DNA of 64,000 nucleotides, from the NCBI GenBank assembly GCA_031260975.1, contig JAISKJ010000003.1, positions 436,065 to 500,064 on the forward strand. Reading direction: 5' to 3'. Under the pieces are notes generated by a model. The model was given only the letters and a program-made list of their open reading frames with translations, did no database searches and was not told the DNA's origin. The position numbers and the translations under genes were made by a program. This document shows, piece after piece, positions 1 through 64,000 of this stretch. Positions within the stretch are counted from its first letter, which is position 1; each line of letters opens with the position of its first letter. Source of the DNA: Christensenellaceae bacterium (GTDB taxonomy: Bacteria; Bacillota; Clostridia; Christensenellales; UBA1242).

Positions 1-245
1 CGATGACCATTGAGATGCACGACATGCAGACCAAGGCCCGCCATGCAAACAAGTTTTTGCAGGAGGGTGACAAGGTTAAGGTTACCATCCGCATGCGAGG
101 ACGTCAGCAAGCAAGACCGGAGATGGGTATCGGTGTTATGCGGCAGTTTTTTGAGCTCATCAATGCAAACGGCACCATTGACAAAGAACCTGAAATTTTG
201 GGCAGAACCATCACTATGATAGTTGTCCCGAGCATCAAGAAATAA
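1..245 (+). CDS. infC: translation initiation factor IF-3, C-terminal fragment (5' end outside window)
   Basis: ORF open to window edge with IF-3 C-domain sequence (KVKVTIRMRGRQQARPEMG); followed by rpmI-rplT as in the conserved operon. Confidence 0.93.
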   Translation, partial: MTIEMHDMQTKARHANKFLQEGDKVKVTIRMRGRQQARPEMGIGVMRQFFELINANGTIDKEPEILGRTITMIVVPSIKK

Positions 246-358
246 GCTTAATTGCTTTGTGACATGTGTCGAGAACTAACCAAAAATTGCCGGCGGTGTT
301 ATCACCGCAAAAACAGCCCGCGGGGGCATACCCGTAAATAAATTAAGGAGAAAATAAA

Positions 359-553
359 ATGCCAAAACAAAAAACTAATCATTCAGTAAAAAAGCGTTTT
401 AAAGCCACCGCTTCGGGGAAAATTAAACGCAGCCAGCAGGGCAGACGCCACATCTTGGGCAAAAAGTCGACTTCAGTTAAGAGAGACTTGCGTAAAGGCG
501 AATATGTAGACAAGACGCAGGAAAAAACCATTAGGACCTTAATCGGCGCATAA
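359..553 (+). CDS. rpmI: 50S ribosomal protein L35
   Basis: 64 aa, [16 protein letters not shown]-terminus typical of L35; AAGGAG SD 8 nt upstream; operon context. Confidence 0.95.
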
Positions 554-563
554 GGAGAGAGAT

Positions 564-923
564 ATGAGAATAAAAAGAGCAGTTAATAAAAACAAAAATA
601 AAACAAAGGTTCTGAAAGCCGCCAAGGGTTTTTGGGGAGCCAGAAGCAAACAATACAGATATGCCATCGAAGCTGTTATGAAGGCTCAGAAATACGCCTA
701 TATCGGAAGAAAACTTCGCAAAAGAGACATGCGTACTTTGTGGATAACCAGAATTTCGGCAGAAGCGAAAAACAATGGACTTTCATACAATCAGTTTATA
801 CATGGTCTTAAGGTAGCCGAGATTAATCTTAACCGCAAAATTTTGGCTGAAATGGCCGTAAATAACAAGTCAGAATTTGCGTCTCTTGCAGCAACAGCAA
901 AAAAGCAGCTTGTAAAGGCGTAA
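564..923 (+). CDS. rplT: 50S ribosomal protein L20
   Basis: 119 aa basic protein, KGFWGARSKQYRYA motif of L20; directly after rpmI. Confidence 0.96.
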   Translation: MRIKRAVNKNKNKTKVLKAAKGFWGARSKQYRYAIEAVMKAQKYAYIGRKLRKRDMRTLWITRISAEAKNNGLSYNQFIHGLKVAEINLNRKILAEMAVNNKSEFASLAATAKKQLVKA

Positions 924-929
924 CAACTT

Positions 930-1685
930 ATGTTGGTAATTACCTCAACGAGTAATCAAATAATAAAAGATACAGCCGCTCATAAGAGCGGCAAGTCTTG
1001 TTTTGCGCTACTTGAAGGTGAAAACCTTGTTAATGAAGCCATAAAACGTAAAATTAATATTGACAAGCTTTTTGTTTTAAAGGACTGTGCTGATGAGTAT
1101 GGTGTTATTTTGGAGCGAGTACAGAGAGACAAAATCTCCGTTTATTTTGTCAGCGAAAATGTTTTTAAGGCTCTCAGTGACACCAAAACTCCGCAGGGCA
1201 TTTTGGCGCTTGTTGAGCTTCCGCAAAAGCCCATAAGTGGCCCTAAAGGCAACTTTTTGGTGCTTGACAATATTCAAGACCCGGGCAACATGGGGGCAAT
1301 CCTCAGAAGTGCTTTAGGTGCAGGTTTTTTTGATGTGTATTTATTAAACTGTGTCAGTCTTACAAATCCTAAGGTAGTTAGGGCCAGCATGGGCACTGTG
1401 CTTGCGCTGGATTTATATCAAACGGCAGCAGAACAGCTTAGGAATATGCTCAACCAAACCAAACTGCCGCTTTTTGTAAGCGATATGAAAGGTAAGGATA
1501 TATTTAGCTTTAGGCCGCCGCCACAGTTTGGGCTCGTTGTGGGCAATGAAGGCAGCGGCGTATCAGATGAGATAAAAAAGCTTTGCCATGAGGCTTTGAC
1601 AATCCCTATGAGGGGGGGACTTGAATCTCTCAATGCTGCTGTTGCGGCAGGGATTATTATGTTTACGCTTAATTCAAAAAAATAA
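930..1685 (+). CDS. TrmH/SpoU family RNA 2'-O-methyltransferase
   Basis: 251 aa; SpoU-type C-terminal motifs (VVGNEGSGVS, ESLNAAVAAGI); position after rplT as in other Firmicutes. Confidence 0.85.
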   Translation: MLVITSTSNQIIKDTAAHKSGKSCFALLEGENLVNEAIKRKINIDKLFVLKDCADEYGVILERVQRDKISVYFVSENVFKALSDTKTPQGILALVELPQKPISGPKGNFLVLDNIQDPGNMGAILRSALGAGFFDVYLLNCVSLTNPKVVRASMGTVLALDLYQTAAEQLRNMLNQTKLPLFVSDMKGKDIFSFRPPPQFGLVVGNEGSGVSDEIKKLCHEALTIPMRGGLESLNAAVAAGIIMFTLNSKK

Positions 1686-1722
1686 AAAATAGCCGGCGGG
1701 GCACCCCCGCAAGGAGGACAAA

Positions 1723-2463
1723 ATGTCAGGACACAGCAAGTGGGCCACAATTAAGCGGGCCAAAGGAAAAACAGATGCCGAGCGCGGCAAAGTGTTTACA
1801 AAACTTGGCAAAGAAATCGCCGTAGCAGTAAAAATGGGCGGTGCCGATCCAAACGCCAACCCAAGGCTGAGGGACGCAGTAACGAAAGCAAAACAGAATA
1901 ATATGCCAAACGACAACATAACCCGAAGCATCAAAAAGGCCAGCGGGGAGCTCAGCACCATTAATTATGAAGATATGACCTATGAGGGCTATGGAATTGG
2001 TGGCAGTGCTGTGATTGTTGAGTGTTTGACCGATAATAAAAATCGTACTGTAGGAGACATTAGGCACTATTTTGACAAATACGGCGGCAGTCTGGGCTCC
2101 ACCGGCTGTGTGTCATATATGTTCAATAAAAAAGGCGTTCTTACTCTTGAAAAAACCGATAAAACCGATGAGGATACTGTCACTATGCTGGCGCTTGAAG
2201 CAAACGCTGAGGATGTGGTGGATGACGATGAGGCCTATCAGATTATAACAGAGCCTTCTAAATTTGGTGAAATAAAAGAAATACTCGAAAGTAAAGGACT
2301 TGTATTTGTTGATGCCGCTGTTCAATATGTTCCGCAGAACTATGTGGACTTAAACCCTGAGCAGCTGACGACTTTTGTCAGGATGCTGGATATGCTTGAG
2401 GACCTTGATGACGTTCAGGAAGTGTGGCACAACGTGAATCTGCCTCTGACGGAGGAAGAATAG
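1723..2463 (+). CDS. yebC: YebC/PmpR family DNA-binding regulator
   Basis: 246 aa; hallmark N-terminus MSGHSKWATIKRAKGKTDAERGK; AAGGAGG SD. Confidence 0.93.
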   Translation: MSGHSKWATIKRAKGKTDAERGKVFTKLGKEIAVAVKMGGADPNANPRLRDAVTKAKQNNMPNDNITRSIKKASGELSTINYEDMTYEGYGIGGSAVIVECLTDNKNRTVGDIRHYFDKYGGSLGSTGCVSYMFNKKGVLTLEKTDKTDEDTVTMLALEANAEDVVDDDEAYQIITEPSKFGEIKEILESKGLVFVDAAVQYVPQNYVDLNPEQLTTFVRMLDMLEDLDDVQEVWHNVNLPLTEEE

Positions 2464-2531
2464 CCTGATTTTTGAGGGTTTAAAAACGTTTCTGGAAATA
2501 TTATAAAAATCAATAAATTCCTGCAAAATAT

Positions 2532-2560
2532 TTGTGATTTTGGTCAAAGTTTGTTATAAT
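2532..2560 (+). promoter_or_regulatory. sigma-A type promoter of ruvC (TTGTGA-17-TATAAT), start codon 7 nt after the -10 box
   Basis: -35 at 2532-2537, -10 at 2555-2560, ATG at 2568, no SD in between. Confidence 0.6.
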
Positions 2561-2567
2561 GCTATAT

Positions 2568-3059
2568 ATGATAGTTTTAGGGATAGACCCGGGTTTGGCG
2601 ACAGTGGGCTATGGGGTTGTTGACAAACGGCCCGACGGCAGTATTATGGCCGTAGATTATGGGGTTATTGAGACTCCGCCAAACGAAACCATTGCCACAC
2701 GACTTGCTATGATTTATGAAGGAGTAAAGCAGCTTATGCTTCACTTTAAGCCCGAAGAAATCGCACTTGAACAAATTTTTTATTTCAAAAACCAAAAGAC
2801 AATAATCCCTGTAGCCGAAGCCCGTGGAGTTGCGATATTGGCACTTGTGCAGACTACCGGCAAGCTGTTTGAATACACTCCACTTCAGGTCAAGTCTGTA
2901 ATGACAGGAAACGGCAGGGCGGACAAAAAACAGGTGCAGAATATGGTTAAACTTTTGCTTAATCTTGACAACATTCCAAAGCCTGATGATGCGGCAGATG
3001 CATTGGCGGTGGCAATTACACACTGCAAAACAAACAATATCAGCAAAAATCAAATATAA
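2568..3059 (+). CDS. ruvC: crossover junction endodeoxyribonuclease RuvC
   Basis: MIVLGIDPGLATVGYG N-terminus and DAADALAVAITH C-terminal motif; ATG 2559 lies inside the -10 box so 2568 preferred. Confidence 0.9.
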   Translation: MIVLGIDPGLATVGYGVVDKRPDGSIMAVDYGVIETPPNETIATRLAMIYEGVKQLMLHFKPEEIALEQIFYFKNQKTIIPVAEARGVAILALVQTTGKLFEYTPLQVKSVMTGNGRADKKQVQNMVKLLLNLDNIPKPDDAADALAVAITHCKTNNISKNQI

Positions 3060-3079
3060 GTCAGAAAAGGAGAGAAGAG

Positions 3080-3691
3080 ATGTATTCATTCATAAGAGGA
3101 GTTGTGGCAGATAAAAGTGAAAACAGCTTTGTGTTGGATAACGGAGGTATAGGCTATGAAATTCATGCCTCAAAAGCAGGTATAGACCGCGTAGATGTAG
3201 GGGATGAAATTACTGTTCATATCCACGAGCAGGTGACCGAATCAGGGATAAATCTGGTTGGGTTTATTGATATGAAAGAAAAAGAACTCTTTAATAAGCT
3301 GATTGGCATAAACGGTGTGGGCGTTAAGGCCATACTTACTATGTTTTCAAATGTTGATATTGACACAATAAACAGTATTATTGCAAAGGGTGACGCAAAG
3401 GAACTCAGCAAAATTAAGGGTGTGGGCCCCAAGACTGCCGAACGTATTGTTTTGGAGCTTAAGGGCAAGGTTACAGCTTCTGCTACTCCTGAACAAAAAA
3501 CAGCTGTCAAAAAAGACAACATTATCGGCGGCGACGGCCGAGAGATTGGCACGGACGTAATTGATGAAGTTGTGTCACTTCTAGAAGGCTTAGGAGTTGC
3601 CAAGGGTGAGGCACTCAGGCTTGCTAAACAGCAATATGAATTTGGGCTGACCGCCACTGATGTATTAGTCAGATGTCTAAGACACGTATAA
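3080..3691 (+). CDS. ruvA: Holliday junction DNA helicase RuvA
   Basis: 203 aa; HhH motifs (INGVGVKAIL, IKGVGPKTAERI); between ruvC and ruvB. Confidence 0.92.
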   Translation: MYSFIRGVVADKSENSFVLDNGGIGYEIHASKAGIDRVDVGDEITVHIHEQVTESGINLVGFIDMKEKELFNKLIGINGVGVKAILTMFSNVDIDTINSIIAKGDAKELSKIKGVGPKTAERIVLELKGKVTASATPEQKTAVKKDNIIGGDGREIGTDVIDEVVSLLEGLGVAKGEALRLAKQQYEFGLTATDVLVRCLRHV

Positions 3692-3700
3692 AGGAAACTT

Positions 3701-4783
3701 ATGGAAGCACCTAACAAGTTTTTTGCAAGCACAAAAGACGGACATGAAACAAGGCATACCGCCACTACAAACACAAAAACAGCGACGGACAAGGAAATAG
3801 AAAATAAGCTCAGGCCTCAGTTTCTTGTTGATTATGTGGGGCAGACCAAAATAAAGAGCAATATAGAAATATATATAACCGCTGCTAAAAAGCGGGGCGA
3901 GCCTCTTGATCATGTGTTGCTTTATGGGCCGGCGGGGCTTGGAAAAACAACTCTTTCAAATATAATAGCAAACGAAATGGGGTCCAAGATAAAAATAACG
4001 GCGGGCCCTGTTTTAAGCCGTGCTGCCGACCTTGCGGGTATACTGACTAATCTCAGTGCCGGCGATGTTTTGTTTATAGATGAAATTCATAGGCTCCCAG
4101 CCACTGTCGAAGAGGTTCTGTATGGCGCTATGGAGGACTTCACTATAGACTTTGTGGCAGGCAAGGGGGCAGGAGCAAACAACATAAGGCTTCCGCTGAA
4201 GCCTTTTACATTGATTGGTGCCACAACCAAAGCGGGCAGCGTGTCATCACCACTAAGAGACAGATTTGGAGTGCTGTCAAGGCTGGAGCTTTATAGCATA
4301 GAAGAGCTTTCGCAAATAATCACCAGAAGTGCTAAAATTCTGGGAGCTGAAATAACCAAAGAGGCTGTTTTTGAAACTGCAAAATGCAGCAGGGGCACGC
4401 CAAGAATAGCCAACAGACTTCTTAAAAGGGTACGTGATTATGCCGAAGTTGAAAATGCAAAAGCAATAGACTTACAAATTGCCGTGAAGGCAATGAAGCA
4501 AATGGATATAGACGTATTAGGTCTTGACCCTATGGATAGGCGTATTTTGGGCTGTATGATAGAGCATTTTGGCGGCGGTCCTGTGGGGCTTGAAAATATT
4601 GCAAGCGTTGTGGGCGAAGATAGCGGCACCATAGAAGAGGTCTATGAGCCTTATTTGATTAGGCTCGGTTTTATTACAAGGACGCCTAAAGGTCGGGTTG
4701 CGCTTAGCGGAGCTTATAAGCATTTGGGCATAAAGCTTGACAAAACCAAGCAAGAACTGTTAAATGAATATGAAACAAAATAA
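3701..4783 (+). CDS. ruvB: Holliday junction DNA helicase RuvB
   Basis: 360 aa; Walker [27 protein letters not shown]; about 35-aa Thr-rich N-terminal extension. Confidence 0.95.
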
Positions 4784-4799
4784 AAAAAGCATTGTAGGT

Positions 4800-4817
4800 T
4801 TGCATAATACTATGCAA
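4800..4817. repeat. palindromic repeat copy TTGCATAATACTATGCAA (perfect)
   Basis: 7-4-7 inverted repeat, identical to copies at 23025, 32782 and 32815; followed by ACTTTTTGTCGAAT flank shared with the 58685 locus. Confidence 0.9.
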
Positions 4818-4920
4818 CTTTTTGTCGAATTTTTGATAACTTATAAAAAATGATTGTAAAATAAATTAAAATGGTGTATCATAATATCATTAGTGTATAA
4901 CACAAACAAGGAGCGTTGAT

Positions 4921-5358
4921 ATGACAAATTTGTTGTTAGCAGATTTTAGTTGGGCCACTGCATGGCCGGTAATGTTGTTGGGAGTATTGCTTGTAGGCAT
5001 GATTGTTTTTCAGTTTGTAAGCCGCAAAAAATACTCAAAGCAGGAAGCTCAGATGCGCGAGCAGCTTAAAGTAGGTGACAAAATTGTGACCAACGCCGGA
5101 GTATACGGTGAAATTATAGAGTTTTCAGACACCAATTTTGGCAAGGTGGCTCTTATCAAAACCGGTGAGGGTGACAAAGTGAGTTACCTCAGTATTAATG
5201 CCAGCGTTATTTTAGGTATTGACGTAAAAGAGCCTGTTGTTTTGGATGCCGAAGGCAATCCTATTTTGCCTGCCGCTGAAAAAGTAGTAGCTGAGCCCAG
5301 CAGCAACCCAAGTACTGATGAAACACCCAAAAAATCTAAGAAAAAGAAAGAAGAATAA
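4921..5358 (+). CDS. yajC: preprotein translocase subunit YajC (long C-terminal tail)
   Basis: N-terminal TM helix then KVGDKIVTNAGVYGEI YajC core; precedes secDF region. Confidence 0.8.
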   Translation: MTNLLLADFSWATAWPVMLLGVLLVGMIVFQFVSRKKYSKQEAQMREQLKVGDKIVTNAGVYGEIIEFSDTNFGKVALIKTGEGDKVSYLSINASVILGIDVKEPVVLDAEGNPILPAAEKVVAEPSSNPSTDETPKKSKKKKEE

Positions 5359-5363
5359 ATAAA

Positions 5364-5393
5364 CAAAAACAACTCATTGCGGGTTGTTTTTTT
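5364..5393 (+). terminator. intrinsic terminator after yajC
   Basis: AACAACTC-loop-GGGTTGTT stem followed by T7 run. Confidence 0.75.
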
Positions 5394-5527
5394 CTGAGTT
5401 ACCTCCGTGCGGTTATTGGGAACATAAAAATCGAAATATCGTTTGAGAAATTATAGGTCGTGCAGTCCTGTTTTAAACTTCTCATAAAATATGACAATGC
5501 CTCATAGGTTATAGCAAGAGGTATTTT

Positions 5528-5923
5528 ATGGAAAAGATAATGAACAAAGATTTTGCGCTGTCAGTGCTCAAAGGTGTGCTTGTCAGTTTGTGCATTACGC
5601 TGGTGCTTATATTGCTTTTTGCGGTAATTTTGAGGTTTGTTGATATGAATGATACCCTTGTCAGCACCGTAAATCAAATTATAAAGGTCGTAAGTGTATT
5701 TCTGGGTGTGATGGCGTCGCTTAAAAAGAATTCTGTAAAAGGGCTTTATAAAGGAATGATGATAGGAATTCTTTACACATTTTTGGCCTTTTTGGTATTT
5801 TCGCTGCTTGATGGAAGCTTTGCGTTTGGAGTAACTCTCATATTTGACTTGCTGTTTGCCTTGATTATCGGTGCGGTATGCGGACTTATCTGCGTCAACT
5901 TTAAGAAGAAAGAGAGAATATAA
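5528..5923 (+). CDS. small integral membrane protein (4 predicted TM helices; possibly TIGR04086/YrzE-like)
   Basis: 131 aa, four hydrophobic segments; family assignment from memory only. Confidence 0.7.
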   Translation: MEKIMNKDFALSVLKGVLVSLCITLVLILLFAVILRFVDMNDTLVSTVNQIIKVVSVFLGVMASLKKNSVKGLYKGMMIGILYTFLAFLVFSLLDGSFAFGVTLIFDLLFALIIGAVCGLICVNFKKKERI

Positions 5924-6099
5924 TTAGAGGTTGTTATTTTATATTTATCATTTAAAAGCCCCTTATAATGGGTCTTTTTTAAATTCAAGAATAAATTGTG
6001 AGATAAGTGAGCAATTTTCTTATGGTACAAATGCGTTTGTGAGGGGCTTTTTATTATGCCTTTTGAATCTTAAAAACTGCTTTTGGGGTATTTACAAGT

Positions 6100-6381
6100 G
6101 TGCTCTATAATGTTATAATAAATAAGATAACTAATGCCCAAGAAGGGGGCTACCGCGCCGAAATGTTTTTTGTAAACGGATTGGGCGGATTTACTTATGT
6201 TGTAAATAATGAGCAGTACCGTTCTTTTAAATGTCTGCCTTTTGAGGACCTGCGCGATCACCTGACAAATAATAATACTATTAAAGATGGCGAAGTAATT
6301 TATAAGCTGATGAAATACTTCAGAGCAGACCCTGAAAATGAGCTTATTGTGGGCTTTGACAACGTAAACGAATGTGACTGA
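6100..6381 (+). CDS. hypothetical protein (GTG start); reading frame continues past its TGA for 65 more sense codons to 6579
   Basis: 93-aa ORF with protein-like composition; same frame stays open 6382-6576; see finding. Confidence 0.5.
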   Translation: MLYNVIINKITNAQEGGYRAEMFFVNGLGGFTYVVNNEQYRSFKCLPFEDLRDHLTNNNTIKDGEVIYKLMKYFRADPENELIVGFDNVNECD

Positions 6382-6580
6382 AGCGTCAGGATATTTGTTC
6401 AGCTTTCCCGCCTCGGCCAGAATGATTATGCGTTTGGAGCAAAACCTGCACAAAAAGTTTTTTATTGTGACGACAGCTTCAAAAAGCTGGGGGAAAATTA
6501 CAGTCAAATAGAAACAAATATTTTTAACAGTATATATGACTGCTTTAAGATGCAAGAACAGCAGATAGGAGGGCAATGAT

Positions 6581-7951
6581 ATGTATGATAGTGATGAAAG
6601 CGTCCCCGAAAATAGAATATCAAAGAAAAAAGAAGTGCAGGCAGACGCTTCAAAGAGACGCATGGGAAGACCATCCAATGCTTACAAAATTATGCAGGAA
6701 CTCAAAGCACAAGGCGTGGATGTTGATGTTATATTTGGAATTTATCTTATTAACCCTAGGTCTAACTACATACCTAAAAGGCTGAGAGAGGAACTGTCGC
6801 CGGAAGCATTGGTGCAATCGGTTGAAATTATTGCTTCTGAAGAAGCTGATAAACCTACAGTCATTAAACATGGCCTCAAATGGCCTGCTAAGATTGACAA
6901 AGAAATTGATGCAAAAAAAGAGATATCTATTAAAGAAGACCTAGCATCCATAGCTGTCAGGATTGACCCTTATAAGTTTGGCTGGCCTAAGAGGGGTAGC
7001 GGCAGGTTGCTTTATGCCGAAAAGGAACGCAGGATTGCGCAGTTCTTTACAAGTCCCGATGGAGAAGCTTTGCTTAAAGAGCGGGGAATTGAGGGGGAGT
7101 TTGTAACGTTTAGTGTTGTGCCCTATGATGTTAATGTCAAAAAAGAAAGATTGTCAGCACCCAAAGGCGGACCGCTTGGTAGCCCCAATAAAGTAATGAG
7201 CGCAAAAAGGCTTGAAAAAATAAAAGAAAAAGAGGAAATATTTATGAAGCTTCCGCCTACGCTGCATGTTAAACAGAAAGATGAAATCGCTATACAAGTT
7301 AAACCTTTTGAAGAGACAGAAGGAGCACCGGAAGTGCCTGAAAATTTTGCCAACTGTATGAAAAACCTAAACGGTAAGCGTTGTTCTGTTGGCAGAGCTG
7401 TTGCAGACTCGCTGCATGCAGTTACGAACACACAGTGGTTTAGGTCGCAGTGTGTTGACACTATATCACTTAGAATAACCAGAAATAAAATAGGCATGTT
7501 TATGGCTGAGGTAGTGTTTAGGGATTATAATCAAAGGATGGTAAAGCAGCAGGAAATATTGCCTATAGGAGAAAGCCTAACAGCACTGACACCTGACACT
7601 AAGCATCACCCCATGCTTGAAGCTTTAAGCAGGCAGGTGACACCTGACAGAATACTTAATCTTAATTTTGAAAACTTGCACATAAACTATGAAACTACGC
7701 TTAACATAAGGCTTATTGGCATACAGCCAAGCAAAACAACGGAGCTTTGCAGAATAGAACGTTCACTTGAGATGTCGGCGAGAAAGATTGCCGACCAGGA
7801 TGAGGTTTTAGCTGAAGCCCACGAAGAAAGTGCACTTGACGAACCTATATTCAAGGCACTTAATGCTTTTGAGAAAAGTGCAAAAGAGAAATTTGGACGA
7901 AAGTATGCCATTTCAAGATATGACGAGATTTTAAGAGGCGGTATGCAATAA
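6581..7951 (+). CDS. hypothetical protein, 456 aa, no domain recognised
   Basis: Long ORF, GGAGGG SD 8 nt upstream, start abuts upstream frame stop (TGAtATG); terminator follows. Confidence 0.75.
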   Translation: MYDSDESVPENRISKKKEVQADASKRRMGRPSNAYKIMQELKAQGVDVDVIFGIYLINPRSNYIPKRLREELSPEALVQSVEIIASEEADKPTVIKHGLKWPAKIDKEIDAKKEISIKEDLASIAVRIDPYKFGWPKRGSGRLLYAEKERRIAQFFTSPDGEALLKERGIEGEFVTFSVVPYDVNVKKERLSAPKGGPLGSPNKVMSAKRLEKIKEKEEIFMKLPPTLHVKQKDEIAIQVKPFEETEGAPEVPENFANCMKNLNGKRCSVGRAVADSLHAVTNTQWFRSQCVDTISLRITRNKIGMFMAEVVFRDYNQRMVKQQEILPIGESLTALTPDTKHHPMLEALSRQVTPDRILNLNFENLHINYETTLNIRLIGIQPSKTTELCRIERSLEMSARKIADQDEVLAEAHEESALDEPIFKALNAFEKSAKEKFGRKYAISRYDEILRGGMQ

Positions 7952-7960
7952 TAAGAACAA

Positions 7961-7984
7961 AGCTGCACATCCGTGCAGTTTTTG
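7961..7984 (+). terminator. intrinsic terminator
   Basis: AGCTGCAC-ATCC-GTGCAGTT stem followed by TTTTG. Confidence 0.75.
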
Positions 7985-8111
7985 TTTGACTTGATGGCTT
8001 TTTGTCAAAAATCTTTTATTGATTTTAGGCCTGCTTAAAAGAGTTTAGAAGGTTAAACAGACTTGTATAATGATGCAGGGCCAATCAACACATTTTTTGT
8101 TAAAAATCTTG

Positions 8112-8140
8112 TTGACTTATCAGGCCGAATTTTGTATAAT
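8112..8140 (+). promoter_or_regulatory. sigma-A type promoter of secDF (TTGACT-17-TATAAT)
   Basis: -35 at 8112-8117, -10 at 8135-8140; SD AGGAG and ATG 8175 downstream. Confidence 0.65.
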
Positions 8141-8174
8141 CAGATATTACGGATTTTTAGGAGACAGTTTTTTA

Positions 8175-9449
8175 ATGACCAAAAAGAGGAGCATAATAAG
8201 ATTTACAATCCTAACCCTGGCCGCCGTGCTTGGGATTTTATTGTGTTTTGTAAGTTTTAAAATCCCGTTTACCGACAAGCAGTTTAACGGCTTTGCAAAC
8301 TCAATTTCTATGGGGCTTGATGTTAAGGGCGGTGTGCTTGCAGTATATGAAGCATCGGTTGAAGGGGAATATGAAAATGAATTTGAAACCCGCTTTAACG
8401 CGACCATACGAAGATTAAGCGACCTGCTTACGGGCAAAGGATATACCGAAGCTACGGTAACCGCGCAAGGGACAAATAAAATAAGGGTAGAAGTGCCGGA
8501 TGTTGATAATCCCGACACACTTTTTGATCTTATTGGCAGCCCTGCAGAGCTTGAAATAAGAGAAACCTCAGACGGTGCCGCGGTGCTTACGGGAAAGAAT
8601 ATTAAAAATGCATATGCTGCTTATCAGAACAACGAATACGGTGTTGTTGTTCAGTTTGACGATGAAGGGTCTCGGATTTTTGCTGACCTGACCTCCCGCC
8701 TCGTTGGTTCACCGATTTATATTGTTATTGACGGCAGTGTTTTTTCAAATCCTACTATAAATGAAACAATCAGCGGCGGAAGCACCTTTATCAATGGTAT
8801 GGGCAGTCAGACCGGTGCCGAAAACTATGCCATGAAAATACTTAGCGGAACGTTTTCAGTTAAGCTGGAGTTGCAGTCAAACTCGGTGGTTAGCGCTACG
8901 CTTGGTGCGGATGCATTGAGATATGGGCTTATTGCCGGAGCTATCGGTATTGCGCTTATTATAATATTTTTGATTTGTTATTATGGAATATTCGGGTTGC
9001 TTGCAAGCTTCGCTCTTACTTTATATGGCATATTGTTTGTGTTTTTTCTTCAGGCAATCCCCGGCATACAGTTGACGCTTCCGGGTATTGCAGGTATATT
9101 CCTGAGCTTGGGTATGGCCGTGGACGGAAATATAATTATCTTTGAGCGTATAAAAGAAGAATATCGGTCAGGCAAGAAAATTCCCGCATCCATCAAGTCG
9201 GGCTTTAAGAATGCCTTGTCTGCTATATTAGACAGTAACATCACCACAATTATTGCGGCCTTTGTGCTGTTCCTTTTGGGCAGCGGCTCAATAAAGGGTT
9301 TTGCTATAGTGCTTTTGATAGGAAACGTAATATCAGTGTTCACCTCTGTTATTGTTACACGTGCACTTATCAAGATGTATTTGCCGTTTAACAGCACCAG
9401 GCCTAAGCCTCTGCGACTTAAAAGGGAGGTGACTTTGCATGCAAAATAA
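8175..9449 (+). CDS. secD: protein translocase subunit SecD
   Basis: MTKKRSIIRF start with signal-anchor and SD; C-terminal 6-TM region; ORF-track start 8070 lies upstream of the promoter. Confidence 0.9.
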   Translation: MTKKRSIIRFTILTLAAVLGILLCFVSFKIPFTDKQFNGFANSISMGLDVKGGVLAVYEASVEGEYENEFETRFNATIRRLSDLLTGKGYTEATVTAQGTNKIRVEVPDVDNPDTLFDLIGSPAELEIRETSDGAAVLTGKNIKNAYAAYQNNEYGVVVQFDDEGSRIFADLTSRLVGSPIYIVIDGSVFSNPTINETISGGSTFINGMGSQTGAENYAMKILSGTFSVKLELQSNSVVSATLGADALRYGLIAGAIGIALIIIFLICYYGIFGLLASFALTLYGILFVFFLQAIPGIQLTLPGIAGIFLSLGMAVDGNIIIFERIKEEYRSGKKIPASIKSGFKNALSAILDSNITTIIAAFVLFLLGSGSIKGFAIVLLIGNVISVFTSVIVTRALIKMYLPFNSTRPKPLRLKREVTLHAK

Positions 9450-10503
9450 GAAAAATACTCCTGACAAGTCATTTAACTATGAAATGAGGTTGCTAAATTC
9501 TAAATATGACTTTGTAAAGCAAAGCAAATGGTTTTGGATAGCACCTTGCGCACTTATATTTGTGTCACTAATAATAATTGCAATTTTCGGACTTAATCTT
9601 GGTCTTGACTTCACGGGAGGAACAGTTATTTCAGTAAAGACCGGAAATGCAGACTATAATCAGTCGCTGACCAAAATTACTGAGGTTTTAAACGATAACA
9701 ATCTAAGAGTGGCCTCAGCACAGCTTGAAGGCAGCGGAGCCGATGCCAAAATTGCGATTAAATATCAGGACATTGACGGCACCGATATGGATAATCTTAC
9801 TCAAAAAGTAAGGCGTGAGATTAATGAGAAATTTGCAACAGGCTCAACCGTGCTGGGAGACAGCAAAGACATAACAACGGCAACTGAACGAATTTCGGCA
9901 ACAGCCCGCGGAGACCTAATATTCAATGCCTTTGTAACAGTTATATTTGCGATAGCGCTTATGCTTTTGTATATTGTAATAAGATTTGAGGCCATGAGCG
10001 GACTTGCCACAATTCTTGGACTTGTACACGACGTTATTTTGACGATAGCATTCCTTTCTATATTCCGCATCCCTGTCAACAGCACTGTGGTTGCGGCGGT
10101 AATTACTATTATCGGATATTCTATCAACAACAGTATCATAGTATTTGACCGTATCAGAGAAAATCTCAAAAAGCCGGCACTGACATACAATACCAACCAT
10201 GAAATAGCAAACCTTTCTATAAAACAAACATTGGTGCGAAGTGTCAACACCACAGTTACTACCATTGTAGCGGTGCTTATGCTTGCAATTATAGGTGTTC
10301 CTTCTGTGCGTGAGTTTGTGCTTATTATAGTTGTGGGACTTGTTGCGGGTGTATATTCGTCAATCTTCCTCGTTCCGGAGTTCTGGGCGCTGGTTAACCA
10401 TAAGCGAAAGCTTGTCAAGCCCGAAATCGCCAAAGAAGTGGCCGAGCTTGAAGCAGCCAACAACAGAGACAGCGGTGCTCCTGTAGTTGAAGTAAGTGAT
10501 TAA
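9439..10503 (+). CDS. secF: protein translocase subunit SecF
   Basis: LGLDFTGGT motif, 6 TM; overlaps secD stop; GGGAGGTG SD. Confidence 0.9.
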   Translation: MQNKKNTPDKSFNYEMRLLNSKYDFVKQSKWFWIAPCALIFVSLIIIAIFGLNLGLDFTGGTVISVKTGNADYNQSLTKITEVLNDNNLRVASAQLEGSGADAKIAIKYQDIDGTDMDNLTQKVRREINEKFATGSTVLGDSKDITTATERISATARGDLIFNAFVTVIFAIALMLLYIVIRFEAMSGLATILGLVHDVILTIAFLSIFRIPVNSTVVAAVITIIGYSINNSIIVFDRIRENLKKPALTYNTNHEIANLSIKQTLVRSVNTTVTTIVAVLMLAIIGVPSVREFVLIIVVGLVAGVYSSIFLVPEFWALVNHKRKLVKPEIAKEVAELEAANNRDSGAPVVEVSD

Positions 10504-10506
10504 ACT

Positions 10507-10539
10507 AAAAAGACAACCTTTTGGTTGTCTTTTTTTTTG
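10507..10539 (+). terminator. intrinsic terminator after secF
   Basis: AAAAAGACAACC-TTTT-GGTTGTCTTTTT perfect 12-bp stem plus T-run. Confidence 0.9.
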
Positions 10540-10667
10540 CCGGCCAAACACTTGTTTTTTAAGTATTTTGTTAGTATAAGTTTATGGATATAACGATTAA
10601 GCAGAAATTATTTTTGTAATGTGTAAATTAAAAACGTGCCGGCGGTTTTCTTTTTTGTTTGTTTAAC

Positions 10668-10696
10668 TTGTTTATATTTGGCTTAGATGCTATAAT
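10668..10696 (+). promoter_or_regulatory. candidate promoter of recJ (TTGTTT-17-TATAAT)
   Basis: -35 at 10668-10673, -10 at 10691-10696. Confidence 0.5.
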
Positions 10697-10718
10697 TAAA
10701 CTAGAAGAGTGTGATTAA

Positions 10719-13064
10719 ATGAAAGATTTAACCCAAGAAATATCCAAAACTTATAACCTAAACGACATAGTGACACAACTGCTTGTTTTGAGGGGTGTTG
10801 ACACCAAAGAGAAGGTAGAAAAGTTCCTCAACCCGAGCTTTGATGATTTTCACGACCCGTTTAGACTTAGGGGTATGAAAGAAGCCGTATCGCGCGTAGA
10901 AGACGCTATAAAGAGGAACCAAAAAGTGCTTATTTTTGGTGACTATGATGTTGATGGTGTTTCGGCCACGGCGATTTTAATGCGCTATTTTAAGGATATA
11001 AATTTTGCTGTTGACTTTTATTTGCCTAATAGATATATAGATGGCTATGGGCTGACCTGTGCAGTTTTGGATAAAATTAAACAGCACTTTTGTCCCGACC
11101 TTATTATTACTGTGGATTGCGGAATATCGTGCCACAAAGAAGTGGAGCATGCAAAAACGCTTGGGATTGAAATAATTATCACTGACCATCATGAAATCCC
11201 CGAAACAATCCCTAAAACAATTGTTATAGACCCAAAACTCCCGGGGCAGGAATATCCCTTTGACGGACTTTGCGGTGCAGGAGTAGCACTTAAGTTTGTG
11301 CAGGCTTTAAGCCGTCTTGAGCAGTCCAAGAAATATTTGGCTATTTGTGCTGTTGCAACGATTGCTGATATTGTGCCGCTTTTGGGTGAAAACAGAGCTA
11401 TTACCGCTATTGGGCTTAAGATGCTTAAAACCTTGCCGACCGGAGTAAAAATGCTAATGCAGCGCAGTAAAATGGATATGAATGCCGGGGCTTCAGATGT
11501 TGCTTTTAAGCTGGCGCCAAAGATAAATGCTGCGGGGCGTATGGGGGATGCGTCGGTTGCGCTTAATTTATATCTAAATGAAGATAAAAAGAAGCTTGAG
11601 CAGCTGGTTCAGAAATTAATCAATCTTAATACTGAGCGGCAGGGGCTGTGCAACGCGGTTTATGAAGAGGCTCAGAAGCGGCTGAATGATGTTAATCTGA
11701 CAAAAATGCGCTCTATTGTGTTATATTCAAAAGATTGGGACAGCGGCATTGTGGGGATTGTTGCGGCACGCCTTGCTGAGGAGTATAACAAGCCCACAGT
11801 TTTGATGGGGGAAGCCCATGGATTTTTAAAGGGCAGTGCCCGAAGTATAAATGATATTGACATTTGTTCAATTATTTCTAATATAAAAGAAACCGTAGAA
11901 ACTTTTGGCGGGCATAAAATGGCGGCAGGGCTCACTGTAAAAAAAGAAAATATTGACAAATTTATCAAAAGCCTTAACAGTGCTCTTGAAAAGGAATATA
12001 CTGCAGAGGACTATTTGCCAAAGCCAGATTATGATATGACACTAAATTTGGGGGATATTAATGAAAAATTGATATCTGACTTAAATGTTCTGGAGCCTTG
12101 CGGCTGCGGAAATCCTAAGCCTGCATTTTCGGTTGTGCTTAGCAAGTTTACTGTCGGCCCTATGCCTAATAATCCCAGCCATATTACCATGATGGCAATG
12201 GGCTTTAACGTAGTAGCTTTTGGCGCAAGTGATTATGTTCCTGTTCTTAAAAACACCAATCATGCTGATTTGAGCCTTGAGCTTCAAAGCCATGTTTACA
12301 ACGGACGCACATATATTAAGGGCGTAGCGAATAGTATTCGTATAGGCCGGCTAACTCCGCTTAAAAGCGAAGATTTTGCTCACGGAGTATATTTGAAGCA
12401 ATTTGTGAACCAAAATGCGCCCCATTCAGACTGTGAGGAGTATGACAAAGCAGAGCTTGATGAAATCATTAAGCAAGCCGAGAAAAACAAGTTCGGAACA
12501 CTTTTTGTCGTGTCGAGAAATCAGACTTATAATGATTTTGCAGGTTTTGAGGGGCTTAGGACTTATATGCTTGAAGTTGTCGACAAAAGCGGGCTGAATG
12601 CAGTGGTTCTGTCATGGACCGGCACTAAAAACCTCAACTGTTTTGACACGGTTGTGTGTCTGGACCCTGTGCTAAGTCAAAATTATATAAACACATTGGG
12701 CAAATATGGCGCAAGGATTTATATCCCTAAAACCAAGTTTGATTTTGATAAGGAAGTATTCACAGGGCTTGAGTTTGGCCGTGAAATATTTTTGGATTAT
12801 TTTAAAATGCTTAAAAGCTTTGCGGCGCAACGGGTGCCGGTTTTAAGTGAGGTATATTTATACAAGAGACTAAAAGCACTTAATCCGCACAAAAAGCTGA
12901 GCTTTAAGCAGTTTATATATTGTCTCTATTCATTTTTGGAGCTGGAAATATTTGAGCCCCAGGCTTGTGATGGCGGATTTTTATTAAAAGAAAAGAAGAG
13001 CAGTACCGCGCTTGAAAAGTCAGAGTTTTATAATACAATCAAATTGATTATAATGTCAATTTAA
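10719..13064 (+). CDS. recJ: single-stranded-DNA-specific exonuclease RecJ
   Basis: 781 aa; DHH motifs (GDYDVDGVS, ITDHHE), DHHA1 region (GGHKMAAG); follows secDF as in Bacillus. Confidence 0.92.
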   Translation: MKDLTQEISKTYNLNDIVTQLLVLRGVDTKEKVEKFLNPSFDDFHDPFRLRGMKEAVSRVEDAIKRNQKVLIFGDYDVDGVSATAILMRYFKDINFAVDFYLPNRYIDGYGLTCAVLDKIKQHFCPDLIITVDCGISCHKEVEHAKTLGIEIIITDHHEIPETIPKTIVIDPKLPGQEYPFDGLCGAGVALKFVQALSRLEQSKKYLAICAVATIADIVPLLGENRAITAIGLKMLKTLPTGVKMLMQRSKMDMNAGASDVAFKLAPKINAAGRMGDASVALNLYLNEDKKKLEQLVQKLINLNTERQGLCNAVYEEAQKRLNDVNLTKMRSIVLYSKDWDSGIVGIVAARLAEEYNKPTVLMGEAHGFLKGSARSINDIDICSIISNIKETVETFGGHKMAAGLTVKKENIDKFIKSLNSALEKEYTAEDYLPKPDYDMTLNLGDINEKLISDLNVLEPCGCGNPKPAFSVVLSKFTVGPMPNNPSHITMMAMGFNVVAFGASDYVPVLKNTNHADLSLELQSHVYNGRTYIKGVANSIRIGRLTPLKSEDFAHGVYLKQFVNQNAPHSDCEEYDKAELDEIIKQAEKNKFGTLFVVSRNQTYNDFAGFEGLRTYMLEVVDKSGLNAVVLSWTGTKNLNCFDTVVCLDPVLSQNYINTLGKYGARIYIPKTKFDFDKEVFTGLEFGREIFLDYFKMLKSFAAQRVPVLSEVYLYKRLKALNPHKKLSFKQFIYCLYSFLELEIFEPQACDGGFLLKEKKSSTALEKSEFYNTIKLIIMSI

Positions 13065-13111
13065 CTTGCTTCATTGTAACGAGGCAAATAAGTTTAGGAT
13101 AATTTTTCTAA

Positions 13112-13211
13112 GGCGGATTCTATCGCTTTGTTCCAGAATGACAAATTATATTATACAAAGAAGTTTAACTGTCATTCTGGAAGGAGCATAGAGAATGATA
13201 GAATCTCTGCC
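13112..13211. repeat. about 100-bp imperfect inverted-repeat element (arms GTCATTCTGG...GATAGAATC)
   Basis: Inner stem CCAGAATGACA/TGTCATTCTGG (13133-43/13170-80), outer stem GGATTCTATC/GATAGAATCT (13115-24/13196-205). Confidence 0.7.
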
Positions 13212-13278
13212 ACATTAAATAATTATCTAAATTATATTATTTATATTGACTGAGGCGTCCGCCGTTGCAACAAAACAC

Positions 13279-13307
13279 TTGCCAAAAATGTTTTTTTGTG
13301 ATAGAAT
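13279..13307 (+). promoter_or_regulatory. promoter of rpsO (TTGCCA-17-TAGAAT with TG extension)
   Basis: -35 at 13279-84, TG at 13299-300, -10 at 13302-07; about 85-nt structured leader before SD. Confidence 0.6.
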
Positions 13308-13396
13308 ACATCCATACCTAAGTCAAGGGGGTACGACACTCCGACGGCCTGCTTTGATTTTGGTGAATATAGGGAAAACCCTAAAAAGGAGAAAAT

Positions 13397-13657
13397 ATGG
13401 AAAAAGAAAAGAAGCAGGCTGTTATGAACAAGTTTGCAAGGGACGCTAAGGATACCGGTTCGACTGAAGTGCAGATTGCACTCTTAACCGAACGTATCAA
13501 CCATCTTACCGAACACCTTAAAGTAAACAACAATGACAACCATTCACGCCGAGGTTTGCTTATGATGGTAGGAAAGCGTAAAGCGCTTTTGGACTATTTG
13601 GCAGGTCAGGACATTGAGAAGTTCAGAGAAATCAAAAAAGAATTAAAAATCAGATAA
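13397..13657 (+). CDS. rpsO: 30S ribosomal protein S15
   Basis: 86 aa; [23 protein letters not shown] motif. Confidence 0.96.
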
Positions 13658-13726
13658 AAAACAGGCGGGGGAACGATATGCGGTCGCATTTTGCCCCTGC
13701 TTTTTTGAGTTAAGGAGAGAAAAATA

Positions 13727-15826
13727 ATGAAACATATGAATGCAGACAAAAAGGGTACATCCTTTGAAACTTCTATCGGCGGCAAAAAGGTAACAGTTCT
13801 CACCGGAAAGTATGCCGAGCAGTCAAACGGTTCGTGCATGATCAGCTGCGGTGAAACTGTTTTGCTGGCCAACGTTTGTATGGCGAACAAACCGCGCGAC
13901 GGCATAGACTTTTTCCCGCTGAGCGTGGACTATGAAGAAAAAATGTATGCCGTTGGCAAAATCCCCGGAGGGTTTAAAAAGCGTGAAGGGCGGGCCAGCG
14001 ACAAGGCAATATTGACCTCAAGGCTTTGTGACAGGCCGCTGAGACCTTTATTTCCAAAGGGGTTTTATAATGATGTTACAATTGTGATAACTGCGCTTTC
14101 TGTAGACCCCGCTTATGCCCCCGAGCCGCTTGCTATGCTGGCCTCATCCGTTGCTCTTACCATCTCGGATATCCCGTTTATGGGGCCTACAGGTGCTGTT
14201 TCGGTAGGGCTTATTGACGGTAAGTATATTGCCAACCCGACTTCTGAGCAGCGTGAAAAAAGTGTTATGCATGTATATGTCAGCGGAACCAAGGAAGCCA
14301 TTTTGATGGTGGAGGCGGCTGCTAATGAAGTCAGCGAAAAAGAAATGCTGGGCGCAATTATGTTTGCTCACGAAGAAATTAAGAATCTGGTTGACTTTCA
14401 GCAAAAAATTCAAAAGAAGGTCGGAGTTAAGAAAGCAACCGATTATCCGATAATTTTGCCGGCAAGTGAAGTTTTTGATGCGGTGAGAGATTATGCCGAC
14501 AAAAGGCTTGATAAAGCTCTTGACAATTTTGAACGTGAAGAAAGACAGAAAAAGCAGAGTGAAGTTGAAGAGGACGTTAAAGAGCACTTTAAAGATAAGT
14601 TTGACGAGCGTTCACTTGATGAAGTGCTTTATAAAATAGTCAAAAGCAAGGTGCGTGAAAAAATATTGTCAAAGGGCGTTCGTCCGGATGGGCGTAAGTC
14701 CACTGAAATCAGACCCATTTGGTGTGACGTTGGGATGCTTCCAAGAGTTCACGGAAGTGCTGTGTTCACCCGAGGTCAGACTCAGGTTTTAACCGCGCTT
14801 ACTCTTGGCATGATGAACGAAGTTCAGCGGCTTGAAGGGCTTGACGATGAAGAAGAAAAAAGATATGTTCACCATTATAACATGCCTGCTTATGCCACGG
14901 GAGAGGCAAGATCGCTTAAGCTTCCGGGAAGGCGTGAGATTGGTCATGGGGCTTTGGCTGAGCGTGCACTTGAACCGGTAATACCCAGCGAAGAAGAATT
15001 CCCATACGCATTGCGTTTGGTGAGTGAAGTTCTCAGCTCAAACGGCTCATCATCAATGGCCAGCACCTGCGGATCTACGCTTGCGCTTCTGGATGCAGGC
15101 GTGCCTATCAAATCGCCTGTAGCGGGCATTGCGATGGGGCTGATAAAAGATCCTAAAACAAATAAAGTGGCGATTTTGAGCGATATACAGGGCTTAGAGG
15201 ACTTTTTGGGCGACATGGACTTCAAAGTTACGGGCACAACAAAGGGTATTACGGCTATTCAGATGGATATCAAAATTGCCGGAATTGACGAAAAGATTTT
15301 GCAGACTGCGCTTGAACAGGCAAGAGTAGGCAGAATTGAAATTCTGGGTGAGATGCTCAAGGTCATAAAAGTGCCAAACAAGAACCTGAACAAATATGCA
15401 CCCAAGATTATTACTTTCAACATTGACCCTGATAAAATCAGAGATGTTATCGGCAGCGGCGGAAAGGTTATTAACAAGATTATTGAAGAGACGGGCGTTA
15501 AGATAAACATTGAAGACGACGGAAAGGTGGATATCGCCAGCAGCGATGAAGTGCAGCTTAAGCGGGCTAAGGAGATAGTCATGGGCATCGTTGAGGATTT
15601 GGAAGTCGGCAAGGAATATGATGGCAAGGTTATGCGTATTATGCAGTTTGGTGCATTCGTTGAAGTTTTACCTACCAAAGAAGGAATGATACATATTTCC
15701 AAGCTCAGCGAAGAACATGTTGCCAAAGTAACAGATGTTGTAAACATTGGTGACAAGGTGAGAGTAAAGGCTATTAAGGTTGACGAAAAAGGCAGAGTAG
15801 ATTTTAGGCTCGTAAAAAAACTTTAA
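13727..15826 (+). CDS. pnp: polyribonucleotide nucleotidyltransferase (PNPase)
   Basis: 699 aa; two RNase PH domains, KH and S1 (GKVMRIMQFGAFVE); rpsO-pnp synteny. Confidence 0.97.
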   Translation: MKHMNADKKGTSFETSIGGKKVTVLTGKYAEQSNGSCMISCGETVLLANVCMANKPRDGIDFFPLSVDYEEKMYAVGKIPGGFKKREGRASDKAILTSRLCDRPLRPLFPKGFYNDVTIVITALSVDPAYAPEPLAMLASSVALTISDIPFMGPTGAVSVGLIDGKYIANPTSEQREKSVMHVYVSGTKEAILMVEAAANEVSEKEMLGAIMFAHEEIKNLVDFQQKIQKKVGVKKATDYPIILPASEVFDAVRDYADKRLDKALDNFEREERQKKQSEVEEDVKEHFKDKFDERSLDEVLYKIVKSKVREKILSKGVRPDGRKSTEIRPIWCDVGMLPRVHGSAVFTRGQTQVLTALTLGMMNEVQRLEGLDDEEEKRYVHHYNMPAYATGEARSLKLPGRREIGHGALAERALEPVIPSEEEFPYALRLVSEVLSSNGSSSMASTCGSTLALLDAGVPIKSPVAGIAMGLIKDPKTNKVAILSDIQGLEDFLGDMDFKVTGTTKGITAIQMDIKIAGIDEKILQTALEQARVGRIEILGEMLKVIKVPNKNLNKYAPKIITFNIDPDKIRDVIGSGGKVINKIIEETGVKINIEDDGKVDIASSDEVQLKRAKEIVMGIVEDLEVGKEYDGKVMRIMQFGAFVEVLPTKEGMIHISKLSEEHVAKVTDVVNIGDKVRVKAIKVDEKGRVDFRLVKKL

Positions 15827-15835
15827 ATTAATGTC

Positions 15836-15910
15836 AAGTGAGTATATGTATCTCTAGGCTTCGGCATCTTTGATGCCTGCAGAAGCGTTCAGAGATATAT
15901 ATACTCACTT
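15836..15910 (+). terminator. 75-nt extended hairpin after pnp; core is member A of a two-copy repeat
   Basis: 20-bp outer stem AAGTGAGTATATGTATCTCT/AGAGATATATATACTCACTT, inner GCTTC/GAAGC and GGCATC-TTT-GATGCC. Confidence 0.65.
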
Positions 15911-16038
15911 TTCAATAATATAGTTTTTTGTTCATCCTGCAGTAAACTGCTGTTTGGGAAGAAAGAAGGCAAAAAAGAAGAGCAATGTACCCCCTCTTTA
16001 TCAAGCATTTCTTTTTGCGGCCTTGCATATAAATTATC

Positions 16039-16767
16039 ATGAAGATTTTAGGTTTTTGGTCGGGTAACGAGAAAGGTTTTGTACATGTTATATCCAATTT
16101 TGTGATACTTGGCGTTATTTTGGGTGTTGGGTTCATCAGTCTTTTTGTGCCGATTGTTTCCGCGTCAAATTTTGAGGAAGGCTTTCCGATTTATTCGGGC
16201 AATCCAAACCGTAAGAATATTACGCTTATGATAAATGTTTATTGGGGCACTGAGTTCATTGAACCAATGCTGGATATTTTTGACGCGCAAAATGTTAAAA
16301 CCACCTTTTTTGTGGGAGGTATGTGGGTAACTCAGGAAGAGGAACTGCTCAAGGAAATAAGCGGCAGAGGCCATGAAATAGCTAATCACGGTTATAGTCA
16401 CAAGGACCATAAAAAGCTGAACTTAACTCAAAATCAGGATGAGATATACAACACTCATCAGAAGGTTGTGGAGGTATTGGGTTTGGGCATGAAACTTTTT
16501 GCGCCTCCCAGTGGCAGTTTTGGCGATATCACGCTTCAGGTGGCAAAAAACTTGGGCTATAAGACCATTATGTGGAGCAAAGACACCGTGGATTGGCGCG
16601 ATCAAAACAAGCAGCTGATTTTTAGCAGGGCTACAACCAACCTTAAAAACGGTGATCTGATTTTGATGCATCCCACCTCAAAAACGCTGGAGGCTCTAAA
16701 TGATATAATCATCAGTATCAAAACACAGGGCTTCAGTTTGGTTACGGTCAGTGAAAATATTGCGTAA
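16039..16767 (+). CDS. polysaccharide deacetylase (NodB domain) family protein
   Basis: 242 aa; N-terminal TM, NodB motifs (TFFVGG, HEIANHGYSH). Confidence 0.85.
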   Translation: MKILGFWSGNEKGFVHVISNFVILGVILGVGFISLFVPIVSASNFEEGFPIYSGNPNRKNITLMINVYWGTEFIEPMLDIFDAQNVKTTFFVGGMWVTQEEELLKEISGRGHEIANHGYSHKDHKKLNLTQNQDEIYNTHQKVVEVLGLGMKLFAPPSGSFGDITLQVAKNLGYKTIMWSKDTVDWRDQNKQLIFSRATTNLKNGDLILMHPTSKTLEALNDIIISIKTQGFSLVTVSENIA

Positions 16768-16798
16768 AAAGTTGTGGACGATGTAGTAAAGAGCCCCT

Positions 16799-16857
16799 CG
16801 CTAGGGCTTTGGCATCTGCGATGCTTGCATAAACGTTTAGGATTATTGCCTAGAGCG
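16799..16857 (+). repeat. member B of the repeat seen at 15855-15895 (degenerate hairpin)
   Basis: CTAGGGCTTTGGCATCTGCGATGCTTGCATAAACGTTTAG aligns at about 80 percent with CTAGGCTTCGGCATCTTTGATGCCTGCAGAAGCGTTCAG. Confidence 0.6.
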
Positions 16858-16916
16858 AAAAAGGATGGATTATGTAATGAAATTGTGGTATAATAATAAA
16901 GTCACAGGAGAAAATA

Positions 16917-18188
16917 ATGAAAACAAAAACAAAGGTATATAACAGTGGCCTTAGGCTTATTGTGAGTACTACCGACACCAAAGCGGTAAGCATGTTTATC
17001 GGTGTTGACACGGGTAGCGTAAATGAAGATAAAACCAACAACGGAATTTCACACTTTATTGAGCATATGGTATTTAAGGGCACAAAGAACAGAACCTCAG
17101 AACAAATAAACCGAGACTTTGAAAGTCTGGGCGCCGTTACAAATGCATTTACTTCGCCTTATGTTACGGCTTTTCACAGTCAGTGTATTGACGAAAATGC
17201 TGATAAGTGCTTTGAAATTTTGAGCGACCTTATTTTAAATCCTACCTTTGACGAGACCGAATTTAAGAAAGAGCGCAAGGTTATTTTTGAAGAAATTGAC
17301 ATGTATGAGGATGACCCGGGCTCAGTAGCCTACGACAACTTTATCTGTAAGTTTTTTGAAGGCACAAAAATGGGCAAACTGCTTATCGGCACAAAAAAGA
17401 TACTTAACAAACTCACACCGCAGCATCTGAGAGACTATATGGCAAAGTTTTATGTTCCGCCTAATATTGTGGTGTCGGTTGCTGGGGGTGTAGACTTTGA
17501 AACGGCTGAAAAGTTTGTGAATAAACATTTTGCCTGCCGTTTTAAAACTAAAGGGCATCCGCATGTTTATAATCAGGACAAAAAGGTGTTTATGGCACCG
17601 AAATCAATATTTTTGGGGCTGAAAAAAGATATTAATCAAACAAATATTATATTTGGGCTGCCCATTTGCGGAGTATTTAGCGATGACCGTCTGGCTTATG
17701 GTGTGGCGAGCTTTATTTTTGGCGGCAGTATGAGCTCACGTTTAAGTGAGCGCATCAGAAATAAGCTGGCATTTGTTTATTCTATTCACGCACTACCGGA
17801 TTTTTATGATATAGGCGGTGTTTTGAATGTCAGTTTTGCCACCAACAAAGAGCATCAGGAAGAGGCTATTTTAGCTATCAAACAGGAAATGGACGATCTT
17901 ATGAACAATGGTGTGAGTGACGAAGAATTTAACCGCGCCAAAACATTTTATAAAAGCACGATAATTTTGTCGGAAGAAAATTCAATAAATATCGCAAGGC
18001 ATAATCTTACAAATGTTTTGACATTTAATGAATATAAGAGCATAGAAGACAGAATTGCCGGTATCAACAGAGTGACAAAAGAACAAGTTAACCGAATTTT
18101 TAAATGTATGTTTCAAACCAAAAACGTTTGCGGCGTTGTTGTAAGCAGTGAGCCGAATACCAAAATTTTTGCCCCGCTTGTTGACTAA
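16917..18188 (+). CDS. M16 family zinc peptidase (pitrilysin-like)
   Basis: 423 aa; HxxEH zinc motif HFIEHMVFKG. Confidence 0.87.
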   Translation: MKTKTKVYNSGLRLIVSTTDTKAVSMFIGVDTGSVNEDKTNNGISHFIEHMVFKGTKNRTSEQINRDFESLGAVTNAFTSPYVTAFHSQCIDENADKCFEILSDLILNPTFDETEFKKERKVIFEEIDMYEDDPGSVAYDNFICKFFEGTKMGKLLIGTKKILNKLTPQHLRDYMAKFYVPPNIVVSVAGGVDFETAEKFVNKHFACRFKTKGHPHVYNQDKKVFMAPKSIFLGLKKDINQTNIIFGLPICGVFSDDRLAYGVASFIFGGSMSSRLSERIRNKLAFVYSIHALPDFYDIGGVLNVSFATNKEHQEEAILAIKQEMDDLMNNGVSDEEFNRAKTFYKSTIILSEENSINIARHNLTNVLTFNEYKSIEDRIAGINRVTKEQVNRIFKCMFQTKNVCGVVVSSEPNTKIFAPLVD

Positions 18189-18277
18189 GCTGCGGTTTTA
18201 TGATATAATAAATTATATTCGCAAAAACTTTAACAGGCAGTCGTTTTTGTGCAAATTTAACACAGCAGGAGGTATTT

Positions 18278-18544
18278 GTGGCAGAAGAAACAACTCAAAT
18301 TGAACCATTTAGTGAGGGTGCCTCAAGTGTGGTTTTGTATGGAGAGGCGCCGCCAAGTTTATTGGATGAAACAGGTCATATTCCGTCAAAAATGGAGGAC
18401 GAAAGCAGTTTTGATGGGACGAGCAGTTATGAAATAGATATTTTGTTTGGCACTGATTTAGGCGGCCTTAAGCACGACATGGATATCAGGGGCAGGGCGG
18501 GTGAAATTAATGAAGATATAAGTGATATAAGAGATTTATATTAA
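18278..18544 (+). CDS. hypothetical small acidic protein
   Basis: 88 aa, GTG start with AGGAGG SD, terminator immediately downstream; no family recognised. Confidence 0.55.
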   Translation: MAEETTQIEPFSEGASSVVLYGEAPPSLLDETGHIPSKMEDESSFDGTSSYEIDILFGTDLGGLKHDMDIRGRAGEINEDISDIRDLY

Positions 18545-18569
18545 AATTCCCTTTGCGGGGATTTTTTTT
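18545..18569 (+). terminator. intrinsic terminator
   Basis: AATTCCC-TTTGC-GGGGATT stem plus T8. Confidence 0.8.
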
Positions 18570-18698
18570 ATGTCGCTCTTTATTGTCTTTTAAGACTAAA
18601 AAAATATTGGGCACTTTGACAATTTTTTGATTGTATTTAATAGGCTAAATATGCTATAATTAAAGGGTAGTGAGAAATATTTAAAGGGGTGCTTTAAC

Positions 18699-21557
18699 TT
18701 GGCTATTTATACAACTTCTTCAAAAAAACCTAATACCAATAAACACCGAATTGTGGGGATATCGCTGATATCTCTTTCGTTGTTGCTTCTTGTTTTTACA
18801 ACAACAAATTGGCTTTGGTTTATAAAAAGTTTCTTTCTCGGGGTTTTTGGTGTGGCGTTTTATCCCATACTGCTGCTGATGATATTAATAGGAATCGGCG
18901 TGCTCACGCAGCGCCGTTTTGTGCATCAAAAAAAGTACCCAATTTATTTGGGCCTTGCGTTTTTTTGCATAATTGCCATGATACATGTGGCTGTGACAGG
19001 TGCTCTTAACAACGGGAATTTCTTTTCTTATCTTAGTGACTGTTATGGTGCCAAATATACCGCAGGTGGGTTGCTTGTAGGTATCTTTACCTTTCCGTTT
19101 ATGAGTTTTCTAAACCCGGTTGCAGCGTATGTGTTCTTTTCAATCGTGCTGGTTGTATTGATATCCCTGATAATAGAATACCTTTATGCCGTACGTCAGT
19201 TTGCGGTTTTAAGCCATAACAACACAAGGGTGGAAAAGGAAGAGCCTAATATAGATGTTATTGTGCCATATTTTGAGGGCACTCAAACAAAAAGTGCTCC
19301 GCCGCCTGAAGAGGAAGAGCCTGCGCCCGCCGAAACATTTAAGCAAGGGTCAAGAGCTAGGGATATTCTGGGGCTTAATAAGACCGAGCAGGCAGAGTCT
19401 GCGGCGCAGCCCCGTCAGCGGCTTTATGATAGTGAGCCCAAACCTAATCCTGTGGCTTCCATTCCTCAGCCGAGTGAACAGTGGATGAACCGTAGCATGG
19501 GCAAGAATCCAACCGAAACTGCGGATATTCGTCCTCCCAAGTATGTGCATGACCCCAACAATGTAATAGGCAGACCTGAGAGTATTATGGATATAAGAAA
19601 CCGTGAATATCTTCAGAGTATTCACAAGGTTGTGCCTGAAAATGTTGTTCCCATCATCAATGCCGAGACAGTTGGCAGCAGAATTGAACCGCTTCAAAAT
19701 AGAAACATAAATGTCGTGCCGCAGCCGATTACACCGATACCGCCGATATCTCAGTCAATACAGCAGTCTTCCACGGTGCCTATAGAGCCGCAGCCGATTA
19801 TACCTAATCCGATAATCAGCAATGTAGACAATCTGGCTCCTAAATTGTCGCCGCTTAATCCAAATAACTTTAAAACCGGTGACGACAAGAGTAGTTTTGA
19901 CGAGGGTAAATCAATAATAAGCTCGGTTGAAGATTTCAGTCAGCCAAAAGAAAATGTTGCTGAAAAGTTTAATATTCCTCAGGGTATGAAGCGTCAGCAG
20001 GAAATGAGTGTACAGATAAGTATTCCGGGCACTGAACGCGAAAAGACCGCCAAAGCGCAGCCTGCGCCAAAATATAAGAGAGTTTCAAGATATAACAGGC
20101 CCCCTGTGGAGATGCTTAATGTTATTACGCATGATATATCAGGATATGAACACCAGCAGCAACAAAATATTGAAAAGCTTGAGGAAGTGCTTAACAAGTT
20201 TGGTATTGCCGCCAAGGTTATTGCAGTGCGAAGAGGCCCTGCAGTTACGCGTTATGAGGTGTCTATACCCATGGGCGTGGGTGTAAAGAAGCTGATAAAT
20301 CACAATTTGGATATATCAATGGCTCTTGCTGCCCGCGGTGAAATAAGAATAGAAGCACCTATACCCGGCAAGAGTGCTGTGGGAATTGAGGTGCCCAACA
20401 ACGGCATTGATGCAGTAGGTTTGCGTGACATTGTCGACACTGAAAAATTCAGGTCGGCACATTCGCCGCTCAGCTTTGCAGTGGGCAAAGACATTGACGG
20501 CACCGTTTATGTGGGTGATATCGCAAAGATGCCGCACTTGCTTGTTGCAGGTGCTACCGGCTCAGGAAAGAGCGTTGCACTAAACAGTATGCTTATAAGC
20601 TTACTATACAAAGCCTCACCTGAGGATTTGAAGCTGATTATTGTTGACCCCAAAAGGGTGGAGTTTACGTTATTCAACGGCTTACCTCACATGCTTATAC
20701 CAAACTCCATAACTGACACCAACAAGGCTATCAATGCCCTGAATTGGCTTATTAATGAGATGGAACGCAGATATGAGCTTTTTCAAAATTGTTATGTTAA
20801 AAACATTCACGAATATAACAGTCAGTCTCAGGTAGTGAGCGGACAGAGCGATAAGCTGCCGTTTATTGTGCTTATAGTTGACGAGTTTGGTGACCTTATG
20901 GCTGGGCCACATCGAAGAGACTTTGAGGACCAAATAATCAAGCTTACCCAAAAAGCAAGGGCGGCGGGTATTCATATAATTCTGGCTACTCAGCGTCCGT
21001 CGGTGGATGTTATTACCGGAACCATCAAGATTAACCTGCCTTCGCGTATGGCATTTGCCGTCAACACCTTTGAAGACTCCCGAACTATTCTGGGCTGCGG
21101 CGGTGCTGACAAGTTGCTGGGCCGGGGAGACATGCTCTATATGGCTTCCAGCAGTCCGGCTCCCATAAGGCTTCAAGGTGCGTTTGTAGATACTCCCGAA
21201 ATTGCGGCAATTATAAAATATGTCAAAGAACATAATGAAACACATTTTGATGAGGAGCTTGAAGTTCAGATTACCAGCAATCCTGATACGGGCGACAAAG
21301 GTGAGGCTTCTGCTGGCGGCGGCAATACGGGCGGCGTGGACGCTCTTATGCAAGACGCTCTGAAGCTTGTAATTGACAGTGGAAATGCTTCGGTGTCAAT
21401 GCTTCAGCGAAGGTTTTCAATAGGCTTCAACCGTGCAGCACGTATCGTTGACCAGATGGAAGAGGCGGGCTTTGTTGGCCCTCAGGACGGCAGTAAATCG
21501 CGAAAGGTGTATATTACCATGGAGCATTTTAATGAGCTGTTCGGCTCAAAAGAATAA
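18699..21557 (+). CDS. ftsK: DNA translocase FtsK/SpoIIIE
   Basis: 952 aa; N-terminal TM helices, Pro/Gln-rich linker, Walker A GATGSGKS, C-terminal gamma wHTH; TTG start. Confidence 0.94.
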   Translation: MAIYTTSSKKPNTNKHRIVGISLISLSLLLLVFTTTNWLWFIKSFFLGVFGVAFYPILLLMILIGIGVLTQRRFVHQKKYPIYLGLAFFCIIAMIHVAVTGALNNGNFFSYLSDCYGAKYTAGGLLVGIFTFPFMSFLNPVAAYVFFSIVLVVLISLIIEYLYAVRQFAVLSHNNTRVEKEEPNIDVIVPYFEGTQTKSAPPPEEEEPAPAETFKQGSRARDILGLNKTEQAESAAQPRQRLYDSEPKPNPVASIPQPSEQWMNRSMGKNPTETADIRPPKYVHDPNNVIGRPESIMDIRNREYLQSIHKVVPENVVPIINAETVGSRIEPLQNRNINVVPQPITPIPPISQSIQQSSTVPIEPQPIIPNPIISNVDNLAPKLSPLNPNNFKTGDDKSSFDEGKSIISSVEDFSQPKENVAEKFNIPQGMKRQQEMSVQISIPGTEREKTAKAQPAPKYKRVSRYNRPPVEMLNVITHDISGYEHQQQQNIEKLEEVLNKFGIAAKVIAVRRGPAVTRYEVSIPMGVGVKKLINHNLDISMALAARGEIRIEAPIPGKSAVGIEVPNNGIDAVGLRDIVDTEKFRSAHSPLSFAVGKDIDGTVYVGDIAKMPHLLVAGATGSGKSVALNSMLISLLYKASPEDLKLIIVDPKRVEFTLFNGLPHMLIPNSITDTNKAINALNWLINEMERRYELFQNCYVKNIHEYNSQSQVVSGQSDKLPFIVLIVDEFGDLMAGPHRRDFEDQIIKLTQKARAAGIHIILATQRPSVDVITGTIKINLPSRMAFAVNTFEDSRTILGCGGADKLLGRGDMLYMASSSPAPIRLQGAFVDTPEIAAIIKYVKEHNETHFDEELEVQITSNPDTGDKGEASAGGGNTGGVDALMQDALKLVIDSGNASVSMLQRRFSIGFNRAARIVDQMEEAGFVGPQDGSKSRKVYITMEHFNELFGSKE

Positions 21558-21566
21558 GTCTTAATG

Positions 21567-21671
21567 GTCATTGTGAGCTTTGCTCCGGCGGCTTATTTAT
21601 GAAGCAATCCATTAATATATTATTTAATTATGGGAATGCTTAGTCAGCAGCTGAAGTGAAGTTCATAGTGA
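21567..21671. repeat. about 105-bp imperfect inverted-repeat element (arms GTCAYTRTGARCTT ... AAGCAWTCC)
   Basis: Left arm 21567-21616 versus reverse complement of 21628-21671 pair at both ends; termini resemble the 13112-13211 element. Confidence 0.55.
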
Positions 21672-21699
21672 CGTAAAGAAAATATAACGGAGAGAGATT

Positions 21700-23010
21700 T
21701 TGACTGAAGAAAAACTAAACAAAACAGTTGGATTTGTGTCGCTTGGGTGTGACAAAAACAGGGTGGATACCGAAAGCATAATAACCACTCTTTATGCTAA
21801 TGGTTTTAAAACAACAGGAAACATAAATGATGCTCAGATAATAATAATAAACACCTGTGCTTTTTTAAAGTCTGCTCGTGATGAGGCTCTTGCCACTATG
21901 CTTGAAATGCTGGATTATAAAAAGACAAGTGCCGAAAAAATAATCGTGGCAGGCTGTCTTTGTCAAATGGATGATAAGCTCAAAGAAAAGTATCCTGAGA
22001 TTGACGCTTTTATTACGCCCAAGGATTATGGCGATATTGCAAAGATAATATACGGCCTTTATGGAAAGCCTTATAAAAACTCCAACGGTGTTCCGGATTA
22101 TCGCAAAATTACAACGCCCGGGCATTTTGCATATCTTAAGATTGCCGAAGGCTGTGACAATTCCTGTAGCTATTGCACAATTCCAAAAATTAAAGGACCC
22201 TATGTCAGCGAACCTATTGAAAGTCTTGTAAAAACGGCGACGATACTTGCTGAGCAGGGAGTGAAGGAGCTCATTTTGGTGGCGCAGGATACCACAAGGT
22301 ATGGGCTTGACTTATATAAAAAACAGACTATTGCTGAGCTTTTAAAAAAGCTTAGTGAAATTAATGGTATTGAATGGATACGCTTGCATTATTGTTATCC
22401 TGAGATGCTGACGCCGGCAATAATAAACGAAATTGCGACTAACCCCAAGGTTGTAAAGTATCTGGATATTCCGTTTCAGCATGTAAGCACAAAGGTACTT
22501 AAGTCCATGAACAGAGCAGGCAACGAGCAATCTGTAAAATTGATTGTTGAAATGCTGCGCTCTAAAATTCCGGAGATAGTGCTCAGGTCCACTTTTATTG
22601 TAGGCTTTCCGGGGGAAACTAATGAGGACTTTAAACTTCTTTTGAAGTTTTTGAAGGAATATAAATTGGATGCCGTCGGCTTCTTTGCATATTCAAATGA
22701 AGAGGGAACTCCATCTTTTGAATTTGATGGGCAACTTAGTCAAAAAGAAAAGCAAAAGAGGCTGGAGGCCGCTCAGAAGATTCAAAGCAAAATTGCCTTT
22801 GAGCTAAATCAAAAGTTTATAGGCGCCACCCAAAAGGTGTTGTGCGACGGATTTGATCAGGCGAATGGCCTATATTATGGGCGTAACTATGGTAGCTCAC
22901 CGGACGTTGATTTTGTTGTGTATATAAATGGGAAATGCAGTATAGGTGATTTTGTATCAGTAAAAATTACTGATGCAACAGACGAGTATTTGATAGGGGA
23001 AATTGCATAG
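21700..23010 (+). CDS. rimO: ribosomal protein S12 methylthiotransferase RimO
   Basis: 436 aa; UPF0004 N-domain, radical-SAM CDNSCSYC, TRAM C-domain; TTG start. Confidence 0.9.
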   Translation: MTEEKLNKTVGFVSLGCDKNRVDTESIITTLYANGFKTTGNINDAQIIIINTCAFLKSARDEALATMLEMLDYKKTSAEKIIVAGCLCQMDDKLKEKYPEIDAFITPKDYGDIAKIIYGLYGKPYKNSNGVPDYRKITTPGHFAYLKIAEGCDNSCSYCTIPKIKGPYVSEPIESLVKTATILAEQGVKELILVAQDTTRYGLDLYKKQTIAELLKKLSEINGIEWIRLHYCYPEMLTPAIINEIATNPKVVKYLDIPFQHVSTKVLKSMNRAGNEQSVKLIVEMLRSKIPEIVLRSTFIVGFPGETNEDFKLLLKFLKEYKLDAVGFFAYSNEEGTPSFEFDGQLSQKEKQKRLEAAQKIQSKIAFELNQKFIGATQKVLCDGFDQANGLYYGRNYGSSPDVDFVVYINGKCSIGDFVSVKITDATDEYLIGEIA

Positions 23011-23042
23011 TATTATGCAATAGTTTGCATAATACTATGCAA
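23003..23042. repeat. two perfect palindromic repeat copies in opposite orientation (TTGCATAGTATTATGCAA tagt TTGCATAATACTATGCAA)
   Basis: 23003-23020 and 23025-23042; first copy contains the rimO stop codon. Confidence 0.92.
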
Positions 23043-23069
23043 ACTTTAGTCACACAAAGGAGAGATATA

Positions 23070-24296
23070 ATGAATATAAGTATACTTACAGTCAGCAACA
23101 GCGAAGTTATATCAACGGCACCAAACAGCGCCCTTTGTTTGGTTGCTTCTACGCTTCACAAAAGCGGTTTTAACATAGCTGAAAACAATCATTTGTCGGT
23201 GGATGCCGCTGTAACTCTTAGTAATCTTACGCAGGCTTATGAACACAGTGACTGTGTAATTTTGGCTGTTCAAGATCAGATAGATTATGCTTATGTTTTG
23301 AAAAAGACTGTTGCCAAATATTTTGAGGACGAGGTTGTGCCAAATATCTACGCCAAAAACGCGCTTTCAAATTATTATAAGGCGCAAAATGTGCCGCTTC
23401 CTAAGGATGCGCTGTCACACGCGCAGATGCCAAAGAGCGCACGGGCAATTTTAAACGATCTTGGCCCCATGCAGGGATTTTTGATGGAAAAGCAAGGCAA
23501 GCTGCTGTTTTTTATGCCATATACCGAAATTGAACTGAAGGATATGTTCATAAAATCCGTTTTGCCATATCTTATCGAAAACACCAAGGAGCGCAGCAAG
23601 ACCATAATTTTTAAGCTTTTTGGGCTGACGCAAAATGAGATTTTATCAATTTTGAAGGACCTTCGGAAAAACAAGCAGAAGATAAACATTATTTGCAGCG
23701 AAACGCTTTTGGATTGTGAACTTATTATCGACTTTTCTGAAAAGACCGAGCAGATTGTGATTGACGGGCTTGTTTCCACAATATATAAGAGGCTTGGAAA
23801 TTACATTTATGCTGACAGCGACATAAGCCTGCCTGAGTGCTTGCTGGGTTTGCTGAATGTCAAAAATAATTCACTTGTTTGTGCCGAGGACGCTACTTGT
23901 GGTGCTGTGAGTGCGGGGCTTCTGGCAGCCGGACCCAAGGCCGCCGAGAGACTTGTTGAAAGCTTTATAGTTCCTAATAAAAACAGCAAAATCAAGAATT
24001 TGGGCGTTGATGCCGATTTGTTCAGAGGCGCAAATGTTGATGCAAACGAAGTGGTTTATCAGATGGCGGTGGGAGCACTTGAAAATTCATCCGCAAATTT
24101 TGTTGTAGCAACCTTTTCAAAAGGTGACACGCTATATCTTGGCATAGGAACTACTGACGGCATACATGTTTACACTCAAAACTTTAAAGGCTTGCTAAAG
24201 GAGCGCATTTCAAAGTTCAGTTCGGCCGCCTATTTTAATTTAATTAAGAAAATTAAGAAAAACGATTTTAATTTGCCGCAAAATGTAGTACAATGA
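23070..24296 (+). CDS. cinA: CinA-like competence/damage-inducible protein (divergent)
   Basis: 408 aa directly upstream of recA; AAGGAG SD before ATG 23070; ORF-track start 23025 is inside the repeat. Confidence 0.6.
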   Translation: MNISILTVSNSEVISTAPNSALCLVASTLHKSGFNIAENNHLSVDAAVTLSNLTQAYEHSDCVILAVQDQIDYAYVLKKTVAKYFEDEVVPNIYAKNALSNYYKAQNVPLPKDALSHAQMPKSARAILNDLGPMQGFLMEKQGKLLFFMPYTEIELKDMFIKSVLPYLIENTKERSKTIIFKLFGLTQNEILSILKDLRKNKQKINIICSETLLDCELIIDFSEKTEQIVIDGLVSTIYKRLGNYIYADSDISLPECLLGLLNVKNNSLVCAEDATCGAVSAGLLAAGPKAAERLVESFIVPNKNSKIKNLGVDADLFRGANVDANEVVYQMAVGALENSSANFVVATFSKGDTLYLGIGTTDGIHVYTQNFKGLLKERISKFSSAAYFNLIKKIKKNDFNLPQNVVQ

Positions 24297-24323
24297 AATC
24301 ACAAAGGTTAAGGAGAGAGAATT

Positions 24324-25328
24324 ATGGAAACCAAAAAACAGGAGCTGCTGGATCAGGCGATTTTGCAGATAGAAAAACAGTTTGGCAAAGGTGCTATTAT
24401 GAAGCTGGGAGAAGCTCCCCTTCAAAACATTGAAGTTATTTCAACGGGATGTTTGACGCTTGACAACGCCCTTGGCATCGGAGGTGTTCCAAGAGGAAGG
24501 ATTGTGGAAATTTATGGACCTGAGTCTTCGGGCAAAACCACGGTTGCGCTTCATATTGTGGCTGAGGCCCAAAAAAGTGGCGGAACGGCAGCGTTTATTG
24601 ACGCTGAGCACGCTCTTGACCCAATTTATGCCGGAAAGCTTGGCGTAAATATTGAGGATTTATATGTTTCGCAGCCTGACACGGGCGAGCAGGCGCTGGA
24701 TATCTGTGACACATTGGTTCGAAGCGGCGTATTTGATATTGTGGTTATAGATTCAGTGGCGGCTCTTACTCCAAAGGCTGAAATTGAAGGCGAGATGGGT
24801 GACAGTTTTATGGGGCTTCAGGCAAGACTGATGAGTCAGGCACTGAGAAAGTTGACCGGAATTACCAACAAAAGCAAGACCTGTATTGTGTTTATCAACC
24901 AGCTGAGAGACAAAATCGGTGTTATGTTCGGTTCGCCTGAAACTACCACCGGCGGAAAAGCTCTCAAATTTTATGCAAGCATCAGGATGGATGTGCGCAA
25001 AATTGACCAGGTTAAAGACGGAAATGAGCTTTCGGGAAATCGCGTGAGAGTAAAGGTTGTAAAAAACAAGCTTGCGCCGCCTTTCAGGCAGGCCGAGTTT
25101 GACATTATTTTTGGCAAGGGTATTTCAAATGAGGGCTGTATTGTTGATTTGGCCACCGAGTTTGAAATTTTGCAAAAGAGCGGCTCGTGGTATTCATATA
25201 AGGATGAAAAGATAGCGCAAGGTAAAGAAAATATAAAAACATATCTGGAAAAGAATCCTGAGATATCAAAAGAAATAGTAGAGCAGATAAAAGCAAAGAT
25301 TGCCGAGAAAAACCAGCAAAAGGACTGA
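24324..25328 (+). CDS. recA: recombinase RecA
   Basis: 334 aa; GPESSGKTT Walker A, near-complete RecA core sequence. Confidence 0.98.
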
Positions 25329-25375
25329 TTGACAGCATTTTGCTTAGAAAATTGTAGTTTTAATGTTATTATTAA

Positions 25376-27628
25376 TCAATAAAAACCTGCGACCGGACGG
25401 TCTGACGCTCCGACTGCGGGTTTTTTAATTTTTGGATGGGGCGGCAAATATACTTTTACTATGTTGCTCAGCTCCGTTTTGTCTAAAAGCGTTGCTTTAC
25501 AGTAATATTCATATAAATTGCCGCGCTCAATTGTGTTTTGTTTAGTATAAAATCCGCTGCTGCCTATGACAGTTTCAATCAAGATTTCGCTGTCTTCTTG
25601 TTTTTTGAATAACTCATATTTGATATACGGTTTTGTGTGGGTGCTGAGTGTGACAGTGTTGTCTTTGACCGATGCTGTCAGTGTGACTTGTTCAAGTGTT
25701 TCAAATTTTGAACTTTGTTTAGGCATATAACGTTTGCTTAAGTAGACAGATTTTTTATACCGTTCACTCATTTCAGGGGGGCTCAGTCTCACTGTATGGT
25801 CATCCAAATCAAGGGTGCTGATTTCTATTTTTTCAACGCTATTTGGAATAGGAAAATTTTCCCCGTCAGGCAGTGCGGTATAGATATTTTTCATAACACG
25901 TATGGGTGTTCCTGAGCCGGTTTGAGTGGACTTAAGGTTTTCGTCGGGTTCACCGGTATTTCCAAACCACACATACACCGTGTTTTTGGTGGTGTAAGAT
26001 ATTGCACCTATATCGGTATTGGTTTTATCGGCTGCCCCCGCAGTGCCGGTTTTGGCGGCTATGTCAAACCCAAGCCCGCCAAGCCCTTTGGCTGTGCCTG
26101 TTTTTGCTGTTTCTTTCAGCATATCCGTAATTAGATATGCCGTGTCATCCCCCATAACTTGAGTGCCTCTCTCATCTTTTTGATAGATTGTTCGTCCGTA
26201 TTTGTTGACAATCTTTTTGACTGTGCCGATTTTTACAAAATTTCCGCTTCTTGAAAAAGGCAGATAGCTGTTTGCTATTTGAATATGACTAAGCCCTTGT
26301 GTTAGGCCCCCGAGTGCCATTGAAAGCCCGGTGTCGTCCTTGTCAAACGTAAGGCCTAAACGTGTGGCAAATGCCTTGGCTTTTTCCACACTCACAAAAC
26401 TTAAAATTTTTACTGCAGGCACATTCAGTGACTTTGAAAGTGCGGTTTTGGTGTCAGTCCAGCCCGAAAATTTACCGTTATAATTTGAAGGCGAATAATT
26501 GCCAAAGTCAGCGGGCTCGTCAAGAATAGGTGTTACAGGCGTAATTTTTCCTGTTTCAAGTGCGGGGGCGTATACTAAAACGGGTTTGATAAGGGAAGCA
26601 GGGTTACGCTTTATTTCAAAGAGGCTATATTTGGATGTACCCAGATATCCGCTTATCCCACCGGTTTTGTTGTTTATAACCATAGCAAGACTATCGGTCT
26701 GAGGCAAATATTTATCCTTCAAACTTTTTTTGATTGTTTTTTGAATAGACACATCCAGATAAGTATAAATCTTATATTGCTCGCGGACCAGGTCTCTTTC
26801 TGTAATATTTAGAATTTTACATGCTTCAGATATGGCAAATGCTTCATAACTGTTTGCAAGATAGGAATTTTTGTTGATGTCAAGATTTAGAGCTTCTTTT
26901 TTGGCTGTGTCATATTGCAGTTTTGTTATTTTTCCGTCGTTTAGCATTTCAGAAAGCACCAGATTGCGCCGCTCAAGCGATGCCTTGGGTTCCAGAATGG
27001 GAGAGTATAGCTTTGGAGATTTTATAACCCCGGCCAGCAGTGCGCTTTCGGCAAGATTAAGCTGGGAGGCGGGCTTGTTGAAATATCGGTGACTTGCTTC
27101 GTTTATTCCAAAGGTGTTGCTGCCAAAATATATTACGTTGAGATAAGCTTCAAGAATTTGGTTTTTATTAAAGTTTTTTTCAAGTCGCTGGGTCAGCAGA
27201 ATTTCATTAAACTTACGCCCCAAAGTTTTTTCGGAGCTGAGATGAGTGTTTTTTATAAGCTGCTGACTGATAGTGGAGGCTCCTTCGCTAAAACCCAGCT
27301 GCTTTATATTTACAAGCGCGGCTTTTGCAATCCGCCCCCAGTTAATGCCGTGATGCTTATAAAAGTCTTTATCCTCTATGCTGATAAAGGCATCAATGGT
27401 GTGCCGGTTGAGATTTTTTAGTGCTATAGTTTTGGTGGGTGTGCTTACTTGGTGATTGTCACCGTCAAAAATAGTGGGATGAGAATTTATATATTGCAGG
27501 GCATTTTCGTCGAATCTAACCGAAGCAAGCGGATAAAGTGCGCCAAAATAGAGCAGCGTGAAAAAAAGTATGCTAAGAGAAGCTGCAACTGACAGTGAAA
27601 TCAGAGTAAATTTAAGAACTTTTTTCAT
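25376..27628 (-). CDS. class A penicillin-binding protein (transglycosylase/transpeptidase)
   Basis: 750 aa; GT51 motifs (EDKDFYKHHGI, STISQQL), transpeptidase SLIK (SxxK), KTGT. Confidence 0.9.
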   Translation of the reverse strand: MKKVLKFTLISLSVAASLSILFFTLLYFGALYPLASVRFDENALQYINSHPTIFDGDNHQVSTPTKTIALKNLNRHTIDAFISIEDKDFYKHHGINWGRIAKAALVNIKQLGFSEGASTISQQLIKNTHLSSEKTLGRKFNEILLTQRLEKNFNKNQILEAYLNVIYFGSNTFGINEASHRYFNKPASQLNLAESALLAGVIKSPKLYSPILEPKASLERRNLVLSEMLNDGKITKLQYDTAKKEALNLDINKNSYLANSYEAFAISEACKILNITERDLVREQYKIYTYLDVSIQKTIKKSLKDKYLPQTDSLAMVINNKTGGISGYLGTSKYSLFEIKRNPASLIKPVLVYAPALETGKITPVTPILDEPADFGNYSPSNYNGKFSGWTDTKTALSKSLNVPAVKILSFVSVEKAKAFATRLGLTFDKDDTGLSMALGGLTQGLSHIQIANSYLPFSRSGNFVKIGTVKKIVNKYGRTIYQKDERGTQVMGDDTAYLITDMLKETAKTGTAKGLGGLGFDIAAKTGTAGAADKTNTDIGAISYTTKNTVYVWFGNTGEPDENLKSTQTGSGTPIRVMKNIYTALPDGENFPIPNSVEKIEISTLDLDDHTVRLSPPEMSERYKKSVYLSKRYMPKQSSKFETLEQVTLTASVKDNTVTLSTHTKPYIKYELFKKQEDSEILIETVIGSSGFYTKQNTIERGNLYEYYCKATLLDKTELSNIVKVYLPPHPKIKKPAVGASDRPVAGFY

Positions 27629-27658
27629 AGGATTAGGTTATGTAAAAGATTTATTTTG

Positions 27659-27687
27659 TTGCAAAATACTTCAAAAAAAGGTATAAT
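27659..27687 (+). promoter_or_regulatory. promoter of miaB (TTGCAA-17-TATAAT), ATG 9 nt after the -10 box
   Basis: -35 at 27659-64, -10 at 27682-87, ATG 27697, no SD. Confidence 0.55.
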
Positions 27688-27696
27688 TTGTATACT

Positions 27697-29010
27697 ATGG
27701 AAAAATGTTACCACATACACACCTACGGCTGCCAGATGAATGTTCACGAATCCGAGAAGCTGGCGGGCGTACTTAATAAATTGGGATATACTGAGACGCC
27801 TGATGAGAAACAGGCGTCTGTTATAGTTTTTAACACTTGCTGCATTAGAGAGAGTGCCGAGCAGCACGTATACGGCAATATTGGAGCGTTGAAGCAGCAT
27901 AAAAAACAAAACCCAGAGCTTATTATTGCGGTTTGTGGCTGTATGAGTCAACAAAAAGCAACTGCCGATAACATAAAGGCAAAGTATCCTTTTGTAAACA
28001 TAGTTTTTGGAACGCATAACATTCATATGTTTGAAGAATATCTCAAAGAGGCTGAGAAAGAAAAGCATGTGTTTGCTTTGTGGGAAAAAGAACAAGAGAT
28101 TGTTGAAAACACATCGGTATACAGAACCAGCGACAACAATGCGTGGGTTAACATAACTTATGGTTGCAACAACTTTTGCACTTATTGCATTGTTCCGTTT
28201 GTGCGAGGGAGAGAACGTAGCCGTAAAGCGGCCGATATCATAAACGAAGTCAAGGGATTGATAGGAAAGTATAAAACCATAACGCTTCTTGGGCAAAACG
28301 TAAATTCATATGGAAAAGACTTTGGTGATGGCACAGATTTTGCGGGGCTGCTTGAGGATTTAGCTAAGCTCGAGGGAGATTTCAGAATAAAGTTTTTGAC
28401 TTCGCACCCAAAAGATTTGAGCCAAAAAGTTATTAATGTGATTGCAAAAAACAATAAAATGAGTAAAACAATTCATTTGCCTGTGCAGTCTGGCAGCAAC
28501 AAGATTTTGAAGCTTATGAACCGAAGTTACACCAGAGAGCACTATATTTCATTGATTGACAGCATAAAAAAGGCTATGCCTGATGCTGTGATTACGACTG
28601 ATATTATAGTTGGATTTCCAGGGGAAACCGATAGCGATTTTGAAGAAACTATGGATTTGTTAAGGTATTGTAACTTTGCCGGAATTTTTGCTTTTATGTA
28701 TTCAAAAAGACGTGGTACACCTGCTGAAATAATGGATGGACAGGTTTCGATTGAAACAAAGCGAAAGCGTGTGAATGCCGCTCTTGACCTTCAGCGCAAA
28801 ATTAGCGCTGAGGTTATGCAGAGCTTTTTGGGTAAAACCTTAGAGGTTTTGACAGAAATGTTTAACGGTAAGGTTGTGGGACGAACGGAATTCGGAAAGC
28901 TTGTTGACCTTGATAAAGAGGCCGAACAAGGCAGTTTTTATGAGGTAGAAATTACTAAGATACTCAGCAAGAAGTTTGCAGGCAAGATTTTGAACAAAAG
29001 GGTATTGTAA
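27697..29010 (+). CDS. miaB: tRNA-i6A37 methylthiotransferase MiaB
   Basis: MEKCYHIHTYGCQMN N-terminus, radical-SAM CNNFCTYC, TRAM domain. Confidence 0.92.
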   Translation: MEKCYHIHTYGCQMNVHESEKLAGVLNKLGYTETPDEKQASVIVFNTCCIRESAEQHVYGNIGALKQHKKQNPELIIAVCGCMSQQKATADNIKAKYPFVNIVFGTHNIHMFEEYLKEAEKEKHVFALWEKEQEIVENTSVYRTSDNNAWVNITYGCNNFCTYCIVPFVRGRERSRKAADIINEVKGLIGKYKTITLLGQNVNSYGKDFGDGTDFAGLLEDLAKLEGDFRIKFLTSHPKDLSQKVINVIAKNNKMSKTIHLPVQSGSNKILKLMNRSYTREHYISLIDSIKKAMPDAVITTDIIVGFPGETDSDFEETMDLLRYCNFAGIFAFMYSKRRGTPAEIMDGQVSIETKRKRVNAALDLQRKISAEVMQSFLGKTLEVLTEMFNGKVVGRTEFGKLVDLDKEAEQGSFYEVEITKILSKKFAGKILNKRVL

Positions 29011-29021
29011 GAAACCAAACG

Positions 29022-29113
29022 GGGCATTTTGTCACAAAAAGCAGCAGGCTTTTTGTGACGGCACAAACACAGTTTGTGCCGTGGGCGCCCAAATATGGGC
29101 GCGCAAAATGCCC
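29022..29113 (+). other. structured intergenic element E1: three hairpins closed by a 10-bp outer stem
   Basis: Outer GGGCATTTTG/CAAAATGCCC (29022-31/29104-13); H1 29032-58 (11 bp), H2 29059-81 (10 bp), H3 29085-102 (7 bp). Confidence 0.7.
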
Positions 29114-29134
29114 ATACCTAAAAGGAGAAATGAT

Positions 29135-31714
29135 ATGGCACTTTCACCAATGATGCAACAGTATATGGAGATAAAACAAAACTATAAGGATTGCTTGGTA
29201 TTTTGTAGGCTCGGAGATTTTTATGAGCTGTTTTTTGACGATGCTTTGATAGCCTCAAAAGAGTTGGAGCTGACTCTCACGGGGCGAAACTGCGGCCTTG
29301 AAGAAAAGGCTCCCATGTGCGGTGTTCCTTATCACGCTGCCGAAGGGTATATAGCCAAACTTATTGAAAAGGGCCATAAAGTAGCAATTCTTGAGCAGCT
29401 CAGCGAGCCCGCTCCAGGCAGGCTTGTTGACAGACAGGTGGTAAGGGTGATTACTGCAGGCACGGTGACCGATGCCGGCATGCTTGATGACAAAAAGAAT
29501 AATTATATTGCGAGTATATATTTAGGTGACAAGGGCGCGGGAATTGCTTATGCCGATGTTGCAACGGGTGAATTTTGCGTAAATTCCTATCAGGAAGAAT
29601 TTTTGACAAACCTCAATGACACTCTTACGCGCATAAGACCTGCTGAAATAATATGCTCAAAACGGGTGCTTGAACAAATTGCCGAGATTCCTTGCGTGAA
29701 GGCTAACATAATGCCTCGGTTTGAAGAATATCCCGAAGTTTTTTTTGACTACAAAAACGCAACCGAAATAATAAAGCGCCAGCTTAAGATTGCTACGCTC
29801 ACAGGTTTTGATTTTGCCAAGCTTGAATATGCAATTTGCGCCAGCGGAGCGCTTATAAATTATATATTAGAAACTCAAAAACGAGACCTTAATCACATAA
29901 ACCGCATTATATGCGAAAAGAATGATTCTTATCTATATCTCGATCCGGCTACAACTCGCAATCTTGAACTTGTTGAAACAATCAGGGAGCAAAAGAAAAA
30001 GGGCTCATTGCTGGGGCTTTTGGATAATACCAAAACCAATATGGGAGCAAGGCTTCTGCGCACATGGATACTTCAGCCTTTGCGTGACCCAGAGCAAATC
30101 AATCGCAGACTTGAGGCTGAGGAAGAACTTATTGGCGAGCATATTTTGTTTAATGACATAACGGCGAGTCTTTCAAAAGTTTCGGATATCAGCAGGATTG
30201 CTGGCAAAATATCCTTTAATACCGTTATGCCGCGCGATTTGATTTTGCTCAAAAATTCGATTAAAGAAGCAATGGAGCTTAGTGTACTTGTAAAAAATCT
30301 TAAGAGTGAGACTTTAAATGGGCTTATTTCGGATTTTTATAAACTTAAAGAAGTTTTTGAAGAGATTGAAAAGGCTATTGATGAGGAACCACCTTTGGTG
30401 CTTACCAACGGAGGTTATATAAAGAAGGGATTTAGCGGTGACCTTGACAATCTTCGTGCCACAACAACTGACGCTCAGCAATGGCTTGCGGCACTTGAGG
30501 CAACCGAGCGTGAGCAAACGGGTATCAAAAACATTAAGGTTGGATATACGCGTGTGTTTGGATATTACTTAGAGGTTCCCAAGTCTCAGCAGGATCAGGT
30601 GCCGTATAGATATCAACGCAAGCAAACGGTGGTAGGAGCTGAGCGATATGTCACCGAAGAACTCAAACAGATTGAAGAAAAAATAATGAACAGCGAAGAG
30701 CTTTCACTCAAGCTTGAACAGCAGTTATACAGCGAGCTTAAAGAGTTTTTAAAAACCGCTGTAACAGCTCTTCAAAAAACGGCAGGAGACATTGCTATGC
30801 TTGACTGTATATGTGCACTTGCTGAAACTGCAAAGACACGCGGCTTTATAAAGCCCGTTATAAACGGCGGCATAAAGGCAATCAATATAACAGATGGCAG
30901 GCATCCCGTGGTTGAAGCGTTGCTTAAAGATGAGCAGTTTGTTCCTAATGACTGCTATCTTGACTGTGATAAAAACAGAACTATGATAATTACCGGTCCT
31001 AATATGGCCGGCAAAAGTACCTATATGAGGCAGGTGGCACTCATTGTTCTGCTTGCTCACATGGGCAGTTTTGTTCCGGCAAAATCTGCTGAGATTAGCC
31101 TTACTGACCGAATTTTTACTAGGATTGGCGCCAGCGATGATCTGGCATATGGGCAGAGTACGTTTATGGTGGAGATGGTTGAGGTTTCAAACATTTTAAA
31201 CAATGCAACCAAAAACAGTCTGCTTGTTTTGGATGAGGTTGGCCGAGGTACTTCCACTTTTGACGGGCTCAGTATTGCGTGGGCGGTAATTGAACATGTA
31301 ACCAAAAACATAAAAGCCAAAACACTTTTTGCCACGCACTATCACGAGCTTACTGAACTTGAAGGGCAGCTGGAGGGAACGAATAATTACCGCGTGGCTA
31401 TTCAGGAGTTTAACAACAGCATAATTTTCCTTCACAAAATTGTAAGAGGAGGCACCAGCCGAAGCTTTGGAATTGAAGTGGCGTCCCTTGCCGGCATAGG
31501 TTCAAATATAATAGGGCGGGCTAAGCAGATTTTGCATACCCTTGAGCAAAATGACCTTGAGGGTAGCAGTAAGCTTGTAACACTTGAAAAATCCAAAGAA
31601 CCAAAGGGGGAACTAACAGGCAAGCTGAAAAACCTTGATATGAATACTGTTACTCCTTTGGTGGCGTTTGACATTTTAAAGGAACTAAGCGATAAAGCTA
31701 AAAGGAGTGACTAA
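29135..31714 (+). CDS. mutS: DNA mismatch repair protein MutS
   Basis: MALSPMMQQYMEIK start with AAGGAG SD; GPNMAGKST Walker A; ORF-track start 29081 lies inside element E1. Confidence 0.97.
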   Translation: MALSPMMQQYMEIKQNYKDCLVFCRLGDFYELFFDDALIASKELELTLTGRNCGLEEKAPMCGVPYHAAEGYIAKLIEKGHKVAILEQLSEPAPGRLVDRQVVRVITAGTVTDAGMLDDKKNNYIASIYLGDKGAGIAYADVATGEFCVNSYQEEFLTNLNDTLTRIRPAEIICSKRVLEQIAEIPCVKANIMPRFEEYPEVFFDYKNATEIIKRQLKIATLTGFDFAKLEYAICASGALINYILETQKRDLNHINRIICEKNDSYLYLDPATTRNLELVETIREQKKKGSLLGLLDNTKTNMGARLLRTWILQPLRDPEQINRRLEAEEELIGEHILFNDITASLSKVSDISRIAGKISFNTVMPRDLILLKNSIKEAMELSVLVKNLKSETLNGLISDFYKLKEVFEEIEKAIDEEPPLVLTNGGYIKKGFSGDLDNLRATTTDAQQWLAALEATEREQTGIKNIKVGYTRVFGYYLEVPKSQQDQVPYRYQRKQTVVGAERYVTEELKQIEEKIMNSEELSLKLEQQLYSELKEFLKTAVTALQKTAGDIAMLDCICALAETAKTRGFIKPVINGGIKAINITDGRHPVVEALLKDEQFVPNDCYLDCDKNRTMIITGPNMAGKSTYMRQVALIVLLAHMGSFVPAKSAEISLTDRIFTRIGASDDLAYGQSTFMVEMVEVSNILNNATKNSLLVLDEVGRGTSTFDGLSIAWAVIEHVTKNIKAKTLFATHYHELTELEGQLEGTNNYRVAIQEFNNSIIFLHKIVRGGTSRSFGIEVASLAGIGSNIIGRAKQILHTLEQNDLEGSSKLVTLEKSKEPKGELTGKLKNLDMNTVTPLVAFDILKELSDKAKRSD

Positions 31715-33558
31715 TGAAAATAAACATATTAGACAGTAGCATATACAATCGAATTGCAGCGGGTGAAGTTGTTGAACGTCCTCATTCGATTGTCAAGGAG
31801 CTTGTTGAAAATAGCGTTGATTCGGGGGCTGACAGTATAATAATAGAAGTTGTGGGCGGCGGTATGCGCTCTGTGAAAGTGACTGACAACGGCAGTGGAA
31901 TTGACTTTGATGACCTGACGGCCGCATTTTTGCCGCATGCAACCAGCAAAATCAAAACAACCGACGACCTGAATTCAATCGCTACGCTGGGTTTTAGAGG
32001 TGAAGCACTTGCCAGCATCGGCTCGGTAAGTGAAATTATGTTGAGCTCCAAAACTAAAGGAGCCACTACCGGCGGTGAGGTTGAAGTAAGAGGCGGAACC
32101 ATTTCTAAACCCCATCCTAAGGGGTGCCCCGAAGGGACGCATGTTGTGGTGAATAACTTATTTTTTAATACTCCGGCCCGAGCCAAGTTTTTAAAGTCAG
32201 CCAAAACTGAAGAAAGTTATATCACCAATCTGGTTGAGCGCACAATCTTAGCCCATCCGAATATCAGTTTTAAGTATATTGTCGACGGCAAAATTGTATA
32301 TCAGACAACGGGCAAAGGCCTTGAAGAGGCGATTTATGTGATTTATGGCAAGGAAACAACGGGAAACTTAATCAGTGTAGAATATAAAAATTCTAGCCTA
32401 ACCATATCCGGTTTTGTGGGCCGACCGACTTATACTAAGCCTAATCGTACTTATCAGACGCTGGTCATAAACGGCAGGTATGTTGTTGACAGTCTTGTTT
32501 CAACGTCGGTTTTCAATGCTTTTTCGAACTATATGATGAAGGGCAGGTTCCCGTTTTTTGTTCTTTTTATAAATATGCCCTATGAGGATGTTGATGTAAA
32601 TGTTCATCCAAACAAGCTGGCTGTAAGATTTGTAAACTCCAATGGTGTGTATGTTGCGGTAAGCAATGCTGTCAGCGGCGCGTTGCTTAACGCCAACAAT
32701 ATTGTTGACGCTGTGACAACTGCTGAAAACGAGCCGATTGTGCCGATGCCAAAGGTGACGGGCAGGAGTTTTGGGGAGAGTTTGCATAATACTATGCAAA
32801 CCTTGGATGAAAAATTGCATAATACTATGCAAACAATTGACACAAAGCCCGCAGTTTCAAGTCCGATACTGCCAAATATTCCTATTACGCCTGTGGCAAC
32901 GCTAAAGGATGATGGTGGAATATATTATCAGACACTTCAGAATTATGTCAAGGCAGCTGCTCAGCCTGAAGTTTCACTTGCCGAAGGAGTTGAGGATTTT
33001 AAGATAATCGGCACAGTATTTACCACCTACATAATTGTGGAGCACAAAGGTGAAGCATATTTTATTGACCAGCACGCAGCGCACGAGCGGCTTTTGTTTG
33101 ACAAATTTTCGGCCGAATTTGAAAAGAAACAGGTTAATATCCAACAGCTGTTTGTGCCGTATGTGTTGCGGATTAATAGTGTTGAGGATGTATTTTTAAA
33201 GGAACACCTTAATGATTTTGGTGAGCTGGGCTTTGAGGTTTCGGAGTTTGGCAATCTTTCATACAAGGTTTCAAGTGTGCCGCTTAGCCTCAGTCAAATA
33301 GACCTGAGTGCATATTTTGATGACAGTCTTAAAAACCTTAACAAGCTTGGCAGCAGCGTTGAAGTCAGGCACTTTTTGGCCACAAAGGCATGCAAGGCAG
33401 CGGTCAAAGCCGGGCATGATTTAAATGGCACTGAAATTGCAACGCTGCTTAAAGAAATCAGCAAATCGGGAACAACCTTGCTTTGTCCGCACGGTAGGCC
33501 TGTTTGCGTAAGGCTTAAAAAAACCGACGTTGACAAATGGTTTAAGAGGATTGTATGA
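31714..33558 (+). CDS. mutL: DNA mismatch repair protein MutL
   Basis: 614 aa; GHKL ATPase motifs (ELVENSVDSGA, DNGSGI), C-terminal dimerisation domain (FIDQHAAHER). Confidence 0.95.
   Translation: MKINILDSSIYNRIAAGEVVERPHSIVKELVENSVDSGADSIIIEVVGGGMRSVKVTDNGSGIDFDDLTAAFLPHATSKIKTTDDLNSIATLGFRGEALASIGSVSEIMLSSKTKGATTGGEVEVRGGTISKPHPKGCPEGTHVVVNNLFFNTPARAKFLKSAKTEESYITNLVERTILAHPNISFKYIVDGKIVYQTTGKGLEEAIYVIYGKETTGNLISVEYKNSSLTISGFVGRPTYTKPNRTYQTLVINGRYVVDSLVSTSVFNAFSNYMMKGRFPFFVLFINMPYEDVDVNVHPNKLAVRFVNSNGVYVAVSNAVSGALLNANNIVDAVTTAENEPIVPMPKVTGRSFGESLHNTMQTLDEKLHNTMQTIDTKPAVSSPILPNIPITPVATLKDDGGIYYQTLQNYVKAAAQPEVSLAEGVEDFKIIGTVFTTYIIVEHKGEAYFIDQHAAHERLLFDKFSAEFEKKQVNIQQLFVPYVLRINSVEDVFLKEHLNDFGELGFEVSEFGNLSYKVSSVPLSLSQIDLSAYFDDSLKNLNKLGSSVEVRHFLATKACKAAVKAGHDLNGTEIATLLKEISKSGTTLLCPHGRPVCVRLKKTDVDKWFKRIV
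32782..32832. repeat. two perfect direct copies of the palindromic repeat, in frame inside mutL
   Basis: TTGCATAATACTATGCAAAC at 32782-32801 and 32815-32834, period 33 nt, translated LHNTMQT twice. Confidence 0.92.
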
Positions 33559-34469
33559 AAAAGCCTAAAATTTTAGTGATAACCGGGCCTACGGGCAGCG
33601 GAAAGACGGATATAGCCATTGAGTGCGCTAAGCAATTTAACGGCGAAATTGTCTCTGCCGATTCGATGCAGATTTATAAGGATATGGATATCGGAACGGG
33701 TAAAGTAGCCGAAAAACAAGGTGTGCCGCATTATATGCTTGACATAATAAACCCTGACCAAGGCTTTAGTGTCAAGCAATATAAGTATATGGCCCAAAGC
33801 TTTATAGACGATATTTTGGCAAGGAATAAGGTTCCTATAATTGTGGGCGGCACCGGTTTTTATATTTCGGCGTTGATTTTTAATATGAGTTTTGGTAACA
33901 CAGGAGGCCCGACTGAAGTTCGTGGAAAATATAGAAAACTTTATGAGGAACACGGCAGCGAGTATTTATATGATATGTTGAAGCGTGTTGACAGTAAGTC
34001 GGCCGAAGCAATTGATAAGAACAATATCAAAAAAATAATCCGCGCACTTGAAATTTTTGAGGTGACGGGAAAGCCCAAGAGTGAAATCAACGACCCCGAG
34101 CCTCAGTATGATTTTGCGCTGGCGGTGCTAAATCCGCCCAGAGAAAAGTTGTATCAAAATATCAACCGCAGATTTGATGATATGATAAGGCTTGGCCTTT
34201 TTGAAGAAATAAAGCGGGTAGTCAAACAGTATAATCTGACCCAGGATTGTCAAAGTATGCAGGCTATAGGCTACAGGGAATTTTTGCCTTATCTAAACGA
34301 CCAAGATGCGCTGGAACAACAAGTCAGTTTGGCTGCCCAACACAGCAGAAATTTTGCAAAACGGCAAATAACCTATTTTAAAGGCTTTAAAACGGCTGTA
34401 TGGATTGACCCAATACTTGAAAAAAACAAAATATTTGACTATTTCAAAGACTTTTTATCTAAAAAATAA
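33555..34469 (+). CDS. miaA: tRNA dimethylallyltransferase MiaA
   Basis: 304 aa; P-loop GPTGSGKT, SADSMQIYK motif; overlaps mutL stop. Confidence 0.94.
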   Translation: MKKPKILVITGPTGSGKTDIAIECAKQFNGEIVSADSMQIYKDMDIGTGKVAEKQGVPHYMLDIINPDQGFSVKQYKYMAQSFIDDILARNKVPIIVGGTGFYISALIFNMSFGNTGGPTEVRGKYRKLYEEHGSEYLYDMLKRVDSKSAEAIDKNNIKKIIRALEIFEVTGKPKSEINDPEPQYDFALAVLNPPREKLYQNINRRFDDMIRLGLFEEIKRVVKQYNLTQDCQSMQAIGYREFLPYLNDQDALEQQVSLAAQHSRNFAKRQITYFKGFKTAVWIDPILEKNKIFDYFKDFLSKK

Positions 34470-34480
34470 GGAGAAAGATA

Positions 34481-35707
34481 ATGAATATAAAACCGATTAT
34501 TACAAAAGCTGAACAGAAAATACAGCCTAGGTTTAAGGCTTTAGAGGATACAGCACTTTTTAATCAACACAAGGTTTTGAGTGCGCTTAAAAACAACAGG
34601 GTAGCTCTGAGGCATTTTGCGGGCACTACCGGTTATGGTTATGATGATGCGGGCAGAGATAATTTGTTTAAGGTGTATTCCGAGGTGTTCGGGGCCGAGG
34701 CTGCAATTGTGTCATATAATATCACTTGCGGCTCACATGCACTGAAAGTTGCTCTCTATGGAATTCTGCGCCCGGGCGACACTATGTTGGCTATAACCGG
34801 CAAGCCTTATGACACCATGGACATAACAATATTCGGTGATGGTGACAAAGATAATGGCAGTTTGAAGGATTTTGGTGTTATGTATAAACAGATTGACCTT
34901 AAAGACGGTAAGTTTGATGAAAAGGCAATTTTAGAAGAAGTAGCAAAAAATCCCAAAATAATATTTTTGCAGCGTTCAAAGGGATATAGTTTGAGGGATG
35001 CTTTGAGTATAGAGCAAATTGAGGACATAATAAAAAAGATACGTACTGTTAATAAAACCGGATTTATTTTTGTGGACAACTGTTATTGTGAATTTGTAGA
35101 TATGCGTGAACCATGTGAGGTCGGTGCCGACATTGCGGTTGGGTCGCTTATAAAAAATCCCGGCGGAGGAATTGTTCCCACCGGCGGATATATTGTCGGC
35201 ACTCAGCGGGCGATTGCTCTTATTGCCACCTCACACACGTCTCCGTCACTAGGTCTTGAAGTGGGTTCTAATGAGCAAGGCTACAGGCTTCTTTATCAGG
35301 GGCTTTTTATGGCACCTCATATTGTTTTACAATCGCTCAAAGGTGGACTTTTAATTGCTCAGACCATGGAGGATTTGGGCTTTGAGGTTTTTCCTAAAGC
35401 CCAAGAGCCTATGTATGATATTGTCAGGGATATAAAATTTAAGACTAAACAAGAGCTTGTCAATTTTTGTGTGGGTATTCAGCATGCATCTCCTGTGGAT
35501 AGTTTTGTTGACCCTGAACCTTGGGATATGCCGGGGTATATTGATCAGGTTATTATGGCGGCAGGTACATTTGTTCAGGGAGCGTCAATTGAGTTGTCGT
35601 GCGACGCGCCTATTAGGGAACCATATATTTTATATTTACAGGGCGGGCTTACGTATGAGCATGTTAAGCTTGCACTGAATGAGGCTATAGGGAATTTAAG
35701 GAAATAG
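34481..35707 (+). CDS. PLP-dependent aluminium-resistance/YnbB family protein (methionine gamma-lyase-like)
   Basis: 408 aa; RHFAGTTGYGYDDAGRD motif typical of this family; usual neighbour of lexA in Clostridia (from memory). Confidence 0.75.
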   Translation: MNIKPIITKAEQKIQPRFKALEDTALFNQHKVLSALKNNRVALRHFAGTTGYGYDDAGRDNLFKVYSEVFGAEAAIVSYNITCGSHALKVALYGILRPGDTMLAITGKPYDTMDITIFGDGDKDNGSLKDFGVMYKQIDLKDGKFDEKAILEEVAKNPKIIFLQRSKGYSLRDALSIEQIEDIIKKIRTVNKTGFIFVDNCYCEFVDMREPCEVGADIAVGSLIKNPGGGIVPTGGYIVGTQRAIALIATSHTSPSLGLEVGSNEQGYRLLYQGLFMAPHIVLQSLKGGLLIAQTMEDLGFEVFPKAQEPMYDIVRDIKFKTKQELVNFCVGIQHASPVDSFVDPEPWDMPGYIDQVIMAAGTFVQGASIELSCDAPIREPYILYLQGGLTYEHVKLALNEAIGNLRK

Positions 35708-35720
35708 ATACGGGCTTTTG

Positions 35721-36314
35721 TTACAAAAATCGTATAATACCCACAACCCGTCCCAAAATTTTGACATCAAAAAAATATTGCGGAGCATATTTGTTGTTGT
35801 AGGCTTTTAACATTATATTTCCGTCCTGCCTGAAAAACCGTCTAAAAATCGGTTCATTGTTTATTACACATAAAATAATATCGCCGTTGTCGGCGTAAGT
35901 TTGTTTTTTTATTATAGCCAAGTCCCCCTTAATAATTCCGATACCTGTCATGCTGTCGCTGTCAACGCTGATTGCAAACAAATCTCCGTTAAAAAGATTG
36001 GCCGATACCTTAAAGCTTTGATTATAATAATCAAGAGACAGAGGCTTTTTAATGGTTATTTTATGGATAGTGCAAAATTGTTCGTTCAGGCTTTGTGAAT
36101 AGTCCGGTATAATTTCTATGGCACGGTTTTTATTGGTGCCTTTTCTGATTTTACCTCTTTCTTCAAGTTTTGTCAGGTAATAGAATATAGTGGAAGTTGA
36201 TTTAACATTCATTTCTTGCATAAGCTCGCGCACGGTAGGAGGATATCCATGCTCGCTAAGATGAATTTTAAGAATACGAAGGAGTTTATTTAGGGTTTCT
36301 TCTATTTTTAGCAT
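35721..36314 (-). CDS. lexA: LexA repressor (S24 peptidase)
   Basis: 197 aa; N-terminal wHTH (GYPPTVRELM), S24 domain with DSDSM serine and downstream Lys. Confidence 0.87.
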   Translation of the reverse strand: MLKIEETLNKLLRILKIHLSEHGYPPTVRELMQEMNVKSTSTIFYYLTKLEERGKIRKGTNKNRAIEIIPDYSQSLNEQFCTIHKITIKKPLSLDYYNQSFKVSANLFNGDLFAISVDSDSMTGIGIIKGDLAIIKKQTYADNGDIILCVINNEPIFRRFFRQDGNIMLKAYNNKYAPQYFFDVKILGRVVGIIRFL

Positions 36315-36324
36315 AGATTTTCTC

Positions 36325-37362
36325 CTAATTATCCCGCAGTTTCACCTTATTTGCAGCGGATTTTCGGATATCCTCACTTATGGCGGCGTAATGTTTTCGT
36401 GTGGTGTTTACGTCTTTATGCCCCAAAACATCGGCCACCATATAAATATCGCCTGTTTCACGATATAAATTTGTGCCGTATGTACTTCTTAGCTTGTGGG
36501 GTGTAATTTTTTTGAGAGGAGTGGATACCGAACTATATTTTTTTACTAATTTTTCAACAGCTCTAACGCCGATTCTTTCGTTTCGAAGCGATAGAAATAG
36601 TGCATTGTCGTCGGTTTTTTTGTTAAGCTTGCGTTTTTCAAAATATTCTCTTAAGGCATCAGCCACTTCATCCGAAAAGTATAATATTGCCTGATTTCCG
36701 CCTTTTCGCATAATTCTGAAACTATTTGCATTAAAGTCGATATCATCCAAATTTAAACCCACAAGCTCGCTTATACGAATACCTGTTCCTAAAAAAAGCG
36801 TTAAAATTGCTAAATCTCGTGTTCTGGTATGCTTATTAAATTCAAGTTGCATATGGCTGAATTTGATAGGGGCTTCGGTTTGGTCCAAAAGCTTTACCAC
36901 CTCGTCAACCTCAAGGCGGATAATTTCTTTAGTGTGAATTTTTGGCATTTCTATTTTTGTTGCAACATTGGCGTCCAGCTTATCTTTGTTAAAAAAATAT
37001 TTAAAAAGACTGCGCACTGCTGCCAACTTGCGTGCCTTTGCCTTGTCGTTATTCTGAATTTTTTTGCCGTTATGCTCATAAAAACTCAGATATGATAAAA
37101 ACTTTTCAATATTTGAAGAGGTGACTGCATTTAGGTGCTTAAGTTCGAGCTCGGTAATCCGAAAGTTGTCGAATTTGGGAAGTTTTTTTACTAAAAAGTC
37201 AAAAAAAATGCCCAGATCCCTCGCATAGTTTATTCGAGTAAGAGGGGTGGTCCGGCTTTCAATACCTATGAAAAAGTCTTCGCAAAATTCGGGAAGCTCA
37301 CCCATGATGTTGTCTAGAGCTTGCGTATTTTTTTCGTTGCGTTCGACAAAATAATTACTCAC
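36325..37362 (-). CDS. tyrosine site-specific recombinase, XerC/XerD-like
   Basis: 345 aa; SAM-like N-domain, catalytic R..HKLR..LGHKDVNTTRKHY; GTG start; co-oriented 10 nt upstream of lexA. Confidence 0.85.
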   Translation of the reverse strand: MSNYFVERNEKNTQALDNIMGELPEFCEDFFIGIESRTTPLTRINYARDLGIFFDFLVKKLPKFDNFRITELELKHLNAVTSSNIEKFLSYLSFYEHNGKKIQNNDKAKARKLAAVRSLFKYFFNKDKLDANVATKIEMPKIHTKEIIRLEVDEVVKLLDQTEAPIKFSHMQLEFNKHTRTRDLAILTLFLGTGIRISELVGLNLDDIDFNANSFRIMRKGGNQAILYFSDEVADALREYFEKRKLNKKTDDNALFLSLRNERIGVRAVEKLVKKYSSVSTPLKKITPHKLRSTYGTNLYRETGDIYMVADVLGHKDVNTTRKHYAAISEDIRKSAANKVKLRDN

Positions 37363-37368
37363 AAATAC

Positions 37369-37397
37369 ATTTTATCAAATTTCGCACAGGTTGTAAA
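37369..37397 (-). promoter_or_regulatory. promoter of xer-lexA (TTTACA-17-TAAAAT), GTG start 6 nt after the -10 box
   Basis: -35 at 37397-92, -10 at 37374-69, GTG at 37362-60, no SD. Confidence 0.5.
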
Positions 37398-37544
37398 GGA
37401 ATTAGTACCTGCATATAAGTTTCTTGGATTTTAGCCGTAATGCATATGCGTCAAAGTAGATATGTATTTATTTTGCCTTATGTCAAAAAGTTTAAGCGAA
37501 TATATTTAGTTACTTGGAGTTAAGAGAAAAAGGCGGGCATTCAT

Positions 37545-37573
37545 TTGACATTTTTGGCAGGGAATATTATAAT
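37545..37573 (+). promoter_or_regulatory. consensus sigma-A promoter of serS (TTGACA-17-TATAAT)
   Basis: -35 at 37545-50, -10 at 37568-73. Confidence 0.75.
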
Positions 37574-37578
37574 ATAAA

Positions 37579-37596
37579 TTGCATAATGCTGTGCAA
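37579..37596. repeat. palindromic repeat copy, 2 mismatches (TTGCATAATGCTGTGCAA)
   Basis: Starts about 6 nt after the serS -10 box, at the predicted transcript 5' end. Confidence 0.8.
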
Positions 37597-37611
37597 ACTT
37601 TTGGAGGAAAA

Positions 37612-38901
37612 ATGATAGACATAGAGCTTATAAGAAACAATCCTGAAATGGTCAAAAAAAATATAAAAAAGAAGTTTCAGGACAAAAAACTGCCGCTTGT
37701 TGATGAGGTGAAAACTCTCGACATAAGAAGCCGCAGTCTTAAGCAGGAAATTGACAGTCTCAGAAGCAGCCGCAACAAGTTGAGCCAAGAAATTGGCGAG
37801 TTTATGAAGCAAAAGAAAAGCAGTCAGGCTGAAACGCTGAAAAAACAGGTTGTGGATATAAACACTAAGGTTGCTGAGCTTGAGACGGAATATAATGAGG
37901 TAGGCACAAAAATCAACCAAATTATGATGACAATTCCAAATATCATAGCTGATGATGTGCCGGTTGGCCGCAGCGACGCCGAAAATGTTGAGCGTGAAGT
38001 GTTTGGCAAGCCAAAGAAGCCGGATTTTGAAATTCCATATCATGCCGATATTATGGAGAATTTGTGTGGGCTTGACAAAGATAGTGCCGGAAAAACCTCA
38101 GGTAATGGATTTTATTTTTTGATGGGTGATGTGGCAAGGCTTCATTCAGCCATTTTGTCGTATGCCCGTGATTTTATGATAGACAAGGGTTTTAATTATT
38201 GTATTCCTCCGTTTTTGATACACGCAGACGTGGTCAGAGGCGTTATGAGCTTTGCTGAAATGGACGCTATGATGTATAAAATTGAAGGCGAGGACCTTTA
38301 TATGATAGGCACCAGCGAGCACTCAATGATAGGAAAATATAAAGATGCCGTTTTAAAGGAAGAAGATCTTCCGATTTGTCTTACGTCATATTCGCCGTGC
38401 TTCCGTAAAGAAGTTGGTGCACACGGCATTGAGGAACGCGGCATATACAGAGTTCATCAGTTTGAAAAGCAGGAAATGATAGTAATTTGCAAAAAAGAAG
38501 AAGCTAGAATGTGGTATGATAAAATGTCGCATTTTGCGGTTGATTTTTTTAAAAGTCTTGAACTGCCGGTGCGTATTTTAGAATCATGTAGCGGGGATTT
38601 GGCCGATTTAAAGGTTAAGGGTTGCGATATTGAGGGATTTAGTCTGAGGCAGCAAAAGTATTTGGAGCTTGGAAGCTGTTCGGATATGGGAGACGCTCAG
38701 GCACGAAGGCTGGGTATGCGATATAAGACGGCAAGTGGTACAGTTTTTGCGAACACTTTAAACAACACCGTTGTGGCTACACCCAGGGTGTTGACTGTGT
38801 TTTTTGAAAATCATCTGCAAAAAGATGGTTCGGTAAATATACCAAAAGCTCTTCAGCCTTATATGGGAGGCAAAACTAAGCTGGAACCAAAAAAGAAATG
38901 A
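37612..38901 (+). CDS. serS: seryl-tRNA synthetase
   Basis: MIDIELIRNNPE start with GGAGG SD; coiled-coil N-domain, class II motifs. Confidence 0.96.
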   Translation: MIDIELIRNNPEMVKKNIKKKFQDKKLPLVDEVKTLDIRSRSLKQEIDSLRSSRNKLSQEIGEFMKQKKSSQAETLKKQVVDINTKVAELETEYNEVGTKINQIMMTIPNIIADDVPVGRSDAENVEREVFGKPKKPDFEIPYHADIMENLCGLDKDSAGKTSGNGFYFLMGDVARLHSAILSYARDFMIDKGFNYCIPPFLIHADVVRGVMSFAEMDAMMYKIEGEDLYMIGTSEHSMIGKYKDAVLKEEDLPICLTSYSPCFRKEVGAHGIEERGIYRVHQFEKQEMIVICKKEEARMWYDKMSHFAVDFFKSLELPVRILESCSGDLADLKVKGCDIEGFSLRQQKYLELGSCSDMGDAQARRLGMRYKTASGTVFANTLNNTVVATPRVLTVFFENHLQKDGSVNIPKALQPYMGGKTKLEPKKK

Positions 38902-38908
38902 AAGAGGT

Positions 38909-38992
38909 CGGGCTTTGGCGCAAACAGGAGTTTGCGCGGCGCAACTACTTGTTGCGCCGGCGTGAGCCTTCTGGCTCACGCCGCAAAGCCCG
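38909..38992 (+). other. structured intergenic element E2: three hairpins closed by a 9-bp outer stem
   Basis: Outer CGGGCTTTG/CAAAGCCCG (38909-17/38984-92); H1 38918-37 (8 bp), H2 38938-58 (8 bp), H3 38959-82 (10 bp). Confidence 0.7.
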
Positions 38993-39036
38993 CTTCATAA
39001 AATTACTCGTGGGACGCCCCCGAAAAGGAGCCGAAA

Positions 39037-39939
39037 TTGAAAAAACAAAGAATTGAACAATTTGCAACAGAAGTTAATGGCGATACTGCCAAAGAAAATT
39101 ATAAAATTGCACTTAATGTAATCATAGAGGCGCTTGAGGGGCTAACCGGTAAGGTGTCTACACTGACGCCCGAGGAAGTGCGTGTTTTTCCGATGGGTGA
39201 GCTCACCAACGGCACCTTTGTTGACACAAACGATGAAATTGAAATAGCTCTTGTCACCAGCAATCCTCAAATGGCGTTTACAAATTCCGCCTACATAAGA
39301 CTTATGTCTGAGATTAAAAAACAGAAAGACCGCGACGCAGTCAGTTCAGACAACACTACACATCAAATCATACAGCTTTTGTTTGATGAATTTATTAAAT
39401 TGTTTTCGGCTGACACTACAATCATTATAACTCAACAAGGAATAAAAATATTATCTAACAAGGAGCTTGGCTTTAAAATTATGTTACGCCTCGGCACGTA
39501 TAATGCCTATGACACAAATTTTGTGCTGTCACTGTGGAATCCTGTGCGAAAAACAACTGAAAATCTTGATATTTTCGGCTATGCTGAAGCTATGAAAAAG
39601 AAAGACGATGATACAGACGGCAACTTTAACAAAATTGTAAGAATTTTTAAAAACTTCCGTAAAGCTGTTGTGGCCAATAAATGGTTCGGCAGTTCATTTG
39701 CAAACAAATATCTGGTTGAGATGGTAGTATACAACATACCAAACTCATTGCTTAAAGGCAGTGATGTATATAAGGTTTATGTCAAAAGTATAAATTATTT
39801 ACTGAATTGTCCGCTGAGTAGTTTTAAATCTTTTAACGGCGGGCAGCTTAGTAGTTTTCCGATAGCAGGCGCAGATCAATATCACATAAAAACTTTCCTG
39901 AGCAGCTGCAGCAGATTGCTGGCGCTCAAGGATGTATAA
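39037..39939 (+). CDS. hypothetical protein, possibly a divergent Pol-beta-fold nucleotidyltransferase (CD-NTase/SMODS-like layout)
   Basis: 300 aa, TTG start with AAAAGGAG SD; MGELTNGTFVDTNDEIEIALV resembles hG[GS]x9-13DhDh with GE and EIE substitutions; later FNKIVRIFKNFRK...YLVEMVVYNIP helices. Confidence 0.35.
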   Translation: MKKQRIEQFATEVNGDTAKENYKIALNVIIEALEGLTGKVSTLTPEEVRVFPMGELTNGTFVDTNDEIEIALVTSNPQMAFTNSAYIRLMSEIKKQKDRDAVSSDNTTHQIIQLLFDEFIKLFSADTTIIITQQGIKILSNKELGFKIMLRLGTYNAYDTNFVLSLWNPVRKTTENLDIFGYAEAMKKKDDDTDGNFNKIVRIFKNFRKAVVANKWFGSSFANKYLVEMVVYNIPNSLLKGSDVYKVYVKSINYLLNCPLSSFKSFNGGQLSSFPIAGADQYHIKTFLSSCSRLLALKDV

Positions 39940-40087
39940 AGCGAGCCCTTAACAATACAAAAAAATAAAAGCAAAGTTTTTGAAGTTCTTTAATAACATA
40001 TTAGGCAGAATAAAAATAAAAAAACAAATATAAACACACAAATTCGTTTTTTGCATAGCACCACTGTTTTCAGGCAAAAATACCCAT

Positions 40088-40121
40088 ATCTATTCGCAAA
40101 AGCTGTCTTTTGCGAATAGAT
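40088..40121. other. perfect 15-bp hairpin ATCTATTCGCAAAAG-CTGT-CTTTTGCGAATAGAT
   Basis: Read directly; lies between convergent genes; arm resembles the ATTCGACAAAAA module. Confidence 0.7.
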
Positions 40122-40186
40122 TATGTAGGCCCCATTTTGGCCCTTCTTTTAACCTCTTTTCTAAAAAAACAACCTTTTTTAACAAA

Positions 40187-40235
40187 AATATTCGACAAAA
40201 AAGCGGTGTCTTTCACCGCCCTTTTGTCGAATATT
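40187..40235. other. nested long hairpin (14-bp outer stem AATATTCGACAAAA, inner GCGGTG-TCTTT-CACCGC)
   Basis: Read directly; T-run follows on the minus strand, so possibly the terminator of the DUF45 gene. Confidence 0.65.
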
Positions 40236-40321
40236 TAACGTAACATTCTTTTTGGCAGGCAAAGTTCAGCCCCGTTTCAATCGTGTGGACACTACGGGCT
40301 TTTAAGAAAATGAAATCTCAG

Positions 40322-41035
40322 TCACCTATAAATCCCAAGCAGAAAGTTGTTGCGTTTGAGTGTGAGACGTGCCTGCTTCCAGCCTGGCATGAGGCGCTCA
40401 AGCACTGCATAAAACTTTTGCGAATGGTTCATCTCATATGTGTGGCTAAGCTCATGCAGAATTACATAATCAATGACATTGTGCGGCAGCATTACAAGCC
40501 GCCAATTTAATTTGATATTCTTATTTGTATCACAACTACCCCATTTTGCTTTAAAGTCGCCGATTTTCAGGCTTTTATAACCTATCCCGTGCGTCTTCCC
40601 AAGCGTCTCAAGCCGTTTGGTAAGTATTTCCGCCCCTAGTGCCCTTTGCCATTTCAATAAGTGTTTTATGTATGAGCCTTCTATATAATATTTATTTGGC
40701 ACGATTACCTGATTTTTTTCAATTGTTATTGTCTTTGTGTCGCCGGCGGTGATGTCATAAAGCGTTCCGCACACTGAAATTTGTTTAAAGTTGATTATGG
40801 TTTGATGGTCAATATTCACCTGTGCTATCTGCTGCATCTTTTTTTCAATCCATTTGGCTTTTTGATTTATGATTTCACCAAGCCGTTGAGTATTCATTTT
40901 TATGGGTGCAAAAACCACCAGCTTTCCGTGGGTGTCTATGGTTATCTTAACGCTTCTGCGACGCTCACGCAGAATGTCGGCGATATCTATTAAGTTTTGC
41001 ATAGTATTATTCAAACTTTGCATAGTATTATTCAA
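40322..41035 (-). CDS. YgjP-like/DUF45 family metal-dependent hydrolase (HExxH)
   Basis: HELSHTYEMNHSQKFY zinc motif, RRSVKITIDTHGKLVVFAP N-region; start ambiguous (TTG 41035, ATG 41023 or ATG 41002), all inside repeat copies. Confidence 0.8.
   Translation of the reverse strand: MNNTMQSLNNTMQNLIDIADILRERRRSVKITIDTHGKLVVFAPIKMNTQRLGEIINQKAKWIEKKMQQIAQVNIDHQTIINFKQISVCGTLYDITAGDTKTITIEKNQVIVPNKYYIEGSYIKHLLKWQRALGAEILTKRLETLGKTHGIGYKSLKIGDFKAKWGSCDTNKNIKLNWRLVMLPHNVIDYVILHELSHTYEMNHSQKFYAVLERLMPGWKQARLTLKRNNFLLGIYR
40997..41035. repeat. two direct palindromic repeat copies, 1 mismatch each (TTGCATAGTATTATTCAA), period 21 nt
   Basis: 40997-41014 and 41018-41035; encode NNTMQ twice on the minus strand. 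Confidence 0.85.
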
Positions 41036-41084
41036 AAGCCTCTACTTAGTCCATTATAGCATAAATTCAGACAAAAAGCATATT

Positions 41085-41096
41085 TTGCATAGTATT
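41085..41096. repeat. half copy of the palindromic repeat (TTGCATAGTATT)
   Basis: Ends 3 nt before the -35 box of the PadR-like gene promoter. Confidence 0.6.
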
Positions 41097-41099
41097 TTA

Positions 41100-41128
41100 T
41101 TGACTTTTTTGCCTTTTTTTTGTATAAT
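41100..41128 (+). promoter_or_regulatory. consensus promoter of PadR-like gene (TTGACT-17-TATAAT, TG-extended)
   Basis: -35 at 41100-05, -10 at 41123-28; SD AAGAGGG then ATG 41147. Confidence 0.7.
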
Positions 41129-41146
41129 TTTTTAAGAGGGATTATT

Positions 41147-42913
41147 ATGGCAGAAGAAACAAAGGCAAACCGCGGCACCATTATACAAATAGTGCTGAAC
41201 AGCCTACTTGACGGTGATAAATATGGATATGAAATCTGCAAAGATATTGAGCAGAAAAGCGGCGGTAAGCTTGTGCTGAAGCAGCCCAGCCTTTATAGTA
41301 GCCTCAGGCGTATGAGCGAAAAAGGCGTGATATCTTCTTATTGGGATGAGAGCGATCAGGGCGGCAGAAGGCATTATTACAGCATTACTGAGGGCGGACG
41401 CGAGCAATATGAACGCAATAAAAGCAATTGGGCGAATTATAACGCTCTTGTTTCGTCGCTTAACACCGAAGAACTTAAGGCGTTGAGCGCTGAGCCGCAA
41501 AAAACTCAGGAAGAACAAAAAAGCGACAGTATAAAAGTGGTTAAGCAGGAAAATCTGTTTGCCTTCACAAAGCCAATTCCAAAAGTAGATGCAGAAGAAT
41601 CTGCACCGGCTTCTTTTGTGCAATATGATTTATTTAATGTTGCTTCTAAGTTTGTAGCCAGCGATGCGGCTGAGATAAAGACTGAAACAAATTTATATCA
41701 AAACAAGTTCAGCGACAGTGCTGACCCCAAAAGCACCATCCAGCCGCTCTCTCCTATTTTTAAGTCTTATGAAAGTGTAAATACACGCGACCTTGAAAAC
41801 CTGCAGAAGAATTATAATTCATATGCCAACAGTGAAGACACAGAGGATGTTGATATTTCAGGTTTGTCTTTGAGTGATTTTGGTCTGGATGATACACCGG
41901 CAAATGATGAGCCTGAACAGGACGCAGAACTAAAAGAAATCACTCATCACGAGGTTAAGGAAATTGAGTTTCATGAGCATATGGAGCCTGAAGCTCAGGA
42001 AAAAGACCCCTATGCTCCGGGAGATCTCAGCAAGTTTAGTGAGGTTTTAAGCGACGAACAAAGAGTTGAAACCGGTTTTAGCGAACAATATTCTTCAAGA
42101 TATGAATATAATCCGGCTACATATACGGTTAAGCCCAAAGAGCGCGTTAGAAGCGAAGAGCCTGATATAGATTACAAAAATATATTAGGCGGGCTTTATG
42201 CCGGTGGGGGCCGCGGTGATCCCTATGAAAAAAAACGCTTTGATGAGCAGCAATATCTCAAACAGTATGAGGGTGAAAGCGAGAACGCAGTGCAGCCTAT
42301 ACCTGAAGAGGCTCCCCTTCCTGCATCCGAAACTCCGCAGCTTGTCAATATCAGCCCGCAGTATGACGATTATAATGTCAGCGCAAACAGTTTTGAAATG
42401 TTTAAGAGCGACCTTGCTATGGATGGCATAAGGGTCAAAAAGTATGTTAAGCACAAAAATATAATCCGTACGGGCGACAATTTTATCAAATACAGCAAGC
42501 TCAAGTTGGTTCAGGGCTGGCTGTTGTGGCTCATTATGGCGGCGGAGATTGTGGCTGCTTACTTTATTATGAAATCGGTAAACCTGCTGCCGGCAGCTCA
42601 AGAAAACCTTTACTTTATAGCCATTGGCGTGATATTTGCCTACCCACTCTTTTATAGTCTGGCTTATATGATAAATCCCGATAGAAAAATCGCTTCAACA
42701 TTTAGGGTGAACATAAGCTTGTTTAACAGGCTGCTTGCTGTGATGATTACCGTAGTGTTTGTATTTTCAATAAGTTTATTTATGGGTATGACTGCCCTCA
42801 ACCAGCTGGATTTTCTTAATTATTGGCTGCTTCCCATAATTCTTAGCACAAACTATATTGTGGCAGGGCTTCTGTATTACATTTTACTTCGAAGCAAAAG
42901 ATATAATGTATGA
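41147..42913 (+). CDS. PadR-family wHTH protein with long acidic linker and C-terminal multi-TM domain
   Basis: N-terminal LLDGDKYGYEICKDIE...LKQPSLYSSLRRMSEKGVISSYW PadR fold; several hydrophobic helices in the last 130 aa. Confidence 0.75.
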   Translation: MAEETKANRGTIIQIVLNSLLDGDKYGYEICKDIEQKSGGKLVLKQPSLYSSLRRMSEKGVISSYWDESDQGGRRHYYSITEGGREQYERNKSNWANYNALVSSLNTEELKALSAEPQKTQEEQKSDSIKVVKQENLFAFTKPIPKVDAEESAPASFVQYDLFNVASKFVASDAAEIKTETNLYQNKFSDSADPKSTIQPLSPIFKSYESVNTRDLENLQKNYNSYANSEDTEDVDISGLSLSDFGLDDTPANDEPEQDAELKEITHHEVKEIEFHEHMEPEAQEKDPYAPGDLSKFSEVLSDEQRVETGFSEQYSSRYEYNPATYTVKPKERVRSEEPDIDYKNILGGLYAGGGRGDPYEKKRFDEQQYLKQYEGESENAVQPIPEEAPLPASETPQLVNISPQYDDYNVSANSFEMFKSDLAMDGIRVKKYVKHKNIIRTGDNFIKYSKLKLVQGWLLWLIMAAEIVAAYFIMKSVNLLPAAQENLYFIAIGVIFAYPLFYSLAYMINPDRKIASTFRVNISLFNRLLAVMITVVFVFSISLFMGMTALNQLDFLNYWLLPIILSTNYIVAGLLYYILLRSKRYNV

Positions 42914-42982
42914 CATTTTCTTGTCATATCGGTATTTACATAATAAAACGCGTGTGATATAATATCATAAAATGGGGTGCCT

Positions 42983-43972
42983 ATGAAAGTTAATTTAGAG
43001 GTAAAGAACCTTACCAAAACATTTGGATCCAGGACTGCCGTGAATAATGTCTCCTTTGAGGTTTTTGAAGGAGAGATTTTCGGTTTTCTTGGCCCGAATG
43101 GCGCCGGAAAAACTACCGTTCTTCGCATGGTTTGCGGCCTTGCCGCTCCCACCTCGGGCGATGCTATAATTTGCGGACACTCCATCAAAAAAGAATTTGA
43201 AAAAGCCATCATAAATGTTGGCGGAATTATTGAAAACCCTGAAATGTATAAAAATTTTTCAGGACTTGAAAATTTAAAGTATTATGCCAGCCTATATAAA
43301 GACATTGACAAAGACCGTATAAATCAGGTTGTTGAGCTTGTGGGTCTTAAAGACAGAATGAAAGATAAAATAAAGACCTACTCTCTCGGAATGAAGCAGC
43401 GCATAGGCATTGCTCAGGCGCTTTTGCACAGGCCTAAACTGTTGATACTTGACGAGCCCACCAATGGTCTTGACCCCAGCGGTGTTATTGATATGCGAAA
43501 ATTCCTCACCAAGCTTGCCAAAGCCGAAGGCATATCAATCCTTATCTCAAGCCACGGTCTTGCTGAAATGGAGCTTATTTGCGACACAATCGGCATCATC
43601 GACCGGGGCGTGTTGGTTAGCATCCGCAGCGTTGCCGACATGACCAAAGGGGGTGCTCCGAGAATTCAGATAACGGTTAACTTCCCCAACTACGCAGGAA
43701 AGCTGCTGTTTGAAAAATATGAAACGCTTGACAGCATAACTCTTGAAGATAATACCCTGACAGTTGGGCTTCCTATTGAAGAAGTGCCCGAGATAACAAA
43801 CTATCTGGTAAAAAAAGGACTGCGGATTTATTCAATTACTTCAACGGTAAAGACCTTGGAAGAGGCTTTTTTAGAAACCATTGAAAATGAGCGGCTTTCT
43901 TTTGGAAATCAGGACAGACTTACCTATCAGACAACCACAACTACAACGACCACAACGGGAACGACAAGATAG
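42983..43972 (+). CDS. ABC transporter ATP-binding protein (C-terminal poly-Thr tail)
   Basis: Walker A GPNGAGKTT, signature YSLGMKQR, Walker B LLILDEPT; ends TYQTTTTTTTTTGTTR. Confidence 0.92.
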   Translation: MKVNLEVKNLTKTFGSRTAVNNVSFEVFEGEIFGFLGPNGAGKTTVLRMVCGLAAPTSGDAIICGHSIKKEFEKAIINVGGIIENPEMYKNFSGLENLKYYASLYKDIDKDRINQVVELVGLKDRMKDKIKTYSLGMKQRIGIAQALLHRPKLLILDEPTNGLDPSGVIDMRKFLTKLAKAEGISILISSHGLAEMELICDTIGIIDRGVLVSIRSVADMTKGGAPRIQITVNFPNYAGKLLFEKYETLDSITLEDNTLTVGLPIEEVPEITNYLVKKGLRIYSITSTVKTLEEAFLETIENERLSFGNQDRLTYQTTTTTTTTTGTTR

Positions 43973-44046
43973 AAAACAAAAAACTGAACAATTCTGCAGT
44001 AAATACTTAATGGGACATTACTGCCACAATAAATAAGGAGAAAAGT

Positions 44047-45831
44047 ATGTTTAAATTATTTAGAGGAGAGCTTCGAAAAATAATATTGCGGCCCGGCATA
44101 TATATTATGACAGCTCTTTTGGTGCTGGTGCTGATACTTGCTCCTATGATTTTTAAGCCCTCTGCGCGAACAGATGCGCTTCCTGTAATTGACGGCACAA
44201 CAGTGTCGGCTCACAACAGTTATTTTAGCGTAAACATAAAACCAGAGCGCGACCAAAGTCTGACGGACAGGGTTATTATTGCCGAAGATATTTTGAGCAA
44301 CCCCGCCCGAAATGTGGTCTATGACAACATTCTGTCATATTTTGTACGCCCTGTTGTTGACACTATAAACCCTGTTACGCTAAAAGATTTTTACGGCAAG
44401 TTTGAAGGAATTATGGGCACCTTGCCTTTGGATATCACTTCGGTGAGAACTGAGCTTGAAAGTGCGGTTTTGGGCATGAAAAACAGTGCTAACACGCTTT
44501 CAAACAAATATTCCGAAACTGTCACCAGCATAACTCCCCTCGTTTTGGTGTCAAAGGAAACCAACGAGCAAATAAGAAGTGTGCTTGAAGGGCTTATTCA
44601 AAGACTTAATGTTTTTAGTGCTGGTGTGCAGGACCGTATAGACTATATCAACCTGCGGGCAAACCTTATTGACTTTGGGTATATCCGTGACCTTGACACA
44701 CACTTTGTAAACGTAAAAAATATAGAATACGATAACCAGATGCTGCAGCAGATTTATGAGGACTATTATGTCGGCGTGCCTGCTCATTTGACTGATTTAA
44801 ACAATGAAATATTGGCACTTGCTCTAGGTGTTCCTAGTGACCCAGCGGCTCAGGCTCAGGGTAAAATAGATATAGACGAAAAAATTTGGGCTTATGCTGC
44901 CCTTTCAAAAAACACAACCAGAATTTTGGATAATGCTATTATGCTGAGTGCCGCCGCAGGCAAAAGTGACGCTGAAATGAGCGGATATATCGGCTTTGAA
45001 AACTTTAATAATTATCAACGAACAGAAGAACTGACCAAATACAAATTTCTTTTTGACAACGATAAGGCCGAATATGACTATGCAAATGTGTTTGCGTTTG
45101 GCAGGAACAGTGATTTTTATACCAACGCATATGACTTTATATATTTTGTGCTTGAAATTTTTGCTTTTGTAATAATTGCTTATGGTGTGGTGCTTGGTGC
45201 CGGAATGATTGCAGGTGAGCAAAGCAGCGGTACAATCAAACTGCTTGCCATAAGGCCATATAATCGCGGCAAAATAATGTGCTCCAAAATGATGGCTGCT
45301 TTCTTCTTTGTGACATTGTTTACTGTGCTGTCAACCATCATAGCTATTATAGCCTCACTGTTTATATACGGAACAGGCGCGCTGGCTTCACTTCCGGTGC
45401 TTGTAATATTCAATGCAACTCTGCCCTTTACGCTAAACGCCTGGGTGCTGCTGCTTATATATCTTGCTGCTTTGATTATAAAGGCGTGGATATTTGTGCT
45501 GCTGGCTTTTGCGATTTCTACGTTGTTTAAGTCTCATGTGGGTGCCGTAATTATCTCAGTTCTTCTATATTTGATAAGTATGGTAATAACCTTTGTGGCG
45601 GCGGGTGCAAATTGGCTTAAGTATGTGATATTCAGCAACCTTGACTTCTTTAAGTATTTCGGAGGCTCGTTTATAAATCAGTATCGGTCGGGCGAAACCT
45701 TTACTAACCTGTTTATAAATCCCGTGTTTGCCGACACTACCATAATCTATACTTCAGTTGTTGTCGTAGGCTTGCTGCTGCTTCTAAATATTATAACCTT
45801 TGCAACATTTAAGCACAGGGATATAACATAA
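44047..45831 (+). CDS. ABC-2 type permease with about 330-aa extracytoplasmic domain
   Basis: 594 aa; one N-terminal TM, large soluble region, five or more C-terminal TM helices; follows the ATPase. Confidence 0.7.
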   Translation: MFKLFRGELRKIILRPGIYIMTALLVLVLILAPMIFKPSARTDALPVIDGTTVSAHNSYFSVNIKPERDQSLTDRVIIAEDILSNPARNVVYDNILSYFVRPVVDTINPVTLKDFYGKFEGIMGTLPLDITSVRTELESAVLGMKNSANTLSNKYSETVTSITPLVLVSKETNEQIRSVLEGLIQRLNVFSAGVQDRIDYINLRANLIDFGYIRDLDTHFVNVKNIEYDNQMLQQIYEDYYVGVPAHLTDLNNEILALALGVPSDPAAQAQGKIDIDEKIWAYAALSKNTTRILDNAIMLSAAAGKSDAEMSGYIGFENFNNYQRTEELTKYKFLFDNDKAEYDYANVFAFGRNSDFYTNAYDFIYFVLEIFAFVIIAYGVVLGAGMIAGEQSSGTIKLLAIRPYNRGKIMCSKMMAAFFFVTLFTVLSTIIAIIASLFIYGTGALASLPVLVIFNATLPFTLNAWVLLLIYLAALIIKAWIFVLLAFAISTLFKSHVGAVIISVLLYLISMVITFVAAGANWLKYVIFSNLDFFKYFGGSFINQYRSGETFTNLFINPVFADTTIIYTSVVVVGLLLLLNIITFATFKHRDIT

Positions 45832-45834
45832 TGA

Positions 45835-45980
45835 TTGACAAAAACAAAACCTTTGAGGTATAATAAAATCATGAAAATAGAATTCTATACACTACTATCA
45901 TAAATGGGCATGTCACAAGGCATGCGCTTTTTGGTGGTGCTATAGGTTAACCGACAGCACATACTGTCGGATTTTTTTAT
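45835..45980 (+). promoter_or_regulatory. leuS leader: promoter TTGACA-18-TATAAT, 10-codon mini-ORF (45871-45903, MKIEFYTLLS), GGTGGTGC box, intrinsic terminator 45951-45978
   Basis: All elements read directly; terminator CCGACAG-CACATA-CTGTCGG plus T7. Confidence 0.6.
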
Positions 45981-46056
45981 AAATACTAGTTTTTATAAAA
46001 ATATCACAAGCAGATTAAGGCTAACGTCCGCGGGTGTACACACAAGGAGAGAAAAT

Positions 46057-48426
46057 ATGAGAGAATATAAATATCGTGAAATTGAACAAAAATGGCAAAA
46101 GATTTGGGAGAAAGACAACGCCTTTAAGGCCGTTGATGAGGATTGCCGTTCCAAACAATATTTGCTGTTTGAATTTCCTTACCCTAGCGGTGCCGGTATG
46201 CACGTAGGTCACGTGCGGGCTTATTCTGCCGTTGAAGCACTTGCCCGCAAGCGCAGACTTCAGGGCTACAATGTTTTGTGCCCCGTTGGCTATGACGCGT
46301 TTGGTTTACCTGCCGAAAATTACGCCATAAAAACCGGTAAGCACCCGGGCGAACTGACTAAGGCCACTATCGCCAATTTTTCCGCTCAAATTAAGCGTTT
46401 GGGTTTTGGTGTGGATTGGTCACGCCAAATTGCCACATGTGAGCCAGAATTTTATAAATGGACACAGTGGATATTTTTGCAGATGTTTAAACGCGGACTT
46501 GCCTATAGGGCTGTCAGCAAAGTAAACTTTTGTGAGAAATGCAAATGTGTGCTTGCCAATGAGGATTGTGAAGGCGGCAAATGTGACCGCTGCCATACCA
46601 AGGTTGTTCAAAAAGAGCGTATGGTGTGGTTTTTGAAGATACGCGACTATGCCGAAAGGCTGCTGGAAGGCTTAGACCGAACAGAATTTTTGGAATCTGT
46701 CAAGCAGGGTCAGCGTCATTGGATTGGCAAAAGCGAGGGCCTTGAGATTGACTTTTTAACCACAAACGGAGAAAAAATTACAGTATACACCACTCGTGCC
46801 GACACGGTTTTTGGTATAACTTTTTTGGTTATTGCCCCTGAACACAAGCTTTTGAAGAGTAAAGACATTAGAAATGCGACGCAAGTTTCAAAATATGTTG
46901 AACAAAGCAAGTTTAAAAAGGAATTTGACCGCAAGCTTAACAAACAAAAAACAGGCGTAAAGCTTGACGGAATAAATGCGGTTAATCCTTTTACCGGCAA
47001 AGAGATTCCCATTTTTGTAGCGGATTATGTTTTGGGCGGTCACGGAACGGGTGCCATTATTGCCGTTCCTGCTCATGATCAGCGCGACTATGAGTTTGCA
47101 AAAAAGTATAAACTTAACATCTTGCAGATTATTGAGGGAGATATCACTCAAAAGGCTTATGAGGGTGATGGTAAGCATATAAATTCAGATTTTATCAACG
47201 GCATGAATATAGCCGACGCCACTAAGTCCGTGAGTGATTATTGTATTAAAAACAAAATAGGCCGCACGCATGTGGACTATGCCATCACTGATTGGGCCTT
47301 TAACCGACAGCGTTATTGGGGCGAGCCTATACCCATTGTTTATTGCAAAAAATGCGGAACTGTGCCCGTGCCCGAAAGTGAGCTGCCATTAACACTTCCT
47401 TTTGTAGACGATTATAAGCCTGATGAAGAAGGCAACAGTCCGCTGTCACGAGCACAAGACTTTGTAAATTGTAAGTGTCCCAAATGTAATGGACCTGCTC
47501 AGCGTGAAACTGACACTATGCCGCAGTGGGCGGGGTCAAGTGCTTATTGGCTGAGATTTATGGACCCGCACAACAATAAAGAGTTTGTAAGTAAAGACAA
47601 AATGAAGTATTGGAATCAGGTTGACCTGTATTCCGGTGGTCAGGAGCATGTAACAAGACATTTGATTTACGCCAGATTTTGGCACAAGTTTTTGTTTGAC
47701 CTCGGCGTTGTTGATTTTGATGAGCCTTTTAAGAGACGTGTGCAGCAGGGGCTGATATTATCTTCCAATGGCTCAAAAATGAGCAAGTCTGCAGGTAATG
47801 TCGTGGGGCCCATTGAGTATACCGACAGACACGGTGCCGATGTGTTTAGAGTGCACCTTTACTTTTTGGGAGACTTCTCTGCCGCGGCTCCATGGAATGA
47901 TGACGCATTGTTTGGCTGTGAAAGATTTATTAGAAGAGTTTGGAACCTGCCCGATATTGTAAAAGGTGACGAAATAAGTGAAAAGCATATATACAAAATA
48001 AATCAGCTTATAAAAAAAGTTGATGATGACAGCGAAAATCTTAAGTTTAACGGAGCTATTGCATCACTTATGGAATTTTTGAATGTGGTGACAAACGACG
48101 GATATATCACCAAAGATGAATTGTATATCTTTTTGCAGCTGCTCTACCCGTTCGCTCCGCACACAACTGAGGAACTGAGTGAAATTATAGGCAAGCCGCC
48201 GATATATAAGTCCGTTTGGCCAAAGGCAGATGAAAAATATTTGCTTGACAAAACCTTTAATATGCCTGTGCAAATAAACGGCAAGCTTAAGGGTGTGGTT
48301 GTGGTAAATCAGGACGACAGCCAAGAGCAAGTCTTGGAAAAAATCAAAGCTACCACTAATATTGATGTTAGTGCAGCCAAAAAGATTGTGTTTGTAAAGA
48401 ATAAAATAATAAGCATCATAAAATAA
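46057..48426 (+). CDS. leuS: leucyl-tRNA synthetase
   Basis: 789 aa; HIGH-type GMHVGHV, KMSKS, editing CP1 domain. Confidence 0.97.
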   Translation: MREYKYREIEQKWQKIWEKDNAFKAVDEDCRSKQYLLFEFPYPSGAGMHVGHVRAYSAVEALARKRRLQGYNVLCPVGYDAFGLPAENYAIKTGKHPGELTKATIANFSAQIKRLGFGVDWSRQIATCEPEFYKWTQWIFLQMFKRGLAYRAVSKVNFCEKCKCVLANEDCEGGKCDRCHTKVVQKERMVWFLKIRDYAERLLEGLDRTEFLESVKQGQRHWIGKSEGLEIDFLTTNGEKITVYTTRADTVFGITFLVIAPEHKLLKSKDIRNATQVSKYVEQSKFKKEFDRKLNKQKTGVKLDGINAVNPFTGKEIPIFVADYVLGGHGTGAIIAVPAHDQRDYEFAKKYKLNILQIIEGDITQKAYEGDGKHINSDFINGMNIADATKSVSDYCIKNKIGRTHVDYAITDWAFNRQRYWGEPIPIVYCKKCGTVPVPESELPLTLPFVDDYKPDEEGNSPLSRAQDFVNCKCPKCNGPAQRETDTMPQWAGSSAYWLRFMDPHNNKEFVSKDKMKYWNQVDLYSGGQEHVTRHLIYARFWHKFLFDLGVVDFDEPFKRRVQQGLILSSNGSKMSKSAGNVVGPIEYTDRHGADVFRVHLYFLGDFSAAAPWNDDALFGCERFIRRVWNLPDIVKGDEISEKHIYKINQLIKKVDDDSENLKFNGAIASLMEFLNVVTNDGYITKDELYIFLQLLYPFAPHTTEELSEIIGKPPIYKSVWPKADEKYLLDKTFNMPVQINGKLKGVVVVNQDDSQEQVLEKIKATTNIDVSAAKKIVFVKNKIISIIK

Positions 48427-48449
48427 AAAAGAGATTAAATCTCTTTTTT
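48425..48449. terminator. bidirectional terminator between leuS and rnhA
   Basis: AAAAAAGAGAT-TAA-ATCTCTTTTTT symmetrical hairpin. Confidence 0.8.
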
Positions 48450-48453
48450 GTTT

Positions 48454-48912
48454 TTATGTCAGTTTTGTCAAATCGCTTTTAAATTTCTCACTTTCTTTTA
48501 CGGCGATTTTATCGCACTTGTTGTTATACTCATTGTCAGCGTGGCCCTTAACTTTCACAAATCTTACAGTGTGTTTCCTTGTTAAATTTAAAAGTTCTTC
48601 CCACAAATCCTGATTGAGCACGGGCTTTTTGTTTGCGCTTCTCCATCCGTTTAAAACCCAGCCGGATATCCAATCTTGCAAAAACGCATTGCACACATAA
48701 GCTGAGTCTGTATATAATTTTACCGCACAAGGTTCTTTCAGCGCGCTCAACCCTTCAATGGCTCCCTTTAGCTCCATGCGGTTGTTGGTGGTGGCACGCT
48801 CCCCTCCTGACAAAACCTTTTCTTTTTTTCCATATAACAAAATTGCACACCAGCCACCGGGGCCGGGGTTTCCGCTACACGCTCCGTCTGTATAAATTTC
48901 TACTTGCTTCAT
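48454..48912 (-). CDS. rnhA: ribonuclease HI
   Basis: 152 aa; IYTDGACSGNPGPGGW, NNRMEL, HADNEYNNKCD motifs. Confidence 0.93.
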   Translation of the reverse strand: MKQVEIYTDGACSGNPGPGGWCAILLYGKKEKVLSGGERATTNNRMELKGAIEGLSALKEPCAVKLYTDSAYVCNAFLQDWISGWVLNGWRSANKKPVLNQDLWEELLNLTRKHTVRFVKVKGHADNEYNNKCDKIAVKESEKFKSDLTKLT

Positions 48913-49104
48913 GTTCTAATTATAATCCAATAAGACAAGCATTGTCAATCAAACTTGTTTGTAAAGTCATGCATTTTGAAAGTTGGGCAGAATCAGGAAA
49001 AATATAATTATAATCATGAAGCTTATTTTTTGTCATTTGAGCTGTCAACACAATCAACTTGCAAATTTCATAAACTACTTTAATTAAAATGAGGAGAAAA
49101 AATT

Positions 49105-49935
49105 ATGAAATTTTGTGACAGTCACAGTGATTGCCTGACTTTTTATAGCATTGAAAATGCCGCTCAATATCTTAAAAGTTATAAAACAAAAAACATAAAA
49201 ACACTTTGCTGTGCCGTGTTTACAAGTGAGCTGAAAGAAGACCCGCTTTTATATATTGAAGCCGCGGCAGCCCAAATAAAGGCGTTAAATTCAGGACATA
49301 AATTTATTATTTACGGTGAAGACTGCAGTTTTTTGACAAAAAGCAACCTAAAAACTTTGATAGATTTGCGTCCTGTTTCATGCGGGCTCACATGGCATTT
49401 TGACAATAGTCTTGCCGGAGGCGACGAGGGACACGGAGATATCACTCCGTTTGGAACTGAAGTCATAAAAACTCTGGAGCAAAATAACATTTTTATAGAT
49501 ACTGCTCATCTCAACCGTAAATCTTTTTATCAGGTTTGCGGGCTTTCAAAAAAACCTATTTACAACTCTCACTGCGGCGTATATAAGTTTTGCCGCAACA
49601 AACGGAACTTGACCGACCAACAGATTAAATATATTTTTGATACAAACGGTTTTATGGGTATTTATCTTGTTTCATATTTGTTGAGCAAAAAGCATTGTTC
49701 CGTTAGGACTGTTGCTGAGCATTTTGATTATGTAATAAGAAAATTCGGATATAAAAATGTAGGCTTAGGCACGGATTTTTTTGGCACAAAAAACCTGCCC
49801 GCACGTGCGACGGGCTATGATGATTTGCATTTGATTTTAAAAGAACTGAAAGACATGGGACATTCGCGCAAAATAATAAAACATATTGCTCATAAAAACT
49901 ATACTGATTTTTTAAAACGCAGCGGATTATTGTGA
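49105..49935 (+). CDS. membrane dipeptidase (M19 family)-like protein
   Basis: 276 aa; CDSHSDCL, DTAHLN, GLGTDFFG motifs resembling the renal dipeptidase family. Confidence 0.7.
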   Translation: MKFCDSHSDCLTFYSIENAAQYLKSYKTKNIKTLCCAVFTSELKEDPLLYIEAAAAQIKALNSGHKFIIYGEDCSFLTKSNLKTLIDLRPVSCGLTWHFDNSLAGGDEGHGDITPFGTEVIKTLEQNNIFIDTAHLNRKSFYQVCGLSKKPIYNSHCGVYKFCRNKRNLTDQQIKYIFDTNGFMGIYLVSYLLSKKHCSVRTVAEHFDYVIRKFGYKNVGLGTDFFGTKNLPARATGYDDLHLILKELKDMGHSRKIIKHIAHKNYTDFLKRSGLL

Positions 49936-50751
49936 GCTATCTTTATATTTATATAGGATGGCGGGTCTGAACCCTCCGGTTTTATATATGCCCAATGACT
50001 GAGCCTTGTTTTTTATCTTTCGCTGAAAATTGGCCTTACTGAGTTTTTTGTCTAGTATAGCTTCATACACTTGTTTTAGTTCAGCCATAGTAAATTGTTT
50101 TTCCAGCATACTGAAAGCAATATCAGTATATTCCAGCTTATTTCTTATTCTGTTGAGGCCATAGAAGATTACTTTGGCGTGGTCAAATGCAAGATTCTTG
50201 GCTTCTGTCATAATTATGCTGCCGTTGTCTGTTTTTATTTTTGCTTTGATAACTACTCCGTTTTCACCCTCAAGCGTCATTTCACACACGCCGTCAGAAG
50301 CTGTCGGTGAGGTTTTTAATGTAAACCATGAAGTTTTATTGCTGTCATCATTGAGACTTGTTCTTTTTTTGTTTATCAGCCCCACATAAGAAATTGACAA
50401 TACTCTGGTTCGGGGGTCTCTGTCAACATCTCCAAAGGTGTAAAGTTGCTCAAGATACATATCCTTTATTTTAGTTTTGTTTTTCAGGCATCTGATTGAA
50501 GCGTCTTCAAGTGCTTCATTCAGCCTGACAAATGTGCCGGGTAAACTCCATAGGTCAATATATGGGTGCTCATCTCTTTTGACAAGCAAAACCTGAAGTT
50601 TTTTTTCACCGAGTTTTCGGATATTATTATTTTCCGTTTCATCAATAGCAAACAATAAATTGTCAACCGCCACCGACGGTCTTTCAAAATCGGTTATTTT
50701 ATATTGTTTTAAAAACTCTGCTTCGGTTAATCCGTTTTTATCTTTTTTCAT
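49927..50751 (-). CDS. nrtR: NrtR-like Nudix-related transcriptional regulator
   Basis: 274 aa; N-terminal Nudix fold plus C-terminal wHTH (FTMAELKQVYEAIL...ANFQRKI); adjacent to nadE-nadV-prs. Confidence 0.75.
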   Translation of the reverse strand: MKKDKNGLTEAEFLKQYKITDFERPSVAVDNLLFAIDETENNNIRKLGEKKLQVLLVKRDEHPYIDLWSLPGTFVRLNEALEDASIRCLKNKTKIKDMYLEQLYTFGDVDRDPRTRVLSISYVGLINKKRTSLNDDSNKTSWFTLKTSPTASDGVCEMTLEGENGVVIKAKIKTDNGSIIMTEAKNLAFDHAKVIFYGLNRIRNKLEYTDIAFSMLEKQFTMAELKQVYEAILDKKLSKANFQRKIKNKAQSLGIYKTGGFRPAILYKYKDSSQ

Positions 50752-50759
50752 ATAATTTA

Positions 50760-50788
50760 ATTATAATATCCCTAGTCTTAAAAGTCAA
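50760..50788 (-). promoter_or_regulatory. consensus promoter of nrtR (TTGACT-17-TATAAT), ATG 8 nt after the -10 box
   Basis: -35 at 50788-83, -10 at 50765-60, ATG 50751-49, no SD. Confidence 0.65.
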
Positions 50789-50825
50789 ATAAAACCGCTG
50801 CTAGGTTTTCGGCGGTTTTATTTTG

Positions 50826-51602
50826 TTAAAATTGCATTGTCTGGTCTGAGCCATCAAATATCGGAACAGATGCAAGCTTGTGTGTTGACATGGCAATTCG
50901 GTTTTTTATTATTTGGTCAGCTTCAGTGCTTCCTGAGGTGCCGTATAGAATGAAATTATCTATTTCTTCATAGGTTGCTCCTAGCTCCCCCTCATCGGTC
51001 TGACCCTCATAAAGTCCTGCCGAAGGCGGCTTGTTTATTATTGACTGCGGCACCTCAAGGTGACGTGCCAAGACTCTGACCTCGCCTTTGGTCAACATTC
51101 CCAAAGGATTTAAATCATGAGCTCCGTCGCCCCATTTGGTGAAGTATCCCAGCAGCCGCTCATCAAGATTTCCCGTTCCTATCACAAATGCGCTGTTGTT
51201 TTGTGCAAGCGCATAAAGAACAGACATTCGAACTCTGGGCGGAATATTCATTCTGCTCAAGGTTCTAAGCGGCTCATCAATTGCGTTTTCAAATTGGTTA
51301 CAAATATCTTTAATATCTATTATTCTATAATTAAAGCCGAATTCGTTTACCATTTCCATAGCATCTTCAATGTTTTTGATATTCGTTACAGTGTTTTCAT
51401 CGTCCGGAAGCATTACCAATTCTACATTTATGCCTGCTTTTTGGCATAGCCTTGCCACAACGGCACTGTCTATGCCGCCGCTCATGCCAAGCACCACACC
51501 GCTTCGTCCTGCGCGCTCAACGCTTTTTCTTATAAAATCTGCAATGCAACTGATATATTGCTCAGCATTTTTTTCAGTTATTACAAAATTCTTGTTTATC
51601 AT
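50826..51602 (-). CDS. nadE: NH3-dependent NAD+ synthetase
   Basis: 258 aa; PP-loop GMSGGIDSAV; 1-nt overlap with nadV stop. Confidence 0.92.
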   Translation of the reverse strand: MINKNFVITEKNAEQYISCIADFIRKSVERAGRSGVVLGMSGGIDSAVVARLCQKAGINVELVMLPDDENTVTNIKNIEDAMEMVNEFGFNYRIIDIKDICNQFENAIDEPLRTLSRMNIPPRVRMSVLYALAQNNSAFVIGTGNLDERLLGYFTKWGDGAHDLNPLGMLTKGEVRVLARHLEVPQSIINKPPSAGLYEGQTDEGELGATYEEIDNFILYGTSGSTEADQIIKNRIAMSTHKLASVPIFDGSDQTMQF

Positions 51603-53188
51603 TAAAATCTCCTTTCATCATATTGATTGTTTTGTGGGTTTATGTTCTGCCATCCATACACTCTGGTTGATTCACTCGCTACCCGTGCTCTTATATCTTC
51701 AAAGTTGTTAGGCTTTACCAGCTCACCGTTTACATAAAAATTTTCAAGCAGGTTAATGTCGGCGAGCGCTGCTTCCTGTTCGGGAGTAAGTCCGTCTATC
51801 AAAGCCAAATCACCGTCTCTTTCCACTGCCGCAACCATGCCTTTGCCTGATTTTTTAAAGCTGTCCTTATCAGTTGCCGGCCTTTTTTGAATCATCTTAA
51901 ACTCACCGTCCTGAATTTCGGCCGTAGACTTCAGGGCAAACCCAAAGGTGTCACGTGTGTTATATTGATAAGTATAAGACCCGATACCCAAATTTACGTT
52001 AGTTGTGGCAAAGCCTTTGTCCATTAACCGCTCACATATTTTTTGTGTGCGCTCGGGCGTTATGGCGTCGGCATACACCGCGCCTATTTTAGGACTTAGC
52101 TCGATATAACCCTTTTCATTGATAGTGCCGCCAAATATCTCATATAATCTTTCAATAAGACCTTTCCTTACGGTTTCGTCTTCGCTCAGCGGGTCGCCGC
52201 ATATAATGTCAACGGGGTCTCCGCTGTCGGGTCTGACAACCACCTTGCCATCCCTGCGCAGCATTTCTTCTCTAAACAGCGGCAACACATTGTCAATCAC
52301 GTTCCAAAAGTCATAGGTGTCAGAAACTATTGATATTGTACCGCTGCGATGAACGTTTTGTGTTAAAAACTTATATGCATTATATTCGTCCTCACCGTGA
52401 CAGCACATAACCGAGTGCTCAGTAGACAGTGTTCCGTTCAGCGTATCCGGTTTGGCATCATAATATCTCATAAGATAATCCTTTGCCTGAACTGTGGATG
52501 AAGCGCCGAAAGACAATAAGTGTCCTCCGGAGGTTCGCATAGCTGCCTCCGGAGAAGCCATACCTCTTAGCGAAAAGTCGCTTGCCTGAGTCATCAGCTT
52601 GGTTCTGTCGCCCGTAAGGTCTGCGTAACTTAGCAGCGTTTGCTTAACCTTGTCAGCTATTGTGGCCGCTGTCATCGGAGCCCATATATAAGAGGACAGC
52701 TGACTTTCAAGAAAGCTTGGCAGCCAGAAAAATTCGGGCAAAGTATTTTCGACAGTAAACATTGGCACACCTATCGGTGTGAAAGTACCTTCTTTAAGTG
52801 CCTTTATTTTAAGGGGTAAATATCCCAGATTGTGCAGGTTTCTTATATGTGCTGTGTCAATATTATTTGCAAATTCGGGATTTGTTCTGCCAAACACGTC
52901 TGCTGCAGTCTCTTTATATTCTGCTATAATCTCTTCTATGTCCCGGCCGAAAAAGTATTGCTCAAAATTTTCGGTTATTTCTTGTATTGCGCCTTGCAAT
53001 CCATAAAATACAACGTGATTGATGCCTTCCATTCTGGATTTTCTAGGTGTCCAAGTCAAATATAATTTCTCAATTCCCGGAGGATATTGTTTTATGTGCC
53101 CCATCTTGTTTGCGTCAATGCATTTTATAGGGTTTAATACTCGTTCTCTGGATACTTTAGGGTTGCATATCGTTCGTTTCTGTTCCAT
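51602..53188 (-). CDS. nadV: nicotinamide phosphoribosyltransferase
   Basis: 528 aa; NAMPT motifs (SDTYDFW, VVRPDSGDP, GIGSY); overlaps prs 3' end by 32 nt. Confidence 0.88.
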   Translation of the reverse strand: MEQKRTICNPKVSRERVLNPIKCIDANKMGHIKQYPPGIEKLYLTWTPRKSRMEGINHVVFYGLQGAIQEITENFEQYFFGRDIEEIIAEYKETAADVFGRTNPEFANNIDTAHIRNLHNLGYLPLKIKALKEGTFTPIGVPMFTVENTLPEFFWLPSFLESQLSSYIWAPMTAATIADKVKQTLLSYADLTGDRTKLMTQASDFSLRGMASPEAAMRTSGGHLLSFGASSTVQAKDYLMRYYDAKPDTLNGTLSTEHSVMCCHGEDEYNAYKFLTQNVHRSGTISIVSDTYDFWNVIDNVLPLFREEMLRRDGKVVVRPDSGDPVDIICGDPLSEDETVRKGLIERLYEIFGGTINEKGYIELSPKIGAVYADAITPERTQKICERLMDKGFATTNVNLGIGSYTYQYNTRDTFGFALKSTAEIQDGEFKMIQKRPATDKDSFKKSGKGMVAAVERDGDLALIDGLTPEQEAALADINLLENFYVNGELVKPNNFEDIRARVASESTRVYGWQNINPQNNQYDERRF

Positions 53189-54005
53189 ATTGTTCTGCCT
53201 CCAATGACAATTTTTTAATTTTTGGGTGCTCTTTTTTCAGCATCGAATCGCTGGTATAAATTATATCTATCGGTGAATCATCCTGCAGCAGCCTTCCTTC
53301 AAAAATTGTATTTTCACAATGAGCTACTAGCAGGCTTACCTTTTTAGCGCCAAGCGCCTTTAAAGTATTTCCCACACTTAAAAATGTTCCGCCTTTTGAA
53401 CATAAATCATCAATAATAATGCAATGGCTGTTTAAATTAACTGTGCCTTCTTCAAGCTCTATGTCCTCAATGTTTCCTGTTATGGGGTTTCTTTTTTTGT
53501 TAAAAATAAGAGGGTTTAAAATGTCCATATCGCAATATCGCTGCGCAGCTCCCATATCGGGAAACACAATGTGGTCTTGTGTGCCAAAACTTGTTTTTTC
53601 CATAATCTGATAAAGCCATTCTTTTGTGGGATAAACAGTTTTTATATTGATGCCGTTTTCACTAAACAAAGCTTCTGTTTGATATGAATGGGGTTCCATC
53701 ACAGTAATTTCATTAAAATTTAACCCGCTTAAAAAACCACATGCATATTTCAGAGTAAATAAATCGCCCGGAATTTCCCTGTCCATCCTGCTATAAGGCA
53801 TATACCATATAAATAAATCGGTTTTCTTACCCATTTCGTCAAGCCGTTTTTTTGCAAACATCAAGCTTATAAGGTCACGGTCCGATTCATATTTTAATTC
53901 CAATAAACACTCATCCGTGTCCAATGCTTCCATAAAGTCCTTCACTTTGGTTTCGTTGTTGGGATACTTTTCAGTGTTTATTTTTTTGCCATTAATCAGA
54001 AGCAT
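53157..54005 (-). CDS. prs: ribose-phosphate pyrophosphokinase-like phosphoribosyltransferase
   Basis: 282 aa; PRPP-binding loop IIIDDLCSKGGT; classic nadV partner. Confidence 0.75.
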   Translation of the reverse strand: MLLINGKKINTEKYPNNETKVKDFMEALDTDECLLELKYESDRDLISLMFAKKRLDEMGKKTDLFIWYMPYSRMDREIPGDLFTLKYACGFLSGLNFNEITVMEPHSYQTEALFSENGINIKTVYPTKEWLYQIMEKTSFGTQDHIVFPDMGAAQRYCDMDILNPLIFNKKRNPITGNIEDIELEEGTVNLNSHCIIIDDLCSKGGTFLSVGNTLKALGAKKVSLLVAHCENTIFEGRLLQDDSPIDIIYTSDSMLKKEHPKIKKLSLEAEQYGTETNDMQP

Positions 54006-54211
54006 AGTACTTCCTCCGTTTTTAGTGTTTCAACTACTTCTACGCCCGCCTGTGTCATTTCGGCAAAAGCCTTTTCGTTCCATTCATTTCGCTTGTGTGT
54101 GCCGGTAATATTAAAAGTGTCAACTGCGTCTTTTGGAACAATTACTTTTACGTCTTTGTTTTTTTGATTTAAATAATTTTTCAGATTAAAAAAAATAAGT
54201 TTTTTGTCTCT
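53996..54211 (-). pseudogene. C-terminal remnant of an isochorismatase/nicotinamidase-family gene, no start codon
   Basis: 71 open codons ending TGA 53998-96; ...DVKVIVPKDAVDTFNITGTHKRNEWNEKAFAEMTQAGVEVVET resembles cysteine-hydrolase C-termini; bounded upstream by in-frame TAG and the pgsA terminator. Confidence 0.45.
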
Positions 54212-54240
54212 CTAAGTCTGTCAGTTTTGTTACTATTAAT

Positions 54241-54266
54241 AAAAAAGACACTTAAAAGTGTCTTTA
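54241..54266 (-). terminator. intrinsic terminator of pgsA
   Basis: AAAGACACT-TAAA-AGTGTCTTT stem, T-run on the minus strand. Confidence 0.8.
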
Positions 54267-54298
54267 TGGTGATGCCCTTGCATACTTCTTTTCATGGG

Positions 54299-54892
54299 TT
54301 ATGTTTTGGTTTCTTCTTTAAATAAATGTTGATTTACCACCAGATAATTTATGCCTGAATATATCGTAAGCAGCACAGCTATGCCCAAGAGTACGTGACA
54401 GAATATTTCATAGGCAAACAAAAAGGTAGTGCCGCCAAGCCATCCGGCCATGTTAATTCCGGCCAGAAGCATATATGCACCCACCGAAATGTCTTGGAAG
54501 ACTGCTTTAATTTTACCCCATTTATCAGCGCTGAGACTAATACCTTGAAGCGCAGCCACCTGACGCAAGGCAGTTATAACAATTTCACGCCCGATAATAA
54601 TGACTGCTGCAATGACACCGTATGGCGCCGGGATTGTTCCGTCGACAACAACAAGCAAAAGCGCGGCTGTAATCAAAAGCTTATCGGCAAGTGTATCCAA
54701 CAGAGAACCAAGCTTTGTTACAAGCCCCAATTTTCGTGCAAAATGCCCATCTAACAGGTCGGTAATTCCTGCAATTATATAAAGCCCGAGCGCAATAAAT
54801 ATCCCATACGGAACAAATGTGGCCAGATACATGAATACAATAATCGGTATAAACAGTATCCGGCTCAGTGATAATTTATTTGGTAAATTCAT
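54299..54892 (-). CDS. pgsA: CDP-diacylglycerol--glycerol-3-phosphate 3-phosphatidyltransferase
   Basis: 197 aa; CDP-alcohol motif DLLDGHFARKLGLVTKLGSLLDTLADK. Confidence 0.92.
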   Translation of the reverse strand: MNLPNKLSLSRILFIPIIVFMYLATFVPYGIFIALGLYIIAGITDLLDGHFARKLGLVTKLGSLLDTLADKLLITAALLLVVVDGTIPAPYGVIAAVIIIGREIVITALRQVAALQGISLSADKWGKIKAVFQDISVGAYMLLAGINMAGWLGGTTFLFAYEIFCHVLLGIAVLLTIYSGINYLVVNQHLFKEETKT

Positions 54893-55041
54893 GGAGATTC
54901 CCCCTGATTAATCTTTTCTTAATGGCACGGACTGTATGGCTTAGAACCTACACATATCCATGTCTTTCTTAGTCTAGCACATACAATTTTAAAAGGCAAG
55001 AAAAACACATAATAATTATGTGTTTAAGATAGAAAAGTAGA

Positions 55042-55890
55042 TTAATATGCTATAACAAGGCCCTTATCGCATGCGTAAAAACTTGCAAGTCCTCGCATTA
55101 AATATGTTTTAATATTTGTTAAACCGAATTTAGATTCTAAAAGTTTTTTTAGAAGAGAGGCATCTTCTTCGTTATGACAATGTGATATTACAAGGGGAAT
55201 GTCTTTTCCTTGTTCCTTTATTTTTTCTGCAGGATAATCGCTTAAAGTCATAAGAGCTTTTTTTGTGCCCAATATTTTTGCATACATTTTTATTTCGCCC
55301 TCGCCGTTGTCTCCGCATATTGGTTTAATTGCAAATATCGAAGCAATTAATCCTGCTAATTTCCCAATTCGTCCGGTTTTTATAAGATTGGTATAATCAT
55401 GAATTAAAAATCTTGTTTTCATTGATTTTCTAAAAGATAAAATATGTTTTATAATTTCATCAAAAGTATATTTGCCGGTTTCAATAAGTTCTTTTAACTT
55501 ATTTAATATAAGTGCCATTCCGGCAGTAGCGGTTAAACTGTCAAGCACAAAAATTTTTTTATGCGGACTTTCTTCAAGAACTGTTTCGGCGGCAAGCCGA
55601 GCACTGTTATAAGTTCCGCTAAGTTTAGAACTTAATGTAACACAAACAATATTGTCTCCCTTTCTCATAACTTCGGCAAAAGCTTCGGGCGGAGGACAAG
55701 CGGTTTTAGGTGCATCTTTATTGGCTTTCATATTTAAAACTAATTCTTTTGTATCTAAATTTTCTTCATCGAGATAGTGATTATCCCCTATTGTGATTGT
55801 GAGCGGAACTGCTGAAAAATCAATTTTATCCGAAACGAAGTTAGTTGATTTCAAGTCACATCCACTGTCTGCTATTATTGTAAATTTCAT
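55042..55890 (-). CDS. DegV family fatty-acid-binding protein
   Basis: 282 aa; MKFTIIADSGCDL N-terminus and overall DegV layout. Confidence 0.88.
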   Translation of the reverse strand: MKFTIIADSGCDLKSTNFVSDKIDFSAVPLTITIGDNHYLDEENLDTKELVLNMKANKDAPKTACPPPEAFAEVMRKGDNIVCVTLSSKLSGTYNSARLAAETVLEESPHKKIFVLDSLTATAGMALILNKLKELIETGKYTFDEIIKHILSFRKSMKTRFLIHDYTNLIKTGRIGKLAGLIASIFAIKPICGDNGEGEIKMYAKILGTKKALMTLSDYPAEKIKEQGKDIPLVISHCHNEEDASLLKKLLESKFGLTNIKTYLMRGLASFYACDKGLVIAY

Positions 55891-56065
55891 TTTACTTCTC
55901 CTTTTTACATATAATATTATAATGATTAAGTTCTAAAAACAATTCTATTTCTTATTTAAAAGACTGAATTGTTTGAATTATAGAAATAGAGAGACGAAAA
56001 TCAACTCTACCAACAGTGGAATGGGTTTTTATTAACAAAAATATATAAAAATTGCAAATTAAATG

Positions 56066-56139
56066 TGGCAGGGAGTGTAGGACTTGAACCCACCTCATAG
56101 GTTTTGGAGACCTAGGCACAACCTCTATACCAACTCCCT
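56066..56139 (-). tRNA. trnW: tRNA-Trp (anticodon CCA)
   Basis: 74 nt; acceptor AGGGAGT/ACTCCCT, anticodon stem TAGGT/ACCTA with loop CTCCAAA, T-arm GTGGG-TTCAAGT-CCTAC, encoded CCA end. Confidence 0.9.
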
Positions 56140-56202
56140 TCGTTTCGTCGTAGCTCATCAACACTGTTCATTTTGCTTACGCAAATAACCGAGCATATTT
56201 GT

Positions 56203-56231
56203 ATTATATAACAAACAGTTCAAACTGTCAA
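56203..56231 (-). promoter_or_regulatory. consensus promoter of tRNA-Trp (TTGACA-17-TATAAT)
   Basis: -35 at 56231-26, -10 at 56208-03 on the minus strand. Confidence 0.7.
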
Positions 56232-56260
56232 CAAAAAAGCAACCGGCATGGCTGCTTTTA
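56232..56260 (-). terminator. intrinsic terminator of rny
   Basis: Minus-strand AGCAGCC-AUGCC-GGUUGCU stem followed by U6. Confidence 0.8.
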
Positions 56261-56276
56261 TTTGGTTTATACATTC

Positions 56277-57827
56277 TTATTTTGCGGTTTCAATACTTCG
56301 GGTTTCTCTGATTACATTTACTCTGATTTGACCGGGATATTCCATTTCTTCCTCAATTTTCTTGGCAATATCCTTAGCCAAGAATACTGCTCCGGCGTCG
56401 TCAATTTCTTCGGGTTTAACCATTATCCTAATCTCTCTGCCCGCCTGAATAGCAAATGATTTTTCAACACCCTTAAAGCTGTTGGCTATACCTTCAAGCT
56501 TTTCAAGTCTCTTAATATAAGTATCCAACGACTCTCTTCGCGCTCCGGGTCTGCTGCTTGAAATAGCATCCGCCACCTGCACCAAAATTGCTTCAATTGT
56601 CTTAAATTCCACATCGCCATGGTGCGCTTCAATACAATGGATTACAGCCGGACTTTCTTTATATTTTTTGGCAATGTCGACACCCAGCTGAACATGAGTG
56701 CCCTCCATTTCAAAGTCAAGAGCTTTGCCCAGATCATGAAGCAGACCGCCGCGCTTGGCAATTTGAATGTCTGCACCCACTTCAGCGGCAAGAAGCCCCG
56801 CCAGATGACATACTTCAAGGCTGTGAACCAGACAGTTCTGGCAATAACTTGTTCGGTATTTAAGCTTTCCGAGCACTCGTGCAATTTCAGGGTGAACTCC
56901 AAGTAGCCCTGATTCATATACTGCGTTATCCCCTGCTTCTTTAATGGAGTTCTCAACATCTTTCTGCGCTTTTTCAACAATCTCTTCAATTCGCGCCGGA
57001 TGAATTCTGCCATCCATGATAAGTTTTTCAAGCGACATTCGGGCAATCTCACGCCTTATGGGGTCAAAGCCTGACAGCACCACTGCTTCGGGAGTGTCAT
57101 CTATAATAAGGTCTATACCTGTTGCGTTTTCAATGGCTCTGATGTTTCGGCCTTCTCGCCCAATTATTCTGCCCTTCATTTCGTCGTTTGGCAGAGGCAC
57201 CACCGTTACAGTGATTTCGGAGGTGTGATCGGTTGCACATTTCTGAATGGCAAGGCTCACAATCTCCTTAGCTTTTTTGCTTGCTTCATCCTTGGCGGTC
57301 TGTTCAATGTTTCGTACAATTGTTGCCGCCTCTTTTTTGGCCTCATCGGTATATTTTTCTATAAGTGTCTTTTTGGCCTGATCCTTTGTCATGCCTGCCA
57401 CTTTCTGAAGCTGCTCATCAACCTTGCTTGTAGCTTCTTCGGCTTCTTTTTTGATTTGTTCCAACTGTTGCTCTTTTGTGTTTAGCTTTTTTGTTGTTTC
57501 TTCAACATGTTGGAGTTTGCTGTCATATTCGGTTTCTTTTAGTTTCAATGTTTCTTCTTTTTGCAAAAGCTTATTTTCGTTTCTCATAAGCTCGCCCCGT
57601 TTTTCACTAACTTCTTCGTCAAACTTTTCTTTCAGGGTTTGTATTTCTTCTTTTGCTTCTAATATTGCTTCTTTCTTTGCGGTTTTTGCTTCCGCGTATG
57701 CGTTTTCAAGTACTTTTGCTGCGGTGTTTTTAGACTTCTTTGAACCGGAAATAAAGATAAGCAATGTTACCCCAAAACCAATTCCAAGACCCAAAACCGC
57801 CAAAAGCACGCCTAACCATATTGGCAT
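56277..57827 (-). CDS. rny: ribonuclease Y
   Basis: 516 aa; N-terminal TM, coiled coil, KH domain ([12 protein letters not shown]), HD domain (LLHDLGK). Confidence 0.96.
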
Positions 57828-58022
57828 TTTTGTTCCCTTCCTTTATTATTTAATTTGCATATATCTTTAGCGCTTCAGCGCTGTTAATTATATATACTAT
57901 CTATATTCTATCGTATATGGCTATACTTGTCAAATCTTTTGGGCAAGTGTATGAATCAACGTTTTTAGTTACATCCATTTTGAATAAAAAAACAGGCTTC
58001 AGCCCGCTTTTAAATACTGAAA

Positions 58023-58568
58023 TTAAAGCCCTATTCCGCCTTCAAATTTTTCTTTATATAATTTGATTGCAGTTTCAATAACCTTGATAGCAGCCTCTCT
58101 TCCTTCGATTTTATCAACTTGCACAGGCTTGTTTTCCAGCTGCTTATACACTGTGAAGAAATGCTGCAGCTCAGCTGCTATATGTTTAGGAAGCTCTGAA
58201 ACATCGCTGTAATCATTATAAGTAGAATCTTTAAGAGCTACTGCAACAATCTTTTCGTCAAGCTCACCCTGATCATGCATCCTGAGCACGCCTATAGGCT
58301 TGCAACGCACCAGACTTGCCTTTTCAATCGCTTGGCTGCAAAGCACGCATACGTCAAGTGGGTCTTTATCCTCACAAAATGTTCGGGGGATAAATCCGTA
58401 ATTCATCGGATAGTGTGTTGAGGTAGAAAGCACGCGGTCAAGTATAATAAGACCGGTCTCCTTGTCAAGCTCATATTTGTTTTTACAGCCCTTTTCGATT
58501 TCAATAAAGGCAATAAAATCATTGGCTTTTATTCTTTCTGGATTAATATCTTTCCATACATTATACAT
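58023..58568 (-). CDS. ppa: inorganic pyrophosphatase (family I)
   Basis: 181 aa; EIEKGCKNKYELD and DPLDVCVL motifs. Confidence 0.92.
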   Translation of the reverse strand: MYNVWKDINPERIKANDFIAFIEIEKGCKNKYELDKETGLIILDRVLSTSTHYPMNYGFIPRTFCEDKDPLDVCVLCSQAIEKASLVRCKPIGVLRMHDQGELDEKIVAVALKDSTYNDYSDVSELPKHIAAELQHFFTVYKQLENKPVQVDKIEGREAAIKVIETAIKLYKEKFEGGIGL

Positions 58569-58696
58569 AAATTTAGTTTTCTCCTTAAATTTGCTTTAGA
58601 GCCGATAAAATCGGCGAAAATTTCGTCTCTTTTTTTGAGCGATAGGTATATCATACAATAAATTTAGTTTTAAAGTCAATTAAAATTCGACAAAAA

Positions 58697-58746
58697 TTGC
58701 ATAATCTTTGCATAGTATTATGCAAAAGTTTGCACAGTACTATGCA
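58697..58746. repeat. palindromic repeat cluster: half copy plus one perfect plus one 2-mismatch copy
   Basis: TTGCATAAT 58697-705; TTGCATAGTATTATGCAA 58708-25; TTGCACAGTACTATGCAA 58729-46; preceded by ATTCGACAAAAA 58685-96. Confidence 0.9.
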
Positions 58747-58748
58747 AT

Positions 58749-59915
58749 CTAATGCCCATCTTCGATTATCATGCTCTCAGCTCCAGCTATAGCTTCGTCT
58801 ATGAGTGCTTCTATATCCAAAAATTTTTCGTTCAATTCTATGCGTGTTGTCTTTGGTTTAGTTACCGGTGACTTTGGCAAAAATACGCTGCAGCAGTCCT
58901 CATAAGGCAAAATTGAGGTTTCATAGGTTCCGATATTTTTTGAAATTGCGATGATATCCGTTTTGTCAAAGCCTATTAGCGGGCGCAGAACGGGCAATGT
59001 TTCAACAACCCCATTGCTGGCTGTCAAACCCTCAATCGTCTGACTTGCCACTTGACCCAGGCTTTCACCTGTGATGATTGCACTGCAATGATTTTGTTTG
59101 CCCAGCCGTTCGGCAATTCTAAACATAAAGCGCCGCGTAAAGGTCACCATATATTCACTGTCGCAGTTTTTATGGATTTCCTCCTGAATTTTAGTAAACG
59201 GCACTATAATTAGCTTAATAGAACCGGTATACGGTGTCATAAGTTTTGACAGCGTTATTACCTTTTGTTTAGCCTGTTCGCTTGTGTAGGGGTAACTGTG
59301 AAAATGTATAGCCATAATATTAAGGCCGCGTTTTGCCATCATAAAACCTGCCACAGGACTGTCTATTCCGCCGCTCAGCATAAGCATACCTTGTCCCGCC
59401 GTGCCCACAGGCATACCGCCATAGCATGGGAGCTTTTGGTGATAAACAAAGGTTGTGCCGTTCTCTCTTATGTCTATATGCACAGTGCTCTTTGGGTTGT
59501 GAACATCCACCTTGGCATGGGGGTTATTTTCAAGAATTATGTCCCCCATTTTGGCCGAAAATTCATATGATTTTATAGGGAAGTTTTTGTCGGCCCGCCG
59601 TGTTTCGACCTTAAAGGTTTGAGTAGTAATCTTTATTGTTTTTATTATATCAATTATTGCCGACTCTGCTGTCTTTATACTAAGAGCAACGCTAAGGCTT
59701 ACAATTCCGAATATCTTTTTAATACGCTCTATCAAATGCTCACGAAGTGAGGGGTCAAATCTTTCAACAATAATTCTGGCTCCTCCGCGGCTTACGGCGG
59801 CCCCATATGGTTTTACTGCCCGCTTTATGTTGTTTAGAAGAGTGCGTTCAAAAAAATTGAAGTTTTTACCCTTCAAAAAAATCTCCCCATATCGCAGTAG
59901 TAATACCTCTTGCAT
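58749..59915 (-). CDS. thiI: tRNA 4-thiouridine(8) synthase ThiI
   Basis: 388 aa; THUMP domain, PP-loop SGGIDSPVA. Confidence 0.92.
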   Translation of the reverse strand: MQEVLLLRYGEIFLKGKNFNFFERTLLNNIKRAVKPYGAAVSRGGARIIVERFDPSLREHLIERIKKIFGIVSLSVALSIKTAESAIIDIIKTIKITTQTFKVETRRADKNFPIKSYEFSAKMGDIILENNPHAKVDVHNPKSTVHIDIRENGTTFVYHQKLPCYGGMPVGTAGQGMLMLSGGIDSPVAGFMMAKRGLNIMAIHFHSYPYTSEQAKQKVITLSKLMTPYTGSIKLIIVPFTKIQEEIHKNCDSEYMVTFTRRFMFRIAERLGKQNHCSAIITGESLGQVASQTIEGLTASNGVVETLPVLRPLIGFDKTDIIAISKNIGTYETSILPYEDCCSVFLPKSPVTKPKTTRIELNEKFLDIEALIDEAIAGAESMIIEDGH

Positions 59916-59925
59916 AGTGTTCTCC

Positions 59926-61044
59926 TTAAATATTCAAAAGCTTGTTTATGCCGCTCACCAGAATCCGGCTGGCTTGGCTTATTTCGTCAAGTGTGTTAAG
60001 GTGACTGAAACTTATTCTGACGCTTCCAACAATATCGGTTTTGCTGCGCCCCATCGAAGCAAGCGCCCGATTTTCGATGTGCTTTGCGTTACACGCCGAT
60101 CCCGTTGTAATCAATATGTCGTGCTCTTTTAAAACATTTACCAAAGTCTGTCCCATAATCCCCTTAATTGAGAGGCTAAGCACATGCGGAAGCCCATTTC
60201 CGTTAATTATTATCTTGTCTTTAACGGGTCCAAGACCTTTTATAAACTCTTCTTTCAAGTGGGTTATGTGCTTGTTAAACTCGTCAAAGTTTTCAAACAT
60301 ATAGTCAACTGCTCTGCCAAATCCCATAATTCCCGAGGTATTTTGTGTTCCGGGTCTGAGACTTCCTTCGTGCTCACCACCCATACTTATGGCTTTTAGC
60401 ATAAGCTTTGGCGCAACATAAAGTGCCCCGATTCCTTTGGGTCCATGAATTTTGTGAGCGCAGATTGTGCAAAGGCTTATACCCAGCTTTTTGCATGAAA
60501 ATTTCATCTTACAAAACCCTTGAACGGCATCTACATGCAGGCGGGCCTTTGGGCATTTTGTTTTTATAAGTCTGCTTACTTCGGCAATGTTATTGACTGC
60601 ACCCGTTTCGTTGCTGGCGAGCATCACCGACACAAAACCAACGCTCTCATCAAGTGCCTCTTCAAGCTTTGTGAGGTTTATGGTGCCATCATCGCTAAGA
60701 GGCACCAACCTTGTTTCAATACCCTGCTGTTTTAGATGCATGGCCACGCTGTGCACCGAAGCGTGTTCGCCTTCGGCAAATACAAAAGCTTTCTTTTTGT
60801 CTATTAGGCTGCCCAAAATAGCCAGGTTGTTTGATTCAGTAGCGCCCGACGTAAATATAATTCTGCCACTCGAGTCTCCGTCAAGCTTTTTTATGAAGTT
60901 TTGTTTAACATTGTCAATCTCTACGTTCAGGTCGTTTGTATAAGGAGAAGCTGAATTAAAATAGATTTCTTCGTTATACTTTTTTATAATTTCTCCGACG
61001 TAAGGCACAACCTTGGTGGTTGCTGCATTATCAAGATATATCAT
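59926..61044 (-). CDS. cysteine desulfurase (NifS/IscS-like, class V aminotransferase)
   Basis: 372 aa; PLP-Lys region CAHKIHGPKG, SGSAC-type catalytic Cys (TGSACN); paired with thiI. Confidence 0.88.
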   Translation of the reverse strand: MIYLDNAATTKVVPYVGEIIKKYNEEIYFNSASPYTNDLNVEIDNVKQNFIKKLDGDSSGRIIFTSGATESNNLAILGSLIDKKKAFVFAEGEHASVHSVAMHLKQQGIETRLVPLSDDGTINLTKLEEALDESVGFVSVMLASNETGAVNNIAEVSRLIKTKCPKARLHVDAVQGFCKMKFSCKKLGISLCTICAHKIHGPKGIGALYVAPKLMLKAISMGGEHEGSLRPGTQNTSGIMGFGRAVDYMFENFDEFNKHITHLKEEFIKGLGPVKDKIIINGNGLPHVLSLSIKGIMGQTLVNVLKEHDILITTGSACNAKHIENRALASMGRSKTDIVGSVRISFSHLNTLDEISQASRILVSGINKLLNI

Positions 61045-63416
61045 ACTCTCAATTCCGCCTTATTGTCCCGCTGCTCGGCCTCTATAATCTTGTTCATAAC
61101 GGCATTAATCTCACTATCAGTTAGAGTATTTTCATTTTGTTTAATAAAGAATTTTATAGCTATGCTCTTTTTGTTTGCCGGCACCTGTGAACCCTCATAA
61201 ACGTCAAAGACAAACACATCGGAAATCTCATTTCTGGCACATTTTTTGGCACTTGACAAAATGTTGCCGGCAGGAATGTCTTTGCCCACAACAAACGCCA
61301 AATCGCGTTCAATCAGCGGTAGCTTATCGGGAGCCTTTCCTGTTTTTGCGTCAGTGTTTTTGACAAGAACCTGACTGAGGTCAATTTCTGCTACATATAC
61401 CTTTTTGCTTATTTCAAAGTTCTCTGAAACTTTGGGGTGCAATTCACCTATTAAACCTATCTTTTTGTTGTAAAGATAAACCTCGGCGGCAATTCCGGGA
61501 TGTAAAAAATCAATTTGAGCCTGTTTATATTCAAATGTAAGCCCAAGACTCTGTCCTATTTTATCTACGCTTTGTTTAAGACTGAAAAAGTCTTCACCGT
61601 CGGCATTCAAAACAAGTGCCAGATTATCGTGCTCATTGGGCAGTTCTGTCATCGGCAGCTGTTTTGGTTCATAAATTCTTCCAAGCTCAAACAAATATAA
61701 ATTCTTGTTGCCTTGATTAATGTTAAAAGACAAAGTATTAATAAGCCCGTTCAAAAGGCTTTTTCGCATTATGCTATATTCCTGGCCTATAGGGTTAGCA
61801 AGCTTTATATGCGTGTTTTCATCCTGCCCAAAATTCCCAATCCATTTGGGCGAAACAAACTGATAGTTTACTGCCTCCACAAATCCTTCGGCCGCAGCGG
61901 TGAGCCTTAAGGTGTTAATATTTTGCTGTTGCAGAGTAATATTTCCGTAAAAAATAGTTTTTGTGGGTGTAATTCCTTCGGTCAAATTGTCATAGCCCAC
62001 ACTTCGCCCGATTTCTTCAATAATGTCACACTCCAGGCTGATATCAGTGCGATATTCGGGGATTTGTGTGCTGAGTGTTTTTCCGCTAATGGTTGTTATT
62101 AGTCCTAAATTGTTTAAATATTGTGCCATTTGCTCACCGTTCAAGCCGAGACCCAGAGTTTGGTTAATGTTTGTAATATTGCTTTTGACCGCTATAGGTT
62201 TGGTCTTGCCGAAATTCTCATCCTCTATCACGCTGCTGATAATTCCTACTCCCAAGCTGTCAACAAGGTTAAGCGCACGCCGCATTCCAAGTTCGGCACA
62301 TTCGTTATATACGCCTTTAGAGTATCTGACACCCGCATCGCTCACAATGCCCAGAGCATTTTTTGTGTGTCTGATGTTGGCGCCGTCAAAAATTGCGCTT
62401 TCTAAAAATACGTCTTTGGTTGTAGTATATGTTCCGCTGTCAACCCCTCCCAAAACTCCTGCCACAACCAAAGCCTTTTCGGCGTCGGCAATCACAAGGT
62501 TGTTTGGATTAAGCGTATAGGTATTTCCGTCAAGCGTTTGCAACTTTTCACCCTTTTTTGCGTCGCGCACAATGATTTTACCTTTGATTTTGCTCAGGTC
62601 AAAAGCATGCATGGGCTGCCCTATTTCGGTCAGCACATAGTTTGTGATATCCACAAACAGGCTGTGCGGCGTGTGTTCGGTCAATATCAGTCTTTTTCTG
62701 ATAAACTCAGGTGAAGGGCCATTTTTGATATTTTCAACCACAACACCCATATAACGGGTACAGTGTTTTTTGTTCTGCACTTCTACCTTTATGTTTTTTG
62801 TGCTGTTATGAGTTTTAAAAGTCAACTTTGGCATGGTGAATTTTAATCCGAATGCTGCCGCAACTTCACGGGCTATGCCTATCACACTGTTGCAGTCGGG
62901 GCGGTTTGGCAAAATCTTTACGTCAAGCACAACCTCATCAAGCCCCAAAACCTTTGCCATGGGCTCTCCAATTTTTGTGTCGGGCCCAAGTATAAGCAAT
63001 CCATCGTTTTCAGCGTTTGGGTATATGTTGTTGTTAATATTTAGCTCGTCGCCTCCGCAAAACATACCCTGAGACTTTTCGCCTCTTATCTCACCGGTTC
63101 TGATTTTTTTTCCGCACGGAAGATTAGCTCCGTCCTGTGCCAGTGCCACGATGTCGCCCTCTTTCATATTTTTGGCGCCCGTAACAATTTGAACGGTGTC
63201 GCTTCCGATATCGGCCTTACACACAACCAACTTGTCGGCATTGGGATGCTGAGTTATTTTGGTGATTTTTGCGCTTATCACCTTTTCAAGCCCTTTAGAT
63301 TTGTTGATTATCTCATCTATCTCAAAACCAACCCCCGTGAGTTTTTTCACAAGAGTTTCAAGTGGGATATTATCTATTTTCACAAAATCGTTTAACCACG
63401 ATAATAGTATTTTCAT
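61041..63416 (-). CDS. pheT: phenylalanyl-tRNA synthetase beta subunit
   Basis: MKILLSWLNDFV start; tRNA-binding, B3/4, B5 and FDX-ACB domains; ORF-track start 63437 is a 7-aa extension. Confidence 0.95.
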   Translation of the reverse strand: MKILLSWLNDFVKIDNIPLETLVKKLTGVGFEIDEIINKSKGLEKVISAKITKITQHPNADKLVVCKADIGSDTVQIVTGAKNMKEGDIVALAQDGANLPCGKKIRTGEIRGEKSQGMFCGGDELNINNNIYPNAENDGLLILGPDTKIGEPMAKVLGLDEVVLDVKILPNRPDCNSVIGIAREVAAAFGLKFTMPKLTFKTHNSTKNIKVEVQNKKHCTRYMGVVVENIKNGPSPEFIRKRLILTEHTPHSLFVDITNYVLTEIGQPMHAFDLSKIKGKIIVRDAKKGEKLQTLDGNTYTLNPNNLVIADAEKALVVAGVLGGVDSGTYTTTKDVFLESAIFDGANIRHTKNALGIVSDAGVRYSKGVYNECAELGMRRALNLVDSLGVGIISSVIEDENFGKTKPIAVKSNITNINQTLGLGLNGEQMAQYLNNLGLITTISGKTLSTQIPEYRTDISLECDIIEEIGRSVGYDNLTEGITPTKTIFYGNITLQQQNINTLRLTAAAEGFVEAVNYQFVSPKWIGNFGQDENTHIKLANPIGQEYSIMRKSLLNGLINTLSFNINQGNKNLYLFELGRIYEPKQLPMTELPNEHDNLALVLNADGEDFFSLKQSVDKIGQSLGLTFEYKQAQIDFLHPGIAAEVYLYNKKIGLIGELHPKVSENFEISKKVYVAEIDLSQVLVKNTDAKTGKAPDKLPLIERDLAFVVGKDIPAGNILSSAKKCARNEISDVFVFDVYEGSQVPANKKSIAIKFFIKQNENTLTDSEINAVMNKIIEAEQRDNKAELRV

Positions 63417-63439
63417 ATTTTTCTTCCCTTTTCCCAATT

Positions 63440-64000
63440 TTATCTGAATTGCTTTAAAAACCTTATGTCGTTTTCATACATAAGCCGGCTGTAGGGTATT
63501 TTATAATGATTTTTAACCACTCTGTCAAAACCAAATCCAAATGCAAAGCCGCTGTATTTTTTGCTGTCAATGCCGTTCATTTCCAAAACTTTTGGATGAA
63601 TCATGCCGGCACCAAACAACTCAAAGCCTCCGGTATTTTTGCAGGCAGAACACCCTTTTCCCATGCAAACGGAACATACAATATCGCCCTCAACGCTGGG
63701 TTCGGTAAAAGGAAAGTATGAACCGCGGAGTTTTATTTTCACATCTTCACCCATTATTTGACGTGCTACTGCGTCAAGTGTGGCTTTAAGGTCGACCATA
63801 CTGACTTTTTCGTCAATATATATGCCCTCAAATTGAAAAAAGCTGGGTGTATGTGTGGCGTCGTATTCATCTCTTCTGAAGCATCTGCCCGGACAAAAAG
63901 CCTTGAATGGCAGTTTTATATTCTGCATTGCTCTGGGCTGCGCGTTTGAAGTCTGAGTGCGAAGAAGTATATTTTCAGTTATATAAAAGGTGTCCTGCAT
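63440..64000 (-). CDS. pheS: phenylalanyl-tRNA synthetase alpha subunit, C-terminal part (5' end outside window)
   Basis: Class II core motifs (FRRDEYDATH, GFAFGFGFDR); runs to window edge. Confidence 0.94.
   Translation of the reverse strand: MQDTFYITENILLRTQTSNAQPRAMQNIKLPFKAFCPGRCFRRDEYDATHTPSFFQFEGIYIDEKVSMVDLKATLDAVARQIMGEDVKIKLRGSYFPFTEPSVEGDIVCSVCMGKGCSACKNTGGFELFGAGMIHPKVLEMNGIDSKKYSGFAFGFGFDRVVKNHYKIPYSRLMYENDIRFLKQFR

What the first reader, a model, noticed from the sequence alone, without database searches (positions are those of the whole stretch)
32782..32834. Two perfect repeat copies inserted in frame in the mutL linker
TTGCATAATACTATGCAAAC occurs twice, identical at 20 of 20 positions and 33 nt apart (11 codons), translating to LHNTMQT-LDEK-LHNTMQT. 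The site lies between the N-terminal ATPase and the C-terminal dimerisation domain; that MutL linker is known to be variable and disordered. The coding copies are more perfect than several intergenic ones. This argues for recent spread by insertion or recombination, or for selection at the DNA or RNA level rather than on the peptide. A hairpin-forming repeat inside a mismatch-repair gene could also be a slippage or deletion hotspot.
Basis: partly seen in the sequence, partly recalled or inferred. Interest (0 to 1): 0.75.

Follow-up and report, generated by a model that had tools for sequence, protein, structure and literature searches.

The report
Ancient palindromic DNA repeat inside mutL
The two identical 20-base copies in the mismatch-repair gene mutL are units of an old, genome-wide palindromic repeat family that is preserved as DNA rather than as peptide, and that turns up repeatedly in the flexible MutL linker of distantly related gut Clostridia; they are not a recent insertion.

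Summary
TTGCATAATACTATGCAAAC occurs at 32782-32801 and 32815-32834, in frame (LHNTMQT twice) in the MutL linker.

Each copy is a unit of an 18-22 bp palindrome family (ideal TTGCATAGT|ACTATGCAA). The window has 10 units at 6 loci; all the others are intergenic.

It is not recent. A relative with 84% MutL identity has both copies at the same place. Relatives at 54-62% have 2-3 copies. Other MutL lineages, one only 33% identical, carry the motif at other linker positions.

The constraint is on DNA. 54 of 56 synonymous choices equal the motif base (26 expected), and amino-acid changes keep the motif bases. Sequence is conserved, mainly the half-site ACTATGCAAAC; the hairpin is not.

Intergenic copies tend to lie just after stop codons, alone, as inverted dimers or in about 22-nt arrays. 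One supplies the rimO stop codon.

The best reading is a REP-like dispersed palindromic repeat (confidence 0.45). In-frame REPs in DNA-repair genes are a published precedent. The GTAG/CGTC tags of the known REP superfamilies are absent, and no partner enzyme was found.

Rivals are a DNA-uptake-sequence-like tag and a protein-binding site.

Unexplained: motif density in MutL linkers is about 200 times that in other coding DNA.

The parts
32780..32801 (+). Repeat unit 1 in mutL. It is a 22-nt palindrome, GTTTGCATA-ATAC-TATGCAAAC, and its 20-mer at 32782-32801 encodes LHNTMQT (residues 357-363).
32815..32834 (+). Repeat unit 2 in mutL. It is identical to unit 1 at 20 of 20 positions and encodes LHNTMQT (residues 368-374).
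   Evidence: As RNA, units 1 and 2 can pair with each other (-18.6 kcal/mol, z = -4.0).
31714..33558 (+). The mutL gene (614 aa). The linker between DNA_mis_repair (208-324) and MutL_C (432-570) corresponds to about nt 32686-33006.
4798..4819 (.). Single family unit, 15 nt after the ruvB stop codon. It is followed by TTTTTG and lies upstream of the yajC promoter.
23001..23044 (.). Inverted dimer of two units with a 22-nt period, between rimO and cinA-recA. The first unit supplies the rimO stop codon, TAG at 23008-23010. The dimer folds into an 18-bp hairpin (-25.6 kcal/mol, z = -8.2). It is conserved in the relative with 84% MutL identity.
37579..37598 (+). Single unit, TTGCATAATGCTGTGCAAAC, between the -10 box of a consensus promoter and the ribosome-binding site of serS. 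It lies in the divergent spacer shared with the xerD-like/lexA operon.
40995..41035 (-). Two units forming a perfect 21-nt tandem duplication at the 5' end of the YgjP-like gene. The ATG inside a unit is the likely start codon, as in L041.
41083..41096 (-). Lone half-site, AATACTATGCAAAA. It abuts the -35 box of the promoter of the membrane-anchored PadR-like gene. It is conserved in L041 and L042.
58697..58749 (.). Two and a half units starting 1 nt after the thiI stop codon and lying upstream of the ppa promoter. The array folds at -24.6 kcal/mol (z = -5.3).

Best explanation
The two 20-mers are an in-frame dimer of a dispersed, REP-like palindromic repeat family.

What the element is:
- The ideal unit is GTTTGCATAGT|ACTATGCAAAC. 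This lineage uses a variant with centre AATACT.
- The family is carried by a group of uncultured gut Clostridia related to Christensenellales.

What is shown:
- Units are recognised and kept as nucleotide sequence.
- They lie mostly in intergenic DNA, often just 3' of a stop codon. They occur singly, as inverted dimers that can fold into 18-bp hairpins, or as short arrays with a period of about 22 nt.
- Their central bases are homogenised within a lineage.
- The mutL copies are old and are kept at the DNA level.

What is inferred:
- The intergenic copies work as transcribed 3'-end hairpins, in termination or protection of the transcript, as proposed for REPs.
- An unidentified sequence-specific protein or copying process keeps the family uniform.
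- In mutL the dimer is carried in the only part of the protein that tolerates it, the disordered linker. The encoded LHNTMQT peptides are by-products.

What stays open:
- Why the MutL linker in particular acquires and keeps the motif. My preferred guess is a scar of past mutator episodes. A 22-nt unit inserted in mutL shifts the frame, the resulting mutator hitch-hikes with adaptive mutations, and the frame is later healed to a 21, 24 or 33-nt spacing. This is speculation.
For: Family and excess over chance:
- 16 matches against 0.02 expected; 10 units at 6 loci in 64 kb.

REP-like anatomy:
- The unit is an 18-22 bp palindrome.
- Inverted dimers at 23001-23044 and 58697-58749 fold at -25.6 and -24.6 kcal/mol (z = -8.2 and -5.3).
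- A unit supplies the rimO stop codon in the window and in L036.
- In L039 the unit, flanked by A7 and T7 runs, occupies the place where relatives have an ordinary bidirectional terminator between the metC-like gene and lexA.
- Across 40 classifiable intergenic clusters, half of the sites in unidirectional or convergent spacers start within 24 nt of the upstream stop. In unidirectional spacers they lie closer to the upstream stop (median 36 nt) than to the downstream start (82 nt).
- Array growth by unit duplication is visible at 40996-41036.

Age:
- The pair is at the same positions in L036-L038.
- There are 2-3 copies in L039, L040 and L041.
- There is a tandem pair in L181 and L184, whose MutL is 33% identical to the window's.
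- There are single copies in L244-L246.

DNA-level constraint:
- 54 of 56 synonymous choices match the motif, against 26.3 expected. All 26 match when one copy is taken per lineage for 7 lineages (P about 1e-10).

Published precedent (Di Nocera et al. 2013, PMC3733652):
- REPs lie close to the 3' ends of ORFs.
- They often occur as inverted dimers.
- They can supply stop codons.
- In-frame intragenic REPs lie mainly in DNA replication and repair genes, and these are sometimes the only coding copies in a genome.
Against: - In more distant lineages only one arm, AGTACTATGCAAAC, is conserved, both in mutL and in intergenic DNA.
- The second mutL unit of L036 has lost its left arm, and the fold there is not significant (z = -1.3).
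- The window's own variant weakens the hairpin.
- Together these show that structure is not what is conserved, which fits a pure sequence tag better than a classical REP.
- Single units are weak hairpins (-6 to -7 kcal/mol, z about -1.5).
- There is no GTAG or CGTC tag.
- No RAYT, other transposase or GIY-YIG gene was found. The search covered 148 ORFs next to motif sites and 43 of the roughly 55 window ORFs; the remaining window ORFs were judged only by reading their translations.
- The same motif occurs in contigs of 29-58% G+C, which is broader than usual for one REP family.
- The shares of spacer types (29 unidirectional, 6 convergent, 5 divergent) do not differ significantly from their shares of intergenic length.
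- Tolerance alone does not explain an approximately 200-fold excess in MutL linkers over other coding DNA.
Confidence: 0.45

Rival explanations
1. The motif is a DNA-uptake-sequence-like self tag. The functional unit is the 14-mer AGTACTATGCAAAC. It would be recognised on double-stranded DNA by a competence or other DNA-handling protein and accumulated by biased uptake or gene conversion. Inverted pairs would double as terminators. Coding copies would accumulate in poorly conserved protein segments, with a bias to genome-maintenance genes.
For: - Lone, non-palindromic arms dominate in L040-L042 and L244-L246.
- Sequence is conserved, not structure.
- There are lineage 'dialects' with the same change at many loci: AATACT in the window against AGTACT elsewhere.
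- Coding copies always use one frame and orientation, in a poorly conserved segment. This matches what Findlay and Redfield 2009 describe for uptake sequences (PMC2817400).
- Neighbouring or host genes include ruvB, cinA-recA, mutL, mutS, ligA and lexA. This recalls the reported bias of uptake sequences towards genome-maintenance genes (papers listed).
- Inverted pairs occur at gene ends.
Against: - Density is about one locus per 10 kb, that is 12 exact 9-mers in 64 kb. This is roughly five times lower than in Neisseria or Haemophilus; the Haemophilus figure of 1,471 copies in about 1.8 Mb comes.
- Tandem arrays with a 22-nt period are not a known feature of uptake sequences.
- From my own knowledge, sequence-specific uptake is unknown in Gram-positive bacteria.
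- No competence genes were seen in the part of the window that was annotated, although only 64 kb is available.
Confidence: 0.2
2. The motif is a binding site for a conserved DNA-binding protein, either a global regulator or a nucleoid-associated or membrane-tethering protein. The mutL copies would then be a cis-regulatory site embedded in the only permissive part of the gene. One possible role is control of mutL or of the translationally overlapping miaA downstream. A candidate binder is the membrane-anchored PadR-like protein, whose promoter carries a conserved half-site.
For: - An 18-bp palindrome with conserved arms and a variable centre is typical of dimeric helix-turn-helix proteins.
- The sequence is invariant across 29-58% G+C.
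- Position is conserved in mutL, in the rimO/cinA spacer, in the YgjP/PadR spacer (window, L041, L042, L195) and in the serS/xerD spacer (window, L236).
- A half-site lies 5 nt upstream of the -35 box of the PadR-like gene in three lineages.
- A unit covers the transcription start region of serS.
- Spacings of 21-22 and 33 nt are close to whole helical turns.
Against: - Many sites are in convergent spacers or directly after stop codons, where no promoter is expected.
- Spacings of 13, 24, 26-28, 46 and 67-69 nt also occur, so there is no consistent helical phasing.
- Sites are near-perfect or absent rather than graded in strength.
- Neighbouring genes have no common function.
- Relatives that have the PadR-like gene in synteny lack the motif.
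- It is not the LexA box. Canonical GAACAnATGTTT boxes precede lexA in L039-L041.
Confidence: 0.2
3. The peptide is what matters. [NS]TMQT would be a short linear motif of the MutL linker, for example a partner-binding site, and the resemblance to the intergenic repeat would be secondary.
For: - The peptide xxTMQ recurs in many MutL linkers, always in the same frame.
- The better-kept arm is the one that encodes T-M-Q.
Against: - Synonymous positions are frozen.
- Amino-acid changes such as T to A or S keep the motif bases (ACT to GCT or TCT).
- The identical 14-18-mer is abundant in intergenic DNA of the same genomes.
- Most MutL relatives lack the peptide altogether.
Confidence: 0.03
4. This is the first reader's version: a recent insertion or recombination event of a mobile, MITE-like element into mutL in this genome.
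For: - The two copies are 20 of 20 identical to each other and to the genome's commonest variant.
- A perfect tandem duplication of a unit exists elsewhere in the window.
Against: - The pair is at the same position with the same 33-nt spacing in the 84% relative, where the copies have diverged, and in relatives at 54-58%.
- Identity ends at the edges of the motif, and there are no target-site duplications or terminal structures.
Confidence: 0.03

Closest known systems
REP elements (repetitive extragenic palindromes), including intragenic REPs (Di Nocera et al. 2013, PMC3733652)
   Same: - They are 20-40 bp palindromes in many dispersed copies.
- They lie mostly close to the 3' ends of ORFs.
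- They are frequent as inverted dimers that fold into larger hairpins.
- They can supply stop codons.
- In-frame copies lie in flexible parts of proteins, mainly in DNA replication and repair genes, and are sometimes the only coding copies in a genome.
   Different: - There is no GTAG or CGTC tag.
- No associated RAYT transposase was found.
- The paper's text never mentions Firmicutes or Clostridia.
- Here one arm alone is conserved in many lineages.
- The same sequence spans very divergent genomes.
- The mutL copies are maintained at the DNA level over a long time.
DNA uptake sequences (DUS of Neisseriaceae, USS of Pasteurellaceae)
   Same: - A short conserved core.
- Lineage dialects.
- Inverted pairs at gene ends.
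- Coding copies in poorly conserved positions in a preferred frame.
- A reported bias to genome-maintenance genes.
   Different: - Density is about five times lower.
- Tandem arrays occur.
- The host is Gram-positive, and no uptake specificity or competence is known for it.
Neisseria dRS3/NTS hairpin repeats and other Ssn-related motifs, cut as single-stranded DNA by GIY-YIG Ssn nucleases (Chenal et al. 2025, PMC11893778)
   Same: - They are palindromic hairpin repeats in hundreds of copies, clustered around genes.
- They are recognised sequence-specifically by a dedicated small protein.
   Different: - The sequences are unrelated: those motifs are G+C-rich stems.
- No GIY-YIG gene was found next to any site here.
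Rickettsia palindromic elements (RPE). This comparison rests on my own knowledge plus a mention in PMC3733652.
   Same: They are palindromic repeats inserted in frame into protein-coding genes and translated.
   Different: - RPEs are much longer, about 100-150 bp.
- They are found in many unrelated genes, not concentrated in one linker.
Hexanucleotide repeat hotspot in E. coli mutL (Shaver and Sniegowski 2003; recalled from memory, not checked here)
   Same: It is a short direct repeat inside mutL whose copy number can change.
   Different: - That repeat is a simple local tandem repeat inside a conserved motif, and its changes inactivate MutL.
- Here the units belong to a genome-wide family, lie in the linker, and slippage between them would stay in frame.

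Membership tests
REP (repetitive extragenic palindrome) | A short (20-40 bp) imperfect palindrome able to form a stem-loop | tested here: met
   The unit is the 22-nt GTTTGCATA-NNNN-TATGCAAAC. Single units fold at -6 to -7 kcal/mol and dimers at about -25 kcal/mol.
REP (repetitive extragenic palindrome) | Many dispersed copies, mainly extragenic | tested here: met
   There are 10 units at 6 loci in 64 kb, against 0.02 expected. In 172 kb from 9 lineages, about 18 hits lie in about 13 kb of intergenic DNA and 3 in about 155 kb of coding DNA outside mutL. The whole-genome copy number is not available.
REP (repetitive extragenic palindrome) | Position close to the 3' ends of ORFs in unidirectional or convergent spacers | tested here: inconclusive
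   The median distance to the upstream stop is 24 nt, and units touch or supply stop codons. However, the shares of spacer types do not differ from their shares of intergenic length.
REP (repetitive extragenic palindrome) | Inverted dimers or clusters (BIME-like) | tested here: met
   Examples are 23001-23044 and 58697-58749 in the window, and arrays of 4-7 units in L234 and L236.
REP superfamilies GTAG / CGTC | An unpaired GTAG or CGTC tag at one end | tested here: not met
   Flanks were read at all window copies. GTAG precedes only the copy at 4798, and there is no consistent tag.
REP (REPtron) | An associated RAYT (Y1 transposase) gene flanked by REPs | tested here: inconclusive
   There is no Y1_Tnp hit among the most frequent families of 148 neighbouring ORFs, nor among the window ORFs scanned. 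Complete genomes were not available.
DNA uptake sequences (DUS/USS) | A conserved 9-12 nt core at about one copy per kb, in both orientations | tested here: not met
   The core AGTACTATGCAAAC is conserved, but there are only 12 exact 9-mers in 64 kb, clustered at 6-7 loci.
DNA uptake sequences (DUS/USS) | Preferential uptake of motif-bearing DNA by a competent cell | not testable with these tools
   This needs an experiment.
Ssn-related hairpin motifs (NTS/SRM) | An ssnA (GIY-YIG) gene flanked by the repeats, and the SRM consensus | tested here: not met
   The sequence is unrelated to CGTCATTCCCGCG...GCGGGAATC. No GIY-YIG gene is listed among the most frequent families of neighbouring ORFs.
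LexA (SOS) box | A GAAC-N4-GTTC type palindrome upstream of lexA, recA and other SOS genes | tested here: not met
   The motif differs from this box. Canonical boxes precede lexA in L039-L041. There is no exact Cheo box in the window.
Known RNA families (Rfam) | A match to a curated covariance model | tested here: not met
   Only one tRNA in the window reaches a gathering score.

The most novel reading that the evidence does not exclude
The 14-mer AGTACTATGCAAAC is a self-recognition tag of a group of Gram-positive gut anaerobes. It would be read by a dedicated protein, in a manner analogous to a DNA uptake sequence or to an Ssn-type system. It would be installed and kept in the MutL linker repeatedly and independently because its presence inside the mismatch-repair gene is itself selected. 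Two possible reasons are re-acquisition or repair of mutL after mutator episodes, or cis-control of mutL and miaA.
Probability: 0.15. Interest if true: 0.85.

Novelty: new variant of a known kind. Interest (0 to 1): 0.55.

Why it matters
Dispersed palindromic repeats and uptake sequences have long been noted to sit unusually often in DNA replication and repair genes, and no explanation has been accepted.

This case is clean and deep in evolutionary time. One short motif recurs in the same frame and orientation in the MutL linker of lineages whose MutL is as little as 33% identical. Its synonymous sites are frozen, while the rest of the linker has diverged beyond alignment.

That makes the question testable in three ways:
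- recode the motif synonymously;
- look for the protein that binds it;
- compare mutation rate and miaA expression with and without it.

It would also be the first such repeat family described for this group of gut Clostridia. If the motif turns out to be only a tolerated passenger, the finding is an ordinary new repeat family.

Tried and rejected
- Rfam scan of the window found only a tRNA.
- LexA/SOS box was rejected. Canonical boxes precede lexA in relatives, and the motif differs from them.
- A sigma-70 promoter formed by the units was rejected. Hexamer spacings do not fit, and no conserved promoter lies next to the mutL copies. The near-consensus antisense promoter at 32951-32924 is not conserved in L036 (sequences read).
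- An intrinsic terminator as a general role was rejected. There is no consistent T-run after the units (logo), although some copies have one.
- The viral collection scan gave 81 contigs, 80 with a single match and one with two, consistent with chance.
- The metagenome scan with the 18-mer gave mostly chance singletons from unrelated habitats. Real arrays were picked out by counting half-sites.
- A hit inside a TnpB (IS605-type) gene, L196, was judged a chance match within a conserved TnpB peptide.
- The PadR-like protein as binder remains only a lead. Relatives with the gene in synteny lack the motif.
- A search for a recurrent neighbouring gene (RAYT, GIY-YIG, integrase) among 148 flanking ORFs found none.
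- Helical phasing of array spacings was mixed.
- A bias in spacer type was not significant.
- A literature search for the motif string found nothing relevant.
- The GTDB species set holds no close relative; the best MutL identity is 45%. Those loci lack the motif.
Full report
**1. The observation**

TTGCATAATACTATGCAAAC occurs at 32782-32801 and 32815-32834 on the + strand, 33 nt apart. Both copies lie in frame in ORF 31714..33558, a 614-aa MutL flanked by mutS (29081..31714) and miaA (33555..34469). They encode residues 357-363 and 368-374, which read LHNTMQT-LDEK-LHNTMQT.

Pfam puts the N-terminal DNA_mis_repair domain at 208-324 and MutL_C at 432-570, so both copies are in the linker. With up to three mismatches the 20-mer matches 16 times in the window, against 0.02 expected.

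**2. What the unit is**

Each copy is a palindrome. The first reads GTTTGCATA-ATAC-TATGCAAAC. The window holds ten units at six loci:

| Position | Arrangement | Context |
|---|---|---|
| 4798-4819 | single unit | 15 nt after the ruvB stop |
| 23001-23044 | inverted dimer, 22-nt period | rimO / cinA-recA spacer; the first unit supplies the rimO stop codon TAG |
| 32780-32834 | the mutL pair | MutL linker |
| 37579-37598 | single unit | between the -10 box and the ribosome-binding site of serS |
| 40995-41035, plus a half-site at 41083-41096 | tandem pair and a lone arm | YgjP-like / PadR-like divergent spacer |
| 58697-58749 | two and a half units | starts 1 nt after the thiI stop |

Comparison with relatives shows that the ideal site is the perfect 18-bp palindrome TTGCATAGT|ACTATGCAA, with A/T-rich extensions. 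In the window lineage the centre is AATACT, or its complement, in 8 of 10 units at 5 loci. Elsewhere it is mostly AGTACT. So the copies of one lineage evolve in concert. Rfam has no matching family.

**3. Age of the mutL copies**

The GTDB species set holds only distant relatives (MutL identity 45% or less; Christensenellales and other Clostridia MAGs from animal guts). These have neither the motif nor the peptide. The large protein collection holds closer relatives.

- In the 84% relative, three contigs from three sequencing runs carry the same two features as the window. One is a dimer in the rimO/cinA spacer that again supplies the stop codon. The other is two units 33 nt apart at the same place in mutL, there diverged to TTGCATAGTGCTATGCAA and TTGCCAGATACTATGCAA.
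- Relatives at 54-62% identity (P0002, P0003, P0004, P0006, P0008) have two or three xxTMQ peptides at the corresponding place. In the three whose DNA I fetched, these are encoded by A[AG]TACTATGCAAA(C), with spacings of 21, 33+27 and 33+24 nt.
- A sister clade (P0005, P0007, P0009-P0025) lacks the motif in mutL but has it in intergenic DNA (L042).
- The metagenome scan used the bare 18-mer. It returned two contigs, L181 and L184 (46-48% G+C), in which the hit lies in a MutL linker as a tandem pair, LHSSMQ-G-LHSTMQ, directly after the N-terminal domain. That MutL is only 33% identical to the window's.
- Further lineages (P0026/28, P0027, P0056) have one copy at other linker positions, again encoded by the motif.
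- On a neighbour-joining tree of 153 MutLs the carriers are patchy.

The feature is therefore old in the window's clade. Overall it was gained at least about three times, or else it is very old and was lost many times. 'Recent insertion' is refuted.

**4. DNA constraint or peptide constraint**

I looked at codons in or next to the units whose amino acid has synonymous alternatives. Across 17 units in 9 loci, 54 of 56 use the codon that matches the motif, against 26.3 expected from each mutL gene's own codon usage.

| Codon | Matches | Expected frequency |
|---|---|---|
| Thr ACT | 13 of 13 | about 0.27 |
| Ser AGT | 9 of 9 | about 0.25 |
| Leu TTG | 7 of 7 | 0.2-0.34 |

Taking one unit from each of seven lineages, all 26 choices match (P about 1e-10). 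Where the amino acid differs, the motif bases persist: ACT becomes GCT or TCT, and AAT becomes AGT. The same 14-18-mer is abundant in the intergenic DNA of these genomes.

**5. Sequence conservation or structure conservation**

- In the window, dimers can fold into long hairpins: 23001-23044 at -25.6 kcal/mol (z = -8.2), 58697-58749 at -24.6 (z = -5.3), and the mutL pair at -18.6 (z = -4.0).
- Single units are weak, at -6 to -7 kcal/mol (z about -1.5).
- In L036 the second mutL unit has lost its left arm, and the fold is not significant (z = -1.3).
- In L040-L042 and L244-L246 mostly the right arm alone, AGTACTATGCAAAC, is kept, both in mutL and in intergenic DNA.
- A few changes do look compensatory or wobble-like on the sense strand: 37579, 58730, and L039 5797 (TTGCAC...GTGCAA).

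On balance the conserved object is a sequence, which implies recognition by a protein or a copying process. It is not a generic hairpin.

**6. Context of intergenic copies**

Metagenome contigs of 29-58% G+C carry arrays of up to 5-7 units. The boxes are conserved, the spacers vary, and the period is mostly 22 nt, with 13, 21, 24 and 26-28 nt also seen.

Forty clusters could be classified using crude ORF calls. Of these, 29 lie in unidirectional, 6 in convergent and 5 in divergent spacers. This is not significantly different from the shares of spacer length. However, half of the unidirectional and convergent sites start within 24 nt of the upstream stop. In unidirectional spacers they lie closer to the upstream stop (median 36 nt) than to the next start (82 nt).

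In L039 the unit is flanked by A7 and T7. It occupies the place between the metC-like gene and lexA where other relatives have an ordinary bidirectional terminator.

Flanking genes have no common function. They include PNPase, ligA, mutS, purB, pgm, spoIIIA, serS/xerD and radical-SAM genes. No transposase, RAYT or GIY-YIG gene recurs. The window ORFs that were scanned encode none either.

**7. Explanations**

The anatomy in this window matches what Di Nocera et al. (2013, PMC3733652) describe for REPs:
- palindromic units of 20-40 bp;
- positions close to ORF 3' ends;
- inverted dimers that fold into larger structures;
- units that supply stop codons;
- in-frame intragenic copies that lie mainly in DNA replication and repair genes, and that are sometimes the only coding copies in a genome.

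I therefore read the family as REP-like, and the mutL pair as a 'REP-decorated' linker (confidence 0.45).

Membership in the known GTAG or CGTC superfamilies is not met, because there is no tag. A RAYT could not be looked for genome-wide.

The one-arm conservation, the dialects and the fixed frame fit a DNA-uptake-sequence-like tag about as well (0.2). The low density, the arrays and the Gram-positive host speak against it.

A protein-binding operator or nucleoid site (0.2) is favoured by positional conservation. It is also favoured by a half-site next to the -35 box of a membrane-anchored PadR-like gene in three lineages. It is disfavoured by the many sites at gene ends, by the lack of phasing, and by relatives that have the PadR-like gene but not the motif.

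A peptide-level function and a recent insertion are each at about 0.03.

**8. What remains unexplained**

I counted the extended motif in 172 kb from nine motif-bearing lineages.

| Region | Hits | Size |
|---|---|---|
| MutL linkers | 13 | 3.3 kb |
| Other coding DNA | about 3 genuine | about 155 kb |
| Intergenic DNA | about 18 | about 13 kb |

Several of these loci were chosen because their MutL has the peptide, so the contrast is inflated, but the clade-wide pattern stands. Other long disordered linkers in the window, in FtsK and in the PadR-like protein, have none.

Tolerance alone does not explain this. One possibility, which is speculation, is that a frameshifting 22-nt unit inserted in mutL creates a mutator that hitch-hikes with adaptive mutations. 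The frame would later be healed to a spacing of 21, 24 or 33 nt, and only the linker would tolerate the scar. The other possibilities are the genome-maintenance bias proposed for uptake sequences, and a cis-regulatory role for mutL or miaA.

**9. Verdict**

- The DNA-level reading is right.
- The 'recent' reading is wrong.
- The element is a new variant of a known kind: a REP-like or DUS-like dispersed repeat with in-frame copies in a repair gene.
- Its unusually deep and specific association with the MutL linker is the part worth following up.

Noticed in passing
window 4820-4833; 58676-58692; 40189-40233; 37342-37351: A second recurring motif, TTTTGTCGAA(T), contains the Spo0A-box-like TGTCGAA. 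It lies directly between the palindromic repeat and the -35 box of the yajC and ppa promoters. It also forms the arms of a long terminator-like hairpin at 40189-40233.
   Followed up: no
window 40996-41036: A perfect 21-nt x 2 tandem duplication of one repeat unit (TRF, 100% match). It shows that arrays in this genome grow by unit duplication.
   Followed up: partly
window 41120-42913: An unusual 597-aa PadR-family protein. It has an N-terminal winged helix, about 300 aa of acidic disordered linker, and a C-terminal segment with several hydrophobic helices, so it looks like a membrane-anchored regulator. It is transcribed divergently from a YgjP-like metallopeptidase gene, and the pair is conserved in relatives.
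   Followed up: partly
window 35721-37362 (- strand): lexA starts 10 nt after an xerD-like integrase gene, apparently as one operon. No canonical LexA box is found anywhere in the window, whereas relatives L039-L041 have GAACAnATGTTT upstream of lexA.
   Followed up: partly
window 32924-32951 (- strand): A near-consensus antisense promoter (TTGACA-16-GATAAT) lies inside mutL, about 90 nt downstream of the repeats and pointing towards them. It is not conserved in the 84% relative.
   Followed up: partly
L039 1-952 and 8700-13489: The 62% relative has a CRISPR array (36-nt repeat GTTTGAGAGTAGTGTAATTTAGGATATGTCTAATAC, 66-nt period) just upstream of the mutL region. It also has Microviridae-like prophage genes (Phage_F, Chlamy_scaf, a replication-initiator gene) near the xerD-like integrase.
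   Followed up: no
L008 14149-14176, 14534, 14592, 16599; L009 925, 953, 14182-14202: More distant relatives that lack the motif have a different abundant repeat, TTTTTACGCAAAGAT(G). It occurs as an inverted pair and as direct repeats 28 nt apart. Its core TACGCAAA differs by one base from TATGCAAA.
   Followed up: partly
L148 740-757; L232 7121-7153: In-frame copies of the same palindrome occur in other genes of metagenome contigs. One is in a NifS-like aminotransferase (…ALHSTMQTN…), where it splits the Pfam match in two. The other is in TruB (…STMHNVLHSTMQK…). TruB is also a recurrent host of REPs in the literature.
   Followed up: partly
window 31714-33558: The window's MutL is absent from the 5.8-billion-cluster protein collection, where the nearest is 84% identical. 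The GTDB species representatives reach only 45%. The source organism is therefore poorly represented in public data.
   Followed up: yes
window 6581-7951; 39037-39939: Two ORFs have no Pfam match in the window copy: a 456-aa ORF, and a 300-aa ORF. For the second, the apparent (syntenic) counterpart in relatives is annotated as CD_NTase_C.
   Followed up: no
window 49927-54005 (- strand): An NrtR-like regulator (NUDIX domain plus winged helix) lies next to nadE, a 528-aa ORF that was not scanned with Pfam and looks NAMPT-like only from reading its sequence, and a gene with a weak phosphoribosyltransferase-domain match. This looks like a probable NAD salvage regulon cluster.
   Followed up: no

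Follow-up and report, generated by a model that had tools for sequence, protein, structure and literature searches.

An 18-bp palindrome at the serS promoter of a Christensenellaceae bacterium is one copy of a dispersed and conserved sequence element

Results

An 18-bp element with the consensus TTGCATA-RTRC-TATGCAA occurs ten times, and the palindrome just downstream of the serS promoter in this Christensenellaceae bacterium is one of these copies. The count (ten copies at six loci) covers about 74 kb of the genome, made up of the 64,000-nucleotide stretch of DNA analysed here (the window), L172 and L293. The original prediction had treated the palindrome as a device of serS; because it belongs to a dispersed family of ten that is kept in relatives, this part of the prediction is not supported, and the palindrome is a genome-wide protein-binding or hairpin element rather than a serS-specific switch. 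The family, its positions and its conservation are read directly from the DNA. What deserves attention is an 18-bp palindrome, strictly conserved and specific to its lineage, that marks cinA-recA, serS, mutL, ygjP, yajC and ppa in an uncultured gut Christensenellaceae lineage and still occupies the same places in three or more related species. We tentatively read the element, at somewhat below even odds (probability about 0.45), as the binding site of a sequence-specific dimeric DNA-binding protein, possibly of the PadR family, whose position at +1 to +18 of serS would block the promoter.

The serS promoter and its leader

serS (37612-38901, plus strand) encodes a seryl-tRNA synthetase of 429 residues with the Pfam domains Seryl_tRNA_N and tRNA-synt_2b, and a protein search returned an identical protein annotated as serine--tRNA ligase in a Christensenellaceae MAG. 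Direct reading confirms every element that had been proposed for its 5' region, all on the plus strand: a -35 hexamer TTGACA (37545-37550), a 17-nt spacer, a -10 hexamer TATAAT (37568-37573), the palindrome (37579-37596), a Shine-Dalgarno sequence GGAGG (37603-37607) and the start codon ATG (37612-37614). In the orthologues L167 and L164 the -35 hexamer is TTGACT and the -10 hexamer is again TATAAT. Within 35000-41000 the serS promoter is the sole 12/12 match, and the whole window holds four perfect matches against approximately 0.08 expected by our base-composition estimate; all four front genes, the other three being leuS, rnhA and tRNA-Trp. The hexamers, the 17-nt spacing, the location upstream of a gene and the conservation in orthologues are those of a sigma-A (sigma-70-type) promoter. 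serS is transcribed from this consensus promoter with a leader of about 31 nt from the predicted start, as short as had been claimed, and without a T-box.

The T-box leader (RF00230) is the usual control of aminoacyl-tRNA synthetase genes in Bacillota and is about 200 nt long, far longer than the serS leader. Two Rfam scans agree with the reported lack of a T-box at serS: at gathering score the window yields tRNA-Trp alone, and the RF00230 covariance model has no match at E<=10 in 37250-37750. The same Rfam method detects a T-box at 70.8 bits at thrS in the same genome. The missing T-box had also been presented as noteworthy, but it is unremarkable. At pheST, too, the leader is short and gives no T-box match at E<=1, and leuS has a leader of non-T-box type, which leaves thrS as the only one of these genes with a T-box. 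The serS leaders of the syntenic relatives L164 and L167 are likewise short, and the T-box core motif is found upstream in about 46 of the 150 closest SerRS loci, approximately 70% being without it. Aminoacyl-tRNA synthetase genes of this Christensenellaceae genome usually have a short leader without a T-box. This lowers the interest of serS itself, whose strong promoter and short leader lacking a T-box follow the norm.

Ten copies of an 18-bp element

The serS copy (TTGCATA-ATGC-TGTGCAA, TTGCATAATGCTGTGCAA, 37579-37596, plus strand) spans about +1 to +18 of the predicted transcript. It has perfect 5-bp arms (TTGCA/TGCAA) and a 4-nt centre, and makes seven pairs if one G-T (U.G) is allowed. 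As a hairpin alone it is no better than chance: in a 52-nt context it folds at -6.1 kcal/mol (z = +0.35), and 127 of 200 shuffles fold as well. As a sequence it is far from chance, with ten sites within three mismatches in the window where 0.19 are expected. In a weight-matrix scan the ten copies score 24-30 bits and nothing else in the window exceeds 9.9 bits (shuffle maxima 6-15 bits); the serS copy, at 24.2 bits, scores lowest of the ten.

The copies are single or paired, the members of a pair being 21, 22 or 33 bp apart. Between ruvB and yajC a single copy (TTGCATAATACTATGCAA, 4800-4817, plus strand) lies 17 nt past the ruvB stop; relative to the predicted yajC promoter (4833-4862) it is centred at about -60. 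The tandem pair between the rimO-like gene and cinA-recA (23003-23042, plus strand; copies 23003-23020 and 23025-23042, 22 bp start to start) provides the TAG stop of the rimO-like gene with its first copy and ends 27 nt ahead of the cinA ATG; no predicted promoter was found near it. In mutL the pair is in frame within the linker (32782-32832, plus strand; copies 32782-32799 and 32815-32832, 33 bp apart), and each copy encodes LHNTMQT. The ygjP pair (40997-41035, minus strand; copies 40997-41014 and 41018-41035, 21 bp) covers the probable start of that gene, with the ATG inside the arm TATGCAA, and stands about -108 and -130 from the promoter of a gene for a PadR-like protein. A half-site (TTGCATAGTAT, 41085-41095, plus strand) follows, 4 nt upstream of the -35 hexamer of the latter gene (41100-41105), which thus has two copies and a half-site upstream. 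The sixth locus, thiI|ppa (58697-58747, minus strand), combines a half-site (58697-58705) with a pair (58708-58725 and 58730-58747, 22 bp) that begins 2 nt past the thiI stop; relative to the predicted ppa promoter (58679-58650) the two copies are centred at about -73 and -95.

The possibility that the copies are promoters in their own right was rejected, acceptable -35/-10 geometry being absent. A scan of IMG/VR for TTGCATA-N4-TATGCAA gave single chance matches per contig only.

Conservation in relatives

The 161 SerRS-related loci from GTDB and JGI are at most 68% identical, too distant for footprinting, and none is syntenic; closer relatives were obtained by protein searches combined with contig look-ups. 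In L167, whose SerRS is 85% identical, the -35 and -10 hexamers, the palindrome (TTGCATAGTGCTATGCAA, L167 1539-1556, the counterpart of 37579-37596) and the ribosome-binding region are conserved while the remaining intergenic DNA is largely unalignable. This contrast makes an operator-like function compatible with the evidence. From the palindrome to the ATG a single base differs between the two genomes. L167 carries a 10-nt insertion, about one helical turn, between promoter and palindrome, and the distance from palindrome to Shine-Dalgarno sequence is unchanged.

Copies are kept at orthologous positions at two further loci. L168 and L170 both retain the cinA pair, with spacings of 22 and 33 bp respectively, and L168 also retains the mutL pair, at 11438 and 11471; the positions are kept although CinA is only 80-85% identical. 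In the syntenic relative L164, mutL contains a degenerate copy, and there are no full copies in 20 kb.

Across 18 copies the arms TTGCATA/TATGCAA show little or no change, whereas the centre takes the forms ATAC, GTAC, GTGC, GAAC and ATGC, with C as its fourth base in 17 of the 18. Asymmetric centres run 14:1 in the sense direction. Both substitutions at arm position 13 give U.G on the sense strand. Among the ten copies the orientation of the centre agrees with transcription in nine and with replication in seven. The pair spacings, 21, 22, 22, 22, 33, 33 and 33 bp, correspond to two or three turns of the helix, and additional half-sites are found at a distance of 11 bp.

A putative operator for a dimeric protein

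Invariant arms around a variable centre are the pattern expected for a dyad that is contacted in two half-sites, and the element has just this form, conserved half-sites with a variable spacer. We propose that it is a dispersed, selectively maintained and putatively high-affinity site for a dimeric protein. Paired copies would hold two dimers on one face of the helix. At serS a protein bound at about +1 to +18 (+11 to +28 in the relative) would prevent the open complex from forming, or else stop promoter escape or early elongation, and serS would share one signal with cinA-recA, ygjP and the other marked loci. The serS copy is located where repressor operators lie, which we count in favour of an operator. 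Of the earlier proposal that the palindrome is a repressor operator, the position and the conservation in the orthologue are compatible with it; its confinement to serS is what had to be given up. Action on double-stranded DNA, repression and the identity of the binder are three separate steps that we infer. Were they to hold, the element would define an undescribed regulon in which a single signal reaches both a tRNA synthetase and recombination genes.

Several features speak against an operator. Overlap with promoters differs from locus to locus: the copies stand at +1 to +18 at serS, -60 at yajC, -73/-95 at ppa and -108/-130 at the PadR-like gene, and are intercistronic at cinA and intragenic in mutL. 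The genes have no obvious common physiological theme. A gradient of weaker sites is lacking, and the element carries about 28 bits of information, far more than approximately one site per 6 kb needs; on these two counts copied elements fit better than an evolved regulon. The 14:1 orientation of the centre with transcription and the U.G character of both position-13 changes on the sense strand are also awkward for a site read in DNA, and the 21-22 bp spacing can equally be read as the 3-4-nt loop of a long hairpin between copies.

Candidate binding proteins

The best lead for the binder is a PadR-family protein. The window encodes one, apparently membrane-anchored, at 41147-42913 (plus strand), next to the ygjP pair and followed by ABC transporter genes; it is a candidate only. 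It has an N-terminal LmrR-like winged helix (E about 1e-19; distantly AphA-like at E 9e-4), an acidic linker and a hydrophobic C-terminal region that we read as transmembrane. The operators of B. subtilis PadR and LmrR-type proteins are ATGT-N8-ACAT, and the TGCA-N8-TGCA geometry of the element is this 4-8-4 geometry. A literature search on motif words gave nothing relevant except a paper on AphA, a PadR-family regulator of Vibrio with the consensus ATGCAA-N4-TTGCAT, which binds single sites or adjacent pairs cooperatively and whose sites can overlap transcription start sites (PMC6855506). The half-site hexamers of the element, TTGCAT and ATGCAA, are identical to those of AphA but everted relative to the AphA order, with N6 between them. 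The AphA order is restored at the junction of the 22-bp pairs, which reads ATGCAA-N4-TTGCAT exactly at cinA (in the window and in L168) and with one mismatch at ppa. The window protein differs from AphA in being LmrR-like, apparently membrane-anchored and paired with an ABC transporter. Its LmrR-like character and the adjoining transporter suggest a local rather than a global regulator, and L164 has an orthologue of it, yet no full element copies in the 20 kb covered, which counts against the operator reading.

Other motifs, among them those of ArgR, Rex, CRP/FNR and NsrR, appear to be unlike the element in sequence or spacing. NrtR was considered because cinA/PncC is an NAD-salvage gene and nrtR lies at 49927-50751. 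The NrtR operator, which precedes NAD genes, is a 21-bp palindrome built on a GT-N7-AC core (PMC2330246). NrtR was rejected as the binder: the element is an even-length 18-bp dyad, and no copy lies upstream of the prs-nadV-nadE-nrtR operon. Whichever reading of the element applies, one 18-mer and a few candidate binders make a concrete target for testing.

Alternative explanations

The copies could instead be REP/REPIN-like, short palindromes at gene boundaries that act as hairpins in the sense RNA on mRNA processing, stability, readthrough or translation, with the serS copy one more boundary hairpin in a 5' UTR; single copies would form a stem of 7 bp and paired copies one of up to 18 bp. This is the main rival, and we hold it less likely than an operator. 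The copies all lie in sense-transcribed regions at gene boundaries (ruvB +17 nt, the rimO stop, thiI +2 nt, the serS 5' UTR and the ygjP start), and the cinA pair is conserved with no predicted promoter nearby. At serS it is the distance to the Shine-Dalgarno sequence that is fixed and the distance to the promoter that shifts by 10 nt. The 14:1 sense orientation and the U.G-compatible changes at position 13, which trouble an operator, suit an RNA hairpin, and so do near-identical copies with an all-or-none distribution. The cinA pair of the window folds as an 18-bp stem of -25.6 kcal/mol, and inverted doublets are already a known kind of element, REPINs being REP doublets in inverted orientation. 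As in the REP, BIME and REPIN elements of Proteobacteria, short near-identical palindromes, single or paired, mark operon junctions and the edges of genes with a density near one locus per 10 kb; pairs can form a long hairpin, and the orientation is biased with transcription. The stems, however, are without any covariation and are conserved in sequence beyond pairing, the ygjP copies have an uncompensated A.G mismatch, and the single hairpin is weak (-5.4 kcal/mol) and in context no better than shuffles. REP and REPIN palindromes are defined by a GTAG or CGTC tetranucleotide at their 5' end, whereas the copies start with TTGC, their flanks are variable and neither tag is present. Among the window ORFs scanned there was no RAYT-like gene and no Y1-transposase domain. 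REP sequences are extragenic, 20-40 bp long and GC-rich; the element is 18 bp, AT-rich and perfectly symmetric in its arms, two of its ten copies lie in frame within mutL, where they are conserved, and others overlap a stop or start codon. Retention of position across species, at 80-85% CinA identity, is unusual for mobile repeats. If REP-like after all, the element would be an unusually short, AT-rich and partly intragenic example from Bacillota.

The three remaining explanations fare worse than this. The original prediction had offered, as the alternative to an operator, a serS-specific 5'-terminal stem-loop that guards the mRNA against 5'-end-dependent decay, and we now give this little chance. 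Known stabilisers of this type are the ermC, aprE and ompA leaders, which the serS stem resembles in sitting at, or close to, the predicted beginning of a short leader: a start about 7 nt past the -10 hexamer, near 37580, would put the transcript 5' end at the first bases of the stem. It differs from them in being weak (-5.2 to -6.1 kcal/mol, z = +0.35), in recurring internally and 3' (the same sequence is found at nine other places, none of them a transcript 5' end) and in not being 5'-terminal in the orthologue. There the 10-nt insertion in L167, placed ahead of the stem with the Shine-Dalgarno distance fixed, would leave about ten unpaired 5' nucleotides, or seven where the predicted fold extends the stem into the insert. 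The weak stem and this insertion weaken the proposal, and a 5'-terminal stabilising role is unlikely. Nor do we put much weight, indeed slightly less, on the 18-mers being matS-, XDS- or dif-like chromosome sites unrelated to serS expression. They would then belong to an as yet undescribed system, analogous in function to matS/MatP or XDS/XerD, that organises the terminus region in spore-forming Christensenellaceae, and either a terminus-organising protein or the Xer-like recombinase encoded nearby would bind them. At about 48.5 kb the GC skew and the direction of the genes change over together, as they do at a replication terminus, and a terminus organiser would explain the presence of copies on both sides of this point, the very high information content, the all-or-none distribution and the conserved in-frame copies in mutL; a tyrosine recombinase gene also adjoins serS. 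The right half of the element with its flank (CTATGCAAACT) matches 9 of 11 positions of the XerD arm of B. subtilis dif, which counted for such sites, but a test of the dif-like similarity gave 8 matches where 4.1 are expected, no more than chance allows. Xer sites such as dif and XDS have two 11-bp arms flanking a 6-bp central region, while here the arms would be 2 bp apart, and no full dif-like site was found within three mismatches; identity with dif or XDS was rejected. Whereas matS and parS sites are mostly inside genes, five of the six loci are intergenic or at a boundary. The centre follows transcription (9/10) better than replication (7/10), and L164 shares the recombinase gene without element copies. 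Least credible of all is an SOS operator bound by the neighbouring LexA-like repressor, with copies near recA, lexA, ruvB and mutL. The Firmicutes SOS box (GAAC-N4-GTTC) is likewise palindromic, sometimes tandem and upstream of recA; here cinA-recA is immediately preceded by a tandem pair, the intergenic region common to serS and the xer-lexA operon holds one copy, and no canonical box was found near recA or lexA in the window. Against this, the xer-lexA operon has its own conserved promoter beside xer, without the palindrome. LexA was rejected as the binder: its recognition helix (STSTIFYYL) is identical in relatives that keep a canonical AGAAC-N4-GTTTG box (lexA of L164, recA of L171). The SOS box is also unlike the element in sequence and geometry, and L171 carries both, at separate places.

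Promoter and leader of serS

The seryl-tRNA synthetase gene serS (37612–38901) has a product identical to a protein annotated on an 828-kb contig of a Christensenellaceae MAG. On direct reading, every coordinate originally assigned to its promoter, palindrome, GGAGG and ATG is exact. The −35 hexamer TTGACA (37545–37550) and the −10 hexamer TATAAT (37568–37573) are separated by a 17-nt spacer, and the palindrome TTGCATAATGCTGTGCAA (37579–37596) follows five bases past the −10 hexamer, ahead of the Shine-Dalgarno sequence GGAGG (37603–37607) and the start codon at 37612. This promoter is the sole 12/12 consensus match within 35000–41000. Four such perfect matches (serS, leuS, rnhA and tRNA-Trp) occur in the whole window against ~0.08 expected from base composition, and they are therefore real strong promoters. 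The neighbouring xer-lexA operon has the promoter TTTACA-17-TAAAAT (37360–37397, reverse strand), whose −10 hexamer ends 6 nt ahead of the GTG with which the recombinase gene starts. L167 (a related locus syntenic around serS) has the same conserved arrangement, pointing to a transcript with no leader or almost none.

The absence of a T-box from the short serS leader, which the original prediction had singled out, is confirmed by Rfam, with no T-box in the window and no match of any kind at E ≤ 10 in the region 37250–37750; it is not a remarkable trait, since pheST and leuS likewise show none and the syntenic relatives also have short serS leaders. In thrS of the same genome a T-box is clearly present at 3468–3651 of L172 (70.8 bits, E = 1.7e-15), ~2.4 kb before the window begins. 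Because it scores below the Rfam gathering score of 93, our permissive scan is able to detect divergent T-boxes in this genome, and scans at the gathering threshold miss T-boxes in this lineage. In pheST a promoter TTGACT-17-TATGTT is followed by a leader of ~35 nt with no T-box match at E ≤ 1, and the ~190-nt leader behind the consensus leuS promoter is structured and includes a terminator but is no T-box. The serS leaders of the syntenic loci L164 and L167 are short, with consensus-like promoters. Among the loci of the closest SerRS proteins (GTDB and JGI metagenomes), a T-box core motif is found in the 500 nt preceding ~46 of 150 (2 on the control strand), and Rfam confirms a T-box in four or five of 17 loci. 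The missing serS T-box is ordinary for this genome.

The leuS promoter (perfect TTGACA-18-TATAAT) and leader, at 45835–46056, deserve separate mention. The leader folds at −48.6 kcal/mol (z = −4.4), far better than shuffles, contains a terminator-like hairpin with a U-run at ~45951–45980 and has no Rfam match even at E ≤ 10. It may be an attenuator outside the known classes, or else a highly diverged T-box (GGTGGTGC at ~45932).

A dispersed and conserved 18-bp element

The palindrome had been presented as a device of serS; it proves to be one of ten copies of a dispersed element with the consensus TTGCATAATACTATGCAA. Allowing up to three mismatches, a search of the window with the serS sequence finds ten sites where 0.19 would be expected, and a search by arms alone finds 16 where 7.4 would be. 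In a weight-matrix scan the ten copies score 24–30 bits, the serS copy (37579) being the weakest, and all else scores ≤9.9 bits, inside the shuffle range. One copy (4800) lies 17 nt past the ruvB stop and is centred ~60 bp ahead of the start site predicted for yajC. A pair at 23003 and 23025, with no promoter predicted nearby, ends 27 nt ahead of cinA-recA, and its first copy provides the stop codon of a rimO-like gene. The pair at 32782 and 32815 is in frame in the mutL linker. That at 40997 and 41018 overlaps what is probably the start of ygjP, divergent from a PadR-like gene, and that at 58708 and 58730 lies before the ppa promoter, beginning 2 nt past the thiI stop. Another ~10 kb of the same genome, flanking the window on either side, added no copy.

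GTDB and JGI SerRS loci were too distant for footprinting, and closer relatives were obtained by protein search and contig look-up. At L167 (SerRS 85% identical) the −35, −10, palindrome and ribosome-binding region are conserved and the remaining intergenic DNA is barely alignable. The palindrome there, TTGCATAGTGCTATGCAA, has perfect arms; 10 nt are inserted between it and the −10 hexamer, and its distance to the Shine-Dalgarno sequence is unchanged. L168, from the same sample, has a cinA pair at 22 bp and a mutL pair at 33 bp, L170 (CinA 80% identical) a cinA pair at 33 bp, and L171, whose CinA is 60% identical, a single copy upstream of cinA with pgsA on one side and a GNAT gene on the other. 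The fully syntenic L164 (LexA 45% identical) has only right-half matches and no full copy in 20 kb. Across 18 copies compared, variation is essentially limited to the four central bases and spares the arms, so purifying selection acts on the element in a small clade. We take the serS palindrome to be functional but not peculiar to serS, and the finding is better classed as a palindromic element of 18 bp that is conserved and lineage-specific.

At L164 the serS −10 hexamer is followed by a small palindrome of different sequence, TAGTATACTA, and the palindromes AACTTTGT-TTT-ACAAAGTT abut the −35 hexamer (8760–8810, reverse strand). A dyad after the serS −10 may be a recurring arrangement whose sequence changes. 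In MutL, the linker encoded at 32782–32832 has T-M-Q peptide repeats, (LHN)TMQT occurring twice, and that of L164 (~13530–13600) three TMQ/AMQ repeats. CTATGCAAA encodes all of them, which suggests either a linker motif that matters in the protein or a DNA element tolerated there. The sequence TTTTGTCGAAT has four exact occurrences. Two (4820–4830; 58685–58695, reverse strand) sit between an element copy and the −35 of yajC or ppa, and two (40190–40200, reverse strand; 40222–40232) form the arms of a 20-bp terminator hairpin at 40189–40233. It includes the Spo0A-box core TGTCGAA; the sporulation genes spoVA and yunB are carried by the same genome (L293).

DNA site or RNA hairpin

We favour, at a probability of roughly 45%, a double-stranded DNA operator for a putative binding protein. 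The arms are kept in sequence with no covariation, pairs are spaced at 21, 22 and 33 bp with extra half-sites 11 bp away, and the serS indel between L167 and the window is 10 nt. The PadR-family regulator AphA binds the consensus ATGCAA-N4-TTGCAT at single sites or cooperative pairs (PMC6855506), and the element hexamers TTGCAT and ATGCAA equal its half-sites, a likeness we count for a DNA site; the junctions of the 22-bp cinA pairs reproduce the AphA consensus. If bound by protein, the element would block the serS promoter at +1 to +18 (+11 to +28 at L167).

Less probable, but the main rival, is that the element acts on transcripts in the manner of REP/REPIN sequences, and several features fit this. 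All copies lie at gene boundaries in sense-transcribed DNA, the cinA pair without a predicted promoter; asymmetric centres run 14:1 along the sense strand, the fourth centre base being C in 17 of 18 copies, and both arm substitutions at position 13 are U.G on the sense strand. The fixed spacing at serS, comparing L167 with the window, is to the Shine-Dalgarno sequence and not to the promoter, the distribution is all-or-none with ~2x the information needed by a regulon, and the 3–4-nt gap would also suit a long two-copy hairpin (−25.6 kcal/mol at cinA). However, the mutL copies are in frame and conserved, the ygjP mismatch is uncompensated, the single stem is weak, and the DNA read (window, L172, L293) has no RAYT gene, nor does the element bear a GTAG or CGTC tag. 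At serS the hairpin reaches an unremarkable −6.1 kcal/mol in 52-nt context (z = +0.35). As RNA it would leave the Shine-Dalgarno sequence unsequestered, standing 6 nt ahead of it in both the window and L167. A purely 5′-terminal protective stem, as once proposed, is unlikely because the stem is weak and L167 has a 10-nt 5′ extension.

Candidate binding proteins

Returning to a protein-bound site, the only candidate binder with any support is the PadR-like protein (41147–42913, ~590 aa), an unusual member of its family, yet from its gene context and domains it looks like a local regulator. An LmrR-like winged helix (E ~1e-19; AphA, E = 9e-4) is joined by a long, acidic linker of low complexity to a hydrophobic C terminus that we read as a putative multi-pass membrane domain. 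Two element copies and a half-site lie upstream of its promoter, and ABC transporter genes follow downstream (42977–45831). L164 keeps this arrangement, with a protein of 666 aa and no element alongside. NrtR (49927–50751) was rejected: its motif geometry differs and the NAD operon has no element copy. Its prs-like/NAMPT-like/nadE/nrtR cluster (49927–54005, reverse strand) is the classic NrtR-type NAD-salvage arrangement. The LexA-like protein (35721–36314, reverse strand) was also rejected, since relatives with an identical recognition helix retain canonical AGAAC-N4-GTTTG boxes, L164 at lexA and L171 at recA.

LexA variant and possible replication terminus

In the LexA-like proteins of the window species and its two closest relatives (P0001–P0003), the Ala-Gly cleavage site is gone (3-residue deletion, KITIKKP) and Arg stands at the catalytic Lys position; Ser and the DNA-binding helix are retained. 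More distant relatives (P0004 onward) have a normal cleavage site. Around recA and lexA the window has no canonical SOS box; L164 and L171 have one each. This LexA may resist cleavage, and the SOS response may have been rewired. At ~48400–49950, where no B. subtilis-type dif site occurs within 3 mismatches, GC skew changes from ~+0.1 to ~−0.1 and gene orientation from forward to reverse (leuS and rnhA convergent), as expected of a replication terminus.

Follow-up and report, generated by a model that had tools for sequence, protein, structure and literature searches.

The element described here, E2, lies at positions 38909-38992 of a 64-kb window, which is the whole stretch of DNA that was analysed and belongs to the core chromosome of an uncultured Christensenellaceae MAG. 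The genes of the window include rplT, ruvAB, secDF, recJ, pnp, ftsK, recA, miaB, mutS, mutL, miaA, lexA, a Xer-like recombinase gene, serS and leuS. Upstream of E2 lies serS (37612-38901, plus strand), the transcript of which most likely carries the element, and downstream follows an NTase-like gene (39037-39939, plus strand), a distant homologue of the CD-NTases (oligonucleotide cyclases; PADLOC Cyclase, E = 1e-15). Seven nucleotides (AAGAGGT) separate E2 from the serS stop codon (TGA, 38899-38901), and 30 nt separate it from the next Shine-Dalgarno sequence. Because a consensus promoter-like site with 12/12 matches (TTGACA-17-TATAAT, 37545-37573, plus strand) is located upstream of serS, a sequence scan revealed neither promoter-like nor terminator-like signals around E2 between serS and the next gene, and a bidirectional terminator-like hairpin with T-runs at 40186-40236 likely represents the end of the serS/E2/NTase-like transcript, E2 is probably situated inside this transcript and hence transcribed.

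The NTase-like gene, a distant homologue of CBASS cyclases, has no adjoining effector gene and looks like a housekeeping-linked orphan cyclase-like protein. A tyrosine recombinase gene (36325-37362) is found upstream of serS, and no transposase of any kind is present within the 64-kb window.

The window also holds other palindromic sequences. A long imperfect inverted repeat at 15814-15932, right after pnp (13727-15826), has 42-nt arms that are 79% complementary and an inner G+C hairpin; with -45 kcal/mol it is the third most stable fold of the window. Besides, an 18-bp perfect palindrome, TTGCATA(A/G)TA(C/T)TATGCAA, occurs in 10 copies, often as adjacent pairs, compared to 0.27 expected (4800-4817, 23003-23042, 32782-32832, 37579-37596, 40997-41035 and 58708-58747). 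One of these copies overlaps the serS promoter, two are in frame within mutL, each encoding LHNTMQ, and one is kept at the rimO-cinA junction of the relative introduced below (L084 1709-1726). Either a global regulator uses this palindrome as its operator, or it constitutes a second family of palindromic repeats.

Fold and sequence of E2 and its sister element E1

E2 is a nested palindrome of 84 nt, in which an outer stem surrounds three perfect hairpins of 8, 8 and 10 bp. The 5' arm of the outer stem, CGGGCTTTG (38909-38917, 9 bp), pairs with 38984-38992 and acts as a terminal inverted repeat. In the predicted fold it is followed by hairpin 1, GCGCAAAC-AGGA-GTTTGCGC (38918-38937, 8-bp stem, loop AGGA), hairpin 2, GGCGCAAC-TACTT-GTTGCGCC (38938-38958, 8-bp stem, loop TACTT), hairpin 3, GGCGTGAGCC-TTCT-GGCTCACGCC (38959-38982, 10-bp stem, loop TTCT), a lone unpaired junction base G at 38983 and finally the 3' arm CAAAGCCCG (38984-38992). 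The original prediction had placed an outer stem with three hairpins just after serS, and RNAfold returned exactly this fold, with an RNA minimum free energy of -71.3 kcal/mol and 85% of the ensemble. The mean of 200 dinucleotide shuffles was -36.7 kcal/mol (z = -10.4), and none of the 200 was equally stable. In a sliding 100-nt fold across the whole window, E2 ranks first and E1, described below, second in stability. The 100-nt segment around E2 has a G+C content of 0.60 versus 0.41 for the window overall. As all 35 of the 35 pairs are Watson-Crick pairs, both strands fold alike; under DNA parameters, the fold of the minus strand mirrors that of the plus strand at equal stability (z = -9.6 for the plus and -11.1 for the minus strand). 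These data confirm that E2 is real and far beyond chance.

Several known identities were considered for E2 and rejected. An intrinsic (Rho-independent) terminator does not apply, as E2 is followed by CTTCATAAAATTACT, which contains no T-run, and the scan reports no terminator at this position. Neither E1 nor E2 matches a curated RNA family in Rfam 15 at the gathering thresholds, the best sub-threshold score being 17 bits versus 88. ARAGORN finds only a tRNA-Trp at 56066-56139 in the window and thus no tRNA or tmRNA at E2; a tRNA-like or RNase P punctuation signal was discarded because the stems are far longer than those of a tRNA and both ARAGORN and Rfam are negative. A retron ncRNA was dismissed for want of a reverse-transcriptase gene, and a ribozyme because there are no internal loops and no conserved unpaired bases.

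On the Logan contig, a gene caller annotated a 52-aa ORF at 38898-39056 (L001 11287-11445) that consists mostly of E2. This annotation is what speaks for E2 being part of a small protein gene or, alternatively, an assembly or sequencing artefact. Against this, the identical sequence is present on a second assembly, a contig from a different pipeline (L001), related copies are present in further species and samples, and nothing comparable to the ORF exists in the relative, where the spacer measures 55 nt. We therefore see practically no chance that E2 is an artefact or coding sequence, and the ORF is almost certainly spurious.

A second element of the same plan, E1, is located at 29022-29113 between miaB (ending at 29010) and mutS (starting at 29135), so that the proposed membership of E2 in a three-hairpin/outer-stem architecture shared with E1 is borne out. 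The outer stem of E1, GGGCATTTTG/CAAAATGCCC, comprises 10-11 bp and its hairpins 10, 11 and 7 bp. Together with their flanks the ends read GAGGT-CGGGC...GCCCG-CTTC for E2 and AAAC-GGGGC...GCCC-ATAC for E1. The scant sequence similarity that had been noted between the two is equally apparent in local alignment, which scores only z = 2.2 versus structure-preserving shuffles, 13/300 of which reach as high a score. The kinship of E1 and E2 hence shows chiefly in their architecture, with weak support from the sequence.

Two further likenesses had been proposed. The motif CGTGGG(A)CGCCC, said to lie near both elements, is indeed present at 39008-39019, but its occurrence is at chance level (a single match is expected by chance in 26/100 shuffles) and in E1 the similar string is part of hairpin 3. 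Likewise, the AAAAGGAG Shine-Dalgarno sequence after each element is real (39023-39030 and 29120-29127) but is a property of the downstream genes, since the same Shine-Dalgarno sequences are also found in the relative without E1 and E2. Immediately 5' of the Shine-Dalgarno sequence of the NTase-like gene there is a G+C-rich imperfect mini-hairpin of 15 nt, CGTGGGACGCCCCCG (39008-39022, plus strand), which is missing from the spacer of the relative. It may be a leftover solo hairpin of the element family.

Filled and empty sites in related genomes

The closest relative (SerS 85%, MiaB 82% and NTase-like protein 78% identical; contigs L082 and L084-L086) was obtained from a large protein collection, whereas a SerS search among the GTDB species representatives yielded 68% SerS identity at best. 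Its spacers allow a direct comparison of sites with and without an element. Between serS and the NTase-like gene, the window has 135 nt including E2, and the closest relative (L082) has 55 nt without E2, with flanks that are alignable on both sides. Similarly, the miaB to mutS spacer comprises 124 nt with E1 in the window and 24 nt without E1 in the closest relative. After miaA the situation is reversed: only 11 nt precede the next gene in the window, but in the closest relative there are 111 nt, which contain a three-hairpin element of 82 nt (L085 6966-7047) between miaA and a gene of the Met gamma-lyase family.

The termini of this element, GGGCATTTTGC...GCAAAATGCC, match those of E1, with the common ends GGGCATTTTG...CAAAATGCC, and the 5' arm of E2 is similar to these termini as well. 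Its first hairpin, CACACAAA, resembles the first hairpin of E1, both being of the CACA(C)AAAA type. E1 and the element of the relative thus occupy non-orthologous sites in two species and yet share identical termini of 9-10 nt. Apart from this, the hairpins of E1, E2 and the element of the relative have diverged almost beyond recognition (z about 2), yet contain zero mismatches.

More distant relatives agree with this picture. A relative with 63% MiaB identity keeps the block complete, from miaB through the NTase-like gene, and its spacers that correspond to the positions of E1 and E2 measure 15-17 nt, which makes insertion the parsimonious direction of change. At about 70% SerS identity, another has only 6 nt between serS and a CD_NTase_C gene. 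Filled spacers on the one hand and short spacers in relatives on the other hand therefore identify the elements as lineage-specific insertions into conserved gene junctions. The comparison shows that, in the lineage of the window, E2 entered a pre-existing serS/NTase-like spacer after the split from the closest sequenced relative, that E1 likewise entered the miaB-mutS spacer, and that the closest relative gained its sister copy after miaA.

When the three filled/empty pairs were aligned, no target-site duplication was evident for E1 or E2 and no consistent one emerged. AGGAG is present on both sides of the insertion in the relative (L085), but asymmetrically, as it lies 10 nt from the right terminus. 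As a separate observation, the mutS-mutL spacer of the relative is a 125-nt A+T-rich sequence (L084 10241-10367) without a cloverleaf, at a position where the two genes abut in the window (31714), and thus represents a further indel at a junction of core genes.

The presence of the NTase-like gene after serS in three relatives without E2 (85%, about 70% and 63% identity; CD_NTase_C matches in the latter two; spacers of 6-55 nt) also bears on the surroundings of E2. According to the original prediction, the element marks the left border of an accessory-looking islet at 39-41 kb. This does not hold, because the pair is kept without E2, and E2 is consequently an insertion into a conserved serS/NTase-like pair and not part of an inserted block. 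The G+C content across 39-41 kb is 0.36-0.40, which is ordinary for the window, and the recombinase and lexA belong to the same conserved block in relatives. On this evidence from synteny, the serS/NTase-like pair is ancestral, with no islet at this place.

The same observations apply to the idea that E2 is an attC- or att-like recombination site that delimits an inserted 39-41 kb cassette. A folded palindrome that adjoins a poorly characterised gene, with the tyrosine recombinase gene (36325-37362) upstream of serS, would fit such a site. Nevertheless, we consider it very improbable: the downstream gene is syntenic with serS in the three relatives without E2, the recombinase and lexA are part of the conserved block, 39-41 kb shows no compositional shift, and E1 and the element of the relative are located between core genes (miaB-mutS and miaA/Met gamma-lyase-family gene). 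An integron attC site or cassette boundary was rejected on the same grounds: such a site would be gained and lost along with its cassette and have an integron integrase close by, and this combination is not found here. The original prediction had also allowed for a simple array of unrelated terminators without conserved order in relatives. Conservation is indeed lacking at the locus of E2, where relatives do not have the element; an array of unrelated terminators is wrong as well, because there is no T-run and because the architecture recurs at non-orthologous sites.

A family of elements with fixed architecture

For a systematic search we used a strict detector. Every stem, the enclosing one included, had to be perfectly Watson-Crick paired over 6 bp or more, the loops had to measure 3-9 nt, and no junction could exceed 2 nt. 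When this detector was run on SerS-anchored loci of 80 other genomes (GTDB species representatives; 1.4 Mb in total), it found one element in L009 and five in L047, two other Clostridia MAGs; if G.T pairs are allowed, a sixth L047 copy is added. Only three-hairpin elements were detected in the 1.4 Mb, never two-hairpin or four-hairpin ones, and composition-matched shuffles of the same 1.4 Mb yielded zero architectures. In 715 kb of unrelated metagenome contigs, the detector gave a single match, an unrelated CCCATGGG tandem repeat. A relaxed detector with G.T pairs and mismatches was discarded, as its counts were the same as in shuffles.

All ten elements contain exactly three hairpins, measure 79-92 nt, have an outer stem of 9-11 bp and share the termini GGC...GCC. 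Their hairpin stems comprise 6-11 bp and their loops 3-5 nt, with 0-2 unpaired bases at the junctions, and the helix pairs across elements are all standard and almost all Watson-Crick. In the source genome, two copies are present in about 70 kb, a left extension of ~6 kb being free of further elements. L047, in contrast, has six copies in 10.5 kb, among origin-proximal housekeeping genes (mnmG, rsmG, noc, soj, spo0J, serS), where some follow a gene, others lie where two genes converge, and a divergent promoter region is occupied as well. One of them lies 21 nt after the L047 serS stop codon.

The L047 copies are homologous to one another at dispersed sites (z = 5-13). Copies c and d have the reverse complement arrangement of e and f, the loops flip between TTC and GAA, and the hairpin modules are reordered. 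In the six copies, 212/212 pair cells are standard, and 36 two-sided changes are opposed to a single one-sided change (G.U), a result that 0/500 shuffles reach; as the structural alignment was built from predicted folds, these pairing statistics are inflated. Covariation was counted on L047 alone because a structure-aware MAFFT alignment of all ten elements (with N padding) lost the registers except for the six L047 copies. Between the tandem copies at 1391-1474 and 1723-1806 of L047, the four substitutions inside the element form two compensatory pairs. The surrounding region (L047 1300-1900) is a tandem duplication of about 332 bp with one cloverleaf per unit and similar flanks. It was also observed that the L047 elements are bordered by G-rich sequence to the left and by C-rich sequence to the right, so that the outer stem could continue into the flanks.

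Searches beyond these genomes gave no further members. A pattern scan of metagenomes with termini of the E1/L085 type produced 120 matches, all of them unrelated long single hairpins or chance hits, scans of viral collections with L047-type and E1-type termini retrieved zero cloverleaves, and BLAST of E2 against plasmids and phages returned no match. A literature search for cloverleaf, three-hairpin or four-way-junction repeats in bacteria found nothing matching.

Such uniformity could in principle have arisen without any movement, if each element had been built locally by template-switching or fold-back replication errors and the architecture were convergent. Perfect stems with compensatory changes fit this idea, as do the low primary-sequence similarity among families and the fact that neither a target duplication nor a transposase was seen. 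However, local errors do not account for identical 9-10-nt termini and a similar first hairpin in E1 and the element of the relative, which reside at different loci in two species, nor for the uniform hairpin number, size and GGC...GCC ends. Moreover, the arms are unlike the local flanks, and the L047 copies are clearly homologous at dispersed sites. An independent local origin is thus quite unlikely.

A probable mobile nested palindrome

Taken together, E2 is probably one copy of a small, non-autonomous mobile element, a G+C-rich nested palindrome that is REP/MITE-like but a member of neither class. The family is apparently undescribed and apparently comes and goes between neighbouring genes in related gut Clostridia.

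The position of E2 calls for a comparison with a role at the RNA level. E2 might be a locus-specific cis-acting RNA of the serS operon, i.e. an attenuator, a terminator without U-tract or a processing/stability signal, which balances serS against the NTase-like gene and has been selected in place. Its location immediately past the serS stop codon and shortly before the next Shine-Dalgarno sequence in a probable operon would suit this function, as would the extreme stability of the RNA fold and the L047 element that also follows serS. With six L047 elements in 10.5 kb, however, a position after serS is expected by chance. In addition, relatives at 85%, about 70% and 63% identity keep the gene pair but have no E2 between the two genes, and elements of this architecture also precede mutS, follow miaA and, in L047, occupy a divergent promoter region as well as the space where two genes converge. 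There is no T-run, no conserved unpaired nucleotide and no Rfam match, and the pairing is Watson-Crick-only and identical on both strands. A cis-acting RNA is therefore rather unlikely, and we infer that E2 is not a dedicated serS regulator.

For the mobile palindrome, the Watson-Crick-strict stems on both strands, the occurrence in both orientations, the GGC...GCC termini and the lack of a clear target duplication suggest that copies may spread as DNA via an enzyme with specificity for single-stranded DNA in folded form or for cruciforms, comparable to the HUH transposases of the IS200/IS605 or RAYT type. A tblastn search with an approximate query sequence detected no IS200-like TnpA near any element, and its positive control was found in L066. 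Pairing might be kept perfect in spite of sequence drift by selection on the folded form or by hairpin-templated correction. As selection on RNA alone would tolerate G.U pairs, the Watson-Crick-only stems argue for a constraint at the DNA level; together with strand equivalence and the two orientations, this pattern points to a constraint that would act on DNA or on both strands. Within the serS transcript, the four-way junction with about -71 kcal/mol could be a passive obstacle to 3'-to-5' RNA decay, a partial attenuator or both. REP/BIME, ERIC and Correia elements have been reported as mRNA decay barriers or attenuators (PMC3049150; PMC3733652).

More tentatively, the elements might constitute an undescribed class of mobile DNA that is set by shape and not by sequence: a closed four-way junction present, with unrelated sequences, in several Clostridia lineages, read by some junction-specific enzyme, with correction at the DNA level keeping the pairs Watson-Crick. 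The fixed junction shape, the perfect stems, the flipping and shuffling modules and the clean filled/empty sites in core operons, taken jointly, suggest that DNA is recognised in its folded form. In this respect, the family offers a compact natural system to study how palindromic repeats spread and stay paired. It also contains a warning for annotation, since such elements may be misread as regulatory RNAs or as the edges of islands and are a source of spurious small ORFs.

Comparison with known systems

Repeats of the REP, BIME, BOX and MITE type shape operon expression and genome plasticity. Small palindromic repeats have been described mainly in Proteobacteria and in a few cultured Firmicutes, whereas the family of E2 stems from uncultured gut Clostridia that are Christensenellaceae-like. 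In behaviour, REP/REPIN sequences with their RAYT (TnpA-REP, an HUH enzyme of the IS200/IS605 type) come closest to E1 and E2. REPs are short G+C-rich extragenic palindromes, which are mostly found just 3' of coding regions within transcription units, differ in presence and absence between related genomes without a classical target duplication, and show compensatory pairing; they presumably function as folded single strands of DNA and, at the RNA level, act as decay barriers or attenuators (PMC3733652; PMC3116915; PMC3333891). Nevertheless, a REP is a single imperfect hairpin of 20-40 nt (a REPIN consists of two), whereas E2 is a closed unit of 84 nt with four perfect helices. The terminal GTAG/CGTC tag of REPs (PMC3733652) is absent from the ends of E1 and E2, where the common terminus is GGC...GCC, and the Clostridia that host E1 and E2 are not among the phyla given for GTAG repeats in that source. 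A RAYT/Y1 transposase gene is typically flanked by REPs; within the 64-kb window there is no such gene, and no IS200-like match lies near the elements. REPs reach a high copy number per genome; the stretches examined here contain two copies in about 70 kb of the source genome and six in 10.5 kb of L047. Finally, BIMEs combine the same REP in alternating orientation with defined linkers, in contrast to the three hairpins of E2, which differ from each other, abut at 0-1 nt and are enclosed by a stem.

BOX elements of Streptococcus (boxA-boxB(n)-boxC) are described as intergenic and co-transcribed, with mobility inferred from their distribution and no clear target duplication (PMC3049150). Like E2, they have paired terminal modules around independently folding internal modules, and they occur in Firmicutes (PMC3049150). 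Compared by description, they differ in having modules of about 45-60 nt, imperfect pairing and a variable number of identical boxB units, whereas the elements of the E2 type always contain three different perfect hairpins within about 85 nt.

MITEs such as Correia, ERIC, RUP and Nezha are small elements of strong secondary structure with terminal inverted repeats, which show insertion polymorphism and affect the transcripts next to them (PMC3049150). The elements of the E2 type agree with them in size and in their perfect terminal inverted repeats of 9-11 bp, which form the outer stem and are shared between E1 and the element of the relative, and insertion polymorphism is evident at the three sites that differ between the window and its closest relative. 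Typically, however, MITEs are A+T-rich, and their terminal repeats are also those of a known IS. The elements described here have a G+C content of about 60% versus 41%, and no partner IS was found in the examined sequence. MITEs also generate target-site duplications, for which the filled/empty pairs gave the ambiguous picture described above.

Outside bacteria, the palindromic GC clusters and double hairpin elements of mitochondria in yeast, sponges and algae undergo rapid turnover between close relatives, with merging and shuffling of hairpin modules (PMC4478555; PMC2800124). As G+C-rich palindromes in A+T-rich intergenic DNA with module shuffling, they are similar to the E2 type (PMC4478555; PMC2800124), but they are organellar, consist of one or two hairpins of smaller size, are often bordered by short direct repeats and lack a fixed three-hairpin closed form. 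In light of these comparisons, E2 is best described as an architectural variant of the small palindromic mobile repeats that is new in its geometry.
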